NCBI GenBank assembly: GCA_964446685.1
Contig: CAYUPO010000001.1
Location: forward strand, 38,912-102,911
Direction of reading: 5' to 3'
Length of the DNA: 64,000 bases
From: an uncultured Gammaproteobacteria bacterium
GTDB lineage: Bacteria > Patescibacteriota > Microgenomatia > Daviesbacterales > UBA10151
Part shown: piece after piece, positions 1 through 64,000 of the stretch
Layout of the letters: every line of letters starts with the position of its first letter
Numbering within the stretch: position 1 is the first letter of the stretch
The notes under the pieces: generated by a model
The model's input: only the letters and a program-made list of their open reading frames with translations
Database searches by the model: none
What the model was told of the DNA's origin: nothing
Program-made: the position numbers and the translations under genes

Positions 1-469
1 TTGTCTGAGGACCTTTCTGATTTTTATGCGGTAAACAAAGAATAGTGCCACTAGTAGTCACAATCCCTGTACCCTTAGGTGACTCCTCCTGATTCAGAGA
101 ACAGTCAGCAAAACTGGTCTGCTCCCCTTCCTGAATAAAAGCCGTAACACCTTTAGTCCAAAAAACAAACATCTCGTCCTCTGAGGCATATCTTTCTCCA
201 GAAGCTGTTACAGCCTGCTTTACTTCCTTTTGTCTGCCATCACTCAGTTTTAGTAAAACTTTGTCTGATTTAAACTCAGCATCAATTTTTTTATTATCCT
301 GGCAAATAAAACTCATTTTTCTGGTGACTTCAGGTGAAGTATGACTACCAGTCTCAGGTAAAGCTTTAATATCTTTACTTTTAATATAGAGAGCGGCAAA
401 AATCAGACTAATTACCAATATTATAGAAAGATGAACCCGGTGAGATTTAAAATATTTCAAATAACGCAT
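1..469 (-). CDS. MliC-like (membrane-bound lysozyme inhibitor of C-type lysozyme) domain protein, 3' end truncated by window edge
   Basis: Open reverse frame from ATG (rc) at ~467-469 running off position 1 without a stop. Translation has N-terminal signal/TM, then ...KMSFICQDNKKIDAEFKSDKVLLKLSDGRQKEVKQAVTASGERYASEDEMFVFWTKGVTAFI..., which matches the MliC consensus (Y.C......L.L....SASGARY.....FWSKGDEA). Not in ORF track because no stop in window. Confidence 0.5.
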   Translation of the reverse strand, partial: MRYLKYFKSHRVHLSIILVISLIFAALYIKSKDIKALPETGSHTSPEVTRKMSFICQDNKKIDAEFKSDKVLLKLSDGRQKEVKQAVTASGERYASEDEMFVFWTKGVTAFIQEGEQTSFADCSLNQEESPKGTGIVTTSGTILCLPHKNQKGPQT

Positions 470-553
470 TCTAAATAAACCGTAGCAGATTTAAAATGAA
501 GTTACAATAATTGCAGAAACTAAAACGGAAATCAATTATACGAAAAGTTAAAA

Positions 554-2287
554 TCAACTTCCAAATGTAAAAGCATAAGTTTCAATACCTTCTGAGAAAC
601 GTAATTCCAACTGATGTTCACCGGGATTATTTTTTAAATTTACCAATTCATATGGCATATCTTTATCAACTAAAACCTCTCCATTTTTGACATCTTTGCC
701 ACTCAGGGAATAATCTATCGGTTTTCCATCAAGTAGTACTGTCACTTTTCCAGGAACTGATCCTGGTTTCATCACCAGGTAAACTTTGCCCGCGACAAAC
801 TGATAGCTAATGACTGAATCCGCCTCGGCTTTGGCAAAATAATCTGAGACTGACCATTGTCCTCCGAAAGAAAAATGATTGAGTGTTAGCTTGGGATCAA
901 CTGAATAAGATTTACTACCATTTGCTGCCTTTCCACCGGGGGACAAATAAAGCATTCGTTTGGATCCCAGATAGGTTTCTGGTGATAGTTCGATATCAGG
1001 CGTTTCATCCGGCAGACTGGTTAGTTCAGTATCAACCTCTGCTCCGGCTTCTTTAAGCAGCAATTGAATTGCCTGTTCCATTTTGTCATACTCCCCTTCT
1101 CCGAAATGAACCCGTCTGATCACACCTTTTGCATCAATCAAATATTCAGCCGGCCAATACCGGTTGGAGTAAGCATTCCAGGTCGCATAGTCGTTGTCCT
1201 GAGCTACCGGATAATGAATATTATATTGTTCAATAGCCTGTAAAACATTCTTGGTGTCCTTTTCAAAAGCAAACTCAGGTGTGTGAACACCTACGACGAC
1301 AAAGCCGTCATCTTTGTATTTGTCATACCAGGCAGTGACATGCGGCAGAGTCCGGATACAGTTGATACAGGTGTAAGTCCAAAAATCAACCAGCACTACT
1401 TTGCCTTTTAAATCAGCCATTGATAATGATTGCTCTGGGTTTAACCACTTGCTAATGCCTGTAAACTCCGGAGCAGGTGTATTGGTATTGAGCAGTTCTG
1501 TGGCATTTATTTCAGGACCGGTTTTTCCGGTTAATCTGGACAGTTGTTCAGTCACAGCTGAATTGCTTTCAAAGCCATTTAATGCCTGACCAAACTGAGG
1601 GAAAATTTCTAGTAATTTGACCTGGATCACTTTGTCATAATTAGTAAATATGGCGAGTGCGGTCAGTATCATAATGACGCCAAATACCTGCTGGATCCGG
1701 GCGGTATACTGGGAAATTCCGCGTGATTTGGTAATTAACTGCTGCCCGCCATAAGCAAAGAAAAAAAGCGGAATTCCAACTCCTGTAACATAAGCTAAAG
1801 TGACAAGCACTACTTCAAATGTAACCTGGCCGGTAGCAGCAAGTGTTGCTATAGAAGCGAGAATCGGTCCGGCACAGGGTGACCAGACTATCCCGAGAGA
1901 CAATCCGGTGACAAAACCTCCCAAAAAGCCATCATTCTGGGTTTGACCTGAAGTATTAAATAAACTGCTCAGTTTGGAAACTAAGATTTCAAATTTAACC
2001 ATCAAAAATGGCACGATCATGGTCAGCCCCAAAAAACCAATTACCACAACAGCCACCAGGCGCAAAATATTTGGATCCAGTCCAAACAACCTGACTAGAT
2101 AAGAAACAGCCAAAGTAAAAACCGTAAAAGACAGCATCACTCCAAGAGTAATCCCCAAAGGCCGCTTATGACTGGTACTTTTACCGGCAATAGAAGAGGA
2201 CAAAATAATCGGCAACAAAGGCCAGATGCAGGGAGCAAGAATAGTGACTAGGCCTGAGATAAATGCGAAAAATAAGAGTAGTATCAT
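554..2287 (-). CDS. DipZ-like cytochrome c-type biogenesis/thiol-disulfide transporter: CcdA/DsbD transmembrane domain fused to thioredoxin-like (TlpA/ResA) domain and a C-terminal beta-rich domain
   Basis: N-terminal polytopic region with the two conserved CcdA cysteines (LAPCIWPLLP, WSPCAGPIL). Periplasmic thioredoxin fold with CXXC (WTYTCINCIRT). About 180 aa extra C-terminal domain, as in mycobacterial DipZ. Confidence 0.75.
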   Translation of the reverse strand: MILLLFFAFISGLVTILAPCIWPLLPIILSSSIAGKSTSHKRPLGITLGVMLSFTVFTLAVSYLVRLFGLDPNILRLVAVVVIGFLGLTMIVPFLMVKFEILVSKLSSLFNTSGQTQNDGFLGGFVTGLSLGIVWSPCAGPILASIATLAATGQVTFEVVLVTLAYVTGVGIPLFFFAYGGQQLITKSRGISQYTARIQQVFGVIMILTALAIFTNYDKVIQVKLLEIFPQFGQALNGFESNSAVTEQLSRLTGKTGPEINATELLNTNTPAPEFTGISKWLNPEQSLSMADLKGKVVLVDFWTYTCINCIRTLPHVTAWYDKYKDDGFVVVGVHTPEFAFEKDTKNVLQAIEQYNIHYPVAQDNDYATWNAYSNRYWPAEYLIDAKGVIRRVHFGEGEYDKMEQAIQLLLKEAGAEVDTELTSLPDETPDIELSPETYLGSKRMLYLSPGGKAANGSKSYSVDPKLTLNHFSFGGQWSVSDYFAKAEADSVISYQFVAGKVYLVMKPGSVPGKVTVLLDGKPIDYSLSGKDVKNGEVLVDKDMPYELVNLKNNPGEHQLELRFSEGIETYAFTFGS

Positions 2288-2291
2288 AATT

Positions 2292-2343
2292 TAATTTCTA
2301 ATTTCTAATTTCTAATTTCTAATTTCTAATTACTAATTACTAA
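2292..2343. repeat. Tandem 9-bp repeat (TAATTTCTA x5, then ATTACTAATTACTAA) immediately upstream of the DipZ-like start codon
   Basis: Direct reading: taatttctaatttctaatttctaatttctaatttctaattactaattactaa. Further inverted copies of the same word lie at ~2385-2430 (atttctaatttgaaattatttagaaattagaataattagaaatt). Confidence 0.8.
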
Positions 2344-2473
2344 ACAATTTCTAAATCCAAATATCAAAAAAATAAATGATTTCTAATTTGAAATTATTTA
2401 GAAATTAGAATAATTAGAAATTTTCTCATCTCTCCCCGGTGAATACCAGGGAGATGAGATCTGTACTTTCATC

Positions 2474-3091
2474 TTACTTCGGTAAGAGGACAGTATCAAT
2501 AACGTGGGTTACCCCGTTTGAGGAAATAACGTCAGCGATGGTTACCATAGCTGATTCGTTGATCCACCATTTGCCATCTTTCATATTGAAAGTCAGCATC
2601 TGGCCATTAACTGTTTTAAGAGTCATGCCATCTTTCATATCAGCTGCCCGGTATGCACCTGGGACTACATGATATGTCAAAACTCCCGCCAGTTTAGTTT
2701 TATTCTCTGGTTTTAAGAGAGTATCAACTGTTCCAGCTGGTAATTTATCAAAAGCGGCATTTGTCGGTGCAAAAACGGTAAATGGTCCGGCTCCTTTCAG
2801 AGTTTCAACCAAACCGGCTGCTTTAACAGCAGCTACCACTGTAGTGTGGTCTTTTGAATTTACCGCGTTGTCTACTATATCTTTATCAGGAGTCATCATT
2901 GCTCCGCCAACCATTACGCCACCTGGCATAGCTGAAGGCTGAGACATTTCAGAAGTCTGATTCATAGGAGATGATTGCATTGTTGTTTTAGAATCAGCCA
3001 TCATTGAGTTATTTTTATTCATCATTAGCCATCCTCCAACTCCAACAACTGCGATTACTGCGACGATTGCAATTATTATTTTTGAATCCAT
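2474..3091 (-). CDS. Fasciclin (FAS1) domain protein with N-terminal membrane anchor and Met-rich linker
   Basis: FAS1 H1/H2 boxes (TVFAPTNAAFDKLPAGTVDTLL, VLTYHVVPG). N-terminal TM helix. Met-rich stretch MMADSKTTMQSSPMNQTSEMSQPSAMPGGVMVGGAMM. Confidence 0.7.
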   Translation of the reverse strand: MDSKIIIAIVAVIAVVGVGGWLMMNKNNSMMADSKTTMQSSPMNQTSEMSQPSAMPGGVMVGGAMMTPDKDIVDNAVNSKDHTTVVAAVKAAGLVETLKGAGPFTVFAPTNAAFDKLPAGTVDTLLKPENKTKLAGVLTYHVVPGAYRAADMKDGMTLKTVNGQMLTFNMKDGKWWINESAMVTIADVISSNGVTHVIDTVLLPK

Positions 3092-3286
3092 ATTTGTTTA
3101 AATCCGAAATCCTAAATCAGAAATTCGAGACAATATGAATTGTTTCGTTTTTCGGGATTCGTGTTTCGAATTTTTATTTCTCACCTCCTTTATTTTTTGT
3201 TGCCTATGTGAATAGTTAACTTAGTTAAGTATATCTCAGAAAAAACTCAGGTCAAGTATGGGATTTGTAAGAAGAGAGGATAAAAG

Positions 3287-3424
3287 TACTAATTTCTAAT
3301 TACTAATTTCTAAACAATGACTAATGAATAAATGTCTAAGTAGTTTGGTCATTAGTATTTGGGATTTGTTTAGTAATTTAGAAATAAGCAAAGCTTGCGA
3401 CTTCGCCTTTAGTAATTAGAAATT
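3287..3424. promoter_or_regulatory. Promoter-proximal repeat element (AATTTCTAATTACTAATTTCTAA + AATGACTAATGAATAAA) with inverted partner copies, between the MarR 3' end and the fasciclin start
   Basis: tactaatttctaattactaatttctaaacaatgactaatgaataaatg at ~3287-3330. Inverted copies ttagtaatttagaaat (~3370-3385) and tagtaattagaaatt (~3410-3424). The same composite motif recurs at ~27262-27313 upstream of the MFS gene. Confidence 0.45.
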
Positions 3425-3886
3425 TTAAGAATTATTTACTATTAATGAAAGAACTTTGATGTATGTGCGTAGTTCATCTGGGGTGATGCCTTTGAGAAGT
3501 TTGGCCATCAGTTTTTTAACTTCTGGTTCAGTTTTTTTGACTATTTTATTGCCATTTGGAGTAATGGAAATAACTTTGGCTCTTTCATCAGTGCTATCAG
3601 CTGATCTTTGGATTAAGCCTTTTTTCTCTAAGTTTTTAGCTAGTTTAGTAACCATTGGCGGGTCATAACTTAAATATTCAGCGAGAACCGCTAAACGCAT
3701 TTTGCCATGTTCATGTAACTGACCCAAAAGTTTCCATTCCGGAATAGAAACATTATACGAACTCAGAGCTCTACTCAGTGCATCCTGAAGTGCGTTATAG
3801 GCTTTACCTTGTAGCAGACCAGTACTGTAGGCTTTTAGTTGAATCAGATCAATATTCAATAATTCTAATATTGGATTTTTATTCAT
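3425..3886 (-). CDS. MarR-family winged-helix transcriptional regulator
   Basis: 153 aa. wHTH region LAEYLSYDPPMVTKLAKNLEKKGLIQRSADSTDERAKVISITPNG is typical of MarR. Divergent from the glycosyltransferase locus and directly upstream of the repeat-bearing fasciclin promoter. Confidence 0.7.
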   Translation of the reverse strand: MNKNPILELLNIDLIQLKAYSTGLLQGKAYNALQDALSRALSSYNVSIPEWKLLGQLHEHGKMRLAVLAEYLSYDPPMVTKLAKNLEKKGLIQRSADSTDERAKVISITPNGNKIVKKTEPEVKKLMAKLLKGITPDELRTYIKVLSLIVNNS

Positions 3887-4143
3887 ATACTTTAGTAACT
3901 AAATTAATTAACTAGGTTAATATTATATGTTTTTTTCTTACTTTCTGCAAGTTTGTGCTCAAATATACTAAAAAACAGCATAATTCTTACATTATTCTTA
4001 ACAATTATTTTTAAAATTAACTACAACTCAACAATTGTTTGAATTTGCTAAATAAGCTGAAGTGTTATATAGTATTAATCTCATAGTTAGTTAGACAACT
4101 CGTCGTACTATTTTCAACTTTTAGTCTAATCAGTCATTTATAT

Positions 4144-6348
4144 ATGAAAATACACGGACTCTCATTGGTAATCTTTTCGCATAATCATTTTGATTCTCTC
4201 CCTGCTCTTTTAGAACAGATCGATAAATCTCTGTTAAGTAAAGGCCTGCCTTATGAGGTGATCTTAATGGATAAAGCTGAGGCCTCTGAAGACCAAACTG
4301 TTATTCGGAATTTATCTTCAAGCTATCCACTGACACACTCTAACCAACATCATGGTCAGTCAAAGTCGGCTCAACTGATAAAGACTTTTTCTAAAACCAA
4401 GTATGATCTGATCGGAATTTTAGATCTACCTCTGGGATATTCAGCAGATATTATTCCGGAAATGATAAAGAAGCTGGAAAATGATCAGGCGGATATTATG
4501 ATTGTCCATCGCAATAAAATGAGCTGGTCAAGCCGGTTTTTTGGTGTTCTGGCTGATGGAGCAAATTATGATATTCATTCAGGGCTTAAAATTTTTAAAA
4601 AGGAGATTGTTGAGAGACTCTATCCTCATTTTTCCCCGATCTCATTTGATCTGGAATTTTTGGCCAAAGCAGCGGATGCTGGGTATGTATTGGAGAAATT
4701 TGATGTTGAAGTGGAACATTCCTCCCTGGTCCCCAAAAAATCACATGATTCTTTCTGGAAGCTGACTCTGTCACATTTTCTGGTTCGTTATCTTCGGTCT
4801 GATGTAATCCCTTTTCATCCGGATACAGTAGCGGCCAAAGGCAAAGGGTTTCATTACAAAGGACAGGAATTTGTCCATCATTCAAATTTAAAACCTTCAC
4901 AAAGTGCAATTCATCGACTGTCTGGAATGCAGATGTTTATTTTGCTGGGCATTTTGGTCGAAGTTGTGATCTTCTTTATTATTAACTGGCATGTGGCGCT
5001 AGTAATTCTGATCGCCATGCTGACTTGTTTATATTTTGCTGATTTATTGTTTAATCTGTTTTTGATTTACCGAAGCTTTTCCAAGCCAGCTGAAGTTCAG
5101 ATCGAGCAGTCGGAGATTGATGATGTAAATGACTGGCCGACTTATACTATTTTATGTCCGCTCTATAAAGAATGGCAGGTGGTACCGCAATTTGTGACCG
5201 CCATGAGTCATCTGGATTACCCCAAAAGCAAGCTACAGGTGATGCTGCTTTTAGAAGAAGATGACAAAGACACTATCAAAGAGATCAACAATTATGATCT
5301 GCCCTCCTATTTTCAGACAGTGATCGTGCCAGATTCCAAACCAAAAACCAAACCAAAAGCTTCAAATTACGGACTTTTACAAGCTACCGGAGAATACATT
5401 GTTATATATGATGCCGAAGATGTGCCAGATCCATTACAGTTGAAAAAAGCAGTTGTCGCTTTTAGAAAATCCGGTCGGAGAATTAAATGCATTCAGGCAA
5501 AACTAAATTTTTACAATCCGCATCAGAATTTATTAACCCGAGTTTTTACTGCTGAATACTCACTTTGGTTTGATCTGGTTTTGACCGGACTGCAGTCAAT
5601 TCATGCCCCGATTCCTCTGGGTGGTACATCTAATCATTTTAGAAAAGCCGACCTGGTCAAATTAAATGGCTGGGATTCTTTTAACGTGACCGAAGACTGC
5701 GATCTGGGGATGCGACTGGTGAAAGCCGGTTTTCAGACAGCTGTCATCAACTCCACTACACTTGAGGAAGCTAACAGTGATATGGCCAACTGGTTTAGCC
5801 AGCGGACCAGATGGATTAAAGGTTACATGCAAACTTATCTGATCCATATGCGGGATCCTCACCAGTTTTTGAAAAACTGGCGCGAACCTCACGCTATAAC
5901 TTTTCAGTTGGTAGTGGGAGGAAAAGTGTTGTCGATGTTTATCAATCCGCTGATGTGGGTGATTACTTTAATGTATTTTATGTTTAGAGCCAATATCGGC
6001 ACATTTATCGAATCATTCTTCCCGGCTCCTGTTTTGTACATGGGTGTCATCTCTCTGCTGCTGGGTAACTTTTTGTATATCTACTATTACATGATCGGCT
6101 GTGCCAAACACGGACATCATGAACTAGTCAAATACGGCGTTTTTATTCCTTTCTACTGGCTGGCGATGAGTGTGGCCGCCTGGATGGCTTTTTATAAACT
6201 AATTGTGGCTCCTCACTACTGGGCCAAAACCAAACATGGACTTCACTTGAATAATGCCAAAGCTGTAAACCATGCCAGTCAGGCAATCGGCCAGCAAAGT
6301 CTGGTTGATAAAGATCTCACACATGTCCGTTTAAATCCGGCTATTTAA
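4144..6348 (+). CDS. Dual-domain family-2 glycosyltransferase: N-terminal degenerate GT2-like region plus C-terminal processive beta-glycan synthase domain (NodC/HAS/CesA/PgaC type) with TM helices
   Basis: C-terminal half carries D,D,D,QxxRW signature set: YDAEDVPD, VTEDCDLGMRL, QRTRWIKG. Several TM helices between and after domains (FILLGILVEVVIFFIINW...; LMWVITLMYFMF...). Confidence 0.7.
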   Translation: MKIHGLSLVIFSHNHFDSLPALLEQIDKSLLSKGLPYEVILMDKAEASEDQTVIRNLSSSYPLTHSNQHHGQSKSAQLIKTFSKTKYDLIGILDLPLGYSADIIPEMIKKLENDQADIMIVHRNKMSWSSRFFGVLADGANYDIHSGLKIFKKEIVERLYPHFSPISFDLEFLAKAADAGYVLEKFDVEVEHSSLVPKKSHDSFWKLTLSHFLVRYLRSDVIPFHPDTVAAKGKGFHYKGQEFVHHSNLKPSQSAIHRLSGMQMFILLGILVEVVIFFIINWHVALVILIAMLTCLYFADLLFNLFLIYRSFSKPAEVQIEQSEIDDVNDWPTYTILCPLYKEWQVVPQFVTAMSHLDYPKSKLQVMLLLEEDDKDTIKEINNYDLPSYFQTVIVPDSKPKTKPKASNYGLLQATGEYIVIYDAEDVPDPLQLKKAVVAFRKSGRRIKCIQAKLNFYNPHQNLLTRVFTAEYSLWFDLVLTGLQSIHAPIPLGGTSNHFRKADLVKLNGWDSFNVTEDCDLGMRLVKAGFQTAVINSTTLEEANSDMANWFSQRTRWIKGYMQTYLIHMRDPHQFLKNWREPHAITFQLVVGGKVLSMFINPLMWVITLMYFMFRANIGTFIESFFPAPVLYMGVISLLLGNFLYIYYYMIGCAKHGHHELVKYGVFIPFYWLAMSVAAWMAFYKLIVAPHYWAKTKHGLHLNNAKAVNHASQAIGQQSLVDKDLTHVRLNPAI

Positions 6349-6384
6349 AAATTTTAAAGCAGGTGCTTTAGTCTTTTAGCTCTT

Positions 6385-7665
6385 ATGAAAATAAATAATT
6401 CCTCAGTTTTAATATCAGGCACTACCCTGGCGTTTGCAGTGATGTCAGCCAATGTGATTAATCTTTTTTTTAATGCTTATTTAGGCCGGGTTATTTCCTC
6501 AGAAGAATTTGGTGTATTGGCTTTGATTAATACATTTATGTATTTTGGGTCACTTTTTTATAACGCTGTTGGAGGTATTACCAACCGGGAAGTAGCTTTT
6601 CTGGATAAGGATTTATCAAATCAGGAAGGAACAGTTTTTTTTCTTTCCCTGACCAAACAGTTAATGATCGTCAACTGTGTCCTGGCCATAATTTGGATTC
6701 TGTTGGTCCCTTTTTCAAGCAGCTTTTTTCATATCAGTGACCCGACAATTTTTTATCTGTTTACTCCCCTATTTATTTTGTATCCCCTGGCTTTTTTGGG
6801 CAGAGGGTACTTACAGGGAAAACTACTATTTGTGCTAGCTGGTGTAACTATTTTTATTGAGCCGCTAATCAAATTACTCAGTGCTTATTTTTTGCTGGCT
6901 TTTGGAATGCATCAGATGATTTATCTCTCAATATATATTTCAGCTCTACTGACTGGAATAATCACTTTTTATCTGGCCTGGAAAAGAAAACCGGCACTCT
7001 CCCAAATTTCCAGTGTCCCTTTTCCATTTACTTTTTTTGGAGCAGCCTTACTCTCTGGTATCTCAACCATCTCTTTTCTGGCACTGGATATGATCTTGGT
7101 GAAACATTACCTGCCACCTGATCTGGCCGGACAATATGCATTTTTGTCCTTGCTGGGGAAAATTATTTTCTTTGCTGGATCGCTGCTAAATGTTTTTACT
7201 ATTTCACTAGTCAGCCGCGAGGCCAGTCATCAGAAAAATCCTTTTGTCTCTTTTTATCTGCTCCTTTTAGGAAGTTTTGTGTTAGCAGCTAGTGGAGTGA
7301 TCGTTTTTGGAGTATTTGGTTATTTTTCAATCCCTCTTATTTTTACTGAAAAAGCCAGTGTTGTGGTTCCTTTTGCACTGCCATATCTTATTGCAATTGC
7401 TCTTTTTACTCTGGGTAACACCATCGTCACTTATCATCTGGCACTTAAACAATATCTCTTTGCTGTTCTAAGTGTGATCATGTCAGTATTTTTAATTGGA
7501 GGCATCATTATTTATCACACAACTATTACAGATGTTGTTTATACTCTACTGTTAGTAAGCATATTTTATAGTCTGGTTTTGGCTCTGGCTCATATCAGAC
7601 AAAACTTTTTCTCACCACGTGTTGCACTAACATCACTGGAAAAAATATCCGAGGAGGTCATATGA
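6385..7665 (+). CDS. Polytopic membrane protein, Wzx/MATE-like oligosaccharide flippase family
   Basis: 426 aa, about 12-14 predicted TM helices, no soluble domain. Stop overlaps start of next GT2 gene (7662/7665). Context is a glycan locus. Confidence 0.45.
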   Translation: MKINNSSVLISGTTLAFAVMSANVINLFFNAYLGRVISSEEFGVLALINTFMYFGSLFYNAVGGITNREVAFLDKDLSNQEGTVFFLSLTKQLMIVNCVLAIIWILLVPFSSSFFHISDPTIFYLFTPLFILYPLAFLGRGYLQGKLLFVLAGVTIFIEPLIKLLSAYFLLAFGMHQMIYLSIYISALLTGIITFYLAWKRKPALSQISSVPFPFTFFGAALLSGISTISFLALDMILVKHYLPPDLAGQYAFLSLLGKIIFFAGSLLNVFTISLVSREASHQKNPFVSFYLLLLGSFVLAASGVIVFGVFGYFSIPLIFTEKASVVVPFALPYLIAIALFTLGNTIVTYHLALKQYLFAVLSVIMSVFLIGGIIIYHTTITDVVYTLLLVSIFYSLVLALAHIRQNFFSPRVALTSLEKISEEVI

Positions 7666-8570
7666 CAGAAAAAACATCCGTCTCTATTTGCGTGCCCGCC
7701 TACAATGAAGAAAAAAATATTGAAAAAATATTGCTCGCTCTGTTAGCTCAGAAAACGAATAAAATAGCTATCAATAAAATAGTGGTCGTCTCCTCTGCCA
7801 GTACTGACAAAACAGATGACATTGTAAAAAAATATACTACTGAATATCCGCAGGTAATACTGATCCAGCAGAAAAAAAGAGAAGGCAAAGCTGCAGCTAT
7901 TAATGCCTTTTTAAAAATCACCACTGACCCTTTAATCGTCATCGAAAGCGCTGATACTATTCCCCAGCCAAATACCATCGAACACCTCTGTCTGCCCTTT
8001 TTACGCGACCAGAATATCGGCATGACAGGCGGCGCCCCGATCCCGGTCAATGATCCAAAAACTTTTTTGGGATACATCATCCATACCTGGTGGTGGTTTC
8101 ACCGCAATATCCCCCGTTTTGGAGAGATTATTGCCTGTCGAAACATCATCGAAGCCATCTCCCAAACCACCGCCGTTGATGAAGCCTACATCCAGGCCAA
8201 GATGATCCAGATGAATTTGAAAGCCGTCCATGTCGATGAAGCGATCGTTTTTAACAAAGGTGCAGAAACTGTAAAAGATCTAATTAAACAGCGAAGAAGA
8301 GTTTTTAATGGTCATGCCCGACTTTTAAATAAAGAAAATATTAAAATAGATAATATGACTAAATCAACTTTAAAACTTTTACTTTTTAAATTTCCGATTA
8401 ACAATTTTAAAGAATTAGTATGGTTGGGTTGTGGAATTTTAATTGAGTTATATTCTCAATTGCTAGGTATGTATGATTTGAAAATAAATAAGAAAAATCC
8501 ATTTATTTGGGATACTGCCAAAACAACAAAAAATTTAAAAAAGAAAAGAGCTTATGATTTTATTTCTTAA
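7662..8570 (+). CDS. GT2 family glycosyltransferase (3' ~250 bp compositionally different, possibly mosaic)
   Basis: N-terminal SICVPAYNEEKNIEKILLALLAQ. GAGGAGG Shine-Dalgarno at ~7651-7657. GC drops sharply from ~42% to <25% near 8320. Confidence 0.65.
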   Translation: MTEKTSVSICVPAYNEEKNIEKILLALLAQKTNKIAINKIVVVSSASTDKTDDIVKKYTTEYPQVILIQQKKREGKAAAINAFLKITTDPLIVIESADTIPQPNTIEHLCLPFLRDQNIGMTGGAPIPVNDPKTFLGYIIHTWWWFHRNIPRFGEIIACRNIIEAISQTTAVDEAYIQAKMIQMNLKAVHVDEAIVFNKGAETVKDLIKQRRRVFNGHARLLNKENIKIDNMTKSTLKLLLFKFPINNFKELVWLGCGILIELYSQLLGMYDLKINKKNPFIWDTAKTTKNLKKKRAYDFIS

Positions 8571-8583
8571 TTAACTAAATTAT

Positions 8584-9528
8584 ATGATTTCAATAATTAT
8601 TCCGGTAAAAGGTCATCGTATCATTGATAGATTATTAACTAAACTTTCAGAAATCCCAAAACCAGAAGATACTGAGATATTAGTTATAGATGCAGCAAAA
8701 GGGACCCTTAATGATATTAAAAATAAATTTCCTCTGGTTCGATGGTTATATTATAAATCTAATTATAAACAATCAATATCTGAGCAAAGAAATTTTGGCT
8801 TACTTAAGTCTAAAGGAGATATTATTGTTTTCATTGATGCTGATTGTATTCCGACAAATTCTTGGTTATTAAATTTGATAAACCCAATAAGAAAAGACAA
8901 TGAATCGGTAACCTCCGGTAAAATTATTTCAATGTCTAAGTATCCTTTAAAATGGAAGTTTGATTATGAACTTCTTAAATCAACCCGATACTTACTTTTT
9001 ATTCCAACCATGAATTCTGCATTTTTAAAAAGAGTTTTTAATCAAATTGGAGGATTTGATAATATTTTTAAATATGGAGGTGAAGATGGGGATATTAGCA
9101 TTAGATTACATGAACAAGGATTTAAAATTCGTTATGTACACAATGCAGAAATTTATCATGACTGGGGCGATATAAATAAAAACATCAAGCGAATATTTCT
9201 ATACGGAAGAGCCAACTTTGTTTTAATTTTCAAACACAAATATAAACTTTTTAAATATATAAATTTAATTGAAGTTTCTGCATTTCCCATTTATTTATTT
9301 TTTTTACCAATTACATTATTTTGGCCACTATACTTACTGTTTCTGATTATCCCTTTTTTTAAAGGATTAATTAAAAGTTATTCACTTACTTATGCTCTTG
9401 AGAGTGTTGTTTATGGTTTGTTAATGGGTTCTGGATTTATATTTCAATTTGTTAATTCCTTATTTTTGCCCAAACAAATACAAACTGTTCCTTTAATTAA
9501 AGTATCAAATATTTCACACAAAATATGA
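8584..9528 (+). CDS. GT2 family glycosyltransferase with C-terminal TM helices
   Basis: ISIIIPVKGH... and DxD-like FIDADCIP. C-terminal hydrophobic segments. Very AT-rich coding. Confidence 0.6.
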   Translation: MISIIIPVKGHRIIDRLLTKLSEIPKPEDTEILVIDAAKGTLNDIKNKFPLVRWLYYKSNYKQSISEQRNFGLLKSKGDIIVFIDADCIPTNSWLLNLINPIRKDNESVTSGKIISMSKYPLKWKFDYELLKSTRYLLFIPTMNSAFLKRVFNQIGGFDNIFKYGGEDGDISIRLHEQGFKIRYVHNAEIYHDWGDINKNIKRIFLYGRANFVLIFKHKYKLFKYINLIEVSAFPIYLFFLPITLFWPLYLLFLIIPFFKGLIKSYSLTYALESVVYGLLMGSGFIFQFVNSLFLPKQIQTVPLIKVSNISHKI

Positions 9529-10790
9529 AAAAAATCGTTCTTTTATCCGTTTATGGTGACAAAAATATAGGGGATGCTGCCATATTACAATCCTCACTTA
9601 AAATAATTGATAAATCTATTGATAGACTTTCAGAATTAACTATTTTTTGCGCTGATCCCAAATTCCTAACATTACCCAAATTAAATAGGCTGAAAATAAA
9701 TATCGCTCAAAAACCTTATGGTTATGCTATTCGTCATAAAGGACATTTTTATTCTGAAATATTAAAAATATTTTATTTTATCGAAATCTTCTTTTTTTCA
9801 GGAGTTTATTATGCTTTAGGTAAAATAAATCTAAAATTCTTACCTGATGCAGGATTTTATTCATATATTGGGATTATTCAAAGAGCCGACAGTGTTTTTA
9901 GCATCGGTGGCGGATATCTTAGAACAAAAAGTAAATATAAGGACTATTTCGGTTTATTGCTTACATTACTTCCTATAATTATTGCAAAAAAATTTAAAAA
10001 AAAGATCATATTTTTACCTATGTCATTTGGCAATTTTGCATCAAGTATCCATGCTAAGTTAAGTTTCAATGCAATAAAGGATTCTGTTTTATATATACGA
10101 GACGAAATTAGTCTTAAAACATTGAATAACATGTCTCCTAATTATACTTTAAACATTACTACAAGCCCTGATCTTGCATTATATATGAATTTTGAAGAAG
10201 CAAATTTAGCAAAAAAAATGCGTAGTAAATACATTGTCATGACTGCTAGAGTTTGGTTTAGTAATAGAAAAAAACAGGCATATTACGAAAACTCACTCAA
10301 ACTGTTAATCGAATTTTTATGGGATTCATTTCAAATTAAAACTATTTTTATACCAATGACATGGAATCAGAATGAAGATAATGATGAAGAAGTAGCTATA
10401 AGAATTCAAAAAAAATTATCCAATAGGAAAAGTTTTGAAATACTGAATGCAAAACATCCTTCAGAAGTATTAGAAATCTTAAGTAAAGCTTATTTTTCTG
10501 TTTGTACTCGAATGCATTCCGCGATTCTTTCTTCAGTAGTCAAAACACCATTCATATGTATTGAGTATGAATATAAAACATCAGGATTTCTTAAATTAAT
10601 GAATTTATCAAAGTGGAATATAAATATAAATAATGTAACTTTTGATTTATTAAAAGATAAAGTCTTAAAACTAAAAAAAGAGAAAAATTATTCTAAAATT
10701 CATAAACTGCTAAAAACTAAACATACGCAATTTAAAAAAGAAGAAGACAAACTTATAGAAATGCTTAATAAACAACTGAAAACTATATGA
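9525..10790 (+). CDS. Polysaccharide pyruvyl transferase-like (CsaB/WcaK family) protein
   Basis: N-terminus KKIVLLSVYGDKNIGDAAILQSS matches the PS_pyruv_trans start motif (...G.YG..N.GD.A.L). 421 aa. Start/stop overlaps with neighbours. Confidence 0.45.
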   Translation: MKKIVLLSVYGDKNIGDAAILQSSLKIIDKSIDRLSELTIFCADPKFLTLPKLNRLKINIAQKPYGYAIRHKGHFYSEILKIFYFIEIFFFSGVYYALGKINLKFLPDAGFYSYIGIIQRADSVFSIGGGYLRTKSKYKDYFGLLLTLLPIIIAKKFKKKIIFLPMSFGNFASSIHAKLSFNAIKDSVLYIRDEISLKTLNNMSPNYTLNITTSPDLALYMNFEEANLAKKMRSKYIVMTARVWFSNRKKQAYYENSLKLLIEFLWDSFQIKTIFIPMTWNQNEDNDEEVAIRIQKKLSNRKSFEILNAKHPSEVLEILSKAYFSVCTRMHSAILSSVVKTPFICIEYEYKTSGFLKLMNLSKWNININNVTFDLLKDKVLKLKKEKNYSKIHKLLKTKHTQFKKEEDKLIEMLNKQLKTI

Positions 10791-11599
10791 ATAATCCATT
10801 AGTAACAATAATTATGTCAGCTTATAATGATGAAAAGTATATACATTCTGCGATTGAAAGTATTATTAATCAAACATATAAAAACTGGAAACTGATATTA
10901 ATAAATGACGACTCTTCCGATAACACCGAGGCGGTCATCAAACCTTTTTTAAAAAATACAAATAGGATCAACTACATTAAGAATAAAAAGACTAATGGAT
11001 TAATTACAAACCTCAACTACGCGTTGGATTTGGCAGATGGCAAATACATAGCAAGATTAGATAGTGATGATATCTGGATTGATTCTGAGAAATTAAATGA
11101 TCAAGTAAATTATTTAGAAAATCATAAGGATTACGTTTTGACAGGTACGTGGGGATTTAAAATCTCATCAGATGAAACGCCGAAAGCTCCAATAATGTAT
11201 CCTGTTACTGATAAGAAAATTCATAACTATTTTTTAATTGAGAATTGTTTCATTCATAGTAGTGTGCTTATACGAAAAAGCACATTAGATAAAGTCGGAT
11301 TTTATGATCCTGAATTTCCATCTGCTGAAGATTATGGTCTCTGGGTAAAACTTGGAACGTCTGGGAAATTATATAATTTACCAAAATATATGACAGGTTA
11401 TAGAGTAAATCCTAAGGGTATAAGCTATAATAAATATGCTGAACAAATATCAAGTTCAATAAAAATTGTAAACAAATTTAAAGATTATTACCCTTTTTAT
11501 ACAATTGGTCTATTATTATGGTATGTGCGCAAGTTTTTTCCAAGAGATTTAAGAGAGGCGCTCTCAAGAAATTTTCGTTCACGTTTTGTATCTAAGTAG
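10787..11599 (+). CDS. GT2 family glycosyltransferase
   Basis: VTIIMSAYNDEKYIHSAIESIINQTYKNWKLILINDDSSDNT, a classic GT2 N-terminus with DxD (RLDSDD). Confidence 0.7.
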   Translation: MNNPLVTIIMSAYNDEKYIHSAIESIINQTYKNWKLILINDDSSDNTEAVIKPFLKNTNRINYIKNKKTNGLITNLNYALDLADGKYIARLDSDDIWIDSEKLNDQVNYLENHKDYVLTGTWGFKISSDETPKAPIMYPVTDKKIHNYFLIENCFIHSSVLIRKSTLDKVGFYDPEFPSAEDYGLWVKLGTSGKLYNLPKYMTGYRVNPKGISYNKYAEQISSSIKIVNKFKDYYPFYTIGLLLWYVRKFFPRDLREALSRNFRSRFVSK

Positions 11600-11602
11600 T
11601 AT

Positions 11603-13183
11603 ATGAATATTGTTAATAAATTATTATTAATGGCTAAAAGAAATGAAAATAAGATTATTATTTTAATATTGTTTCTGTTGAGTTTTTTTTCTTTTTTATA
11701 TTATTTTCAAGATTATAAACATCTCCCCTATGCAGATTCCCTTTCTCGATTAAATATAGCAAGGAAAATTGTTGATAATATTAACCCAGGATTGGCCCAA
11801 ATTGGTAATGTATGGTTACCCTTACCTCAACTATTGATGCTCCCCTTTATCTGGAATGATTATTTGTGGCACTCAGGCATAGCTGGTTACATAATGTCTG
11901 GTTCTATGTATATTCTTGGTGGTTACTTTGTATTTAAATCAGCTAAAAGAATCAGTAAATCCAGTATCGGAGCGATATGCAGTTTGGGTATATTTGCATT
12001 AAATATAAATCTCCTTTACCTTCAAACTACTGCAATGTCAGAGTCAATATTTTTGTGCTCCTTAGCTGCAACCATTTACTTTTTTCTACTTTGGTTTGAA
12101 AATAAAAAAACTTCCTATTTGATACTAGCCGCATTATCAGTTAGTGCAATGACATTAATCCGCTATGAGGGACTTGCACTTTTATTACCTTCGATTCCTA
12201 TGGTTTTCATCTATTCATATATACAAGACAGAAAGTATCACAATGCTGAAGGAGTAATCTGGCTATATTCAATGTTAGCATGCTTAGGTTTTAGTTTATG
12301 GACTCTCTACTTAACTGCTATATTTGGTGATCCACTTTATTGGAAAAATTATTATGCAACACCGCAAGCAACAGGTGGGGCAGTTGCTGCATATACTCAA
12401 GCAAAACCATTTATTGCTGCATTATGGCAATATTTTACATCATTTATATGGATGATAGGAATTATACCTACATTATTTGCAGGTTTAGGAACTGTAATCA
12501 TGATAATTATGTCAGTAAAAAAACGTAGCTGGATTTTTATGCCTTTGTTATTACCACTTTCAATTTTTCTTTTCATGGTTCTAACACTTCAACGCAACAC
12601 ACCGATTGTTCAACCAGATTTGACATGGACCAATATACTAAATCCACAAACTAGCCATGGTACTGGATTTAACATCCGTTATGGATTACTTCTACTTCCC
12701 TGGGTAGCAATAATGTCATCATACATTTTCAGATTTAGAATAAGAGCATTAAATGTACTTTTATTTATGCTAATGCTAGTTCAATTCCATACATACTGGT
12801 CACCTGATTATACAGTTATGTATAAAATTCCGGACCGAATAGCTCCTAAACCATATACTAATTTTACAAGTTGGATTCAGAAAAACCATGATGGAGGAAA
12901 AATATTAATAAGTGCGGGTTCTATGGAAGATCAGATGTTTCAAACAGGTTTTAATTACAGTACCTTTATTCATGAAGGAGCGGGTAAATACTGGACTGAA
13001 TCGCTTGATAACCCTTCGAGATATGCAAAATGGGTAGTAATTGATTACGGAAATAATACAGATACTCTTGCCAAAAAAATGAACCGTGTAGATATTTTAG
13101 AGAGAGAATATCAATTAGTTTATGAAGAAAGACAACTAAAAGTATTTAAGAAAATATCGGATCCGTATTTTGTTCTTAAATAA
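11603..13183 (+). CDS. GT-C fold membrane glycosyltransferase (ArnT/PMT-like), paralog 1 (AT-rich copy)
   Basis: About 12 TM helices plus ~100 aa C-terminal soluble domain. First-loop motif YADSLSRLNIARKIVDNINPGLAQIGNVWLPLPQLLMLPFIWNDYLWHSGIAGY is shared with paralogs at 13187 and 18721. Confidence 0.55.
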   Translation: MNIVNKLLLMAKRNENKIIILILFLLSFFSFLYYFQDYKHLPYADSLSRLNIARKIVDNINPGLAQIGNVWLPLPQLLMLPFIWNDYLWHSGIAGYIMSGSMYILGGYFVFKSAKRISKSSIGAICSLGIFALNINLLYLQTTAMSESIFLCSLAATIYFFLLWFENKKTSYLILAALSVSAMTLIRYEGLALLLPSIPMVFIYSYIQDRKYHNAEGVIWLYSMLACLGFSLWTLYLTAIFGDPLYWKNYYATPQATGGAVAAYTQAKPFIAALWQYFTSFIWMIGIIPTLFAGLGTVIMIIMSVKKRSWIFMPLLLPLSIFLFMVLTLQRNTPIVQPDLTWTNILNPQTSHGTGFNIRYGLLLLPWVAIMSSYIFRFRIRALNVLLFMLMLVQFHTYWSPDYTVMYKIPDRIAPKPYTNFTSWIQKNHDGGKILISAGSMEDQMFQTGFNYSTFIHEGAGKYWTESLDNPSRYAKWVVIDYGNNTDTLAKKMNRVDILEREYQLVYEERQLKVFKKISDPYFVLK

Positions 13184-13186
13184 CTT

Positions 13187-14698
13187 ATGAGTCTGGCAAA
13201 TCGTATTTCTGAGAATGGTGTGTTGATTGTTACTTTCTTTCTTTCCTGTGTTGCTCTTTATTTTAGTTTTATTAACAACTATATCCTGACTTACAATGAT
13301 GCAGCTTCTCATTTGAATATTGCCAGGAGAATTTTTGATAATCTGACTCCGGGTATTGCTCAGATTGGGACTGTTTGGTTGCCTTTGCCGCATTTGTTGA
13401 TGTTGCCTTTTGCCTGGAATGACTGGTTGTGGAATACCGGGTTTGCGGGGAGTGTGGTTTCGATGGGGGCTTTTTTGGGGAGTGTTTTTTTTACTTATAA
13501 AACAATTTATCTGGTCAGTAAAAGCTGGGTGGGAGGGATAATTGGGGCTTTGGTGATGGCTTTGAATCCGAATTTTTTGTATATCCAGACAACACCGATG
13601 ACAGAGCCGCTGTTGATCGCTAGCTTTATCATGTCGGTTTATTTTCTGGCTAAATATGTCCAGAACTGGCAGGTGCAATCTTTGCTGATTTCGAGTATTT
13701 TTGTCGCCTGCGCCACCCTGATTCGTTATGACGGCTGGTTTTTGTATGCTTTTCTGACTGCGCTACTGCCAATATGGATCTGGAAGTGGCGAGGGATAAA
13801 AGAAGCTGAGAGTAGTGTGATTTTGTTTTTGTTTATGGGTGGATTTGGGATTGTGACCTGGGTGGTGTGGAACTGGATGATTTTTGGAGATCCGCTTTAT
13901 TTTATTACTGGACCTTACTCGGCTTATGCTCAGCAGAGAGTTTTGAGTCAGGTCGGGCAGCTGCCGACTGAGGGAAATATTTATAACGCTGTTTTGTATT
14001 ATTTTTGGGCGGTTGTCAGTAATAATGGGATGATTTTATTTTTTAGTTCAGCGTTAAGTCTGCTGATTATCCCTTTTTTTGTAAAGCAGAAAAAGTTTTT
14101 AATTCTTTTTATGGCGGCTTTTTCACCAATTTTATTTAATGTAATTGCTTTATTTGTTGGTCAGTCGGCAATGAATGTGCCACAGGCCCCAACAAATCCA
14201 GGAATGTTTAATATCCGCTACGGGATGATGGCGTTGCCTTTTATTGCTTTGAGTCTGGGAATATTAGCTTCAGATAAATGGATGAGATTTCTGGTGATAT
14301 TTGTTTTGCTGCTGCAAAGTTGGGTGTTTTTTAAAGAAGGAATTCCTGTTTCACTGGCGGATGGTATTCATGGTAGAGAGCAGACTTATTATACTGTTGA
14401 AGCCAGTAAATGGCTGAGAGAAAATTATACCGGTGGTCTGATACTGACTAGTCTGGCTTCACATGATGCATTTGTAGCGAGAACTCAGCTGCCGATGAAA
14501 AATTATATTCATGAAGGGACTCAGGATCATTGGTATGACGCTCTGCATGATCCGTCTGAGGAAGTAGAATATATCGCCACCCTATCTTTTCCGCCAGATA
14601 GCGTCTATAAACAACTAGCGACCAATCCGACATTTTTGAAAAAGTATAAGATGATTCATAGTTATGAAAAGTTTGGGATTTATAAGAGGATAGACTAG
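13187..14698 (+). CDS. GT-C fold membrane glycosyltransferase (ArnT/PMT-like), paralog 2 (GC-normal copy)
   Basis: NDAASHLNIARRIFDNLTPGIAQIGTVWLPLPHLLMLPFAWNDWLWNTGFAGS aligns with paralog 1 but at ~40% GC versus ~30% for paralog 1. Confidence 0.55.
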   Translation: MSLANRISENGVLIVTFFLSCVALYFSFINNYILTYNDAASHLNIARRIFDNLTPGIAQIGTVWLPLPHLLMLPFAWNDWLWNTGFAGSVVSMGAFLGSVFFTYKTIYLVSKSWVGGIIGALVMALNPNFLYIQTTPMTEPLLIASFIMSVYFLAKYVQNWQVQSLLISSIFVACATLIRYDGWFLYAFLTALLPIWIWKWRGIKEAESSVILFLFMGGFGIVTWVVWNWMIFGDPLYFITGPYSAYAQQRVLSQVGQLPTEGNIYNAVLYYFWAVVSNNGMILFFSSALSLLIIPFFVKQKKFLILFMAAFSPILFNVIALFVGQSAMNVPQAPTNPGMFNIRYGMMALPFIALSLGILASDKWMRFLVIFVLLLQSWVFFKEGIPVSLADGIHGREQTYYTVEASKWLRENYTGGLILTSLASHDAFVARTQLPMKNYIHEGTQDHWYDALHDPSEEVEYIATLSFPPDSVYKQLATNPTFLKKYKMIHSYEKFGIYKRID

Positions 14699-14726
14699 TA
14701 ACTTTTGTTGTTTGTGGCTCCATCAC

Positions 14727-14863
14727 GTCATTTCGAGTGTAACGAGAAATCCCTGCCTCGAGCGAAGTCGAGAGGTCAAGACTAGATGACCAAGCTCCTG
14801 CTTCGTAAAAAGGAACAAACCTGGTTTTAATCATGAGATCTCTCGCTCCTCGCTCGAGATGAC
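14727..14863. mobile_element. MITE-like GC-rich palindromic element, copy 1 (termini gtcatttcgag ... ctcgagatgac)
   Basis: gtcatttcgagtgtaacgagaaatc...ggttttaatcatgagatctctcgctcctcgctcgagatgac. Same termini at 32619-32708 and 21469-21618 (inverted). Locally ~55% GC in a ~35% GC genome. Confidence 0.6.
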
Positions 14864-14889
14864 ATAGAAATAATTAATATAAAAGCTTT

Positions 14890-16215
14890 ATGAGAAGACA
14901 CGATAATACTACGCAAAAAAAACTGACATCTGTTTTAACATTTATTCTGGTTTTGATTATTCTGCCGGTGGTTTTTGGGACGGTCTTTTCCAGTCAGTCT
15001 GAAAATACTTCTGGACTGTCTACCCCTGTTGTACAGACCTCTCCCTGCATCTGGCAGATCTGTTCGATTGATACCATGAAAACTTCCCGTGATCTGGCCA
15101 GAACCCATTTAAACAATCCGGCATATGATAGTGAAATCCAAAACCAGCTGCGTCTGATTAAACAAACCGGCGCTTCCTATGTCTCGATCACCACTCCCTA
15201 TGATGAGGAATTCAGACCCTATCTAAAAAGGTGGGTCACACTAGCCAGACAGGAGGGCTTAAAGGTCTGGTTTCGGGGCAACTGGTCATCCTGGGAAGGA
15301 TGGTTTGGATATCCCAAAGATATGTCACCTGAACAACATCTGATAAAAAATTCACAATTTATTACCAGTAACACAGCTTTATTTCAAAACGGTGATATTT
15401 TTGATCCCTGTCCGGAATGTGAGAACGCTGCCTTCTGGCCGCAGGACGCGAAAAATCAGGATTATCGCAACTTTTTGCAGACTCAGCAAAAGCAAACCAA
15501 AGAAGACTTTAAAAAAATTAACAAACAGGTAAGGGTTTTACCATCAGTAATTGGTGGAAGAGCCAAAGATGTTTTGGATAAACAATCTTTTGATAGTCTG
15601 GATAAAATCATCAGTATCGATCATTACATCAAACAACCACAGGGAATGGCTGAATATGTTGATTATTTTGATAAAAAGTTTGATACCAAAGTATTGGTCA
15701 GTGAATTTGGAGCACCAATTCCGGATATGAACGGACCGATGGATGAAAAACAACAGGCTGCATTTATCAAAAGTATTTTAGAGACTTTGTATAAAAAAGG
15801 TGACAAAGTGGTCGGATTAAATTACTGGGTTTTATCTGAAGGGACAACTATGCTGGTAAACAATGATGGCTCAACCAGACTGGCCTATGACATAGTAAAG
15901 CAGTATTTTAATCCATCTGTTGTGGAGGGCAGAGTGACTGATTCACTGGATCAGGGAGTGTCAGGGCTGGTGGTAAAAACAACGGATAATGCCTCTGTCA
16001 CAAAAACTAATGAAAATGGCTATTTCCAGCTGCATATTCCACCCCGGAAATTTGAAATAGTAGTTGATGATCCATCTTTTTATTCACAAACAGCTTCACT
16101 TACGACAACTACCAGTGGAGAAAAAATTTCCTATAATTTTTTTGTGGCACCTAAGAATCCGGGAATCTGGTATAAATTAAAACTGTTCTGGAAGAATACC
16201 ATCCACAAAAGCTAG
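14890..16215 (+). CDS. Secreted putative TIM-barrel glycoside hydrolase (GH5-like) with C-terminal carboxypeptidase-regulatory-like (CarboxypepD_reg) domain
   Basis: N-terminal TM/signal. Candidate nucleophile motif LVSEFGAP. C-terminal EGRVTDSLDQGVSGLVVKTTDNASVTKTNENGYFQL resembles the CarboxypepD_reg beta-sandwich. Family assignment tentative. Confidence 0.35.
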   Translation: MRRHDNTTQKKLTSVLTFILVLIILPVVFGTVFSSQSENTSGLSTPVVQTSPCIWQICSIDTMKTSRDLARTHLNNPAYDSEIQNQLRLIKQTGASYVSITTPYDEEFRPYLKRWVTLARQEGLKVWFRGNWSSWEGWFGYPKDMSPEQHLIKNSQFITSNTALFQNGDIFDPCPECENAAFWPQDAKNQDYRNFLQTQQKQTKEDFKKINKQVRVLPSVIGGRAKDVLDKQSFDSLDKIISIDHYIKQPQGMAEYVDYFDKKFDTKVLVSEFGAPIPDMNGPMDEKQQAAFIKSILETLYKKGDKVVGLNYWVLSEGTTMLVNNDGSTRLAYDIVKQYFNPSVVEGRVTDSLDQGVSGLVVKTTDNASVTKTNENGYFQLHIPPRKFEIVVDDPSFYSQTASLTTTTSGEKISYNFFVAPKNPGIWYKLKLFWKNTIHKS

Positions 16216-16230
16216 CTTTTTTTTAAAAAT

Positions 16231-17799
16231 ATGTCCCCCTCTTTCAAATTATTGGTGATCCGAAGCGTGATGTGGCTAAGTTTTTTGGCCTTAATAGGAT
16301 ATATCTATCAGGACAATTTATTAACCTGGTTTAAAACAACTCCTCAGGAATCGGAGAAAGCGAAATTTGCCCGGACACCTTTTGTTAGCGTTGTTGGTAC
16401 AAAACTGTATCTGGAGGGAGAGGAATACCGTTTTACAGGTGTTAATGCTTATCATCTGGCCACTTTAAACGGAGCTAATGCCGGCTGTGGCGGACAGGAA
16501 AATGATCTGACTGGTTTTATGTCAAAACTGCGGCCTTTTTCTGTGATCAGACTGTGGGCATTTCAGGGAGGACAGGCTACCAATGTCACAACCAGACAGA
16601 TCGACTGGTCTGGAATTGACCGGGTGGTGAACTCAGCCCAGCAGAATAATATTAAACTAATACTGACGCTAGCAGATCAATCCGGCACCTGTGATGATGG
16701 CCATTGGAAAGATTTAAGCTGGTATCTGGGTGGATATAAAAAGCCGGTAAATGATTTAAACAACGGCCTGACTCCTCTGTCTTATTTAGACTATGTGAAG
16801 TTGATTGTCTCCAGTTACAAAGACTCCACTGCTATTGCGATGTGGGAAATGATTAATGAACCGGAAGCTTCTGACTGCCCGGCAGGCTTTAAAGGTTCTG
16901 CCTGTTACCAAAAACAGATTTGCCCGGATGAGCAAAAAGCTACCAAAGCCATGCGTAGTTTTTTTGACACTGTGGGGGGAACAATTAAATCAATTGATAA
17001 AAACCATCTGATCAGCTCCGGACTTTTGGGAGACGGACAATGCGGAGCAGTCTGGGAAGATTATCAGTATCTGCATCAAAGTGACATGATAGATGTAGCC
17101 AGCTACCATGATTATCAAAGAGACAATGAACCATTTCCAGGAGATCAGTGGAATGGTCTGCAAAAAAGACTGGATCAGATGAAACAGATTAATAAACCAC
17201 TAATTATTGGTGAAGTCGGAATAAAAGCAGCAAATAATTCATCAGAATGTGTCAGTCTGACAGTCCGCAAAGATAAATTTAAAGCTAAAATGGATGCCCA
17301 GTTTGCAGCAGGTATCGCTGGATTTCTTCCCTGGTCTTTTACAAACGGAAAAACAGTTAACTGTAACTACGATATTATAGATGATGATCCGGTATTGAAA
17401 CTGCTTAATGATTACCCATTAAGCCAAAGCTCTTTCAATAACCCAGTTCCCTCTTCTCTGCTACAATTTTATACTTTTAGTCCTCTCCCCTCACCACTTA
17501 TTCCCTCTCCTTCTCCAGACATGACTCCTCCGACAGCTCCAACCCTTCTTAAGGCTCTATCTGTTACAGCCACCCAAATTAACTTAAGCTGGAAAGCTTC
17601 AACTGATAATAAAGGCATCATCAGATATGACATCTTCCGCAATGGCAGCTATCTGACATCAACCGATCAAACCAGTTTTAATAATACTGGTCTGACGCCC
17701 TCCACTTCCTATTCCTATCAGGTAAAAGGGAAAGATGAAGCAGCAAATAATTCACCTGCTTCAAATACTTTAAATATAACTACTCTTACTCTTAATTAG
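16231..17799 (+). CDS. Secreted GH5-family glycoside hydrolase (mannanase/cellulase-like) with Pro-rich linker and C-terminal fibronectin type III domain
   Basis: GH5 acid/base motif MWEMINEPEAS and nucleophile IIGEVGIK. Linker SPLPSPLIPSPSPDMTPPTAPT. FN3-like LSVTATQINLSWKASTDNKGIIRYDIFRNGSYL. Confidence 0.6.
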   Translation: MSPSFKLLVIRSVMWLSFLALIGYIYQDNLLTWFKTTPQESEKAKFARTPFVSVVGTKLYLEGEEYRFTGVNAYHLATLNGANAGCGGQENDLTGFMSKLRPFSVIRLWAFQGGQATNVTTRQIDWSGIDRVVNSAQQNNIKLILTLADQSGTCDDGHWKDLSWYLGGYKKPVNDLNNGLTPLSYLDYVKLIVSSYKDSTAIAMWEMINEPEASDCPAGFKGSACYQKQICPDEQKATKAMRSFFDTVGGTIKSIDKNHLISSGLLGDGQCGAVWEDYQYLHQSDMIDVASYHDYQRDNEPFPGDQWNGLQKRLDQMKQINKPLIIGEVGIKAANNSSECVSLTVRKDKFKAKMDAQFAAGIAGFLPWSFTNGKTVNCNYDIIDDDPVLKLLNDYPLSQSSFNNPVPSSLLQFYTFSPLPSPLIPSPSPDMTPPTAPTLLKALSVTATQINLSWKASTDNKGIIRYDIFRNGSYLTSTDQTSFNNTGLTPSTSYSYQVKGKDEAANNSPASNTLNITTLTLN

Positions 17800-17857
17800 T
17801 TTTATATAGTAATGTTAATGTTTTGCTTTCTTACAACTTTCTGATACGATAACCACG

Positions 17858-18667
17858 ATGAATTTTGAAACCCTTCAAAAAGGAATCTACAGTTTAGTCA
17901 TGAGTGTGAGTGTTACATTAGGTTCTACTCTTCTCCCCCCCTCTCCTTCTTCACCCTCTCAAAATGCCCTGCAGGATCCTGGAGTAATTGAATCTTTTAA
18001 TGTACCAGCTGAAAATTCGCTGGACAATTACAATATCGAAATCCCAACAGCAATTGCGTCTTCTGAGGAAACCACACCCTCTCCCCTGCCTGAAGTCAAA
18101 GTGCTGGGTACTGAACATAAAATTTTAGCCTCAGAAATTGTTGAAGAAGCTACAAAAGCCGCAATAGTCACTGTCGAACTACCTGCCAAACCTCAAAAAA
18201 AGCTTGTTAAAGCAGATGAAAAAGCAAAAATAGAGCCCAAAGCAGAAAGCCCAAAAAAAGAGGAATCTGAAGTAGCCAAAGAAACCCCCTCTTCTGTTCC
18301 GGTAATTCAGAAACTGGCAGCAAATGCCGAAAAACTGTTTGAAATGGCCAATCAACATCGGAAAGAGTTAGGTCTGGCTCCATTTGAGAAAGAGGAAAAA
18401 ATTTGCAAAATTGCTGAAACAAGAGCTCCACAGGTCCATGATGAGGTATTTGTCGAAGGACCGCTACACAAAGGCTTTAAAGCTTTAAACCTGCCTTACT
18501 GGGCAACTGAAAATATAGCTGCTTATTCCACTATTGAACAAAATTTTAAATTCTGGATCACTGATGCAATTCATAAAAAAGCGGTTGAAGGACCTTCCAA
18601 ATATAGCTGTATTGCCTGCTCCGGCACCTCCTGCTCCCAAATATTCACCAGCTTTATTCCAAAATAA
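17858..18667 (+). CDS. Secreted CAP/SCP/PR-1 (YkwD-like) domain protein with Pro/Lys/Glu-rich low-complexity N-terminal region
   Basis: C-terminal ANQHRKELGLAPFEKEE...HDEVFVEGPLHKGFKALNLPYWATENIAAYS...FKFWITDAIHKKAVEGP matches CAP domain signatures. Signal-like N-terminus. Confidence 0.5.
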   Translation: MNFETLQKGIYSLVMSVSVTLGSTLLPPSPSSPSQNALQDPGVIESFNVPAENSLDNYNIEIPTAIASSEETTPSPLPEVKVLGTEHKILASEIVEEATKAAIVTVELPAKPQKKLVKADEKAKIEPKAESPKKEESEVAKETPSSVPVIQKLAANAEKLFEMANQHRKELGLAPFEKEEKICKIAETRAPQVHDEVFVEGPLHKGFKALNLPYWATENIAAYSTIEQNFKFWITDAIHKKAVEGPSKYSCIACSGTSCSQIFTSFIPK

Positions 18668-18720
18668 TACAACTACTCTTGTCATCCAACTTATAGTTAT
18701 ATATACTGCTTTTTTGCATT

Positions 18721-20274
18721 ATGAAACATATCACTTTAGGGCGGATGCTCTTTTTTTATTTTCTGATAATTTACGCCTCTTTAAGTTATATCTTTGCTTT
18801 GGTGCTGGAAATTTATCATAACGATGCCATTTCCCGAACTGCTTTGGCTTTTTTTACAATTTTTGGCCGCGATCCTCATTTGGCGGCAATCGGTTTTGTC
18901 TGGCAACCATTACCAAGTTTGCTTCAAATCCCTTTTTTACTGCTGTTTAAATCAATCGGCTTAATGCTTTTGTCAGGACCCCTTGTGACCTCTCTTGCGG
19001 GAGCATTTTCAGTGGCAATCGTCTATAAAATTGGCCGGATCTTACTAAATAAGCAAAGCAAAATTTTGGCTTTAGTTGTGGCCATTTTATTTGGTCTAAA
19101 CCCGATGATTATTTTATATTCGATTGTTGGAACCAGTGAGATGATTTTTATGACCTGCCTACTGCTATCTTCTTATTATTTAATTCGCTATTTTTACCGG
19201 CATGATCAGGCCGGACTATTGCTGGCCAGTCTGGCCATGGCTGCTTCCTTTTGGTCACGCTATGAAGCTCTGCCGGCATTTGCCGGATCCGTCGGAGTAA
19301 TTAGTTTACACTTATTGATCCATAAAAATAATTTTAAAAAGATTGAATCCGTGGTTTTGCAATATAGTCTGCCATTTTTTTATTCAGTCTTAATCTGGAT
19401 ACTAGCTAACTGGCTGATTATGAAAGATCCGTTTTACTTTATGAACAGCCCGTACTCAAACGCTTCATTTACCACTATTTTTAAAAATAATCCTGGACTG
19501 TTGGGAAATTCTTATCAGTCACTGGTAAATAGTTTAATATTTGGTTTAGACCGTATTATTTACTTAGCTCCGGTTATTTTTCTGACACCATTAATAGGAA
19601 TTTATTTTATAAAAAAGGCTCATGAAAAACTGGAAGATTTATTGCTATTAGGATTTTTAACTTTTCCTTACCTTGCCATAATTTTTTTTCATGCCTATCA
19701 GTTGTATAAGGGTGAATCTTTTGGCTGGTTGAGATTTTTCATTTATGTTATTCCCTTAGGGGTCTTACTGTCATTTTATTTTATTCGGAAACATTGGCTT
19801 TTAGGGATCGCCACAATAGTGTTGTTAGGGGTAGGAATTTTCAGCAGTTGGTATGCAATTAACGATTCTTCCCTGGGCAGAGAAGAAAGATCGTTTGCTT
19901 TAAAACTGACCGATCCGATGGCTGAAGTTGATTTCTCCCGCACCTATCTTGATCAAAAAAAGGTGGCCCGTGAGATTGATAATTTGCCAGGCAAAGTGCT
20001 GATTGATACTGATAAGGGCTTTGCTGTTCCGATATTTTCCAAAGACCCAAACCGGTTTATTATTACCTCAGATATTGATTATCTGGATATTGTCAAAGAT
20101 TATCCAAACCAGGTCGACTGGGTGATAGTTCCTCAACCAGCTTCAGATGACAGAGGGCAAAATAAGATCTATGAATACTATCCAAAAATCTGGGAGGGGG
20201 ATGCTCCGTCAATAACCTTGCATCAACAGATTGAAGGTTGGAAAATTTATCAGGTCACAAAACCCCAGAGTTAA
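18721..20274 (+). CDS. GT-C fold membrane glycosyltransferase (ArnT/PMT-like), paralog 3
   Basis: NDAISRTALAFFTIFGRDPHLAAIGFVWQPLPSLLQIPFLLLFKSIGLMLLSGPLVTSLAGAF aligns with the loop-1 region of paralogs 1 and 2. Same 12-TM + C-terminal-domain architecture. Confidence 0.55.
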   Translation: MKHITLGRMLFFYFLIIYASLSYIFALVLEIYHNDAISRTALAFFTIFGRDPHLAAIGFVWQPLPSLLQIPFLLLFKSIGLMLLSGPLVTSLAGAFSVAIVYKIGRILLNKQSKILALVVAILFGLNPMIILYSIVGTSEMIFMTCLLLSSYYLIRYFYRHDQAGLLLASLAMAASFWSRYEALPAFAGSVGVISLHLLIHKNNFKKIESVVLQYSLPFFYSVLIWILANWLIMKDPFYFMNSPYSNASFTTIFKNNPGLLGNSYQSLVNSLIFGLDRIIYLAPVIFLTPLIGIYFIKKAHEKLEDLLLLGFLTFPYLAIIFFHAYQLYKGESFGWLRFFIYVIPLGVLLSFYFIRKHWLLGIATIVLLGVGIFSSWYAINDSSLGREERSFALKLTDPMAEVDFSRTYLDQKKVAREIDNLPGKVLIDTDKGFAVPIFSKDPNRFIITSDIDYLDIVKDYPNQVDWVIVPQPASDDRGQNKIYEYYPKIWEGDAPSITLHQQIEGWKIYQVTKPQS

Positions 20275-20342
20275 ATCCATTCAGCTTGATCTTGTGTGGT
20301 ATATTTAATATTACATTTTTTAACACTAAGGATCCAAAAACA

Positions 20343-21440
20343 ATGTCAGATGAAATAGTCACTCAGTTAAAATACATTATTAAAAAAGCAATCCTACTCC
20401 AGTCCAAATTAAATCTGGGAACAAGTATGTTGACTCCCACTAATTTATTGGAGGAAAGGGAGAAATTTTTTGCTTCAGCAGATTATAATCCGGTGTTTGT
20501 TTATAAGAAAAAGAAATTAATGGTCACAGAAGATGATATTGAGCTACTTTTAACAGATTTAAATAACCTGGAAATTGATCAGGATTTAAAAGATTATTTT
20601 TTTAATGCAATTTATAAATTTAAGCTGGTAAAAAAAACAATTGAAGCAATTGGCACTGATAATTTCGCATCATTTTCTAGTCAGCTGTTTAATATCTCCC
20701 AGACTGAAATTGATACTCATCTGAATATGATTCCAGAGCTCAAGTTTAATGAACCATCAAAAAAAGAGTTATGGTCTGCTCTGACAATCAAAAACCATTT
20801 TGAGCAAATTATTATGGAGCGGTATGGTTTGGATGAGGTGAAGATATTACTTGATGAATTTAATCCATTTACCATCAGAGTCAGTAACCAGAAAGTGATA
20901 GTTGGCGGAAAGATTAAAAGGTACTCTCACAACGTTGAGCGTCTGACTGTACATGAAATTGAAAGCCATGTTCTAAGACGCCAGAGTCTGCTTCAGACAA
21001 AAAATGTTTTACACCGATTGTCTTCCTATGATCAGTCTATTTTATATTCGGAAGGACTGGCTGTTTATAACGAGATCACAACCGGAAAGATTACTGAATC
21101 AGCAATGAATATTTATATTAATAGGATGCAGTCTGTAAACCGGATTCATCTGAGTTTTAGAGAAATTTACAACTATCTGATCAATTTTCTTGAACCAAAA
21201 ATTGCCTTTATCATGACTTACCGGGTAAAAAGAGGGATGCGCGATACTTCACAGCCAGGCGGATTTAAAAAAGATGCCTATTATCTGATGGGATATTTTA
21301 GAGTGAAAGAGTTTGTTGATAAAGGTGGAGATATTAAAGATTTATACCGATTTGCATTACCGGAGCTAATTACTTTACTCCGAAAACATAATCTCGCGAG
21401 TACAAAATATACAATTTTGCCCCGCTTTCTTAGTTCATAA
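20343..21440 (+). CDS. DUF1704 family ('QEGLA-motif' protein; MATCAP-like putative metallocarboxypeptidase)
   Basis: HExxxH-type motif VHEIESHVLRRQS and SEGLAV (QEGLA-like) motif. Start refined to ATG at 20343 (aagga ~12 nt upstream); the track start at 20238 overlaps the preceding gene. Confidence 0.45.
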   Translation: MSDEIVTQLKYIIKKAILLQSKLNLGTSMLTPTNLLEEREKFFASADYNPVFVYKKKKLMVTEDDIELLLTDLNNLEIDQDLKDYFFNAIYKFKLVKKTIEAIGTDNFASFSSQLFNISQTEIDTHLNMIPELKFNEPSKKELWSALTIKNHFEQIIMERYGLDEVKILLDEFNPFTIRVSNQKVIVGGKIKRYSHNVERLTVHEIESHVLRRQSLLQTKNVLHRLSSYDQSILYSEGLAVYNEITTGKITESAMNIYINRMQSVNRIHLSFREIYNYLINFLEPKIAFIMTYRVKRGMRDTSQPGGFKKDAYYLMGYFRVKEFVDKGGDIKDLYRFALPELITLLRKHNLASTKYTILPRFLSS

Positions 21441-21468
21441 ATTATTATCTAAGTTAACTGTTTGATTT

Positions 21469-21760
21469 GTCATGTCGAGCCCTTCGACTTCGCTCAGGAC
21501 AGGCGAGGAGCGACCCGTCCACATCGCTTCACGAAGTGATGCGGGTGGAGAGATCTAATTATTAAAAACTGGTTAGTTCTTTGTAAGTCTTGAGATTTCT
21601 CACTTCGTTCGAAATGACAGAAAAATAGATTTTGGCGACCCCTTCTGTCATCTCGAGTCCTTCGACTTCGTTCAGGGCCTGAATGACAGAATAAAGCAGA
21701 TTTTGACAACTCCTTCTGTCATCTCGAGCGAGGAGCGAGAGATCTCTAGATTAAAACTAA
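21469..21760. mobile_element. Cluster of three MITE-like elements of the GTCATYTCGAG family (full inverted copy ~21469-21618; 41-bp mini-palindrome ~21647-21687; solo right end ~21718-21757)
   Basis: Reverse strand of 21469-21618 reads gtcatttcgaacgaagtgagaaatc...ctcgacatgac. gtcatctcgagtccttcgacttcgttcagggcctgaatgac is palindromic. gtcatctcgagcgaggagcgagagatctctagattaaaac is near-identical to the rc of the 32.7 kb copy end. ORF 21494..21709 lies entirely inside these repeats. Confidence 0.6.
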
Positions 21761-21798
21761 GGTTATTAATATTTATGCTGGGTCAACTTCTGATTCTT

Positions 21799-22653
21799 TC
21801 ATTTAATAGCAGCTTCTATAACTAATCTTCCTAAGTCTATTCCGCTAATCTCTTTAAACCTATTAAACTGTGGACTTAAATTGGCTTCTAGAAAATAATA
21901 TTTGCCTGACTGAGTCAGTATTACATCCACTCCCAGAAAATCAGCCCCCAAATATTCACTCAGTTTTAGACAATCTTTTATAATCTGTGGATTTTCTATC
22001 CTAAAAAGCTTATCGACCTTGACTGATAATCTGTTGTTACCTCTGATTGATGGCTTTCTGGTGACAGCACCAATAATTTTTTGATTTAAAATATTAATCC
22101 GGATATCTGTCTTAAAATCTATTTTTTTCTGAAATATAAACTTATTAATTCTGTTTTTGGTTTTGGTAAATACATCATCTGAAGAACCTACCAAAAAATT
22201 GCCTTTGGAACGGCTGCTAATTCTTTTTTTTACAACCAAAGGATAACTGACTTTGTTTTCCTGGAAATGATGTTTATTCTGAAAAAAATAAGTCATTGGA
22301 GTTGGGATTTTAAGAACATCAAAAATTTGTGACTGAAACAGTTTATCTTCATAAAAAGGTGAAAGTGTCGATAAAACATTTTTATCTAAAACTATATTTT
22401 TGGCAAATCTAATAAATAATATTTTAACCCAGTAATTAAAATCCATTAAATTTACTGCATCCCACGGCCAGCGAATCAGTATTTTATCTTTCAAACCGAC
22501 TTTCAGTAACTGGTGATTTACAAAGATTTGATTATCCTCAAGATGCAGATGAGAAAAATAGATTACTTTAGTTTCAACTTCAACATCTTTTGCTCCAGAT
22601 AAAAGCAGTGGTAATGAAAGATCTTTATGAGTAGTGAAAATATATAAAACCAT
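21799..22653 (-). CDS. ATP-grasp fold ligase (RimK/GshB/LysX-like)
   Basis: Central PLVVKKRISSRSKGNFLV and C-terminal GADFLGVDVILTQSGKYYFLEANLSPQF match the ATP-grasp nucleotide-binding core. AT-rich gene. Confidence 0.55.
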   Translation of the reverse strand: MVLYIFTTHKDLSLPLLLSGAKDVEVETKVIYFSHLHLEDNQIFVNHQLLKVGLKDKILIRWPWDAVNLMDFNYWVKILFIRFAKNIVLDKNVLSTLSPFYEDKLFQSQIFDVLKIPTPMTYFFQNKHHFQENKVSYPLVVKKRISSRSKGNFLVGSSDDVFTKTKNRINKFIFQKKIDFKTDIRINILNQKIIGAVTRKPSIRGNNRLSVKVDKLFRIENPQIIKDCLKLSEYLGADFLGVDVILTQSGKYYFLEANLSPQFNRFKEISGIDLGRLVIEAAIK

Positions 22654-22732
22654 ATTAGTCTAAATCTTTACCTGATTATACATCCAAAGTAAACAGCTTA
22701 GTCTGGAAGATTTATGATTTTTGATTTTTGAT

Positions 22733-23848
22733 TTATGATTTAAGGTATTTGTTAAAAAAAGAGATCGTGTTTTGCATGGCAGAGTTAAAACTTGTTCCGG
22801 AAATATTGTGTCCGCCATCAAGGTATTCATGTAATTCATGTGGAACGTCTGTCTGGTCTAAAAGTTTATTTAAATTACGACTGTATTCGATAGAGACCAC
22901 ATCATCATTCACTGCATGATTTAACTGAATTGCGCCTTTTAGATCTGTTAAATAATTTGCCGGAGCTACCTGTTTCCAAAACCAACTATCGGACGTAGGA
23001 TCTCCATAAAGTTGTCTTAGCTGCTGTCTTTTTCTTTGTCTTTCAGTATCAGAGGGCTGAGGCTGATAACTTGAATCCTGGATTCCATATTGCTGCATAT
23101 CAGTATAGGTATAAACAGCCCCTGCCCAAATTACGGCTGCCGGTATCTCTGGCATAGCCGCCATCGATCGTAAAGCGACATTCCCAGCCATACTATGCCC
23201 CCATAAACCAATTTTTTGTTTATTCACAAAATCAGCTGACTGCAGAGCTTTATAAGCATTTAAAGTATCTGTGACATAATCCCCGGAATAATAGCCCCCT
23301 CCTGGTTCACCTTCTGAGTTACCATGACCTCTTAAATCAATTTTAAAAACTACAAAGCCACTTCTGGCCAGGGATGCTACATGATCCAAATATCTGGTTT
23401 GAGTCTGATACTGATTTGGTGGAATATAACCATGTATAAAAACGATAGCCGGAAATCCCTCCTCAGGTTTTTCTCCATCAGGAATAGTTAATAAGCCATT
23501 TACTTTCAATCCGTCTGAAGAAAAACTGCTGAGATATGATGTGTAGTTGCCGTTATCAGTAATTTTTTGAAGTTCCCCCAGTGAGCTCTGATAGTTTTTT
23601 TGCCGCAGATAAGGCACTGTCAGCTCTTGGAATGGAAATGGAGTGGCTGATGGAGATATCTTCTCATTGCCCTGCTGAATGGCTGAAGCTAGTTCAGCCT
23701 TGGGAGAGGCCGATTTTGAAACTAACAAGGCAATCATGATCGCACTGACAATCAGTAAAACACAGATTATTCCTCCAATAATCAGTTTTTTATGGCTCGG
23801 GTTTGAGGATGGGAGAGTATCGGGAATCATTTCCGGAGAATTTGGCAT
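22733..23848 (-). CDS. Membrane-anchored alpha/beta hydrolase (S9 peptidase/dienelactone hydrolase-like)
   Basis: N-terminal TM (IIGGIICVLLIVSAIMIALLV). Nucleophile elbow GLWGHSMAGN (GxSxG). Acidic/His residues downstream. Confidence 0.6.
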   Translation of the reverse strand: MPNSPEMIPDTLPSSNPSHKKLIIGGIICVLLIVSAIMIALLVSKSASPKAELASAIQQGNEKISPSATPFPFQELTVPYLRQKNYQSSLGELQKITDNGNYTSYLSSFSSDGLKVNGLLTIPDGEKPEEGFPAIVFIHGYIPPNQYQTQTRYLDHVASLARSGFVVFKIDLRGHGNSEGEPGGGYYSGDYVTDTLNAYKALQSADFVNKQKIGLWGHSMAGNVALRSMAAMPEIPAAVIWAGAVYTYTDMQQYGIQDSSYQPQPSDTERQRKRQQLRQLYGDPTSDSWFWKQVAPANYLTDLKGAIQLNHAVNDDVVSIEYSRNLNKLLDQTDVPHELHEYLDGGHNISGTSFNSAMQNTISFFNKYLKS

Positions 23849-23907
23849 GGGTAATAGTGTAATACATCAATGTAAATTTTCCAACCAATATCCCTCTTTT
23901 TTTTGGT

Positions 23908-23913
23908 TATAAT
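23908..23913 (+). promoter_or_regulatory. Candidate -10 box (TATAAT) 6 nt upstream of murJ ATG; possible leaderless transcript
   Basis: ttttttttggttataatgaaacaATG. No Shine-Dalgarno between -10 and start. Confidence 0.25.
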
Positions 23914-23919
23914 GAAACA

Positions 23920-25404
23920 ATGTCGACCCTTTTTAAAGCTTCCCTGTTGCTGACTTTTTTCTTTGGCATCAATAAACTAGTCGCTCTGGGAAGGCAAGCC
24001 TTAATTGCTAAACAGTTCGGATTCTCACCAGAGATAGACGCCTTTAATGTTGCCAATAACGTACCAGATCTACTTTTTTCACTGATTACTGGTGGAGCAC
24101 TGGCTGTGGCATTTATTCCGGTTTTATCTGATTATCTGGAAAAAAGAGGCTATACACATGCCTGGAGGCTCTTTTCAATTGTGGCCAACTTAGTTTTCCT
24201 AACTACTGCAGTACTTTCTGTGATCGTGGCTATTTTTGCTCATAATCTGGTAACTTCTCAGTTTGGTATTGCTCCCGGTTTTACTACAGAGCAGCAAAAT
24301 CTGGCAACTCAGCTGATGAGATACAACTTAATCGCCACTTTAATTTTTTCCCTGAGTGGATTGGTGATGGCCGGACTTCAGGCACATAAACATTTTTTGC
24401 TCCCGGCAATCGCTCCTATTTTATACAACCTAGGACTTATTTTTGGGGCGGTTTTTCTGGTGCCTTACTTTGGCGTTTTTGGATTGGTTTACGGAGTGAT
24501 AATTGGTGCAGTTTTGCATCTGGTTGTTCAACTCCCTGGTCTTTGGTATTACAAGTTTAAATGGTCTGCTTCGCTGGATTTAAAAGAACCAGGTGTCAGA
24601 CAAACTTTGTTACTGATGGGACCGCGAATTTTGACTGTTTTATTTATTCAGGTTATTTTTCTGGCACGGGACAACTTCGCATCCCGTCTGGCAGAAGGCT
24701 CTGTAACAGCACTGACTTATGGATACTTTATAATGCAGGTTCCTGAAACACTGATAGGTACAGCCATCGCCACTGCTCTTTTGCCTACACTTTCAACACT
24801 GGTGGCTGAAGATAAAAAAGCCGAATTTTCCCAACTGATGAACCGGGCAATTAATGTGATTTTGGCAATCACCGTACTCACCGCCACAATTTTATCAGTC
24901 AGTCTGGAATATCTTTTAGAACCGGTTTTTGGTTTTAATCCCAGCCAAACCGGATTACTGGTCTGGACAACCAGAGCTTATCTTCTGGGGCTGCTGGGCC
25001 AATGTATACTAGAAGTAATCACCAGAGCTTTTTATTCACAGAAAAATGCTCGTACTCCACTGATTGCAACCTGCATCAGAATGATTGCTTTTCTGGGACT
25101 TGCAGTGCTTCTAGTCTCCCCACTCAATGCAGTAGGTCTGGCCTTGGCTGATTCACTAACTATTACTCTGGAAGTAGCGATTTTGCTTTATCTAATGAAA
25201 AGGTCATCACCGGAATTTTTCAGACCGTATAAAACAATAATCCACTTAACACTTGCTTCGGTAGCCAGCGGGGCTATTATTTACGGACTAATTTACCTGT
25301 CCCCCTTGCCCATACTGGCAACAGTTATTATTGGAATGATTATTGGAGGCTTGGCAGGACTATGGTTTATAAGGCAGGAAATAAAAGTCTTGTTAAAACT
25401 TTAA
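23920..25404 (+). CDS. murJ: Lipid II flippase MurJ (MviN)
   Basis: N-terminus LLTFFFGINKLVALGRQALIAKQFGFSPEIDAFNVANNVPDLLFSLITGGALAVAFIPV is the characteristic MurJ start. 14 TM, 494 aa. Confidence 0.8.
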   Translation: MSTLFKASLLLTFFFGINKLVALGRQALIAKQFGFSPEIDAFNVANNVPDLLFSLITGGALAVAFIPVLSDYLEKRGYTHAWRLFSIVANLVFLTTAVLSVIVAIFAHNLVTSQFGIAPGFTTEQQNLATQLMRYNLIATLIFSLSGLVMAGLQAHKHFLLPAIAPILYNLGLIFGAVFLVPYFGVFGLVYGVIIGAVLHLVVQLPGLWYYKFKWSASLDLKEPGVRQTLLLMGPRILTVLFIQVIFLARDNFASRLAEGSVTALTYGYFIMQVPETLIGTAIATALLPTLSTLVAEDKKAEFSQLMNRAINVILAITVLTATILSVSLEYLLEPVFGFNPSQTGLLVWTTRAYLLGLLGQCILEVITRAFYSQKNARTPLIATCIRMIAFLGLAVLLVSPLNAVGLALADSLTITLEVAILLYLMKRSSPEFFRPYKTIIHLTLASVASGAIIYGLIYLSPLPILATVIIGMIIGGLAGLWFIRQEIKVLLKL

Positions 25405-25411
25405 ATGATTT

Positions 25412-25439
25412 TAGTCTTTAGTCTTTAGTCTTTAGTCTT
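25412..25439. repeat. Tandem 7-bp repeat TAGTCTT x4
   Basis: ttagtctttagtctttagtctttagtcttt between murJ stop and the 3' end of the convergent gene 25425..25922. Confidence 0.8.
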
Positions 25440-25922
25440 TATTCGGGTTATTATAATAGTTTCTCTTTTTGATCTATCATCTCTGTCATTTCTAAGATTA
25501 ATCCTGCGACGATCATGTTCTAAAGCCCGATCAAAATAACCTCGATCTGGAAAGACATGATGCACAGTATGAAGAGTTTCCTGAATACGATCTAAGTCTT
25601 CAGTAGTTCGATCATTTCGAGCACACCAAGTCCAGCGAGCTATCAAAGCACCTTCCGAAGCTAATGCAACTGCCATTACTCCAAGGGCCGGTTCACGATA
25701 ACCGGCTGCTGCGGTTAAAACTGATGCAGCAATCCCTCCAAAAAAACCGGTCTGTAAAGCAGGGTATAACCATTTATTAAGCCTCAAAGAGCCTCTGATT
25801 TCTGCTTCATCAGCCAATAAGGCTTGTTTATGTGCTTCACGACGATCAGCCCCTCTTTGGGCACTAGCCAATCTTGCTTTCTTGATGTTAGATGGAAGTG
25901 ATGGTTTTTCACGGCGCGGCAT
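25425..25922 (-). CDS. Hypothetical small membrane protein, compositionally atypical (GC ~46%)
   Basis: 165 aa. Arg-rich N-terminus, one or two hydrophobic helices (GFFGGIAASVLTAAAGY), charged C-terminus. GC clearly above flanking genes. Confidence 0.4.
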   Translation of the reverse strand: MPRREKPSLPSNIKKARLASAQRGADRREAHKQALLADEAEIRGSLRLNKWLYPALQTGFFGGIAASVLTAAAGYREPALGVMAVALASEGALIARWTWCARNDRTTEDLDRIQETLHTVHHVFPDRGYFDRALEHDRRRINLRNDRDDRSKRETIIITRIKTKD

Positions 25923-25996
25923 TCTAGTATTATAATCAACACTAATTGTAAGTCAAGCATAGATTAGATTGCCAGTATAGGAATTACTGGATGTCC

Positions 25997-27241
25997 TTAT
26001 TTTTTAAAGACTTCATCTTGTGTATGATTGTGATAATTGCGCAGTTGAGGGACTTTCCACCAGATGAAGAGTGTGGCGAAGACTGTGGCTATGCCTCCGG
26101 ATACAACGGAAAATGGAGCTCCGAGGAAATGGGCGACAAAGCCGGCTTCTGTTTCGCCGATCATTGGGCCACCTTGGATAAATAAGGTGTTTACAGCCAG
26201 CATTCTGCCTCTTAAATGATCCGGTGTGATCATCTGGCGGATAGTATTTCGAAGGACTGTAGAAATCATATCGCCTACACCTACTAAACTAAGCAGTATC
26301 ATGGCCAAATAAAAAGAATTGGTCAATCCAAACAAAGCAGTGGCAGCGCCATATAAAATTACCGAGCTTAAAATAATCTTTCCCTGATTTCTGATAGTTC
26401 CAAGAGATGCCATGACTAAGCCAGCGATGATTGATCCCAATGCCGGTGCTGCGTATAAAAAGCCTAAACCCTGAGGGCCAACAGCAAAGATGTCTTTGGC
26501 AAAAATTGGTAAAAGCGTGGTAGCGGATGAGAAAAAATTGGCGATAAAATCCAGCAGCATGGTGTAAAAAAGGATTGGATTTGTCCAGACAAAATGAATT
26601 CCATCCCACATTGATTTAAAGGAATATGAGATCTCATGAGCTTTATCATGCATCATTATTTTCAGTGGTGCTAAAGTTGCAATATATAGTACAAATGAAA
26701 CAGTATTTAAGAAATAAATACTGCCGACATCCCAGTACTGGATCATGAATCCGGCGATAGCAGGACCAATTACCAGCGAAAGCTGGCGACTGATTGTTTG
26801 TAAACTAAAAGCATTTATTAAATAATCTTTTGGCACCAACTGAGGAATGATTGCTTGGCGAGTAGGACCTTGGAAAGACCTGGCGGCAAATGTTAAAAAT
26901 ACCACCAGATAAATCATCCAAGGCTGAGTAGCCCCGTTAAACGTTGTAATTGCAAGCAATAAGGAAAATAAACAGGGTAATAACTGAGAGATCATCAGCA
27001 GTTTTTTTCGATCCCATTTATCAGCCAGCAATCCGGCTGGCAGGGCAAAAATAATTACTCCCAGAAATCCGGCCAGACCAATTAATCCAAGAGAAACTGC
27101 AGAATTAGTTAACTCATAGATCTGCCAATTGATAGCCACCAGCTGCATCTGAGAACCTATTTCAGACAGAACTGTGCCAGTGTAATACAGCCGAAACTCA
27201 GGAAACCGCAAAGAAGCAAAAGCTTTTAACTTATGAAGCAT
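25997..27241 (-). CDS. MFS family transporter
   Basis: 12 TM. MFS signature-like GLLADKWDRKKLLMISQ between TM2-3. Confidence 0.65.
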   Translation of the reverse strand: MLHKLKAFASLRFPEFRLYYTGTVLSEIGSQMQLVAINWQIYELTNSAVSLGLIGLAGFLGVIIFALPAGLLADKWDRKKLLMISQLLPCLFSLLLAITTFNGATQPWMIYLVVFLTFAARSFQGPTRQAIIPQLVPKDYLINAFSLQTISRQLSLVIGPAIAGFMIQYWDVGSIYFLNTVSFVLYIATLAPLKIMMHDKAHEISYSFKSMWDGIHFVWTNPILFYTMLLDFIANFFSSATTLLPIFAKDIFAVGPQGLGFLYAAPALGSIIAGLVMASLGTIRNQGKIILSSVILYGAATALFGLTNSFYLAMILLSLVGVGDMISTVLRNTIRQMITPDHLRGRMLAVNTLFIQGGPMIGETEAGFVAHFLGAPFSVVSGGIATVFATLFIWWKVPQLRNYHNHTQDEVFKK

Positions 27242-27261
27242 AAAGATAATTATACTTAAAA

Positions 27262-27381
27262 AATTTCTAATTACTAATTTCTAATTAACCTAAATAAATC
27301 CAAATGACTAATAAACCACCTTTTTAGACATTTATGATTTAGACCTTATTTAGGAATTAGTATTTAGGGTACTTAGAAATT
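27262..27381. promoter_or_regulatory. Second copy of the AATTTCTAATTACTAATTTCTAA / AATGACTAATAAA composite motif with downstream inverted partner, upstream of the MFS gene start
   Basis: aaatttctaattactaatttctaattaacctaaataaatccaaatgactaataaacc ... aattagtatttagggtacttagaaatt. Shares both words with the 3287-3424 element. Confidence 0.45.
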
Positions 27382-27391
27382 CTTAAAGCTT

Positions 27392-28054
27392 TCAGCAAGA
27401 CAGGGCTTTTTTGCATTGGTCTTTGGCTCCGCCGGGGAGTTTGTCACAGGCCCCACATTGGGCGGCTTTAAGATCTATAGTGCCGGAGTTTGTGGCTTTA
27501 GTCATATTTTGGTTTAGACTGCCCATATCCTGAAACTGAATATTCTGGGGCAGGGTGAATTTGCTGCTTTCAACTGCCTCTGACTGACATTCGACATTAA
27601 ATTCCCGGTTAAGATCTATTGCACCTGAGGAAGATGCTCCTATCTGCTGTGAGATATTTTCAATTGAAACTTTGTAACCCTGACTTTGTCCATCCATCCA
27701 GACATAAGAGCTGTCACCCTGAACAATCATATGAGAAGTAGTAGATTTACCATTTACAGATGTTGAAAAATCCCCTTTCATCTGACCATCTGAAACATAT
27801 GTTGTACCAGTGACACTGCCATCAGCAAATGTGCATTTTTGACTGACACCGTTTCGCCAAAGATCTTTTAGAGAAGTCTGTTGGTTTTGATTGGCTGAAG
27901 GAGCAAGACTGGCTGATGCAGAAGCAGTTATTTCAGTTGAAACACTTTCTTTAATTGGTGCAGAAAATACGTTATTTTTGACCCAGGAAATACCAGCTCC
28001 CGAAAGGGCAAGAGAAATTATAATAAATACACCAATCAAAACTTTATTAGTCAT
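27392..28054 (-). CDS. Secreted hypothetical protein with C-terminal Cys-rich tail
   Basis: Signal/TM VLIGVFIIISLALSGAGISW. Ser/Thr/Gly-rich body. C-terminal CGACDKLPGGAKDQCKKALSC. Confidence 0.35.
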   Translation of the reverse strand: MTNKVLIGVFIIISLALSGAGISWVKNNVFSAPIKESVSTEITASASASLAPSANQNQQTSLKDLWRNGVSQKCTFADGSVTGTTYVSDGQMKGDFSTSVNGKSTTSHMIVQGDSSYVWMDGQSQGYKVSIENISQQIGASSSGAIDLNREFNVECQSEAVESSKFTLPQNIQFQDMGSLNQNMTKATNSGTIDLKAAQCGACDKLPGGAKDQCKKALSC

Positions 28055-28134
28055 GAGTAGAGTAGTATACAGGTATTCTAGCTAAAGTAAATGAATAATT
28101 GGGTAAGAAAATACAGTTCTCTTACATTAAAAAA

Positions 28135-29499
28135 CTAGAAAATCTGAAAAAAAGCTGCTGCAATACTTGCTGTAATGATAATAACTGAACAAAGGAGGTA
28201 TTTCAGAGCAAACTCTCTGGTACCCTGTAAATAGCTGTATGTTGTTTTGGCTAATAAATTTACTCCGTTGGCCAAAACCAACGCCCAAACTCCAAGTGTG
28301 AGGGAGATCTGATTACCTGAAAGCTGGGAAGTGTTTATAACTATGGCGTCTATTCCGGTGAGAGCTCCCAGGGCAGAGGTGACTAAAAATCCATTGCTGC
28401 CATAAAATTCAATTGCAATTTTAGACATAATATTAATCACTAAATAAATTCCCATAAATCTTAAGGCGGAAGTTAAGGAAAATATCTGGTGTGACTGGTC
28501 TATTTTTTTACTGTCTACCACTTTTTGATTTTTACTTGCAGATGATGCTCGCAAAAAGAAAAACCCAATCATAAGAGAGCTGATTATTAATGAAGCCAGC
28601 ACCGGCAAAAATGATACAAATAACTGGGAATTTAATGATGCCAGAATCATTGCCACAGGTAAAAAACTGACTAAAGTTGCCAGAACTGCACCGGCAAGTA
28701 ATGGGTTCATATTTTTGGTTGTTTTACTTTCCTGAGCAATCGAAATAGTGGTGGCGGTAGATGAAACAAACCCACCGACCAGTGATGCGACAAGCCAGCC
28801 TTTACCCTGACCAATCGTTCTTTCCAAAACATAACCTAGAAGATCAACTCCTGTGATCAACACCACAATCAGCCATAATTTAAAAGGATTTATCAGTTCC
28901 AGACCAGCAATTTTGCTTATATCCCAACCAATATTATTAAAAAAGTTTTCAAAGCCATGAAAATCAGATAAAGCAAAAGTCTGATTTGGCAAAAAAGGCA
29001 GAATCACAAAAGCTAAAATAGCAAAACTAATTAAGGCATTAATTTCATGCTGTCTGATATCTTTGATAAATTTTTTGATCTCTTCTTTACGGGACATTAA
29101 CAGAACCAGTACTACTGTTAAGGCTGCAACTACCTGAACCGGGAGCAGATTGGTAACAATTAAAAATCCAATTAAATAAGTATAGATCACTGAAATTTCC
29201 GTTGTGATTCCAGGGTCCATTGTTAAGCGGCTGTCGAAGATGTAATAGATCATCAGCAGAACAAAAAATGCAATGGTAATAATTCCTGCAAAAATCGGAT
29301 TACTGGTAAAAAGTAATGCACTAATAGCACCCAAACCACTGACTAGAGAAAATGTTCGGAGTCCCAAAACAGCTTGCTTACCTGAAGAGTCACCCTGAAT
29401 ATCTTTTTGTTCATTGATCTCTCTTTCCAGTCCAATAACTGCACCCAAAGCAAAAGAGATCAGTAATTTAAGTGGTATATCAAGCGCATCCATGACCAA
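28135..29499 (-). CDS. MgtC/SapB-family membrane protein with C-terminal DUF4010-like extension
   Basis: N-terminus LKLLISFALGAVIGLEREINEQ...LGLRTFSLVSGLGAI matches the MgtC N-terminal domain. Remaining ~300 aa polytopic. Confidence 0.55.
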   Translation of the reverse strand: MVMDALDIPLKLLISFALGAVIGLEREINEQKDIQGDSSGKQAVLGLRTFSLVSGLGAISALLFTSNPIFAGIITIAFFVLLMIYYIFDSRLTMDPGITTEISVIYTYLIGFLIVTNLLPVQVVAALTVVLVLLMSRKEEIKKFIKDIRQHEINALISFAILAFVILPFLPNQTFALSDFHGFENFFNNIGWDISKIAGLELINPFKLWLIVVLITGVDLLGYVLERTIGQGKGWLVASLVGGFVSSTATTISIAQESKTTKNMNPLLAGAVLATLVSFLPVAMILASLNSQLFVSFLPVLASLIISSLMIGFFFLRASSASKNQKVVDSKKIDQSHQIFSLTSALRFMGIYLVINIMSKIAIEFYGSNGFLVTSALGALTGIDAIVINTSQLSGNQISLTLGVWALVLANGVNLLAKTTYSYLQGTREFALKYLLCSVIIITASIAAAFFQIF

Positions 29500-29559
29500 A
29501 GAGTATACAATATTTTCCCTAAACTTGAAAATTTAGCCAAAAGGTCTTAAACTCAACAT

Positions 29560-29964
29560 ATGTTAAAAGGCTTCAGAGATTTTTTGTTGAGAGGTAATGT
29601 GGTTGATTTAGCTGTTGCGGTAGTTGTTGGTGCAGCTTTTTCTCAGATTGTTACCGCTTTATCTAAAGATATTATCACTCCGGCAATCGGTATCATCGGC
29701 GGCACTCCGGATTTTTCATCTTACAAATATTCAATCAATGGCAGTGAACTTCTGCTGGGAGATTTTATTAATGCTATTGTCAGTTTTCTGATAACTGCTT
29801 CAGTTATTTACTTTTTTATCGTTGTACCAATGAACCGTTTATCAGCCAGACTGAAAAGAAATGAAAAAATAGATCCAACAGACAGACCCTGTCCGGAATG
29901 TCTAAGTGAAATCCCTCTTAAAGCAAAAAGATGCAAATTTTGCACAGCGATAATTAAAAAATAG
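29560..29964 (+). CDS. mscL: Large-conductance mechanosensitive channel MscL with C-terminal CPxC...CKxC zinc-ribbon-like extension
   Basis: MLKGFRDFLLRGNVVDLAVAVVVGAAFSQIVTALSKDIITPAIG is the MscL signature N-terminus. Two TM. Tail RPCPECLSEIPLKAKRCKFCTAIIKK. Confidence 0.75.
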   Translation: MLKGFRDFLLRGNVVDLAVAVVVGAAFSQIVTALSKDIITPAIGIIGGTPDFSSYKYSINGSELLLGDFINAIVSFLITASVIYFFIVVPMNRLSARLKRNEKIDPTDRPCPECLSEIPLKAKRCKFCTAIIKK

Positions 29965-30010
29965 TTTCTATTTTTCTTTTAAATTTTTCAACAAAAGGTT
30001 ACGGGTTGTT

Positions 30011-31246
30011 TTAAGGATATCTTTGAATAGCTTCTTCTGGGGTAAGCATCTCGCCTACTGAGTGGTCATCATTTATTATTACAACCTGGTTAGTATGCTC
30101 CGTGTCATGTACCAGATTTTTAATATGAATTCCTGGATGGACACTACGCCAGAAATAATGGACAAATTCAGTGATCTGATCATGAGTCATTCCCCCGCCC
30201 TTGGCGCGCAATGTTTCTTCTGCCTGATCTCTCCACTTTAAACTCATCTGATAATTGGCCACATATAAGACATTCAGAAACTCAAACATCATCCATAAAT
30301 GGGCATAGCTTTCCAGCTTTTTATTGACCATTTTGGCAAACTCCTGATCTGACTCTTTTTCCAATGCTGGTAATCCGCTTGAGAAAACTGATTCATCAGT
30401 TACCTGTCTTGCTCCCAGCATCCAGCCATCATAAAAAATAAAATCCGGTTTTTTGGTGACCAGTCTCCACGCAGTTGGTAAAGATTTCTTAGGAATTATC
30501 ACCTCCCCTGTTCCGCTAAAAAGGACATTATCCTGATCTTTTTCAGTTACTGTAACTGTTTGGCCTTTTTGGGTATTAAGAAATGTAATCAACTCTTCTG
30601 GTAATAATTTCTCAACAATTGGCACTAAAGAACCCATATTTTCTGATAACAAAATTTCTTTTCCAGCAAAAGTTAATTCAGTTAAACGAAGCGATAATAC
30701 TTCTTGGATTTGTTTGTTAACAGTCATTGTTTCAGTGACAACAGCAGCTTTTAACTCAGCTCCTTGCACAATATTGACCCATCTAAAGCGGTCTCCATCA
30801 CCTTGATGTGCACCTTTGTCATAACCTGAAACAATAATAGGAGATTCCCCCATCTGCTGCAGATCACGTAAATCCAAAATTGCCAAAGGAATATCATGCG
30901 TTACTCCCCTTCTAATAAACCGGGGATCCTGCTGTCTTATTTCACACAGCTTTTGATGGGTCACATAATGGTCATCAATTGATCTTGAAACTGAAGTAAA
31001 ACCAAGATGTTTTAAAAGTATTTCCAAAATCTCTCCCTGAGTCGTTTTACCTGCTCCCTGAATTGCCGAAACACCAACAATGATTCCGTCAGTGGAGCTC
31101 TTTTTTTTCTTTAGATCAATTAATTTAGCAATGTAAGGGAGATAATAATGCTCGAGGTTTTGCTTTAGCTGTTCTTTATTTACTTCTGGTCTTTTAGAAA
31201 AAAAATCATCAAATATTACAATATCTTTTTCCACATCAAAGTCCAT
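30011..31246 (-). CDS. P-loop kinase, D-glycerate 3-kinase (GLYK, plant/yeast type)-like
   Basis: Walker A GVSAIQGAGKTT and following SIDDHYVTH resemble the GLYK motifs GxSxPQGxGKTT / SIDDFYLT. 411 aa. Assignment tentative. Confidence 0.4.
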   Translation of the reverse strand: MDFDVEKDIVIFDDFFSKRPEVNKEQLKQNLEHYYLPYIAKLIDLKKKKSSTDGIIVGVSAIQGAGKTTQGEILEILLKHLGFTSVSRSIDDHYVTHQKLCEIRQQDPRFIRRGVTHDIPLAILDLRDLQQMGESPIIVSGYDKGAHQGDGDRFRWVNIVQGAELKAAVVTETMTVNKQIQEVLSLRLTELTFAGKEILLSENMGSLVPIVEKLLPEELITFLNTQKGQTVTVTEKDQDNVLFSGTGEVIIPKKSLPTAWRLVTKKPDFIFYDGWMLGARQVTDESVFSSGLPALEKESDQEFAKMVNKKLESYAHLWMMFEFLNVLYVANYQMSLKWRDQAEETLRAKGGGMTHDQITEFVHYFWRSVHPGIHIKNLVHDTEHTNQVVIINDDHSVGEMLTPEEAIQRYP

Positions 31247-31299
31247 TCATTATTATGGACATATTAGTATTAATGTAGCAATAGGAAGTTAATCCCTGC

Positions 31300-31350
31300 T
31301 ATTTGATATTAGATATTGGATATTTGATATTTGATATTTGATATTAATAT
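31300..31350. repeat. Tandem GATATT(T) repeats (~7 units)
   Basis: atttgatattagatattggatatttgatatttgatatttgatattaatatta upstream of the glycerate-kinase-like gene start. Confidence 0.75.
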
Positions 31351-31421
31351 TATCTTCTTTTTGAACATAAAAAAGGGACCTTTGCAGATCCCTGTTTTAT
31401 GTAAGATAGTGGGTAGATAGT

Positions 31422-31754
31422 TTAGTATCTATTTCTCCCATTATCGTAACCTCCGCCACCCCCACGGTTGTTAGAGCCATTTCTGTCTCCTCCACCTTGT
31501 GGACGTTCTTCACGAGGTCTGGCTACTGAAACACCGAGTCTTCGACCATCTTGGTCTGATCCTTCAAGTGCTTTGATTGCTGCTTGCGCTTCATCATCAT
31601 TAGCCATTTCTACAAATCCGAATCCTTTGCTTTGTCCAGTAAATTTATCAGTTATTACCTGAGCTGACTGAACTGTTCCAAAAGCTTCAAACATTGCTTG
31701 TAAATCTGAGCTCGTTTTAGCATAGGTTAATCCACCTACGAATAATTTTGTCAT
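31422..31754 (-). CDS. RRM-type RNA-binding protein with C-terminal Gly/Arg-rich (RGG) tail
   Basis: RNP-2 KLFVGGL and RNP-1 KGFGFVEM. Tail RPQGGGDRNGSNNRGGGGGYDNGRNRY. Confidence 0.8.
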   Translation of the reverse strand: MTKLFVGGLTYAKTSSDLQAMFEAFGTVQSAQVITDKFTGQSKGFGFVEMANDDEAQAAIKALEGSDQDGRRLGVSVARPREERPQGGGDRNGSNNRGGGGGYDNGRNRY

Positions 31755-31894
31755 TTTGCTTTCACCGCCTTCTTTTTAAAAAACCTCTTATGGAAATTGT
31801 TGCTTAGGAGAGTAAATCTTAAACGTTTATATCAACCAGAGTCTGTTAACTATAACCATTATCTATATAAATAGCAATCAGGCAGTCCAAACAA

Positions 31895-32311
31895 CTATTC
31901 ACCTGGCTTGGGTTTGGTTTCACCTTTTTTAATAATCTCTTTTAGTATCTCAAGATCTATATCTTCAATTTTTTTAAATCTAATACAGCTTTTTCCAATT
32001 GATGATTTTGGTAGCTTTGATTTATAACTTTCGGCAACATACTCTTTGCCATCAATAGCACAAACATAGACTGAGATATAATTTTTTTGTGAGGCCAATG
32101 CAATAATACACCAGTCCCCTTCTCTGCCTGAAGCATACTTATAGTGATAACTACCGTAGCCTATCATGCCGGAAATAATATATGGCTTAAGCTGAGGTAC
32201 TGTTTTTAAAATTAACTGATGCAGCTGCAGAATCTGACTTTTTCTTGGCTCGTCAATTCTTTCGATATACTCCTCTGGTGTTTTTGCATCAGTTACTTTG
32301 AACATGTTCAT
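31895..32311 (-). CDS. DUF1801-like (YdhG-like) domain protein
   Basis: 138 aa. ...GMIGYGSYHYKYASGREGDWCIIALASQKNYISVYV... fits DUF1801 pattern. Tentative. Confidence 0.35.
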   Translation of the reverse strand: MNMFKVTDAKTPEEYIERIDEPRKSQILQLHQLILKTVPQLKPYIISGMIGYGSYHYKYASGREGDWCIIALASQKNYISVYVCAIDGKEYVAESYKSKLPKSSIGKSCIRFKKIEDIDLEILKEIIKKGETKPKPGE

Positions 32312-32410
32312 AATTGGTTATTATAACTTATCACTTAATTATTAACCAAAACTTATCTGATACTTACTCAGCAGTATTACATTTAATACATGAGTATTAA
32401 TTTCTTTAAT

Positions 32411-32536
32411 ATGAATGGATTAACAGCTTTGCTGTTTGGAATATTAATTTTGATTTTCCCAAAAATTATAAATTATCTGATTGCAATTTACCTGATCATC
32501 ACAGGCCTAATCGCCATCTTCGGTCCAATCGGATAA
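32411..32536 (+). CDS. Unlisted 41-aa small membrane protein, DUF3096-like
   Basis: Hand translation: MNGLTALLFGILILIFPKIINYLIAIYLIITGLIAIFGPIG. Two short TM segments and Pro in the middle, like DUF3096. Below ORF-track length cut-off; coordinates hand-indexed. Confidence 0.35.
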   Translation: MNGLTALLFGILILIFPKIINYLIAIYLIITGLIAIFGPIG

Positions 32537-32559
32537 ACAGATAACCAATTATCCTATTT

Positions 32560-32708
32560 GTCATTTCGCAAGAAATAGCTTGCTCATTCTAGCTTGACCA
32601 GAATCATTTCAATAAAACGTCATTTGAAGTGTAGTGAGAAATCTTAATACTAGTCAGGAATTAACTTGGTTTTAATCTAGAGATCTCTCGCTCCTCGCTC
32701 GAGATGAC
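32560..32708. mobile_element. MITE-like element copy (partial left-end duplication 32560-32618 + complete ~90-bp element 32619-32708)
   Basis: gtcatttcgcaagaaat... then gtcatttgaagtgtagtgagaaatc...ttggttttaatctagagatctctcgctcctcgctcgagatgac. Termini identical to the 14.7 kb copy. Confidence 0.6.
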
Positions 32709-32731
32709 ACTGGGTCTATCTACTATCTAAA

Positions 32732-34036
32732 CTAATCGTCATCATCATCTTCCTGAGCTACATCTTCCATGTCTTTTGGTAAAGCTGGATTAATCAAAAA
32801 TCCTTTGAGATCTTTGCGGCCGACTATCAGAGGATATTTTAGATGACTTCTATCAACAACAGTAGCTGTTGAGACGATCTCTTTGCCGTGTAAAGTAAAT
32901 TTAATTTTTACGGCTGGTCTTGAACCAACCCCACTGGCGGATTTTATCATAATCTGCCTGTCCAAAATTTCTAATCCAAGCTCTTTGACCATTTTATGAT
33001 CCAGTGAAGTCCGGTAAGCGCCAGTATCAAGTTTGGCTAAATAAATCTTAGTTTCGTCCTCTTTCATAAATGTCACCTGCTCTACAGCATCCAAGATAAT
33101 TAATGAGTTTTCCTCTTCTTCGGATTCACTAAACAAAGACCTGGCCAGCTCTATTCCTCTTTCCGCTGATGGAATTGGTAAATTTTCGATTCTCTCAAGC
33201 CTGGTCCGCATTGAAGCCTGATTAGCTATCTGGATCTGTAATCCGGGTCGGGCATTAATTTCCAATACCAAAGGGCCTTTGTTTTTATCTATCACTATAT
33301 CCACACCGGCGTATCCCAGTCCTGAAGCTTCCTGAGCACGGGAAGCCATTAGTAAGATTTTTTCCCACTCTGGTATTCTCATGCCGATGATTGTGGCCAG
33401 CTTTTTTTGACTTTCAGGAGAGGTTGGATTTTTTATTAAAGCATGAAAAGCTTCACCATTTCGTAAATTGAGACCGACTGCAATAGCGCCCATATGAATA
33501 TTGGCTTTGCCTTCAGATTGTTTAGTTGGCAGTCTTAACATCGCCATCACCGGGACTTTATTAAAAACAATCACCCGGATATCAGGCAGACCAACATCAG
33601 TCATTTTCTTGAAAAAAGGATCAGGTCTGATCAACTCCTCAACATAAGCGATATCCGGCAGAGCTTGCAGTGAATAAACGCCATCTAAAACGTCAAAGAT
33701 ATGCGATTCGATATCCGCCCGGGAATATTTTTTGCCGGAAGTTGTAATCCCTTTTCTGCCATCCCAGCTTTCAAAAGCCAGAATTCCTTCACCACCATAC
33801 CCTCTGGATGGTTTGATCACAAAGCCATTTGTCGGTAAAGTCCAGTCAAAATCACGAATACTTTCCGGGGAATTAAAGGTAGTTATCAGCTGACTGGTCG
33901 GGACTTCATGCTTGATTAGCAGTTTTTTGGTCTCGATTTTATCATCCGCTCTTTTTTTAGCGCGGGCTTTGTTAAATTTACGTATATAAATGAAATTTCG
34001 GGCGTTCATCCCGAGAGCGCTGGTACTAATTGCCAT
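32732..34036 (-). CDS. RimK-type ATP-grasp amino-acid ligase fused to C-terminal retropepsin-like (DUF785) aspartyl protease domain
   Basis: ATP-grasp core (FVIKPSRGYGGEGI..., GYAGVDIVIDKNKGPLVLEINARPG). C-terminal ~120 aa with retroviral-type DTG motif (IYLAKLDTGAYRTSLD) and GRKDLKGFLINP. Confidence 0.65.
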   Translation of the reverse strand: MAISTSALGMNARNFIYIRKFNKARAKKRADDKIETKKLLIKHEVPTSQLITTFNSPESIRDFDWTLPTNGFVIKPSRGYGGEGILAFESWDGRKGITTSGKKYSRADIESHIFDVLDGVYSLQALPDIAYVEELIRPDPFFKKMTDVGLPDIRVIVFNKVPVMAMLRLPTKQSEGKANIHMGAIAVGLNLRNGEAFHALIKNPTSPESQKKLATIIGMRIPEWEKILLMASRAQEASGLGYAGVDIVIDKNKGPLVLEINARPGLQIQIANQASMRTRLERIENLPIPSAERGIELARSLFSESEEEENSLIILDAVEQVTFMKEDETKIYLAKLDTGAYRTSLDHKMVKELGLEILDRQIMIKSASGVGSRPAVKIKFTLHGKEIVSTATVVDRSHLKYPLIVGRKDLKGFLINPALPKDMEDVAQEDDDDD

Positions 34037-34955
34037 TGGTTTTTATTGCCTGAAAGCGGAAGTACTCGGTCAATCTGAGACCAAAATATCTTCCGATCAG
34101 TAAGTTGAGCGGGATAAGCAGCAGGATTAATTCAGGATAAAGCAAAACTGCGTCCCGCAGCGGATTGTATTGCAAAATGGCATACCCTAAAAGTCCTATG
34201 CCAACTGTCAGAATGGTGATATTCATAGTTTCGATCAGACTTCTTTGTAACTGTAAAGACACAATTTTGTCTGATAATAAAATGAAGACCAATATTGGGA
34301 AAATCGAGATGTACTGAACGGATAAAATACCCATCCTGGCACTAAATACGAGTGATAAAAAGACCATAATTGAGACCAAAAAGAGTGATAAAGCCATTTT
34401 TGGCAACTGCATGATTCTGACCTGCTTTAAGATAATCCGGGATGTTAATGAAGCAATTAAAATACTAATAATTAATATCGTTCCCGCAGTTAGACCTGTG
34501 GCAATCAAAGAGACAGATAAAATAATTGGTACCAGCATCTCCATACTTGGCAAACCAATCACCAACCTGATAAAAGCGATAATACTGGCTAAAACAGGCA
34601 GTAATAAAATAAGCACTATCGTGTTGGCAGGCACTCCCACAGCTACTGCATACTGTACAGTAAAAGCCATAAAATTTATTGGATTTAGACTGCCTTCGGG
34701 ACGCTGCTGAAACAGTTTTAAGACAGCTTCTTTCTCCTGGGTCTCCTCAGGCTTTGTAATATCATCTTTTTTAAGATCAGCCAAAAGTTGAGCCAAAGAA
34801 GCCGAATCAGTCGCAATGGTGGCAGATTCACTTGCTGAAGCAGTTGCTTCAAGAGAAGGTGATGGTGAAAATCGCAACGGATTTTGTACGGCCTCTACCG
34901 AACCTGGCAAAACAAAAAACAGGCTGAAGGCCAAAATTAATAGGGGGAGTTTCAT
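34026..34955 (-). CDS. Signal-peptide-bearing multi-TM membrane protein translationally coupled to the RimK-retropepsin gene
   Basis: Signal MKLPLLILAFSLFFVLPGSVEA. ~90 aa Ala/Ser/Thr/Glu-rich ectodomain. About 7 TM helices. 11-bp overlap with downstream ATP-grasp start. Confidence 0.5.
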   Translation of the reverse strand: MKLPLLILAFSLFFVLPGSVEAVQNPLRFSPSPSLEATASASESATIATDSASLAQLLADLKKDDITKPEETQEKEAVLKLFQQRPEGSLNPINFMAFTVQYAVAVGVPANTIVLILLLPVLASIIAFIRLVIGLPSMEMLVPIILSVSLIATGLTAGTILIISILIASLTSRIILKQVRIMQLPKMALSLFLVSIMVFLSLVFSARMGILSVQYISIFPILVFILLSDKIVSLQLQRSLIETMNITILTVGIGLLGYAILQYNPLRDAVLLYPELILLLIPLNLLIGRYFGLRLTEYFRFQAIKTNGN

Positions 34956-35034
34956 AAAAGAATGTTAACAGATATAGCAGCTCTAGTAAATGAGTTTTTG
35001 TAACTCTGCAGTAAGAATCAGGTGTGACTTTTTA

Positions 35035-36030
35035 TCATTTAGATTCAAAATAATTGTATACCGCTTTTGAGACATCTGCTATCCGATCTTCGGCTGCAGC
35101 GGGCGCTGGTGACTCTGACAGAACTACTATTATATATTCCCCCTTTTTGCCGTAGACAATTCCGGCATCATGAGTAAACATTCCCAGCTCCCCAGTTTTA
35201 TGAGCCACAGTCACACCTTCGGGCAAGGCTGCCGGTAATTTATTATTAAGTCTCTGTTTTTTGAGCAGTTCCAGCATTTTGTCGGTATTTTCCTGATTTG
35301 CTAGCTGGCCAGAACGAAGTTTTTCATAAAATTTGAGCATATCCAGGGCTGTAGTCTTTGGGTCCCCTCCAACAGCTGAGTCTTTAAAACCGTTTTCTGT
35401 TAGAAACTGCCTGACTGTTGAAAGCTTATTTTTTTCAGTTAAGAGCATTGCTGCGTAATTGTGTGAGATAGTGATCATTTGGGTTAAAGCCTGATTGACA
35501 GTCATGGTGATACCTCCGGAAGTTAACTCAGCATTTTCCGGGTCAATTCCAAAAGTTTGGTTTAAATCGGCTATAGTCCGACTCATCTTCTCTTCTGGAT
35601 CCAGCTCCCCTGACTGAATTTTGTGAAATGACTCAGCCATTACCCAAAGTTTATAAAGTGATCCGGTTTCAAATGATTTATTTTCATTTAAATAATATTC
35701 TTCACCAGTGCTGAGGTTTTTAATAGCTACTGCATACGATCCTTTGGTTCCCTCAAGTGCTGTCGCCACTATTTTGCCAAGTGGAGAAAGCTGTACTTCA
35801 GGAGATGGCGACGGCTGTGTTGGTTCAGGGGTCATGGAGGCTGTTTGGTTAGTTCCTAAAACCTGAACTTGGATTGAATCAGGTTCTACATCTTTCCATA
35901 ACCTGTATGCTTCAACTTTTTCCAAACTAAAATAAACTCCATAACTCATTATTCCCAGAAGAACTAAAAAAACTAATGGTGTTGCAGATGATCTGGGTGA
36001 TTGTCGCTTAAGGTGCACAGAGCGGCGCAT
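35035..36030 (-). CDS. Membrane-anchored class A beta-lactamase-like serine hydrolase
   Basis: SxxK (ETGSLYKLWV), SxN (ISHNYAAM), KTG (AHKTGELG) motifs in canonical order and spacing. N-terminal TM. Confidence 0.6.
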   Translation of the reverse strand: MRRSVHLKRQSPRSSATPLVFLVLLGIMSYGVYFSLEKVEAYRLWKDVEPDSIQVQVLGTNQTASMTPEPTQPSPSPEVQLSPLGKIVATALEGTKGSYAVAIKNLSTGEEYYLNENKSFETGSLYKLWVMAESFHKIQSGELDPEEKMSRTIADLNQTFGIDPENAELTSGGITMTVNQALTQMITISHNYAAMLLTEKNKLSTVRQFLTENGFKDSAVGGDPKTTALDMLKFYEKLRSGQLANQENTDKMLELLKKQRLNNKLPAALPEGVTVAHKTGELGMFTHDAGIVYGKKGEYIIVVLSESPAPAAAEDRIADVSKAVYNYFESK

Positions 36031-36152
36031 AACTACTTATTATATAGAAGTTAAAACAAGTTTGCCTGAGAAAAATTATTATTTAGGTAACTATTCTGAA
36101 TCAGCCTACTAAACGGAATATCCTATAGCAGCTTGCTTTTTGTAAAAAGATG

Positions 36153-36161
36153 TGTTACAAT
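36153..36161 (+). promoter_or_regulatory. Candidate extended -10 promoter (TGtTACAAT) ~210 nt upstream of the DEAD-box helicase start, implying a long 5' UTR
   Basis: ttgtaaaaagatgtgttacaatgac within the 340-bp intergenic region 36031-36372. Confidence 0.25.
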
Positions 36162-36372
36162 GACTTTTAGTTGATTTAGAATTTGAGCTATACAACGAAT
36201 TTTCCCTTCAAGTTCCTCCAGAAATACGGATGAATGCTACCAGGTTAGCGGGTCAGATCTCTTTGAAAGTAGCTCCAAAATAATTGCGATTTATATCCAT
36301 TTAATTTATTTCCAAGTCAATACTAATTTAACTCCTAATATATATGTTGGGAGTTAAAAACAAAGTAATTTA

Positions 36373-37920
36373 ATGTACAACGATAAACCAAACTATAGCT
36401 CCTCAAGACGCGGAGCATCATCATCAATCAGATCATCTTCCCAACCTTCAAGTGGTGGAGGATATTTTCGTAAACCAGGCGGAACTATGAGAACCACTAG
36501 TGGATCTTATAAAACACGTCCAGCCGGAGAAAATACGAATTCATATAAAACTCCGTCCCAATCATCAGCTAATTCATATTCAAGCAGACCTTCAACCAAT
36601 AGATCAGAAAGTACCGGTAACTCTTACTCAACCAGTCCGAGACCAAGCAGTGGATCTTCTTACCAAAACAGAGGATCAAATGCCGGATACCAAAGATCAT
36701 CTACCGGTTCATATGGCAGACCATCAAATGGATATTCACGTTCATCATCTTATGGCTCAAATAGTGGTGGCTATAATTCCAGACCAAGATTTGCTCCCCG
36801 AAGAGGACCAAAGACTCAGCTGGGTGGAGATGTTTCCATTTTTATTAAAAAGGCCCAGGTTTCAGAAGTAGAAGAAGTTATTCCACATAAAAGCTTTGAT
36901 GAATTTGATATCGCTGCTGCTTTAAAAGAAAATATTGCTCAAAAAGGTTTTACTCATCCAACACCGGTGCAGGATCAGGCAATTGAGCCAATTCTTGAAG
37001 GACGGGATTTAATTGGTTTGGCAAATACCGGAACTGGTAAAACAGGAGCTTTTTTGATACCTATTATCGACCGTATTTTTAAAGACCGTAATCACAAAGC
37101 TTTAATTATTGCTCCAACCAGAGAACTGGCAGTGCAGATCAATGATGAAATGAGATCTCTGGCAGCTGGTATGAAAATTTATTCAGCCCTAGTTATTGGC
37201 GGAGCAAATATGTACAGACAGATTCATGAAATCAGACGTAGTCCGCATGTAGTGATCGGAACCCCAGGAAGACTGAAAGATTTAGTTAAACAAAATGTGC
37301 TTCATTTGGAAGATTTTTCTATTATAGTCCTGGATGAAGTTGATCTGATGGTTGATATTGGATTTATCGAAGATGTTAAATACTTTATCTCAATGCTACC
37401 AAAGGAAAGACAGTCACTTTTCTTCTCAGCCACAATCTCACCCAAGATCAGAACTATTTTAGAAGCTTTTGTGAAAGATGCAGTGACTGTTTCTATTAAG
37501 AAACAAGTTTCTTCCGAAAATATTGAGCAAGATATCATCAGGGTCATCAATCCGGCTAAAAAAGTGGATCAGTTGCATGAGCTGCTGATCAAAGATGGCT
37601 TTGATAAAGTGTTAGTCTTTGGCAGAACAAAACATGGTGTTGAAAAGTTACAACAGGAGCTGACAACCAGAGGATTTAGAGTAGGTGCTATTCATGGAAA
37701 TAAATCACAGGGTCACAGACAACGAGTTTTACAAAGCTTTAAAAGAAACGAACTTCAGATATTACTTGCAACAGATGTAGCATCCAGAGGAATTGATATT
37801 GATAATGTTTCACATGTGATTAATTACGAATTACCTGAAACTTATGAAGACTATATTCACCGGATTGGAAGAACCGGACGAGCCGGAAAAACCGGATCTG
37901 CATTTACTTTCATCGGTTAA
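36373..37920 (+). CDS. DEAD-box ATP-dependent RNA helicase with ~150-aa N-terminal Ser/Tyr/Gly/Arg/Asn-rich low-complexity domain
   Basis: Q-motif GFTHPTPVQ, motif I ANTGTGKT, Ia PTRELA, II DEVD, III SAT, VI HRIGRTGR. N-terminus ...NSYKTPSQSSANSYSSRPSTNRSESTGNSYSTSPRPSSGSSYQNRGSNAGYQRSSTGSYGRPSNGYSRSSSYGSNSGGYNSRPRFAPRRG. Confidence 0.85.
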   Translation: MYNDKPNYSSSRRGASSSIRSSSQPSSGGGYFRKPGGTMRTTSGSYKTRPAGENTNSYKTPSQSSANSYSSRPSTNRSESTGNSYSTSPRPSSGSSYQNRGSNAGYQRSSTGSYGRPSNGYSRSSSYGSNSGGYNSRPRFAPRRGPKTQLGGDVSIFIKKAQVSEVEEVIPHKSFDEFDIAAALKENIAQKGFTHPTPVQDQAIEPILEGRDLIGLANTGTGKTGAFLIPIIDRIFKDRNHKALIIAPTRELAVQINDEMRSLAAGMKIYSALVIGGANMYRQIHEIRRSPHVVIGTPGRLKDLVKQNVLHLEDFSIIVLDEVDLMVDIGFIEDVKYFISMLPKERQSLFFSATISPKIRTILEAFVKDAVTVSIKKQVSSENIEQDIIRVINPAKKVDQLHELLIKDGFDKVLVFGRTKHGVEKLQQELTTRGFRVGAIHGNKSQGHRQRVLQSFKRNELQILLATDVASRGIDIDNVSHVINYELPETYEDYIHRIGRTGRAGKTGSAFTFIG

Positions 37921-37978
37921 AGAAAATCCCAGGCAATCTGTCTCCGTCTGACAAATCACCCAGGATATTTTCTTTTCC

Positions 37979-38455
37979 TTACATCATCTTATGACCGAAA
38001 TCTCGGGTCTTTTTTTCTCCGCGCATCATAATCAGTGAAAGGTCTATTCCCTGGGTCTTAGCCCAATTTTCTAACTCAGTTTTATGAGCTTCCATTTTTT
38101 GCCTTCGTTGTTCTGGAGTCAGATTTCTGAAATCTTCCCTTTCCGACTGTTTTTGATTCCTGAATTCTTCCAGTTTGGCAATAATTGCCTGCTTCTGAGT
38201 ATCTGTTATTTTGCCATCCGCCACTAACTGACTCAATCTTTCTTCCTGAGTTTTTTTCATTTCAGTCAGATGTTCAGTATGAACCTGATCAAATGCTGAT
38301 TTTACTTTATCTTCCGGAAGTCCAAGTTTTTGCGCCAATTTTTGAACCATATTGTTGTGTGTGCCGGGAGACTGGGCAAAGGTATTGGTTGATACAAAAG
38401 CAGTAGCACCAACTATAGTTAAAACAGCGGCTCCAATAATAAATGTTTTTCTCAT
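37979..38455 (-). CDS. Secreted LTXXQ-motif protein (CpxP/Spy family-like periplasmic stress protein)
   Basis: Signal peptide. Helical. LTPEQRRQ and LTEMKKTQEE motifs. Directly downstream and co-oriented with the HK/RR pair. Confidence 0.45.
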   Translation of the reverse strand: MRKTFIIGAAVLTIVGATAFVSTNTFAQSPGTHNNMVQKLAQKLGLPEDKVKSAFDQVHTEHLTEMKKTQEERLSQLVADGKITDTQKQAIIAKLEEFRNQKQSEREDFRNLTPEQRRQKMEAHKTELENWAKTQGIDLSLIMMRGEKKTRDFGHKMM

Positions 38456-38507
38456 TACTCACCACCTTTCAATAGAATAATAATATTACTTAAAGCTGAG
38501 ATAAAGC

Positions 38508-39572
38508 TTAAAATTGAGTGGGCTTCGGCAGATAGATAGTAAAAGTAGTGCCTTTATTTTCAGTAGATTTTACCTCAATTTTTCCTTCATTTGAGACAAT
38601 AATTTTTTTAGCAATTGAAAGCCCTAAACCAAAACCTTTGGAATTATTTTTATTCCGTGAAGTATCACTCCGGTAAAATCTATTGAATATAAGCGGTAGC
38701 TCTTTTTTTGGAATACCAATCCCCTGGTCTGAAACAGCAATAAAAATCATTCCATCTTTTTTCCCACTATTTAAGCTGATTGTAGTATTTTTTTCAGAAT
38801 ACTTAATGGCGTTATCAAGTAAAATTACCAGACAATCAGTTAAAGATTTAAAATTACCCTGCAAAATCTCATTACCAGTTTTATTTTCTATTACAATATG
38901 TTTGTCTTTGGCTAAGGGTATAACTTTCTTTAAGGCTGCAATCGTTAAATCAACAGCTTTTATACTTTCTAAAGCAGAGTGATTTTTTTGTTCATGATTT
39001 TGTGAAAGTGTTAATAACGATTCTGATAGATGCACTAAAGAATTTACTTCTTCAAGATTTGATTGCAATAATTTTTTTGAATCATTTAGTGATAAATTTT
39101 TGTCCCTTAAATTAACTTCTAGTTCTGTTTTTAAAGCGGTTAAAGGTGTTTTTAACTCATGAGAAGCATCTGAGATAAACTGATTTTGCTGTTTGACCAT
39201 TTCATCAATAGGTCTTAATGTTCTTCCGGCCAGAAAATATCCAAGTGTTCCAGAAGAAAATAAAATACCCAGATTTAGTAAAAGCAGTGTTAGTCTAATT
39301 CTTCTTTTTGACTCTTCAATAAAAGATCCCTCAGCCAGTCGTCTTTCCAATTCATTTCGGATTTCATCAGGTAACTCTGTAACAAAAGGGTCTCTTAATT
39401 TATTTTCCAGTCGTCTTTGTTGCTGTTGGTCAAACCGGTTTAGCTCATTGGTTGCAATCTCATATATCCCAACTGAAAAAGCAGCACTGATAATCAGTAT
39501 CAGCATGACGTACCAGGCAGTTAACTTAACTCTCGCAATTTGAAAAACAGACGAAGGAAAACGAATATTCAT
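38508..39572 (-). CDS. Sensor histidine kinase (HisKA + HATPase_c) with two TM helices
   Basis: H-box ISDASHELKTPLTALK. G-boxes GFGLGLSIAKKII. N-terminal TM pair flanking a short periplasmic loop. Confidence 0.8.
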   Translation of the reverse strand: MNIRFPSSVFQIARVKLTAWYVMLILIISAAFSVGIYEIATNELNRFDQQQQRRLENKLRDPFVTELPDEIRNELERRLAEGSFIEESKRRIRLTLLLLNLGILFSSGTLGYFLAGRTLRPIDEMVKQQNQFISDASHELKTPLTALKTELEVNLRDKNLSLNDSKKLLQSNLEEVNSLVHLSESLLTLSQNHEQKNHSALESIKAVDLTIAALKKVIPLAKDKHIVIENKTGNEILQGNFKSLTDCLVILLDNAIKYSEKNTTISLNSGKKDGMIFIAVSDQGIGIPKKELPLIFNRFYRSDTSRNKNNSKGFGLGLSIAKKIIVSNEGKIEVKSTENKGTTFTIYLPKPTQF

Positions 39573-40252
39573 TAGCGTTTTTCCCCAAGTTTATAACCAA
39601 AACCTCTAATTGTATGAATTAAAGGCGCCTGGTTGATAAAGGATTTATCAATTTTTTGTCTGAGATAACCAATATATACTTCAACTGTATTAGGCAAAAC
39701 ATCAGCATCATAATCCCAGACATGCTGAATTATCTGATCTTTAGATAAAATTTGGTTAGGATGGCGAATCATATATTCGAGAAGTGCAAATTCTTTTTGA
39801 GATAACTGGATAGTTCTTTGATCTCTTTTTACTTCAAATGTTTTCGTGTTTAAAGACAGATCATTTAAACTTAAGTTATCATTTAGAACATCTTTGGGAC
39901 GGCGACTTAAAGCTCGGACCCTGGCCAAAAGTTCCTCAAAAGCAAAAGGTTTTGGCAAATAATCATCTGCCCCGGCATCAAAACCAGCTATTTTATCTTC
40001 GAGCATGCCTTTGGCTGTTAACATCAGTATTGGAGTAAATTTTTTAGCTTCCCGTAATTTACGGCAGATCTCAAACCCATCCATTTTAGGTAACATCACA
40101 TCTAAAATTAAAACATCGTAATCCTCTGTAGATGCTAAATTGTACCCATCCTCTCCGTCATGGGAGATATCCACTACAAACTTTTCCTGCTCCAACCCTT
40201 TTTTCAAAGAAGCGGCGATTTTGTACTCATCTTCCACAATTAATAATTTCAT
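39572..40252 (-). CDS. OmpR-family response regulator (REC + winged-helix)
   Basis: MKLLIVEDE...DVLILDVMLPKMDGFEICRKLR receiver. C-terminal wHTH ...GYLRQKID...TIRGFGYKL. Confidence 0.85.
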   Translation of the reverse strand: MKLLIVEDEYKIAASLKKGLEQEKFVVDISHDGEDGYNLASTEDYDVLILDVMLPKMDGFEICRKLREAKKFTPILMLTAKGMLEDKIAGFDAGADDYLPKPFAFEELLARVRALSRRPKDVLNDNLSLNDLSLNTKTFEVKRDQRTIQLSQKEFALLEYMIRHPNQILSKDQIIQHVWDYDADVLPNTVEVYIGYLRQKIDKSFINQAPLIHTIRGFGYKLGEKR

Positions 40253-40297
40253 GAAGTTATTATACTCTTATTTACTGAGTAATTCCTGAGGATAGGT

Positions 40298-41812
40298 TTA
40301 AAAACCGGGGAAATAATCTGTTTTAATTTGCAGTTTTGGAACCCCTAAATCAGCCAATGTTTTTTCAAAAGCAGCCACCATTCCGTGTGGACCCGAGATA
40401 TAAAAAGTTCGGTCTTTAAAATCCGGAACATATTTTTGGATCTTTTCAGCAGTTAAAAAACCTCTGTCTCCTGTCCAATCAACAGGTAGTTGGGATTCAT
40501 CACTTAAAGAATAAATTGTTTTTAACCCGATTTCATTTGCAGCCTGAGAAAAAATATTTTGATAAGCTATCTCCTCTTTGGTTTTATTTGAATAAAACAA
40601 AACGATATCTCTTTTTTGTTTAATGTCAATTAAATATTTGATCATACTTCTAAAAGGCGTCACACCAATCCCACCTGCAATAAATACCAGTTTTTTAGAT
40701 GCATCTTCAGGTAATGTAAAATCTCCTGCCAGATTACCTATAGAAATATTTTTTCCGGGAGTAAGTTCTGATAAAGCTTTTTTAAACTCACTTGGATTCG
40801 GATAAAATTTTACTCCCAATTCAATATCCATTTCGGTTGGGGATGAGGCAATTGTAAAATAACGTCTGTTGCCACGGGAATCATAATGTTTCTGTGGTAA
40901 TGTCCATTCAATATATTGACCAGGTAAAAATGATAACTGCCTGTTTGGTGAAAAAATAAATCCAAAAGTATCTTTTGCCAGATCTATTTTTTGTTTAAAA
41001 GTGGCTACCCTTTTACTAAAAGGAGAAATAAAGAAGCTAAATAAATTACCCATAATTAAAGCTGATTCAGGAGTGGTATACCAAGATCCAATATGGACTT
41101 GCGGATTATATAAAATACCAACTAAGAGGCCATAGAATATTCTCGGCCATTTTCTGGCAGGAGTTGTAAAAGGCTCAGTTAACATCACTGTCGCCAGAAA
41201 TATTAAGGGAGTATTAATTAAAGTTCTTTGAAATAATGAGAATAAATCAGCTCCTTTAAAAAATCCCCCGATTAAAATACTACCCATTGCCGCAGCACCA
41301 AAAGCAATTATCAGATCAGGTCTGCGGATTTTTCTAACGATCAAAAAGCCACCTATTAAAACAGGAAAGAAAAACCATTTACTACCCACCCACCAGTTAG
41401 CAGACTGACCCAAAAAAGTTGAAGTCATTAGAACTGAGATTGCCACCGGATTGAACAGATGTTTTTTATCTATTGCCAATATAAACTTAGAAGCACTAAT
41501 CCAGATAGCAGCCCAGGCCAGGAAACCGAGGTCTTGAAAGGAACCAAGAGGGGGAATTATTAAAGTTAAAATAAGTGATGAAATATAGATAGATTCTGAA
41601 TTAGTAGTTGATTCAAAAAAATGTCCAAAAATGGTATTTGTCAGCCAGGCAACAGTGGTCAAAAGTACGGCAGTAAAAATAATCATCGGGCCGTTAAAAG
41701 GCAAAATACCTACAAAAGATAAGATAACTGCTTCAACCAATAAAAGTATTAAAAAGTACAGCACTAGCCTGTACATTGTTATTGAATTTAAAAAATTATC
41801 GATAAAATTCAT
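40298..41812 (-). CDS. Polytopic membrane protein with C-terminal ferredoxin-NADP reductase-like FAD/NAD(P)-binding domain
   Basis: About 8 N-terminal TM helices. C-terminal RRYFTIASSP (RxYS FAD motif) and FIAGGIGVTPFRSM (NAD motif). Start refined to ATG M11 (track start is TTG at 41842). Confidence 0.6.
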   Translation of the reverse strand: MNFIDNFLNSITMYRLVLYFLILLLVEAVILSFVGILPFNGPMIIFTAVLLTTVAWLTNTIFGHFFESTTNSESIYISSLILTLIIPPLGSFQDLGFLAWAAIWISASKFILAIDKKHLFNPVAISVLMTSTFLGQSANWWVGSKWFFFPVLIGGFLIVRKIRRPDLIIAFGAAAMGSILIGGFFKGADLFSLFQRTLINTPLIFLATVMLTEPFTTPARKWPRIFYGLLVGILYNPQVHIGSWYTTPESALIMGNLFSFFISPFSKRVATFKQKIDLAKDTFGFIFSPNRQLSFLPGQYIEWTLPQKHYDSRGNRRYFTIASSPTEMDIELGVKFYPNPSEFKKALSELTPGKNISIGNLAGDFTLPEDASKKLVFIAGGIGVTPFRSMIKYLIDIKQKRDIVLFYSNKTKEEIAYQNIFSQAANEIGLKTIYSLSDESQLPVDWTGDRGFLTAEKIQKYVPDFKDRTFYISGPHGMVAAFEKTLADLGVPKLQIKTDYFPGF

Positions 41813-41819
41813 ATTATTC

Positions 41820-42563
41820 CTATTGGACGACAAATCTAGCAAATCCTGTGGTCATGGTCGCAATTTTATTATACCCAATCATATATCCTTCACACATTGG
41901 CAGTTTTTCGATAAAATTAATTCCTTCTTCACCCATGGCAAAAGCAGCTGTGGCAAAACGGTCTGCTTCATAGATATTGGGGGCAATCACAGTCAGACTG
42001 GCAATTTCATTGGCAGATTGTTTTGAAATTGGATTATATATATGTGTTCCCCTTTCGTATGTGCCTGATGTTGCTACTCCTTCTGTTTCAACTTCGATTA
42101 CTTTTATTATTTCTAACGGACTGAAAGGGTTTTTGATTCCAACTTTCCAGGTCTTATTTTGACTATTTCTGCCGGACACCTGTATATCACCTCCAGCTGC
42201 TATATAAAAATTCTTGACTCCGAGTTTCTTTAATTTTATAGCAGCTTCATTTATTGCCCAGCCTTTAACTATGCCTGATGGATCAATTAATTTAATTATT
42301 GGATTAAATGAATCAAAAAAACCATTTGTATCCATCTTTGTTTGATCTGCCAAATCTAGAATTAATTTCATTTCCGGACTAAAGTTATTTTTTTTTATTT
42401 CCCCTTTATTTATCTGACTTATCTCACTATTTTTTTTGTAAGTACTAAACTTCTGATCAATTTTTCGGAAATAATTAAAAACTTTCTTAATTTTATTTTG
42501 ATCATTATCTCCTGGAATCTCCACAATAATGGGCATCCCCATAATTTGTTGTGTTTGCTTCAT
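41820..42563 (-). CDS. apbE: ApbE family FAD:protein FMN transferase (flavin transferase)
   Basis: GMPIIVEI, FSTYKKNSEISQIN, FFDSFNPIIKLIDPSGIVKGWAINEAA, IAAGGDIQVSG, WKVGIKNPF, VATSGTYERGTHIYNP, SLTVIAPNIYEADRFATAAF are all ApbE hallmarks. Start refined to ATG (MKQTQQ). Confidence 0.8.
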   Translation of the reverse strand: MKQTQQIMGMPIIVEIPGDNDQNKIKKVFNYFRKIDQKFSTYKKNSEISQINKGEIKKNNFSPEMKLILDLADQTKMDTNGFFDSFNPIIKLIDPSGIVKGWAINEAAIKLKKLGVKNFYIAAGGDIQVSGRNSQNKTWKVGIKNPFSPLEIIKVIEVETEGVATSGTYERGTHIYNPISKQSANEIASLTVIAPNIYEADRFATAAFAMGEEGINFIEKLPMCEGYMIGYNKIATMTTGFARFVVQ

Positions 42564-42564
42564 A

Positions 42565-42984
42565 TTAACTGGCCTGGGAAAGTGCTGATTTGAGTGATTC
42601 GATGAAAGCTTTACTAGTTTGGGTAGCACCAGCCACTATATCCACCTGATAGGTTTGAGCTTGCAACGCTTCCTGTATCAGATGAGGCATCGCCTGGGTA
42701 TTAATTCTTTCTGAAGTTCTCCGATCTGTTGGATATTCCAGAAACCTAACTTCACTAATTTTTCCATTCTTTATTGTTGCTTCAACCTGAACATTTCCAT
42801 AATAAGCATCAATACTTTTTCCCTTATAGATTCCAGTTTTGTATGCTTTTTCCGGTTCAGATTGGACTTCTGATATTTTGGGGGCTTTTACGACACCGTT
42901 ATCTTCTTCACCTTCCATTTTCTGAAGATAGACATAGCCAATAAATGCTGAAATGACTACCAAGGATAATATCCACTTTTTCAT
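42565..42984 (-). CDS. Membrane-anchored FMN-binding domain protein (predicted ApbE flavinylation substrate)
   Basis: N-terminal TM (WILSLVVISAFIGYVYL). C-terminal FMN_bind-like domain ending ...YQVDIVAGATQTSKAFIESLKSA (D-x-x-GAT-x-T flavinylation motif). Start refined to ATG M19. Confidence 0.6.
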   Translation of the reverse strand: MKKWILSLVVISAFIGYVYLQKMEGEEDNGVVKAPKISEVQSEPEKAYKTGIYKGKSIDAYYGNVQVEATIKNGKISEVRFLEYPTDRRTSERINTQAMPHLIQEALQAQTYQVDIVAGATQTSKAFIESLKSALSQAS

Positions 42985-43027
42985 CCTTTTATTGTACTGG
43001 AAAAAACCTGAGAATAAACTGGGTAAA

Positions 43028-43642
43028 TTAGTAGCCAACCGGAGTTTTGATGATAATCATCTGTATACGGGAAGGGTTTGGCTCCTTATTAAAAATTAGC
43101 AACTTACTGACAAAGCTACCCTCAACTCCATAAGCTTTTTTGGCGCGGTCTGATTCTAAAGGGAGTGTATGTTCGTAAATCCGTTTCATACCCTGGTCCA
43201 GATCTTTGACTATTTTTTGTGAACCGACAACCCAAATAATGTGAGGCGAACCATACGCATAACTTGGCAGATTGCTGCCTGAATTTGAAGCTATTATGAC
43301 TTTTCCATCTTCTGTGACAGCATGAACACTGCCTAAGGCCCATTCTGGACCGGCTCCCAGCTTTTGCATTTCAAGACCTTCCGTTTGACGACTCATCTGC
43401 ATTAGCTTTGGTTTTGTCGCATTATATTTGCCTGATTCATTAATTTCCTGGCTGATTCCTGATTCTTCCAAAGTTACTGAAGTATTCGTATGAACTTCAC
43501 TCCCCTGAGGAATAATATTTAATACTTTGGCTTTTGCTTCAGCCAACGATGGAACAACAAACGCGGTTATTCCATTTTGTTTGAGGGATATAATTGTCTT
43601 TTCAATTGCTGCATCACTGGCTGAGGTATTCCATCTGTCCAT
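43028..43642 (-). CDS. LUD (LutC-like) domain protein, tentative
   Basis: 204 aa soluble protein. General resemblance to DUF162/LutC. Weak assignment. Confidence 0.3.
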   Translation of the reverse strand: MDRWNTSASDAAIEKTIISLKQNGITAFVVPSLAEAKAKVLNIIPQGSEVHTNTSVTLEESGISQEINESGKYNATKPKLMQMSRQTEGLEMQKLGAGPEWALGSVHAVTEDGKVIIASNSGSNLPSYAYGSPHIIWVVGSQKIVKDLDQGMKRIYEHTLPLESDRAKKAYGVEGSFVSKLLIFNKEPNPSRIQMIIIKTPVGY

Positions 43643-43708
43643 ATGCTTTATTATAGCTATTTACTTTATTTTAGGAAGTAGTTACCTTTTTTGAAGTAAA
43701 AACTTTCT

Positions 43709-44380
43709 TTGCTTTCAATGATCCGGAGCTATATACTACTTTTCAGATTCAGTCAGATGAAATATTCCAAAGAAGATATTGAAAAAAATAATGCTCTCTA
43801 TCAAACATTTTTGCATATGCAGGTGGACGATGGATGGCCTTACTCTGATAAAATTGGTAACTTTGAATTACTAACCCGGATTGCCGATTACTCAGACTCC
43901 CCTATCTCACGTTCTTCAATCTTGGATGTTGGATGTGGCACGGGCGATCTATATGAATATCTGCTGCAGTTTGAGGATGTTGCCTATACCGGAGTAGATA
44001 TTTTCGAAAAAGGAATTGAAAAAGCTAAAATAAAATTTCCGAATGCATTATTTTTAATTGGTGATTTTTTAGATATCAACCTGACTTCCTTTGATTATGT
44101 TTTTTCAAGTGGAGCGATGACAACGAAACTGGCTAATGATAATTATCAGATCCTTTTTTCATGGGTTAAAAAAATGTGGAAATTAGCAAAAAAAGGTGTC
44201 GTTTTTAACTTACTGCTTGAAAGATACCCAGGTGAATATTCAAGCAGTCTTTTTGTCTACAATCGGCAAAAGGTTTTGGAACTCACAGCAAAAGCGGCCT
44301 CAACTGCCAAAATGAAAGTGATAGTGACAGATGCTGGATCAGGTGACGGAACTGAAGAGATGCATGTTTATTTATATTAA
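43709..44380 (+). CDS. Class I SAM-dependent methyltransferase
   Basis: Motif I ILDVGCGTGDLYEYL, motif II-like VDIFEKGIE, post-I acidic residue. Confidence 0.6.
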   Translation: MLSMIRSYILLFRFSQMKYSKEDIEKNNALYQTFLHMQVDDGWPYSDKIGNFELLTRIADYSDSPISRSSILDVGCGTGDLYEYLLQFEDVAYTGVDIFEKGIEKAKIKFPNALFLIGDFLDINLTSFDYVFSSGAMTTKLANDNYQILFSWVKKMWKLAKKGVVFNLLLERYPGEYSSSLFVYNRQKVLELTAKAASTAKMKVIVTDAGSGDGTEEMHVYLY

Positions 44381-45039
44381 TCTTTAATAACTTTTGGAAC
44401 CAAATACTTACTGAGATCATTGCCTTTTTCAGCATCACGAAGTAATTCGTCAGATACTAAATAATCTAAACCGACTACTGATGAATTACATTGATAGACA
44501 TCAGTATTTGCGTGATAATCAGCATATAATTGCGCTAATGCCTGGTTTGGAAATGGTCTTATATAAATTATTCGAGATATAGAAAAAATTGATGTTTCTT
44601 CCAGTGGTTTTGCTTCCGTAATGTGAGCGCCCCTAAAATCGGGGTCAGTTACCAAATATTCTGTAGTTTTTTTGACTCTTGTAGAACCAATACGCTCAGT
44701 GTATTTTAGATTTGAACCATGAATTTTACCTGTAATTTCATTAAATGTTTTTGGATCTAATCCCTCACTAGGTAATATTCCAGCTAAGTGTCTCATCCAT
44801 TCAGTTAATTGATAATTTGAGGCAAGTCCAGGCTGACCAGGCATATATAAACCAAATCTTACCTCTTCCCGCAAACCAGTAACATTTGCATAATCCATTC
44901 TTAAAACTTGGTGAACAGGACCAGTTACACCAACCTCAGGATCATTAGTTACTGTGTCAACTATTTGACGGTAAAGACTTTCTTTTTGATTACGAACAGA
45001 CATAGGGCTTATAGTACTTTTTTTCAGCTTATTTGTCAA
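44377..45039 (-). CDS. Hypothetical protein
   Basis: 220 aa, no recognisable motif. AT-rich. Confidence 0.3.
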   Translation of the reverse strand: MTNKLKKSTISPMSVRNQKESLYRQIVDTVTNDPEVGVTGPVHQVLRMDYANVTGLREEVRFGLYMPGQPGLASNYQLTEWMRHLAGILPSEGLDPKTFNEITGKIHGSNLKYTERIGSTRVKKTTEYLVTDPDFRGAHITEAKPLEETSIFSISRIIYIRPFPNQALAQLYADYHANTDVYQCNSSVVGLDYLVSDELLRDAEKGNDLSKYLVPKVIKD

Positions 45040-45041
45040 TC

Positions 45042-45629
45042 CTAAATGTCTTCAATATAGTAAGGAATAGGCTCTATCTCTGGTGTAAATAAATGATAAA
45101 GAAAGGTGATGTCTTCATCAGTATGTCGGATACAGCCCGAACTTCCCGGATCTTCATCTGATAGCTTAGAATAATCCCCTGCAACCCCATGCAGGCCAAA
45201 ACTACCTGGTAACTGCCAGTTGCACTGACCATAACATTCATCATAAGGGGATGGACCATAGGGGGCTTCTGGTGTAAACGGAATATCCAATGTCAGAAAA
45301 TATGGGGCGGTCTCTTGACTATCAGGGGTTGCTTGTTTAGCTGTAATCAGCCAATACTCCCGGCCTAATTTTTGCGGTAAAGGCGTTGGCCGCTTGAATG
45401 GAATTCCCGTTTTTACATTAAATGATCTACTTAAAATACTTCGTTCAATATTCCCAGTAACTCCGTGATAAAGCTTCTCAATCCCGGATTTTCTTTCCAG
45501 CATCATCCAATAACTGTTTTTTTGAATTACTGGCTGGGGCACTTCTTTTTTTGATGAAACTAAGAAAGCTATGAAAAATAGTCCTACCAAAAATATGATT
45601 AAAATAAGACCTATTATTTTATTTTTCAT
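45042..45629 (-). CDS. L,D-transpeptidase (YkuD) catalytic domain protein with N-terminal TM
   Basis: FGLHGVAGD...GSSGCIRHTDEDITFLYH fits the H...S-x-G-C-[IV]-R active-site motif. Confidence 0.55.
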   Translation of the reverse strand: MKNKIIGLILIIFLVGLFFIAFLVSSKKEVPQPVIQKNSYWMMLERKSGIEKLYHGVTGNIERSILSRSFNVKTGIPFKRPTPLPQKLGREYWLITAKQATPDSQETAPYFLTLDIPFTPEAPYGPSPYDECYGQCNWQLPGSFGLHGVAGDYSKLSDEDPGSSGCIRHTDEDITFLYHLFTPEIEPIPYYIEDI

Positions 45630-45678
45630 TTAAAGTATCTTACCAAATATTTTGATTAACAATGTTAAAATATAAGCC

Positions 45679-46779
45679 ATGTTAAAATTATCAATATTTC
45701 TTTCAATTATATTTGTTCTAGGTAGTCTGTATTACTGGAAAACTATTCCTTCAAAAAATGCTGAGAATTTTATCTCGCCTTTTCCCTCTGAAACAGTAAC
45801 TATCAATTCACCGGTTCCTCATAGTAGTTCCTCTGACACTGTTATCCCAAAAAGCAAAACTCTGACCAATAATTATCATATTTTCCAGTCATTTAATAAC
45901 TGCGGACCAGCTGCTTTATCAATGGCTTTATCTTACTATGGAATAAATAAATCCCAGGAAGAGTTAGGACAGTCTCTAAGACCCTATCAGAATCCCCAGG
46001 GAGACAACGATGATAAGTCAGTAACTTTGGAAGAAGTGGGCAAAAAAGCCGAAGAGTTTGGGTTGATAGCCTATCACCGCCCTAATGGATCTGTCGAGAT
46101 ATTAAAACAATTTATAGCCCAGGGTATTCCCGTTCTGGCCAGAACTTATTTAAAGAAAGATGACGATATTGGCCATTTCCGAATTATAAAAGGCTATGAT
46201 GATGCTGCTTCACAACTGATACAGGATGATTCTTTTCAGGGCAAAAATCTGAGATATTCTTATACTGAGTTTAATGAACTTTGGGAAGATTTTAATTTTG
46301 AATATTTAGTTTTGGTCCCACCTGACAAAAAAGTAGTAGCTGAATCCATCATCGGATCTGATATTGATCAGACATCTGCCTGGAAGAAATCAGTCGTTGT
46401 GCTGAATAACAAACTTAAACTTAATCCTGAGGACACCACGACTCTTTTTAATTTATCAGTAGCAAAATTTAATTCCGGTGATTTTGAAGGTTCAGTTAAA
46501 TCTTTCGAACGAGTTGAAAATAAACTAACTTTTCGGACTCTCTGGTATCAAATTGAACCAATTGAAGCCTACTATGAAACAGGAAGATATGACAAAGTAC
46601 TCAGTATGACCTCCAAAATTTTAAACAACCAAAACAGAGCCTTTTCGGAGTTGTATATTTTAAGAGCTAAAGTATATTTAAAACAAAACAACCAACAACA
46701 GGCAGCCGAGGAGATTGCTAAAGCAATGCTGTATAACAAAAATATGAAAATAGGTAATGAATTATTAAACCAACTTTAA
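45679..46779 (+). CDS. Secreted/membrane-anchored peptidase C39-like domain protein with C-terminal TPR-like repeats
   Basis: FQSFNNCGPAALSMALSYYG (C39-like Cys box) and downstream His (GHFRIIKGYDD). C-terminal helical repeats (...AKVYLKQNNQQQAAEEIAKAMLYN). Confidence 0.5.
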   Translation: MLKLSIFLSIIFVLGSLYYWKTIPSKNAENFISPFPSETVTINSPVPHSSSSDTVIPKSKTLTNNYHIFQSFNNCGPAALSMALSYYGINKSQEELGQSLRPYQNPQGDNDDKSVTLEEVGKKAEEFGLIAYHRPNGSVEILKQFIAQGIPVLARTYLKKDDDIGHFRIIKGYDDAASQLIQDDSFQGKNLRYSYTEFNELWEDFNFEYLVLVPPDKKVVAESIIGSDIDQTSAWKKSVVVLNNKLKLNPEDTTTLFNLSVAKFNSGDFEGSVKSFERVENKLTFRTLWYQIEPIEAYYETGRYDKVLSMTSKILNNQNRAFSELYILRAKVYLKQNNQQQAAEEIAKAMLYNKNMKIGNELLNQL

Positions 46780-47957
46780 AAAGCTGATTCTTTGACAGCT
46801 CCAGGTCTTAATACCCAGAAAGATAATATAAATCCGATTAATACAAACACTGCTGACCCCATAAATGGAGCGGCCAATGAATACTGAGCCAGTGCCCCTG
46901 CAACCAAAGGTCCAATGATTTGTCCGACACTCATATAGGAAGAATTAAGCCCCTGCATTGATCCCTGGGATTTGGCATCTGTTTCCTGTGACAGGATGGC
47001 CTGGGTTAAGGGTTGAACTGAGTTATTAAAAAATCCCATGATCAGAGATGCCAAAAGGAAAGTAACCAGACTATTGCTTAAAGCAATCAGTAAAAAGCCA
47101 ATGGAAACAATCAAGAGAGATGTTCTAAAAGCTTTTTTAAGCCCCAGCCATTTAGAAAATCTTTGAACAAAAAAGACCTGGCTGAGTATGCCCAACAAAC
47201 CAAAGAAGGAAAAAATAAATGAGATATGCTGTGCATCAAGCCCTAACTGACCTTGAGCAAAAGGCTGAAATGAGGTTATAAAAATCCCAAATGAAACAAA
47301 GAAACAAAGTGTGATCAAAAATGTCACCCCGACATTCGGATCAAATAAAGCATGAAACAATTTTGAAAAATTAAATAAACTGCCCTGTTTTACTTCTCCA
47401 ATATGCTTATTGGTTTCTGGAAGCAGAAAGTATGTTAGTAAAACAGCAATAATCGAGATAATCCCTGCAATAATAAATGGAATTGCGGGAGAGATAGCAA
47501 CTGTAAATCCGGAAATGGCCGGACCGACAAACAGACCGAAACCAAATGAAGCACCTATAATGCCAAAACCTTTGACCCGGTCTTTTTCTTCAGTTGTGTC
47601 TGAGATAACTGCAGCGGCCACCGGAATATTACCAGCTGTTAAACCATCCAGGGCTCTGGCTAAAAATAGAATAATTGCATTTGGAGCAAAAGCCATCATA
47701 AAAAAGGAAACAGCGGTACCGGCAATCGATGCCAAAAGAAGCGGTTTTCTTCCGTATTTATCAGATAATCTGCCAATCAGAGGTGTAGCAATAAACTGAC
47801 AAAGAGAAAAAAGTGCAAACAGCAGCCCATACTGAAAAGCATTTAAGCCAAACCGTTCAGTATAGGTATACAAGATCGGAATAATAATGCCATATCCAAG
47901 TGCATTGACCACCGCAATTAGCGCAATAATTAATAAATTTCGATTATTTTTAAACAT
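46776..47957 (-). CDS. MFS family transporter
   Basis: 12 TM. GRLSDKYGRKPLLL MFS loop motif. Confidence 0.7.
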   Translation of the reverse strand: MFKNNRNLLIIALIAVVNALGYGIIIPILYTYTERFGLNAFQYGLLFALFSLCQFIATPLIGRLSDKYGRKPLLLASIAGTAVSFFMMAFAPNAIILFLARALDGLTAGNIPVAAAVISDTTEEKDRVKGFGIIGASFGFGLFVGPAISGFTVAISPAIPFIIAGIISIIAVLLTYFLLPETNKHIGEVKQGSLFNFSKLFHALFDPNVGVTFLITLCFFVSFGIFITSFQPFAQGQLGLDAQHISFIFSFFGLLGILSQVFFVQRFSKWLGLKKAFRTSLLIVSIGFLLIALSNSLVTFLLASLIMGFFNNSVQPLTQAILSQETDAKSQGSMQGLNSSYMSVGQIIGPLVAGALAQYSLAAPFMGSAVFVLIGFILSFWVLRPGAVKESAF

Positions 47958-48041
47958 ATGAATTATACTTTCCTTTATGAAGTACCGGATAAAACACGAA
48001 AATTAATTCTAAAACATTTAGATATTAATTACCAGTGGCGA

Positions 48042-48170
48042 TTACATCATTGAACCAAAGAGTGATAAGAATAAGACTCCTACAACAAATCCCAGAACAA
48101 ATCCTGCGAGTAAATCTGAATTTATGATAGTTTTTTTAGCTGGTGAGCTAGTGACAGTTTTTTTAGACAT
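48042..48170 (-). CDS. Unlisted 42-aa single-TM small protein with strong Shine-Dalgarno
   Basis: Reverse-strand AAGGAGATCT-ATG, then MSKKTVTSSPAKKTIINSDLLAGFVLGFVVGVLFLSLFGSMM*. Below ORF-track length cut-off. Confidence 0.4.
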   Translation of the reverse strand: MSKKTVTSSPAKKTIINSDLLAGFVLGFVVGVLFLSLFGSMM

Positions 48171-48355
48171 AGATCTCCTTTCTTAATTAACTGTAGAAAA
48201 ATTACTAATTACTGTCAATATAGCTCAGATATTATAAGCCGAGCCGTTTTTGTCAGTACTATGGAAGTATTACGTAAGAATCAGGCAAAATTTGTTTACT
48301 TGCAAGCCTAAATAGCCTATAATGAATGATGTGAAAAGCAGCCCAAGTTTATTCT

Positions 48356-50053
48356 ATGAATCCACAACTGATTTCCTTACTCAAACCCTTATATAAAAAA
48401 GAATCCGAACGGATTGTACTGGAGCTGGAGAAATACGCCAAAACTATTCAGAAGATTGAATTACAAAAACCAGATCTTAACTGGTACAAATTTATTGATA
48501 TGTATTCAACCTACCCAGATGGTTTGAGATTAAACAGACAAAAAAAGCCATTCGAGAATCTGGAAGACCACATCGATATTATTCAGAAACTAGGCTGTAA
48601 TGCGTTACATATTTTACCTTTTTTAAAATCTCCCATGATTGATAAAGGGTTTGATATCTCAGATTTTTACCAACCACGAAGCGAACTTGGAACTTTAAAA
48701 CAGCTGCAAAGCGTTGTTAAAAAAGCCAGTGACAACGGAGTCTGGGTATTTATGGATCTGGTATTTAATCATGTTTCTGAGGAACATGATTGGTTTAAAA
48801 AAGCCCAGAGTGGTGATGAAAAATATCGAAATTATTTTCTGTTCACTAAAGAAAAACCAAAATACATCAGATCTTTTGAAAAGGATAGTGCGGTCTGGGC
48901 AGAATTTGAAGTTGAGCAGAAAAAAATTGCCGTTAATATTGCTTTTCCTGATCGTCCGGGAGAGATCCCTTTATTCCGCCAAGGAAGTGATGGTTATTGG
49001 TATTATCACACTTATTATCCGGAGGAAATAGATTTAAATTGGTTTAATCCGGATGTTTTTATTGAAATGGCCAAAATAATGATGTTTTGGTGTAGTCAGG
49101 GTTTTAATTTCAGATTAGATGCGATCCCTTTTATTGGTAAAAAAATGTATAAAAATCCGAGTGTGGCGAATGATTTTACTCATAAAATAGTAGCAGCTCT
49201 ACGGAATATTGCTACATCAATAAATCCGGAGTGTGTTTTGCTTGTTGAAACATATGAAAAACTGGATTCTATTATTCAGTACTTTGGAACTACCAATGAA
49301 GCAGAAGCTAATTTGGCTTACAACTTTTTCCTGACAACTGCAACCTGGGTTAGTATGGCTACAGAAGACAACAGCCATATCTGGAAGAATTTAGGTAAGA
49401 TGAGTATCACACCGAAGCACGCAGAATGGATAAATTTTTTAAGAAATCATGATGAACTGAGTTTGGCCTATCTGGCAGAAAAAGATTTGCAGGTTGTTCA
49501 TCAAAAATTGTCTTCTTTAGGTCAGCCCTTCAGAAGCAAATTTGGAATCTCCGGTCGGACTTATTCTTTACTCAAGCATAATCAAAAAAAGTTTTTCATG
49601 GCTTACTTTCTGCTGATGTCCTTACCAGGAGGAGTTATGATCCAGTACGGTGATGAGATTGGAAAAGGTAATATCCCCCTGGATAAACTTCCCACAAAAC
49701 TGCAGCAAGACACCAGAAATATTAATCGAGGTGTGATCACAAGGAAAGAATATTTTTCTAAAAAGTCACAGACTTTTTTTAAATTTATGTCTTACTTTTT
49801 TCATAAAAGACGGGAGTTTCGTGATTATTTAAATGTCTGGCCTAAAAAAATATCAACTGCTAAAGAAATAATTGCGGCCAGTTATCAGCTGGGTATTTCT
49901 GAATTACGATTTTATGTCAACCTATCTTCTCTGAGTAAAAAAATTTCAGCCAAAACAGCTGATTTTCAAATATTGGCAACAGTTAATAATGCAAAAATGA
50001 CTAATGGAAAGATTGAATTAGGACCATATGGCGGCATCTGGATCCAAAAATAA
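48356..50053 (+). CDS. GH13 alpha-amylase-family enzyme (sucrose phosphorylase/amylosucrase-like)
   Basis: Region I DLVFNHVS, region II GFNFRLDAIPFIG, region IV FLRNHDE. 565 aa. Confidence 0.65.
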   Translation: MNPQLISLLKPLYKKESERIVLELEKYAKTIQKIELQKPDLNWYKFIDMYSTYPDGLRLNRQKKPFENLEDHIDIIQKLGCNALHILPFLKSPMIDKGFDISDFYQPRSELGTLKQLQSVVKKASDNGVWVFMDLVFNHVSEEHDWFKKAQSGDEKYRNYFLFTKEKPKYIRSFEKDSAVWAEFEVEQKKIAVNIAFPDRPGEIPLFRQGSDGYWYYHTYYPEEIDLNWFNPDVFIEMAKIMMFWCSQGFNFRLDAIPFIGKKMYKNPSVANDFTHKIVAALRNIATSINPECVLLVETYEKLDSIIQYFGTTNEAEANLAYNFFLTTATWVSMATEDNSHIWKNLGKMSITPKHAEWINFLRNHDELSLAYLAEKDLQVVHQKLSSLGQPFRSKFGISGRTYSLLKHNQKKFFMAYFLLMSLPGGVMIQYGDEIGKGNIPLDKLPTKLQQDTRNINRGVITRKEYFSKKSQTFFKFMSYFFHKRREFRDYLNVWPKKISTAKEIIAASYQLGISELRFYVNLSSLSKKISAKTADFQILATVNNAKMTNGKIELGPYGGIWIQK

Positions 50054-50209
50054 ATCAACCATGGGCTAACGCTGCGTAGTGTCCTTGTTCTCGCATTACC
50101 CAACCTTCCTACGGTGGAATGGCTTCATCCCCAATGCAAGCATCGAGGTACCACACTCACAAATGAAGCCAAAACATTTCGATCAAATGAGATAGTCTCG
50201 GTAAAAAGT

Positions 50210-51820
50210 TTAGGTGAGTTCGATAACAAGGCCTTCATTTGCAGCTAGTGAAATTGTTGTAAGTAAAACTGATTTATCTATTTTTTCAAGTTTAGTATCA
50301 ACTAATATTTTTCCTTTGCTAAAAGGAGTTTTTATACTCTGTTTTTGATGACTATAGTTTAATAGGACCAAAATCATTGAATCATGAAAAATTCTTAGAA
50401 AGGCCAAAATCTGGTCATTATTTAAAGTCAGTATTTGCTGAGAGCCAAACTGAAAAGCTTTGTGTGACTTTCTTAACCTTAACAACTTTTTATATAAAGA
50501 AAGCAGAGAATGAGGATCCTTGTTTTCTTTTCTGGTGTTGACCTGCTTATAATTTGGATTAATAGGTAACCAGCTTTCTTCGGCTGTGGTAAATCCGGCC
50601 ATTGAGTCATCAGTCCACTGCATTGGTGTTCTGGCCGGATCTCTGCCTAATCCAAGACCTGGAGTCTTTATTTCAAATGGATCCTGAATTTTATCAGGTG
50701 GAATTTCAGTATTAGACATTCCAATTTCATCACCATTATAAATATATGCCATCCCTCTCAAAGATAAGATCAGCATCGCCGCTATTCTGGATTGTGCTAA
50801 ACCAATTCTGGAAACTAATCTTGGTCTATCATGATTACCTGTGACATAAGTTGGAACATATAGAGAACCTACTTTTTTGTCATATTTATCAATAAAATCA
50901 CGGTGAACTTCCGGTGTCCAGGGAAGTGTAATTAGACCAAAATTAAATGGCGTAAACCAATCTTTTTCAATCCGGTTGTACCATTTGACTGCATCTTCCA
51001 TTTCTGACCAGACTTCAATCACCATAAATTTATCATTGAAATTTTCTAATGGTCTGGTCAACTCTTTAATAATCTGGGTCAGTTCAGGAAGAGCAAAAGT
51101 TTTGGTATGTAAAACCATATGGTATGGATCTGCCCCCTGAACAAAAGCCAGATTTTCCGGTTCGTCTTCAAAACTGGGATCTTTCACCATCCATTCAATC
51201 GCATCTATCCGGAATCCATCAACTCCCAGTTCCAGCCAATAGCTTAAGATATCCTGCATTTCTTTGACTACCGCCGGATTATGCCAGTTTAAATCAATCT
51301 GATCTTCATCAAATGAATGGAGATAATACTGCTTGGTGTGTTCATCAAATTTCCAGGCAGAACCGCCAAATACACTTCGCCAGTTGTTGGGAGGAGAACC
51401 ATCTGCTTTAGGATCTTTCCAGATATAGTAGTCTCTTTTTGGATTGTCTTTTGAAGAGCGGGATTCTTTGAACCATTGATGTTCAGACGAGGTGTGATTT
51501 GGTACAAAATCCATCATCACCTTGATACCACGATTATGCGCTTCTGTAATTAATTTTTTAAATGTTGTTAAATCCCCAAAAAGTGGGTCAATGTTTTTAT
51601 AATCAGAAGTGTCATAGCCAAAATCAGCCTGCGGGGAGTTGTAAATTGGTGATAACCAGATGGCATCAACACCCAAAGAAAATTCAGTGTTACCATTTAG
51701 ATAATTCAGCCGGTCAATAACACCGTTAAGATCCCCTACCCCATCAGCATTGGTATCTTTAAAGCTACGAACATAAATATGATAAACAACAGAATAGGGA
51801 TTCCACTTGATCGAAGACAT
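50210..51820 (-). CDS. GH13 alpha-glucosidase (oligo-1,6-glucosidase/trehalose-6-phosphate hydrolase-like)
   Basis: DAIWLSPIYNSPQADFGYDTSDY, VMMDFVPNHTSSEHQWF, GVDGFRIDAIEWM, IEVWSEM, YVTGNHDRPR. Confidence 0.75.
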   Translation of the reverse strand: MSSIKWNPYSVVYHIYVRSFKDTNADGVGDLNGVIDRLNYLNGNTEFSLGVDAIWLSPIYNSPQADFGYDTSDYKNIDPLFGDLTTFKKLITEAHNRGIKVMMDFVPNHTSSEHQWFKESRSSKDNPKRDYYIWKDPKADGSPPNNWRSVFGGSAWKFDEHTKQYYLHSFDEDQIDLNWHNPAVVKEMQDILSYWLELGVDGFRIDAIEWMVKDPSFEDEPENLAFVQGADPYHMVLHTKTFALPELTQIIKELTRPLENFNDKFMVIEVWSEMEDAVKWYNRIEKDWFTPFNFGLITLPWTPEVHRDFIDKYDKKVGSLYVPTYVTGNHDRPRLVSRIGLAQSRIAAMLILSLRGMAYIYNGDEIGMSNTEIPPDKIQDPFEIKTPGLGLGRDPARTPMQWTDDSMAGFTTAEESWLPINPNYKQVNTRKENKDPHSLLSLYKKLLRLRKSHKAFQFGSQQILTLNNDQILAFLRIFHDSMILVLLNYSHQKQSIKTPFSKGKILVDTKLEKIDKSVLLTTISLAANEGLVIELT

Positions 51821-51823
51821 AAG

Positions 51824-52066
51824 TTAATCAAGGTTAGTACTTCCAACCGGAACAGGCAAGTCTTCATTTGCATCGGGATACAAACCCATTTCTTTGGCAT
51901 CTTCAAAAGTGTTAGTTTTAGTTGCCAGCTCGGGATCGGATTCTGTACCATATTTAGTTAACTCATCATAATTTTCAGGCGAAGTTTTTTGGATTTCTTC
52001 ACTCATTTCATCTCCGCCGGCAGTCGGATCCGCAATATTTAAATTTTGATCATCTGTATTATCCAT
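51824..52066 (-). CDS. Small acidic hypothetical protein, translationally coupled to GH13 gene
   Basis: 80 aa, highly acidic/disordered. Stop 3 bp before downstream GH13 start. Confidence 0.3.
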   Translation of the reverse strand: MDNTDDQNLNIADPTAGGDEMSEEIQKTSPENYDELTKYGTESDPELATKTNTFEDAKEMGLYPDANEDLPVPVGSTNLD

Positions 52067-52131
52067 AAAACTAGAATAAGTGAACCATAAGAAAAGTAAA
52101 TTTTATTTAGGTAAGAAAAGAGTAATAGAGG

Positions 52132-52425
52132 CTATTTAGTATTAATTTTAAACAAAACAGCAACTGACAGAGCGGCTATAGCTAAGTTTAAAACTGCCAT
52201 TTCAACCATCCCTGAAACAGCGGCATCATAGACTAAAACTAAAGTCCCCAGTCCATAAATAAAAATAAATAGGTTGTTTATTGATTTATCTTTATGAGTA
52301 ATCAGCAGAAATTGAATTAACCAGGCAACTGTGATCATTATCAGGCCAAATAGTGTCATATATTTATAATCCTCATTTAGAAGCAAAAAGTCAAGCAAAA
52401 CAAAGAATATAATAGTTACTGGCAA
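52132..52425 (-). CDS. Small membrane protein (3 TM), hypothetical
   Basis: 97 aa hydrophobic. Confidence 0.35.
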   Translation of the reverse strand: MPVTIIFFVLLDFLLLNEDYKYMTLFGLIMITVAWLIQFLLITHKDKSINNLFIFIYGLGTLVLVYDAAVSGMVEMAVLNLAIAALSVAVLFKINTK

Positions 52426-52461
52426 AATTAAGACTTATAGGATAAAATTATAAAACTATTT

Positions 52462-53424
52462 ATGCAATTTTTAACTATCAAGCGTATTATCATTTCTGCC
52501 TTGATTATTCTTTCATTAATTTGGGGAGTAATTTTATTTTTGGTATTGACTGACTCATCATACCATCTGATTCAGCTTCCTTTACCTGATATTAAAGGAA
52601 TTGCCACCTCAGTTCAGCCGATAGATGAGAGTAAAGTCAGACAACTTCAGCCACTTCAACAAGATCTAATCTTGGCAACAGGTGATGGATCCAGTTTTAC
52701 TGATAAAGCAGTTTTGGTCACAGGTGCAGCTACCCCGAGCGCAATTTTAAAAAATAATGAATTGATCGCCTATTTTAATTATTTTCCTGAAGGACAAAGA
52801 CGTTCTTATGGCAGTATTCATCAAATAAAATCAGTGGATAAAGGCCAAACCTGGAGTAATCCCGCACAAATAATGATATTTAATGCTCCCGCTCTAGCAA
52901 CCGTTCCGTTTTCTCCTAAAGTAGTGCTACTGCCAAATAATAAAATAAAGCTGTATTTCTTAGCCCGGAAAAGAGATGAGGAACAAACTAAACTGTTTGC
53001 GGCTGTATCTGATGACGGCATAAAATTTGCTTTTGATCCTTCAACCTCTTTTGAACTTGAAGGTCAATCTCTGATTAGTTATGCAGTAACTATTTTGGAT
53101 TATAAAATGCATTTACTTGCATATACTAGGGAAGGAAGTGCATCCTTTACCGCTCATCATGCTATTTCCTATGACACAAGCGTGTTTACCAGACTAGCTG
53201 ATGTAGTAATTAAAGATTCCTATTATGGGCAAAATTCCTTAGTTACTGATGGTTCAAAACTCATTTTATATGGTGCATCTGATAAAGGGTTATGGAAAAG
53301 CAATTCACCAGATGGTAATTCCTGGAGCTCAATCAACTATTTAAATAACCAAACAGAAAACCCCGGGCTGATATATAAAGATAATTTATATTACCTATTT
53401 TATACAAAAACTTCAGAAAGATAG
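52462..53424 (+). CDS. Secreted BNR/Asp-box repeat (sialidase-like beta-propeller) protein
   Basis: N-terminal TM/signal. Asp-boxes SVDKGQTWSNP and SPDGNSWSS. Confidence 0.45.
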   Translation: MQFLTIKRIIISALIILSLIWGVILFLVLTDSSYHLIQLPLPDIKGIATSVQPIDESKVRQLQPLQQDLILATGDGSSFTDKAVLVTGAATPSAILKNNELIAYFNYFPEGQRRSYGSIHQIKSVDKGQTWSNPAQIMIFNAPALATVPFSPKVVLLPNNKIKLYFLARKRDEEQTKLFAAVSDDGIKFAFDPSTSFELEGQSLISYAVTILDYKMHLLAYTREGSASFTAHHAISYDTSVFTRLADVVIKDSYYGQNSLVTDGSKLILYGASDKGLWKSNSPDGNSWSSINYLNNQTENPGLIYKDNLYYLFYTKTSER

Positions 53425-53425
53425 A

Positions 53426-53641
53426 TTAACCCTGGAATAATTTTAAAAGAGCAGTTAAAACAAAACTGATAATAAGCGAACTTAAAAGTGGGTAGTAAAC
53501 TGCGACCGCACCTTTTTTAGATAAAAGTACAGCATGTACCCGGCCAATCAGGGATTTTTTGGGAGCAACAGCAAAAGCAATTCCGAGTAAAATAATAGCA
53601 AAACTAAAGTAAACGACTGGACTGATGGCAGATCCGAACAT
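53426..53641 (-). CDS. Small membrane protein, hypothetical
   Basis: 71 aa, two TM. Confidence 0.3.
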   Translation of the reverse strand: MFGSAISPVVYFSFAIILLGIAFAVAPKKSLIGRVHAVLLSKKGAVAVYYPLLSSLIISFVLTALLKLFQG

Positions 53642-53781
53642 AAAAACAGTCTATCAAAGAATATGGTATTTTTCCAGTATGAATTATGTAAATAAGCTCA
53701 GCAGTACAGGCTAATCTACTGATTGTAGATTCTTTTACTCCCACCTTCCAGACTTCACAAAAATAATAGTAACCGCTTGTT

Positions 53782-54504
53782 TTAAAAGTAAATTTTAATC
53801 TTATTTTTTAAATATTTTTGGCGTAAATCTTCCGAAAAGTGTTCAATAGCATATCGCAGCATTGTTCGGGGCATCACCTGATAATGTTTGTTTAAGAATT
53901 CTTTTTCAATTTCTGGGGAAATTCTTTTGCCTATTTCTCGAAGCATCCAGCCGACTGCTTTCTGAATTAAATCATGTTTATCATCGAGCAACATTTCGGC
54001 TAAATTAAAAGTATCTTGATATTCTTTGGCATTAATAAACCGAGCAGTAGTTAAAACAGCAATCCGTCTTTCCCACCACTTATCTGATTTCACTAATTTA
54101 TATATGATTTGCCTATCTTTTCTTAGTAAATAATCACCCAAAATATAGCTAGCAGATGAATCTACCAAATCCCACGAATTGATAAAATTAGTGTGTTTTA
54201 AATAAAATCTGGCAATTTGATCCTTCAGATGATCATCTGCTCTTTTATACTTTAAAACCAATATAAACAAAGCAATTAATTTTTCCTCATGTATATTACT
54301 TTCAAGTAAGATCTGCACATCATTGAAATCTAAATCAATAAACTGCTTAGCAACTTTTCTTGAGTCTGGCACTCTAATACCCAGAAATATTTCATCAGAA
54401 GGAATTGTTTCCTTAGTAAAATATTTTTTTAAAAACATAGATTTGGCAGGATTCTGGTACTGTTTAAGTTCGCTTTTTAAATCTTCAAGACGGAGAGCCT
54501 GCAT
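53782..54504 (-). CDS. DNA alkylation repair enzyme family (AlkC/AlkD-like HEAT-repeat glycosylase)
   Basis: N-terminus LEDLKSELKQYQNPAKSMFLKKYFTKE...FLGIRVPDSRKVAKQF and W/R-rich helical repeats typical of PF08713. Confidence 0.5.
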   Translation of the reverse strand: MQALRLEDLKSELKQYQNPAKSMFLKKYFTKETIPSDEIFLGIRVPDSRKVAKQFIDLDFNDVQILLESNIHEEKLIALFILVLKYKRADDHLKDQIARFYLKHTNFINSWDLVDSSASYILGDYLLRKDRQIIYKLVKSDKWWERRIAVLTTARFINAKEYQDTFNLAEMLLDDKHDLIQKAVGWMLREIGKRISPEIEKEFLNKHYQVMPRTMLRYAIEHFSEDLRQKYLKNKIKIYF

Positions 54505-54618
54505 GAATGTAGAATACTGAAGCTAAATAGGTATTGCAAGAGGTTGATAAATGGAATAAGATTTGTGATATTTATTTAATTATTTCTTTTAAATTTTAAT
54601 AAGTGATAAACTAAATTA

Positions 54619-54903
54619 ATGACAAAAACTGATCAATATTACAATTTAATGCTTGAACAAAATAAACAGGCTTTTGAGCTTTTTAAGCAAGTCCATGATG
54701 AATTTGCGAAAAATCCTGATCACTACCGGGAAGTTTTTAATGAAATGGGACGAGAAATCCAGGATATCGTCAGAAGGTATGAAAATATGCTTTGTTCAGG
54801 TAGTGAGAATGGCGGATACGGTAAGTTTAGTACCAAATTATCGGAAAAATTTCAGGCCAAGATCCTCAAAGAATTTCCTAAATATAATCATATCGGATTT
54901 TAA
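54619..54903 (+). CDS. Hypothetical small protein
   Basis: 94 aa helical, no motif. Confidence 0.3.
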   Translation: MTKTDQYYNLMLEQNKQAFELFKQVHDEFAKNPDHYREVFNEMGREIQDIVRRYENMLCSGSENGGYGKFSTKLSEKFQAKILKEFPKYNHIGF

Positions 54904-54905
54904 TC

Positions 54906-55943
54906 ATGGAGGAATGGAAGCCATCCCGGATACTTATTAAAAATATATATGGCGGAAGACTGCTTGAGTATTTTCTGATTGCGGCGATTAGTTCAATACT
55001 GGGAATTCGTTTTTACTTAAATCTAACCGGTTATCCTCAAATTGGTCTGTTACAGCTTCATATTGCCCATGTGTTGTGGGGAGGATTGTTGATGATGGCC
55101 GGAGTCGTCTTTATGCTGGCTTATTTATCTAGCAATTCCCGGACAATTGGCGCTATTGTTACAGGTATTGGATTTGGTGCATTTATCGATGAACTTGGTA
55201 AATTTATTACCTCAGACAATAATTACTTTTTTCAGCCAACTGCGGCCATTATTTATGTCTTATTTGTCGCTTTGTTTTTATTATTTAGGTATTTTGACAG
55301 GCAGCAAAAAATCTCCAAAGAAGAGTATCTGGCAAATGCTCTGGAACTAATGGAAGACTTGGTTTTTGAAGATTTGGATACTGATGAGAAAAGCAGAATA
55401 AAACAGTTTTTAAAAAAATCAGATCAGAAAAATCAATTTGTCATAAGTTTAAGATCTTTACTGGAGGAAACAGAAACACATCACCCTGGAAAACCAGGTA
55501 TATTTTCCAGGATCAAAAGTGATTTAGCCTGGCGTTATCAAAGACTTGTGCTGCACCCCTGGTTTATTAGACTGTTGGTTATCTTTTTTCTGCTTCAGGC
55601 TCTTTATTCAATTGCACAAGCTTTTCAGTATGGCAAACTATTTTTGGCGACCAACTCAAATCAGTTTTTAGATTTTAGTTTTTCTGAAGCTGGTGAATTG
55701 ATTGCTGCTTCATTTGCCGGTTTCTTAGTTTTAATTGGAATATTAAATATTTTTAGAGACAGATTATTTTCTTTTAGAATGTTTAGATACTCTATTTTAA
55801 TAACTATTTTATTGGTTCAGTTTTTTGAATTTTATCAAAACCAGTTTTCAGCTGTAGGTGGACTTTTTGGAAATATTCTGACTCTAATTGCTTTAAATTA
55901 TATGATTACCAGGGAAGTAACAATCAGAACGAACAAAGATTAA
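54906..55943 (+). CDS. Polytopic membrane protein, hypothetical
   Basis: 345 aa, ~7 TM with a central charged loop. Confidence 0.35.
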   Translation: MEEWKPSRILIKNIYGGRLLEYFLIAAISSILGIRFYLNLTGYPQIGLLQLHIAHVLWGGLLMMAGVVFMLAYLSSNSRTIGAIVTGIGFGAFIDELGKFITSDNNYFFQPTAAIIYVLFVALFLLFRYFDRQQKISKEEYLANALELMEDLVFEDLDTDEKSRIKQFLKKSDQKNQFVISLRSLLEETETHHPGKPGIFSRIKSDLAWRYQRLVLHPWFIRLLVIFFLLQALYSIAQAFQYGKLFLATNSNQFLDFSFSEAGELIAASFAGFLVLIGILNIFRDRLFSFRMFRYSILITILLVQFFEFYQNQFSAVGGLFGNILTLIALNYMITREVTIRTNKD

Positions 55944-56857
55944 TTGATCAAAAAAGCTTCAGGATGTTCTTTGGAATAATCCCTGCATCCCATTGGGCAA
56001 TGAATAGTCTTTTTTCCGTCCAAACATTTTAAACAGGCAATAAAATGTCTATGGCAAAATTCATCTGTACAATTAATAAAATTTTCCGAAGAGTCACCGC
56101 ATTTAGCGCATTTTCCAATGATTTGTCTTGGTTTAGAAGTTTTTTCCCCAAAATGCATCACCATCCGGTTATCAAAGACGTATAAAGCTCCTTTAAAATC
56201 CTCATTGGGATATTCCTCCATGTAAGTCACGATACCTCCATATAACTGATAGACATTGGTAAATCCATGTTTAATTAAAAATCCTGAAGCTTTTTCACAT
56301 CTGACCCCACCGGTACAGACTGTCACAATCGGTTCATTTTTGGGAATATTTTCAAGTTGAGATAACATTTTTGGCAGATCTTCAGAATGCCCCATCTGCA
56401 TTAAGGTTGATCCTTCAAAATGGCCGACTTCCTGCTCAAAACCATTTCGCATATCAACTATATAAAACTTTTTGCCGGAATGAATCCACTGATGTAAATC
56501 TTTGGCTAAAATATATTTTCCGGTCGTTTCCCATGGTTTGACCTCACCTTCGCCCAGGCGATAGGCCACAATTTCGTTTCTAGTTTTAACAGATAACTTG
56601 GGAAATGCCATTCCATCACCATTACTGTATTTAAAATGGATGTCCTCAAAAATTGATTGTTCTTTCATCCAACTGACATATCTATCAACATCTTCTTTTA
56701 AGCCTTCCAGTGTGCCATTTATACCCTCATGAGCCACAATGATCCGACCTTTTAAATTGTGTTCTTTGCAAAATACTTTTTGAGCTTCCCTGATAAGATC
56801 AGGATTTTCTAAAGGTAAATATTTATAGTAAAGCAAAATTATAAAATTATTATTCAT
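55940..56857 (-). CDS. trhO: Rhodanese-domain tRNA U34 hydroxylase TrhO (YceA/UPF0176)
   Basis: ILLYYKY...GRIIVAHEGINGT, rhodanese CTGGVRCEKASGF, C-terminal Cys-rich CAKCGDS...CTDEFCHRHFIACLKC. Start refined to MNNNF (the track ORF start overlaps the upstream gene). Confidence 0.75.
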   Translation of the reverse strand: MNNNFIILLYYKYLPLENPDLIREAQKVFCKEHNLKGRIIVAHEGINGTLEGLKEDVDRYVSWMKEQSIFEDIHFKYSNGDGMAFPKLSVKTRNEIVAYRLGEGEVKPWETTGKYILAKDLHQWIHSGKKFYIVDMRNGFEQEVGHFEGSTLMQMGHSEDLPKMLSQLENIPKNEPIVTVCTGGVRCEKASGFLIKHGFTNVYQLYGGIVTYMEEYPNEDFKGALYVFDNRMVMHFGEKTSKPRQIIGKCAKCGDSSENFINCTDEFCHRHFIACLKCLDGKKTIHCPMGCRDYSKEHPEAFLIN

Positions 56858-56897
56858 AAGTGTGTATTGTACGAAGTTTTTAGCAATTTGTGAAGTT

Positions 56898-58559
56898 TTA
56901 CCAGCTGCCTCCGCCACCGCCTCCCCCGCCACCGCCGGATGATCCGCCGCCAGAAAAACCGGAAGATGAAGATGGAGCACTGGTTGTAAAGTTTGATTGC
57001 ATGGAAGACGCAAAAGCATATCTGGCTGCATAGAAATTGGAATTTCCGGAATACCAGCTGGGGTTATAATCTGGTGCAATATCTTTTAACTGATCCATAA
57101 ATTCATCTATGTGACCCAGGGCCATTGCATAAGGAATATATTTTTCTACCGTAATGGCATTTTTGACCTGAAAATTATAGTGTCGTTTCATATTTTTCAG
57201 AAAGATTTTTAAGCCATCAATCTGATTGTCTAACAAATCACCTTTTTCAGTTCGTCCATTCAACTTCTGCGAAAGAAATATTAAAACTGCTCCAAAAATA
57301 ATATTTAATGTCACAAGCCCGATGATCCCAAAAACCATTAATAATGACTTTTGCGACTTAGGGTTTTTTGTATACAGTTTTCTGTCGAGTAGGATTTGAA
57401 AACTCTTTGTTTCCAGACTTTGAAAGGTTGTATAAAATGTTTTAACTTCACTCAGTTTTTTTTCATTTCCTCCGCCTAAAAGCTTGTCCAAAAGAGTCAT
57501 TTCTACTACATTTAACTGGTTATCGAAATTTTTCAATTTAACAATTTTGTAATCATCTTTTCCTCCAAAAATACCCAACTTTTTCTTTCCTTCGATCTGT
57601 TCGATTTTAATATATTTTCTGATTGCCAGATCAAAAATAGTCGCCATAACATCATTTTGCTCAAGCTTGGTATTATCAATGATTCCTGCCTCAAGTGGTG
57701 TCACCACTTTGTGATCTAGTTTGGGAATATCAAAATTTACTGCGGGTTTTCCAAGCCGGGTTTTATTTTTATTTTTTAAATACCAGCGGATCAAAAAAGG
57801 GGTCACTATAATATTTAAAATGATCCAAACTAATCCATAAATTCCAAGAATTACTTTCCCGTCTTTACCAAGCAAAGGGGGATTTTCAACTAACTGAGAT
57901 TTAGGGAAGGTATTCACCGGAAAGGCAGTCACAACTGTCAGTCCTTCATTTTCCTCAAGTAGTTTAGTTGTAATTGTTTCAGATAAATTTTGTTTGATAG
58001 ATGATGAGCAATTTGAATCGTTAGATCCTGCTATACCTGTAAAACAAATTGTCTTTGTTGGAAAAGCATTAAAATCTGTTGTAATGGTGGCGGATACTTT
58101 TTCTATTGGTATATCCCATTTATTGCCGGTTATATTCCAGTAGATCTCATCATGATCTTCATAATTGCTGCCAATACCATTTTTCACCGTATAAACGATC
58201 TTATATGTATGAACTCCAAAAATGGTTCTATCAGCATCACCTATTTTGGTTTCAACTTCATCGGCTCCATAAGAGTTTTCGTGAGGTTCTTTTTTATTAT
58301 CCCGAAGCACTTCAGTAAATTTGATGTCAGAAACCCGGTAGAGGTTCCCCACAGAAGTATAGGTTGGGATAAATCGGTAAATCCCATGCCTATTATCACT
58401 ACCAAAATCATATTCAATAGTTTCAGTAATAGTCATCTCGCCGTTTTGGTGGGCGGTGATTTCGGTATTAAAGTTTTTGATTTTTTCCTGAGCCCGTACT
58501 GAGGTAGGTACCAAAAGAATTATAGCTAAAAGCAGAATAAAGGAGATTAAATGTTTCAC
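56898..58559 (-). CDS. DUF2207-family membrane protein with C-terminal poly-Gly tail
   Basis: Signal peptide, ~200-aa ectodomain, TM helices, C-terminal SSSGFSGGGSSGGGGGGGGGGSW. Confidence 0.5.
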   Translation of the reverse strand: MKHLISFILLLAIILLVPTSVRAQEKIKNFNTEITAHQNGEMTITETIEYDFGSDNRHGIYRFIPTYTSVGNLYRVSDIKFTEVLRDNKKEPHENSYGADEVETKIGDADRTIFGVHTYKIVYTVKNGIGSNYEDHDEIYWNITGNKWDIPIEKVSATITTDFNAFPTKTICFTGIAGSNDSNCSSSIKQNLSETITTKLLEENEGLTVVTAFPVNTFPKSQLVENPPLLGKDGKVILGIYGLVWIILNIIVTPFLIRWYLKNKNKTRLGKPAVNFDIPKLDHKVVTPLEAGIIDNTKLEQNDVMATIFDLAIRKYIKIEQIEGKKKLGIFGGKDDYKIVKLKNFDNQLNVVEMTLLDKLLGGGNEKKLSEVKTFYTTFQSLETKSFQILLDRKLYTKNPKSQKSLLMVFGIIGLVTLNIIFGAVLIFLSQKLNGRTEKGDLLDNQIDGLKIFLKNMKRHYNFQVKNAITVEKYIPYAMALGHIDEFMDQLKDIAPDYNPSWYSGNSNFYAARYAFASSMQSNFTTSAPSSSSGFSGGGSSGGGGGGGGGGSW

Positions 58560-58591
58560 CCTGTGATTATACTCCTGAATGAGAAAATGTT

Positions 58592-58921
58592 CTAGTTAAT
58601 ACCGAGGAGTTCAACTTCAAAAATTAAGGTTGAATTGGCAGGGATGATACTGACAGCCCGGTCTCCGTAAGCTAGTTCTGCTGGAATCGTTAATTTTCTT
58701 TTACTGCCTTTTTTCATGCCGATAACTCCCATATCCCATCCGGCAATTACATCTCCAACACCAATCTGAGTTTTAAAAGGAATACCTCTTTTTACTGAAC
58801 TATCAAAAACAGTTCCATCCTCTAACCAACCTGTGTAGTGGATTGTGACCTGGTCACCACTTTGAACCTCTTCACCTTCACCTGGAGCCAGTTCTTCAAT
58901 TTTGAATTTTGTATCAGACAT
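58592..58921 (-). CDS. FKBP-type peptidyl-prolyl cis-trans isomerase
   Basis: GDQVTIHYTGWLEDGTVFDSS...GVGDVIAGWDMGVIGMKKGSKRKLTIPAELAYG. Confidence 0.85.
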   Translation of the reverse strand: MSDTKFKIEELAPGEGEEVQSGDQVTIHYTGWLEDGTVFDSSVKRGIPFKTQIGVGDVIAGWDMGVIGMKKGSKRKLTIPAELAYGDRAVSIIPANSTLIFEVELLGIN

Positions 58922-59030
58922 GAAAAGATTTTAACCAATGATTTATATATTATCAAGTGTTTATATTTTTCGAGTGCAAACGAGAAATTACATTATTTTA
59001 AGGTATTTTCTCACTTAAGTTCGAAAAATA

Positions 59031-59990
59031 TTATTTTTGCTTTAACTGCTGAACTGTTTCTCTGACGTCTTCAACATTCTCTGCTTTCATCAGCTCTACT
59101 CTCATCTCAGATGCTCCGTCAAAATCGTGCAGGTAGGCTTTAAAAAACTTTTTTAAAATTGCAAAATGTTTTGTTTCACCCCAGACTTGATGAAAAAGTT
59201 CGGCATGTTTTAAAAGCAGATCTAGTCTTTCTTCAACTGTCGGCTGATATGTTTCTGGTTGTTTATTAAAAATATATTGGTCATGAAAAATGCCTCTGCC
59301 GATCATCACTCCATCTACTCCGGATTGCTTTATCTTGTTAAAAGCATCAGCGCTACTTATAACATCACCGTTACCAAGAATTACAGTATCCACACCCAAT
59401 TCATCTCTGATCTTAACTGCTTTGGCTATCTCATCCCATTTAGCTGGAAAATGGCTCATTTCTTTGGCAATTCGGCCATGAACTGTCAGACACTGGATAT
59501 CCTGCTTTAACAGGAAAGTGATCCATTCTTCTGTTTTCCATTCTTTGAAACCGCATCTGGTTTTAACGCTGACTGGTAAATCCCCTGCCCCATCTTTCAC
59601 AGCCTGAATTATCTGACCAGCTAATTCCGGATTATCTATCAAAGCACTACAGCAACCTCTTTTTGTAATACCTCTTTCAGGACATCCCATATTAATATCG
59701 ACACCGTCAAAACCTAGTTCTTTGACCATTGCCGCAACTTCCCTGAATGCTGCCAAATCTTTTCCCCAAATTTGGGCTATCAACGGCTTTTCATCTTCAG
59801 TAAATTTAAAACGGTTTATTACTTTGTCGGCTCCTTTTGATGTTAACCCTTCTACTGAAGTAAACTCTGTAAACATCACATCAGGTCTGGCGCATGATGT
59901 CACAATCCGCCTAAAAACAGTATCAGTCACTTCATCTAAAGGGGCTAAAGCAAAGATTGGTTTTGGTAATGTATTCCAGAAGTTTTTCAT
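59031..59990 (-). CDS. tRNA-dihydrouridine synthase (Dus family)
   Basis: FALAPLDEVTDTVFRR, GFDGVDINMGCP, catalytic Cys region KRGCCSAL. Confidence 0.8.
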   Translation of the reverse strand: MKNFWNTLPKPIFALAPLDEVTDTVFRRIVTSCARPDVMFTEFTSVEGLTSKGADKVINRFKFTEDEKPLIAQIWGKDLAAFREVAAMVKELGFDGVDINMGCPERGITKRGCCSALIDNPELAGQIIQAVKDGAGDLPVSVKTRCGFKEWKTEEWITFLLKQDIQCLTVHGRIAKEMSHFPAKWDEIAKAVKIRDELGVDTVILGNGDVISSADAFNKIKQSGVDGVMIGRGIFHDQYIFNKQPETYQPTVEERLDLLLKHAELFHQVWGETKHFAILKKFFKAYLHDFDGASEMRVELMKAENVEDVRETVQQLKQK

Positions 59991-60032
59991 ATTGTTAATT
60001 ATACCTAAAAAAGAAATTTAATGCCTATTTAT

Positions 60033-60099
60033 GTCATCCCGAGCGAGGTATCCGAGTTGAGGGATCCCTCCACTTCGCTTTCGCTTTGGTCGGGATGAC
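60033..60099. mobile_element. Short palindromic MITE-like element (gtcatcccgagcgagg ... ctttggtcgggatgac)
   Basis: Imperfect 16-bp terminal inverted repeats around a 35-bp GC-rich core. Related to the GTCATYTCGAG family. Confidence 0.5.
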
Positions 60100-60127
60100 A
60101 AAGGGGTGTGATTCGCTGATTGCTTAA

Positions 60128-60544
60128 TTATCGGCAGTCTTTGCAGTAACCAAAAAATTCTAGTGAGTGATTGATAACTTTAAAATTATTTTGTTTTAAA
60201 AAACGGGCTTCTTCCTTTTCTAAATCTGTTTTTAGCTCAATATCTTCAACTTTGCGACAGTTTAAACAAATTAAATGATGATGATGTTTAAAATCTTCCA
60301 ATTCATATCTTTTCTGTCCTTCACCAAATTCAATCTCTTTAATAATATTCTCAGAAAGCAAAAATGTTAATTCCCGATAAATAGTTGTCTTGTTTACTCT
60401 TATTTCTTGGGTATGAAAAGATTCAATCAGATCGTTGGCAGATAATGGAACTTTTGAATCTATAAATCTTTCAACTATACCCAACCTGATCTTGGTAATT
60501 TTAAATCCTTTATCTCTTAATGTAGAAATGATCTGATTATCCAT
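60128..60544 (-). CDS. Fur-family metalloregulator (Fur/Zur/PerR)
   Basis: DNA-binding N-terminus. HHHHLICLNCRKVEDIE and C-terminal CKDC metal sites. Confidence 0.75.
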   Translation of the reverse strand: MDNQIISTLRDKGFKITKIRLGIVERFIDSKVPLSANDLIESFHTQEIRVNKTTIYRELTFLLSENIIKEIEFGEGQKRYELEDFKHHHHLICLNCRKVEDIELKTDLEKEEARFLKQNNFKVINHSLEFFGYCKDCR

Positions 60545-61289
60545 TATATTTATCTCCTTTTTCCCATTTTGCAGCAGTTAAAAAGGGCGCATAAATATCA
60601 TCCTCCAAAGATATTTTCATCTCCTCAATTTCCTCCTCTGAAGGGTTATTATCGACAAATTTCACAAATGGCAAATCTTCGATAATTGTTAATGGCTGCT
60701 GTTCCTGGCCTTCACCCATAAGTAAAGTTGCAGCAGCAGCTAAATTTTCGGCGATATTAACTTTTGTCATCACCAGTGCTCTACCAAAAATATCTTCTGT
60801 CCCTATCAGATCATGCAATGCTTTAAACCCGCTGTGTCCGATTGAGGTACCTGTTACTCCCCATTTGAGAGGCATCGTTTTACTATCTGTGATGATGACA
60901 CCAAGATTTTTAATATTAAATTTTTTTCTTAAGAAATCTCTAATTTTATTTGCACTATCATAAGAATTTTTAGGCCACAACACATAAAAACCATTACCAT
61001 TTGATTCATCTATCCCGGCACTGGCTGTCAGTAAATTATCCGTCACAGTCAAAGCAACATGGTATTTGTTTTTATCCCGGGGGATGAAATACTGTGATTC
61101 CTGTCTGATTAACTGATCTTTATCAGTTTCTTCTACTTTGACAACCCTGCCTTCACAAATTGCAACAATTTTAGAAGTTACAGCCACGATACTGCCTTCA
61201 TCCAAAGAAGTAATATATTTATCAATCACATCCAAAATATTTTTATCTGCAGTTGTGATTTTATGAGTTTTGATGGCACTAATTTTCAT
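60537..61289 (-). CDS. CofE-like (F420-0:gamma-glutamyl ligase family, PF01996) protein
   Basis: IVAVTSKIVAICEGR, SAGIDESN, LGVIITDSKTMPLKWGVTGTSIGHSGF, DIFGRALVMTKVNIAENLAAAATLLMGEG align motif-by-motif with archaeal CofE. Start taken at internal ATG (MKISAIK) to avoid 35-bp overlap. Confidence 0.6.
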   Translation of the reverse strand: MKISAIKTHKITTADKNILDVIDKYITSLDEGSIVAVTSKIVAICEGRVVKVEETDKDQLIRQESQYFIPRDKNKYHVALTVTDNLLTASAGIDESNGNGFYVLWPKNSYDSANKIRDFLRKKFNIKNLGVIITDSKTMPLKWGVTGTSIGHSGFKALHDLIGTEDIFGRALVMTKVNIAENLAAAATLLMGEGQEQQPLTIIEDLPFVKFVDNNPSEEEIEEMKISLEDDIYAPFLTAAKWEKGDKYNG

Positions 61290-61293
61290 TTTG

Positions 61294-61824
61294 TTAAATA
61301 AAATCGTATCTATAAAGTTGCGTACCAATGCTGTTCAAAGTAACTGGATATCCTAATTTTATTTGTTTTGGTTTTTGATCCCATGCTTCTAATTTTAACC
61401 CCTCTCCTAGTTTAACAGGTTCGACAGTTAATTGGGCTGAGGTCAACTTGTTTCCAAGAAGTAGATCGTTTGCCGGTCTACCGCTCACTACAACAATTTT
61501 TTCTTTTCCTTTTCCTACTAAATAATCAACTGCCTCATCCGCACTCATATTTGCAAATTCTAATTGCCCATCAACCTTATATTGCTGAAATCTTTCTGGA
61601 AAATGTGTTAAACCTAGTCTCAATAAATCTGGTCTAAGACCTTTTAAAATCCTCTCAATATTATCTCTAGCAGTATCAGCACCCATTAATGTGGCATCGG
61701 CTTCATCAAGCATTTTTTTGAATTCTCTTTGGTCTTCAACTGATGTTTTAAATCCTCCTTGGAGAGGTTTATAGAATCCATCCTTAGATACAGCAAAACA
61801 TAATATAACGTCAGGTTTTTTCAT
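61294..61824 (-). CDS. RibD C-terminal-domain-like (DHFR-fold) reductase
   Basis: VILCFAVSKDGFY...SVEDQREFKKMLDEADATLMGADT fits PF01872. Confidence 0.55.
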   Translation of the reverse strand: MKKPDVILCFAVSKDGFYKPLQGGFKTSVEDQREFKKMLDEADATLMGADTARDNIERILKGLRPDLLRLGLTHFPERFQQYKVDGQLEFANMSADEAVDYLVGKGKEKIVVVSGRPANDLLLGNKLTSAQLTVEPVKLGEGLKLEAWDQKPKQIKLGYPVTLNSIGTQLYRYDFI

Positions 61825-61900
61825 TCTGCAAATTTAACAGATAGCGGGTTATTTGTATAGATTCCCGCTTGCGTGGGAATGACGATACGCTGGTGATGGT

Positions 61901-63385
61901 CTAAACTGCGTAGAGTATTTCCTGTTTTCTTTCCTGGATATCTATCGGGTATTCACCGGTAAAACTGGCGGTGCAGAACATAGTGGCGGGCAGACCAATG
62001 GCTTTTATTGTGCCTTTCAGAGATAAGTAATTTACTGAGTCTGCATCTAGCACTTTAGCTATTTCATCAACTGACAGATATGACGCTATTAGATCTTTTT
62101 GATTTGGCGTATCAATTCCGTAATAATCAGGATACTTTACCGGAGGAGAAGTGACTACGATATGGACTTCCAAGGCTCCAGCTTTTTTTAGCATTTGAAC
62201 CAGTTTTTTGGTGGTCGTTCCCCTGACAATAGAATCATCAACGATGATTATTCTTTTCCCTTTGATGACAGCTGGTATTGGATTTAGTTTCATTTTGACC
62301 CGGGATTCACGGAGTCTCTGATCCGGCATTATAAAAGTTCTTCCAATATATCTGTTTTTAATAAGTCCCATTTGAAAAGGAATGCCAGATTCCATTGAAT
62401 ACCCGATAGCTCCTGGAATACCAGTTTCCGGAACAGGAATAACTAAATCAGCTTTTATGGGATATTCTTTAGCCAAAGTTTTACCCATTTCCAGACGAGT
62501 TTGGTAAACATTTTTTCCTAATATATTTGAATCCGGTCTGGCAAAATAAATAAACTCAAAGATATCAATTTTTCTTTCTCCTTTGACCAGATTAAATGTT
62601 TTAAGTCCTTCTGAAGAGATCTCAACAATTTCACCCGGACCTACTTCCTGTAAAAAAGTTGCCCCAACTATATCCAGACCACAAGTTTCAGAAGAGATAA
62701 TAAATCCATTATCTAATTTGCCTATACATAATGGTCTGATGCCGCAGGGATCGACCGCTGCGACAATTTTTTCCTTATTCATCACCAGGATACAAAAAAC
62801 CCCTGTAAACAGGGGGTATGCTTTGGCTATTGCCTCTTCCAGGGGATCTCCCTGATGGACGAAATAATTAATTGCGTCATACATCATGCTGGAATCATTT
62901 GAATCAGCAACTGAGATTCCTTTGCTGGTTAGAAAATCTTTCAGTCGGGTGAGAGAAGGTAAATTACCGTTGTGAACTAAAGATAAATTTTCACCTTTAT
63001 TGTGGATTGGTTGAATAAAACAGTGTTCTTTGCTTCCGCCTGATGTTGAATATCTGTTATGGCCGATTGCCATGGATCCCTGAAGGTGACCAAAGTCTTC
63101 TTCTTTATAGACCTGACTGACCAGTCCAAAATCTTTGTGAACATGCATCTTGCCATTAACAGCGGCAATGCCTGAAGCTTCCTGGCCACGGTGCTGCAGT
63201 GCCTGGAGACCTAAATAACAGTATCTGGAAGCATTTTCTAAATTAAAAACCCCAAAAATGCCGCACTTCTCTCTTGGTTTATCAGATTTAATATCATCCA
63301 GATCGTCAGAATTCATGAGGAGAAAAGAAAAAAAGGCAATTAGCCTTTCTTGCTTAAGATTACTCTCAATCATATCTATTTTCAA
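61901..63385 (-). CDS. purF: Amidophosphoribosyltransferase PurF with unusually long (~40 aa) N-terminal propeptide
   Basis: Class-II GATase Cys (REKCGIFGVF), PRTase motif IIIVDDSIVRGTT. Track start codon is TTG. Confidence 0.85.
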   Translation of the reverse strand: MKIDMIESNLKQERLIAFFSFLLMNSDDLDDIKSDKPREKCGIFGVFNLENASRYCYLGLQALQHRGQEASGIAAVNGKMHVHKDFGLVSQVYKEEDFGHLQGSMAIGHNRYSTSGGSKEHCFIQPIHNKGENLSLVHNGNLPSLTRLKDFLTSKGISVADSNDSSMMYDAINYFVHQGDPLEEAIAKAYPLFTGVFCILVMNKEKIVAAVDPCGIRPLCIGKLDNGFIISSETCGLDIVGATFLQEVGPGEIVEISSEGLKTFNLVKGERKIDIFEFIYFARPDSNILGKNVYQTRLEMGKTLAKEYPIKADLVIPVPETGIPGAIGYSMESGIPFQMGLIKNRYIGRTFIMPDQRLRESRVKMKLNPIPAVIKGKRIIIVDDSIVRGTTTKKLVQMLKKAGALEVHIVVTSPPVKYPDYYGIDTPNQKDLIASYLSVDEIAKVLDADSVNYLSLKGTIKAIGLPATMFCTASFTGEYPIDIQERKQEILYAV

Positions 63386-63461
63386 CCCCGCAAATGTCAG
63401 GTCTTTGTCTGAAACAGACTATCTCTTGCATTTGCGAATACTTTTTCAATATAGTAAGCCC

Positions 63462-64000
63462 ATGAATAATCAAAAACCCCGAATGGTGAACAAGATTAGT
63501 TATGCTTCATCCGGAGTTCAATATGAACTACTGGATCCGATCAAAAAATTAGCTCAAAAAAGTGCATTGGCTACAAAAAAATTAATGGCACCGGCAATAG
63601 AAATTTCTGCCAGTCGCGGAGAATCAGCTTATGTCTGGGATGAAGGGAATGCTTACAAAGCCTTTGTTATTGAAGGCCTGGGAACAAAAAATCTGGTCGC
63701 AGATGAAATGGAAAGATTAACAGGTAGAACTTATTACCATGCAATTGCTCAGGATACTGTAGCAATGATCGTAAATGACATTATTGTGGTTGGAGCAAAA
63801 CCTCAGGTCATAAATGCTTACTTTGCAGTTGGTGATTCAAATTGGATGAGTAATCAACCACGAGCTGAAGCACTTATCAGAGGTTGGGCTGATGCTTGCA
63901 GATTATCTGGCGCAACCTGGGGTGGTGGTGAGACTCCCACACTGAAGGATATTATTTATCCTGAAACAATTGATTTGGGTGGTTCTTGTATTGGAACAAT
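63462..64000 (+). CDS. purM: PurM-like (AIR synthase-related) protein, 3' end truncated by window edge
   Basis: Open frame from ATG ~63462 to window end. IEGLGTKNLVAD, DTVAMIVNDIIVVGAKPQVINAYFA, SGATWGGGETP match PurM N-domain motifs. Divergent from purF. Confidence 0.6.
   Translation, partial: MNNQKPRMVNKISYASSGVQYELLDPIKKLAQKSALATKKLMAPAIEISASRGESAYVWDEGNAYKAFVIEGLGTKNLVADEMERLTGRTYYHAIAQDTVAMIVNDIIVVGAKPQVINAYFAVGDSNWMSNQPRAEALIRGWADACRLSGATWGGGETPTLKDIIYPETIDLGGSCIGT

Follow-up and report, generated by a model that had tools for sequence, protein, structure and literature searches.

Approximately 40 kb into the 64-kb window (the whole stretch of DNA that was analysed), among genes for a LUD-domain protein, a methyltransferase, a response regulator and a histidine kinase, lie three co-oriented genes whose starts are all kept in homologues:

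42984..42565, minus strand: gene for the FMN_bind protein (ATG at 42984, 139 aa)
42563..41820, minus strand: gene for ApbE (ATG at 42563, 247 aa)
41812..40298, minus strand: gene for the membrane reductase (ATG at 41812, 504 aa)

The original prediction had described this trio. Its position and common orientation on the minus strand hold, and the domain identities are borne out by Pfam, with matches (FMN_bind, ApbE, NAD_binding_1 and FAD_binding_6) that lie far past chance level. The genes had also been said to overlap, which they do only when the longest open reading frames are taken: with the starts conserved among homologues, the ATG of ApbE is 1 base past the TAA stop of FMN_bind and that of the membrane reductase is 7 bases past the TAG of ApbE. 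Independent annotations agree with the three lengths (139, 247 and 504 aa), and 3 of the 3 open reading frames are intact. Recoding (read-through or frameshift) that would fuse FMN_bind to ApbE was considered and rejected, because the relation between the two frames varies among loci and the 120 nearest ApbE homologues include no fusions.

The products of these genes contain the following domains and motif:

42565..42984, minus strand: FMN_bind protein, 139 aa, an NqrC/RnfG-like subunit (Pfam PF04205, match to 8p2a, anchor pattern)
42622..42642, minus strand: putative flavinylation motif D115-I-V-A-G-A-T121 of the FMN_bind protein (alignment to 8p2a and 8p2b)
41820..42563, minus strand: short ApbE-type FAD:protein FMN transferase, 247 aa, lacking a signal peptide (PF02424, match to 6nxi)
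41018..41812, minus strand: NqrB/RnfD-like membrane domain, residues 1-265 of the 504-aa fusion protein (PF03116, family profile, fold)
40298..41011, minus strand: ferredoxin-NADP-reductase-type FAD/NAD(P)H domain, residues 268-504 of the fusion protein (PF00175, PF00970)

To judge from Pfam, profile and fold comparisons, the membrane domain is a homologue of NqrB/RnfD. It had been thought not to match these proteins in any obvious way, a view that the comparisons overturn: PF03116 matches with E=8.7e-6 (25.7 bits, just below the gathering score of 27.7), the family profile retrieves RnfD (8ahx_D, E=2.5e-7) and NqrB (7xk3_B, E=5e-3) from the PDB, and the top 15 Foldseek matches of the AF2 model in the PDB are all RnfD or NqrB (TM-score 0.56-0.71). 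For this search the membrane domain was modelled separately (pLDDT 88.7), because Foldseek results with the full-length model of the fusion protein (pLDDT 91.3, pTM 0.83) were dominated by matches to the FNR domain. The model has 10 helices, not the approximately 8 first proposed, and only 12 residues stand ahead of the first one.

The flavinylated Thr of the NqrB type is, by alignment, lost from this domain. The loop that holds it in NqrB/RnfD is shortened here to G-Q-S-A-N-W-W, and the profile alignment cuts down the stretch aligned to NqrB 210-281, which we take to contain the flavinylated T236, to approximately 23 residues. No [ST]GA[ST] motif occurs in the membrane domain, nor in that of 110 of 116 relatives. 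A haem site was also sought and rejected, in agreement with the original prediction: Cys residues and bis-His pairs are both missing from the fusion protein, the Pfam scan gave no match to a ferric-reductase domain, and the fold is that of RnfD/NqrB. The only conserved His residues, H118 (invariant) and H240 (nearly invariant), are on opposite faces of the membrane by predicted topology.

The reductase domain matches NAD_binding_1 (PF00175, E=1.4e-15) and FAD_binding_6 (PF00970, E=1.8e-4), and its best solved relatives are the FAD/NADH domains of NqrF. The G-G-I-G-V-T-P motif for NAD(P)H is present as reported before; the FAD motif, given before as R-x-Y-S, actually reads R-Y-F-T-I-A-S-S-P, i.e., R-x-F-T. 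By an analogy to cytochrome b5 reductase, the donor may be NADH rather than NADPH. Across 116 family members, loops predicted to be cytosolic carry 12.8 Lys and Arg residues on average and those predicted to be outside 2.4, from which the positive-inside rule predicts a cytosolic reductase domain. In the FMN_bind protein, an N-terminal MKK and a transmembrane helix (together a signal anchor) are followed by a linker of approximately 30 aa and the C-terminal FMN-binding domain. The succession of MKK, helix and acidic stretch places that domain outside, so that both halves of the expected topology (FNR domain inside, FMN_bind domain outside) are recovered. A signal anchor is found on this partner at all loci across lineages, with a lipobox in Actinobacteria.

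The FMN_bind domain is covered almost completely by its profile (PF04205, E=3.7e-10, positions 2-77 of 77), and the best solved relative is 8p2a (E=1.1e-10). Each residue of D-I-V-A-G-A-T has its counterpart in D-A-V-S-G-A-T of 8p2a and in D-V-H-S-G-A-T of 8p2b. T121 (codon 42624..42622) aligns with the flavinylated Thr of the solved 8p2a and is thus the predicted FMN acceptor. The substrate consensus of ApbE is D-x-x-[S/T]-G-A-[S/T], with the acceptor Ser/Thr last (PMC12052999). The anchor, the G-A-T and the acceptor Thr claimed for this protein are all there, as is the Asp, but position 4 of the motif departs from the consensus (Ala instead of Ser/Thr); the review PMC12052999 gives no effect for an Ala there. 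The change from Ser to Ala is specific to the lineage of the window, the nearest relative having D-I-V-S-G-A-T. The A-G-A-T form is seen again in three independent assemblies, which excludes a sequencing error.

Since the membrane domain is an NqrB/RnfD homologue, the trio is an NQR/RNF-like system. This class was delineated from genome comparisons in 2021 and 2024, and the locus is a further member of it rather than a new kind of system; the novelty implied at first does not stand, as the architecture is already published (PMC8238504, PMC10979944). Méheust et al. (2021, eLife 10:e66878; PMC8238504) count CPR among the main hosts and define the system by an N-terminal PF03116 and a C-terminal NqrF-type NAD-binding PF00175 in one protein, with ApbE and/or FMN_bind within five genes and an export signal on at least one of them. 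Huang et al. (2024, mSystems 9:e00375-24; PMC10979944) present an AlphaFold-multimer model for Ktedonobacter racemifer in which the NqrC/RnfG-like subunit, docked on the NqrB/RnfD-like one, supplies its FMN to the flavin site that is vacant there. The absence of the flavinylated Thr of NqrB and the occurrence in CPR were already noted in these two papers.

The locus matches this description in its NqrB/RnfD-like domain fused to an NqrF-like NAD-binding domain, in the lack of other NQR/RNF subunits and in the non-conservation of the flavinylated Thr of NqrB/RnfD. The fusion protein carries PF00175 (E=1.4e-15) and a PF03116 that, under its gathering score, is backed by profile and fold; ApbE and FMN_bind are encoded immediately upstream, the latter with its MKK and transmembrane anchor. 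Nothing essential differs, the particularities here being the sub-threshold PF03116, the Ala at position 4 and an ApbE without a leader. Because PF03116 is under the threshold, the published operational definition could miss the member in the window. PF03116 is missing on record for 47 of the 120 nearest homologues, and the family has matches in at least 480 species-level genomes, so that it far exceeds the 127 clusters of the first report, with many members under the defining Pfam threshold. We found no paper in the literature that studies any member of the class experimentally.

We favour, with a probability of roughly 65%, the reading that the products of the locus are a two-subunit NQR/RNF-like transmembrane electron-transfer complex and the flavin transferase that serves it. 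The cytosolic FNR-type domain, with its FAD, would oxidise NAD(P)H, and electrons would cross the membrane in the fused 10-helix NqrB/RnfD-like domain via a flavin that, by analogy, may be non-covalently bound at the position of the NqrB/RnfD riboflavin. In RnfD/NqrB, approximately 8 Å separate an FMN close to the outer face from a riboflavin close to the inner one (PMC12174285). The small anchored FMN_bind subunit is predicted to dock at the site of NqrB/RnfD's own covalent FMN and would receive the electrons on an FMN that ApbE would attach to T121. This outward-facing FMN would in turn reduce an extracytosolic acceptor. Neighbouring genes in other lineages point to metal ions (VIT1 at 4 loci, NRAMP at 3 and a Cu P-type ATPase at 5), and the 83 loci of the family have no acceptor gene in common. 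The logic first put forward, from NAD(P)H over FAD and the membrane to a covalently flavinylated protein outside, is supported at the level of sequence by the Thr alignment, the topology, the anchor and the stand-alone trio.

The complex shares with Na+-NQR (NqrABCDEF) and RNF (RnfABCDGE) the NqrB/RnfD fold, the NqrF-type NADH-oxidising FAD domain and the FMN_bind subunit as the target, here predicted, of ApbE. It differs in having two subunits instead of six, in lacking NqrD/E or RnfA/E, Fe-S clusters, the covalent FMN site on the NqrB-like domain and the N-terminal quinone-site helices, and in a predicted flow that would be one-way and outward, whereas it is semicircular in Na+-NQR/RNF.

The flavin transferase raises a difficulty of its own. 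Its identity is well supported: PF02424 matches with E=1.7e-43 and ApbE of V. cholerae (6nxi) with E=4e-16, the ATSG and A-D motifs are conserved in the 6nxi alignment, and the His of T-H-I-Y-N-P, which we take to be the catalytic His257, pairs with that of S-H-I-I-D-P in 6nxi (Gly in 6nxj). Yet the protein begins, with MKQTQQIMGMP, directly at the first conserved strand; it bears no lipoprotein or Sec signal, and the in-frame region upstream has no hydrophobic segment. The same holds for related clusters, where approximately 60 of 65 have no such segment upstream in frame, and the lengths of the 120 nearest homologues all fall within 237-261 aa. An ApbE without an export signal and a target domain outside do not fit the usual picture, in which flavinylation takes place outside the membrane. 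In the text consulted, neither Méheust et al. (2021) nor Huang et al. (2024) discuss the leaderless enzyme. Tat export of an FMN_bind protein flavinylated beforehand was rejected as a general answer, because the N-terminal regions mostly have K-K rather than R-R. A bolder scheme, which we hold to be doubtful as a whole, is that a cytosolic ApbE either flavinylates the C-terminal motif of FMN_bind before Sec export or loads the RnfD-like domain from inside, and that the two-subunit complex is a quinone-independent, NAD(P)H-driven outward path, possibly ion-coupled, and a main redox outlet of fermentative CPR bacteria.

A leaderless ApbE would make more sense with chemistry on the cytosolic side, as in a minimal NAD(P)H:quinone reductase. 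Electrons from the FNR domain would then travel via the NqrB-like domain to a quinone in the membrane, like those in the final steps of Na+-NQR, with FMN_bind as no more than an intermediate or accessory carrier. The family is also present in quinone-containing groups such as Mesorhizobium, Actinobacteria and Ktedonobacteria. However, to our knowledge quinone synthesis is generally missing from CPR genomes, and the open reading frames scanned in the window show no quinone or ndh genes. The ubiquinone site of NQR is indeed in NqrB, but its pocket is made by two extra N-terminal amphipathic helices that are missing from RnfD (PMC12174285), and no more than 12 residues stand ahead of the first helix here. 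Together with the export of the FMN_bind partner in every lineage, with its lipoboxes in Actinobacteria, this leaves the quinone reductase unlikely.

An ion-coupled version would be compatible with the electron-transfer complex that we favour and would extend it: the proposed cation path of NqrB/RnfD would be kept, and movement of Na+ or H+ would be coupled to outward electron transfer or would balance its charge, giving a two-subunit redox-driven ion translocator. RnfD/NqrB is the subunit proposed to conduct the ions, F338 and F342 being its gate residues, although the site of translocation in NQR/RNF is itself debated (PMC12174285). When the NqrB alignment is read by eye, an invariant F205 stands opposite F338 and an invariant E213 (in T-E-P) opposite the Asp of the T-D-P of NqrB, but F342 is replaced by Val. 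The presumed drivers of coupling in NQR/RNF are the swinging NqrC/RnfG and, with its 2Fe-2S cluster, NqrD/E or RnfA/E; here they are missing or differently arranged. We regard coupling of this kind as improbable.

That the trio is left over from, or assists, a standard nqr/rnf operon with its other subunits elsewhere has in its favour the homology of both subunits to those of NQR/RNF and is extremely unlikely given its place 40 kb into the window among the genes named above, the lack of a second copy in the 64 kb searched with the family profiles, its three intact open reading frames, the 51-86% identity of the fusion protein to 115 relatives and the recurrence of the same trio alone at approximately 65 loci. 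Among the open reading frames scanned in the window there are no further nqr/rnf genes (NqrA/RnfC, NqrD/E, RnfA/E, NqrF/RnfB), and the Pfam tables of syntenic relatives contain no other nqr/rnf subunits. Within that scope the trio is not a fragment of such an operon, the case that the original prediction had named as contrary to it. The order FMN_bind, ApbE, RnfD-FNR is kept in approximately 65 of 83 loci from CPR, Chloroflexota, Alphaproteobacteria, Spirochaetota and Actinobacteria, and the stand-alone trio is also found on contigs of approximately 0.8-1 Mb in small-genome lineages.

Two other known systems resemble the complex in part. In extracellular electron transfer (EET) of the Listeria type (Ndh2, DmkA/B, EetA/B, FmnA, FmnB, PplA), as proposed here, electrons from NADH end on an extracytosolic FMN_bind protein flavinylated by a member of the ApbE family (FmnB). 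Listeria and the hosts of the window type are expected to have a single membrane. Of the Listeria components, only homologues of ApbE/FmnB and of the FMN_bind protein are in the window, which has no Ndh2, quinone, EetA/B or FmnA; the membrane step falls to the RnfD-like/FNR fusion, and FmnB is a lipoprotein whereas the ApbE of the cluster has no signal peptide. Proteins of the NOX/FRE/MsrQ-like type also send electrons outward through a membrane domain fused to a cytosolic NAD(P)H/FAD domain, but their membrane domain is a six-helix bis-His di-haem domain and the one here has the RnfD/NqrB fold.

CPR/Patescibacteria are not known to have respiratory chains. With a quinone-free route from NAD(P)H to the surface, they could re-oxidise NAD(P)H, reduce metals for uptake or exchange electrons with hosts. 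FmnB/ApbE turned up, unaccompanied by the other EET genes, in 54% of CPR genomes in a 2025 survey (PMC12153355), and NQR/RNF-like clusters are a likely reason for such lone FmnB/ApbE in about half of CPR genomes. The window itself is assigned to CPR by way of its relatives. As the class was already on record, what the locus mainly adds is a well-resolved CPR example with corrected gene starts, a larger family, a dedicated ApbE without an export signal, as yet unexplained, and a recurring two-component system that adjoins the trio.

The neighbourhood of the trio contains the following genes and candidate sites:

43695..43668, minus strand: promoter-like site (consensus scan)
43028..43642, minus strand: LUD-domain protein, 204 aa (PF02589, E=5.8e-20), 43 nt upstream of the trio and co-oriented
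39572..40252, minus strand: OmpR-family response regulator (PF00072, PF00486), 45 nt downstream of the trio and co-oriented
38508..39572, minus strand: histidine kinase, 354 aa, with two transmembrane helices and a charged outer loop of approximately 55 aa (PF00512, PF02518)
37979..38455, minus strand: 158-aa protein after the kinase, the last co-oriented gene (by position)
37926..37966, minus strand: terminator-like hairpin with a 17-bp stem and a T run, past the last co-oriented gene (consensus scan)

The LUD gene is beside the trio in 6 of 83 loci, all in the window's own clade, so we do not count it as part of the system. A CpxP/Spy-like identity of the 158-aa protein was dropped, as Pfam gives it no support. 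The promoter-like site and the hairpin would bound a seven-gene unit; such sites are no more numerous in the consensus scan than in shuffled sequence, so this unit is a suggestion and not a demonstration. The response regulator probably shares a transcription unit with the trio, which is adjoined by a pair of response regulator and kinase in 20-24 of 83 loci. Orthologues of the kinase have in common an N-terminal helix R-[IV]-K-L-T-x-x-Y and the motif G-R-T-L-[RK]-P-I, and they adjoin the trio in other CPR lineages and in Spirochaetota.

The three genes are co-oriented on the minus strand (40298..42984), and Pfam recovers the FMN_bind, ApbE and FAD/NAD(P) domains proposed by the original prediction. 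Gene starts were set from the DNA reading and the alignment of relatives:

42984 (ATG) to 42565 (stop), minus strand: FMN_bind protein, 139 aa (Pfam PF04205, E=3.7e-10)
42563 (ATG) to 41820, minus strand: ApbE, 247 aa (Pfam PF02424, E=1.7e-43)
41812 (ATG) to 40298, minus strand: membrane reductase, 504 aa (Pfam PF00175, PF00970 and PF03116)

The overlap between genes that had been claimed is refuted: the ATG of ApbE lies one base past the TAA of FMN_bind, that of the reductase (conserved N-terminus MNFIDNFLNxITMYRLVLY) seven bases past the TAG of ApbE, and independent annotations reproduce the three lengths. The genes are thus tightly spaced without overlapping. In the reductase, NAD_binding_1 (PF00175, 1.4e-15) and FAD_binding_6 (PF00970, 1.8e-4) are accompanied by a match of residues 137-274 to NQR2_RnfD_RnfE (PF03116, E=8.7e-6), whose 25.7 bits fall slightly below the gathering score of 27.7.

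The transmembrane domain had been thought not to match NqrB/RnfD obviously, which is wrong. A profile built from the first 275 residues of 22 diverse relatives matches Azotobacter vinelandii RnfD (8ahx_D, E=2.5e-7) and, in two colinear stretches, Vibrio cholerae NqrB (7xk3_B, E=5e-3). AlphaFold2 modelled the full-length protein with a pLDDT of 91.3 and a pTM of 0.83, and the isolated membrane domain with a pLDDT of 88.7. Searched against solved structures, the membrane-domain model gave only RnfD/NqrB chains among its 15 best matches (probability 1.00, TM-score 0.56-0.71), followed by urea transporters (E>0.3), which are known distant relatives of NqrB/RnfD (PMC12174285). Profile and predicted fold both identify the membrane domain as homologous to NqrB/RnfD. 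In the profile alignment, just ~23 residues correspond to NqrB 210-281, a stretch that we take to include the flavinylated T236. The shortened loop reads G-Q-S-A-N-W-W (family consensus Q-S-A-S-W-W), and an [ST]GA[ST]-type motif is absent from the entire sequence in 110 of 116 relatives. Two rare members of this family, P0064 (position 136) and P0070 (position 139), carry SGAS or TGAT at the exact outward loop flavinylated in NqrB/RnfD, and may be intermediates between a self-flavinylated RnfD and the partner-dependent form.

The reductase contains no Cys and is therefore unable to carry Fe-S clusters. Its family conserves just two His, H118 (invariant) and H240 (nearly invariant), which the predicted topology puts on opposite membrane faces, in agreement with the reported lack of a bis-His haem pattern. 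Among solved structures, the C-terminal domain comes nearest to the NqrF FAD/NADH domains, and it carries the motifs R-Y-F-T-I-A-S-S-P, A-G-G-I-G-V-T-P-F, S-G-P and a C-terminal F-P-G-F. Across 116 family members, predicted cytosolic loops have on average 12.8 K+R versus 2.4 in predicted outside loops, the segment directly preceding the reductase domain contributing 4.3 by itself. This excess places the reductase domain in the cytosol, as anticipated, with the loop that corresponds to the flavin site of NqrB on the outside.

The FMN_bind protein starts with MKKWILSLVVISAFIGYVYLQ followed by an acidic stretch, indicating an N-in signal anchor. Similar anchors occur in the FMN_bind protein of every homologous cluster, with a lipobox (L-A-G-C, V-T-G-C) in five of six actinobacterial members, which places the domain outside the cytosol, as predicted. 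The best solved relative is 8p2a, a crystallised flavinylated FMN-binding domain (E=1.1e-10), on whose D-A-V-S-G-A-T the window's D-I-V-A-G-A-T aligns, making T121 the predicted FMN acceptor. At the fourth position of the consensus D-x-x-[S/T]-G-A-[S/T] (PMC12052999), this protein has Ala and the nearest relative Ser; the Ala is seen again in three independent assemblies.

The mechanism we favour, with a probability of about 0.65, is outward electron transfer by flavins only. Electrons would pass from NAD(P)H to FAD in the reductase domain, then to a flavin in the RnfD-like domain, and from there to the covalent FMN on T121 and an outside acceptor. Domains, topology and the aligned acceptor Thr all agree with the functional logic of the original prediction. 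Nor is the module a piece of an nqr/rnf operon: genes for nqr, rnf, ndh or quinone synthesis are absent from the ~45 window ORFs that were scanned, and family profiles detect each of the three genes just once in the window. Ion coupling via the NqrB-like domain is a possibility and, with the leaderless ApbE described below, is worth pursuing.

The implied novelty of the module does not hold, since its architecture is that of the 'NQR/RNF-like system', defined by Méheust et al. 2021 (PMC8238504) as a PF03116 and PF00175 fusion within a flavinylation gene cluster. According to Huang et al. 2024 (PMC10979944), this system does not conserve the flavinylation site of NqrB/RnfD, and their model of the Ktedonobacter complex places the partner's FMN site near the vacant flavin pocket. 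The window member shows the same loss. We found no experimental studies of the class in the literature. PF03116 is missing on record in 47 of the 120 nearest homologues, so the published family count is probably too low. According to a 2025 survey, FmnB/ApbE occurs in 54% of candidate phyla radiation (CPR) genomes without other Listeria-type extracellular electron transfer genes (PMC12153355), an occurrence likely explained by clusters like this one.

The window ApbE looks functional from its motifs: it retains ATSG and A-D, and its T-H-I-Y-N-P pairs with S-H-I-I-D-P in the V. cholerae enzyme; we regard the His of this motif as catalytic His257. Its sequence starts right at the first conserved strand (MKQTQQIMGMP). 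Comparison of stop-to-stop ORFs in 65 related clusters gave starts of the form MKxTRxxMGMPxTVE or xFEAIGT, and in almost every case an in-frame upstream hydrophobic segment is impossible. There are no fusions among the 120 nearest homologues, whose lengths are 237-261 aa. Typical ApbE proteins are exported lipoproteins, cytosolic ones being known for cytosolic substrates only (PMC12052999). This cluster combines a leaderless ApbE with an exported substrate, a mismatch of which the available portions of Méheust 2021 (PMC8238504) and Huang 2024 (PMC10979944) make no mention. Possibly, the near-C-terminal motif is flavinylated prior to Sec export (ApbE accepts 7-residue tags; PMC12052999), another part of the genome encodes an additional, exported ApbE, or the cluster ApbE has a different role.

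At least 480 relatives turned up in a scan of species-representative genomes. The 80 loci retained belong to numerous CPR lineages, Chloroflexota (Dictyobacter, Ktedonospora), Alphaproteobacteria (Mesorhizobium, Kaistia), Spirochaetota and Actinobacteria. In ~65 of 83 loci the genes follow the order FMN_bind, ApbE, RnfD-FNR. Neighbour comparison revealed no acceptor gene conserved family-wide. Recurrent neighbours are an OmpR-type regulator with a histidine kinase (20-24 loci), a MacB-type ABC system with an HlyD-like adaptor (11-20), a Cu P-type ATPase (5), VIT1 (4), NRAMP (3) and MsrA/MsrB (3). The window kinase (38508..39572) combines a short sensor loop with two shared motifs, R-[IV]-K-L-T-x-x-Y (N-terminal), then G-R-T-L-[RK]-P-I; orthologous kinases (330-354 aa) and OmpR-type regulators adjoin the trio in four CPR loci (L003, L008, L010, L061) and three of Spirochaetota (L051, L066, L073). 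Mesorhizobium loci encode a different kinase (~447 aa, large sensor domain) and a small PepSY-like protein. In the window and close relatives, LUD, FMN_bind, ApbE, RnfD-FNR, the response regulator, the kinase and a 158-aa secreted protein form a co-oriented block, bounded by two sites from consensus scans only:

43695..43668, minus strand: promoter-like site
37966..37926, minus strand: terminator-like hairpin with a 17-bp stem

The 158-aa protein (37979..38455, minus strand), between the kinase and the hairpin, is all-helical and highly charged, has no significant Pfam match and is kept in the nearest relatives only; its L-T-P-E-Q-R stretch is reminiscent of the CpxP/Spy LTxxQ motif. A 7TM_transglut membrane protein and a 'sugar-transfer associated' ATP-grasp lie a few kb from the trio in the window (32732..34955, minus strand) and in two related loci (L083, 16866..19089; L086, 14556..16788), the ATP-grasp occurring by itself in a more distant one (L001, 10415..12049).

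Elsewhere in the window, a 577-aa protein (554..2287, minus strand) in which a DsbD-type transmembrane domain is fused to AhpC/TSA-Redoxin and Thioredoxin_10 is, by its predicted domains, a second, thiol-based trans-membrane route for reducing power in the same 64 kb; it is adjoined by a fasciclin-domain protein (2474..3091) and a MarR regulator (3425..3886). The stretch 8001..12000 has a G+C content of 28-29% versus ~36-40% elsewhere, lies within a plus-strand ORF run (4144 to 21440) whose first ORF, the one scanned, is a family 2 glycosyltransferase, and is possibly an island that is variable or was acquired. On the minus strand (60128..61824), a Fur-family regulator (60128..60544) overlaps an F420-0:gamma-glutamyl ligase-like gene (60537..61328, PF01996), followed by a 176-aa ORF without Pfam match; this CofE-like ligase is unexpected, the organism not being known as an F420 producer. 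Finally, a DEAD-box helicase (36373..37920, plus strand; Pfam domains taken from a syntenic relative) has ~150 N-terminal residues of low complexity, enriched in Ser, Gly, Arg and Tyr.
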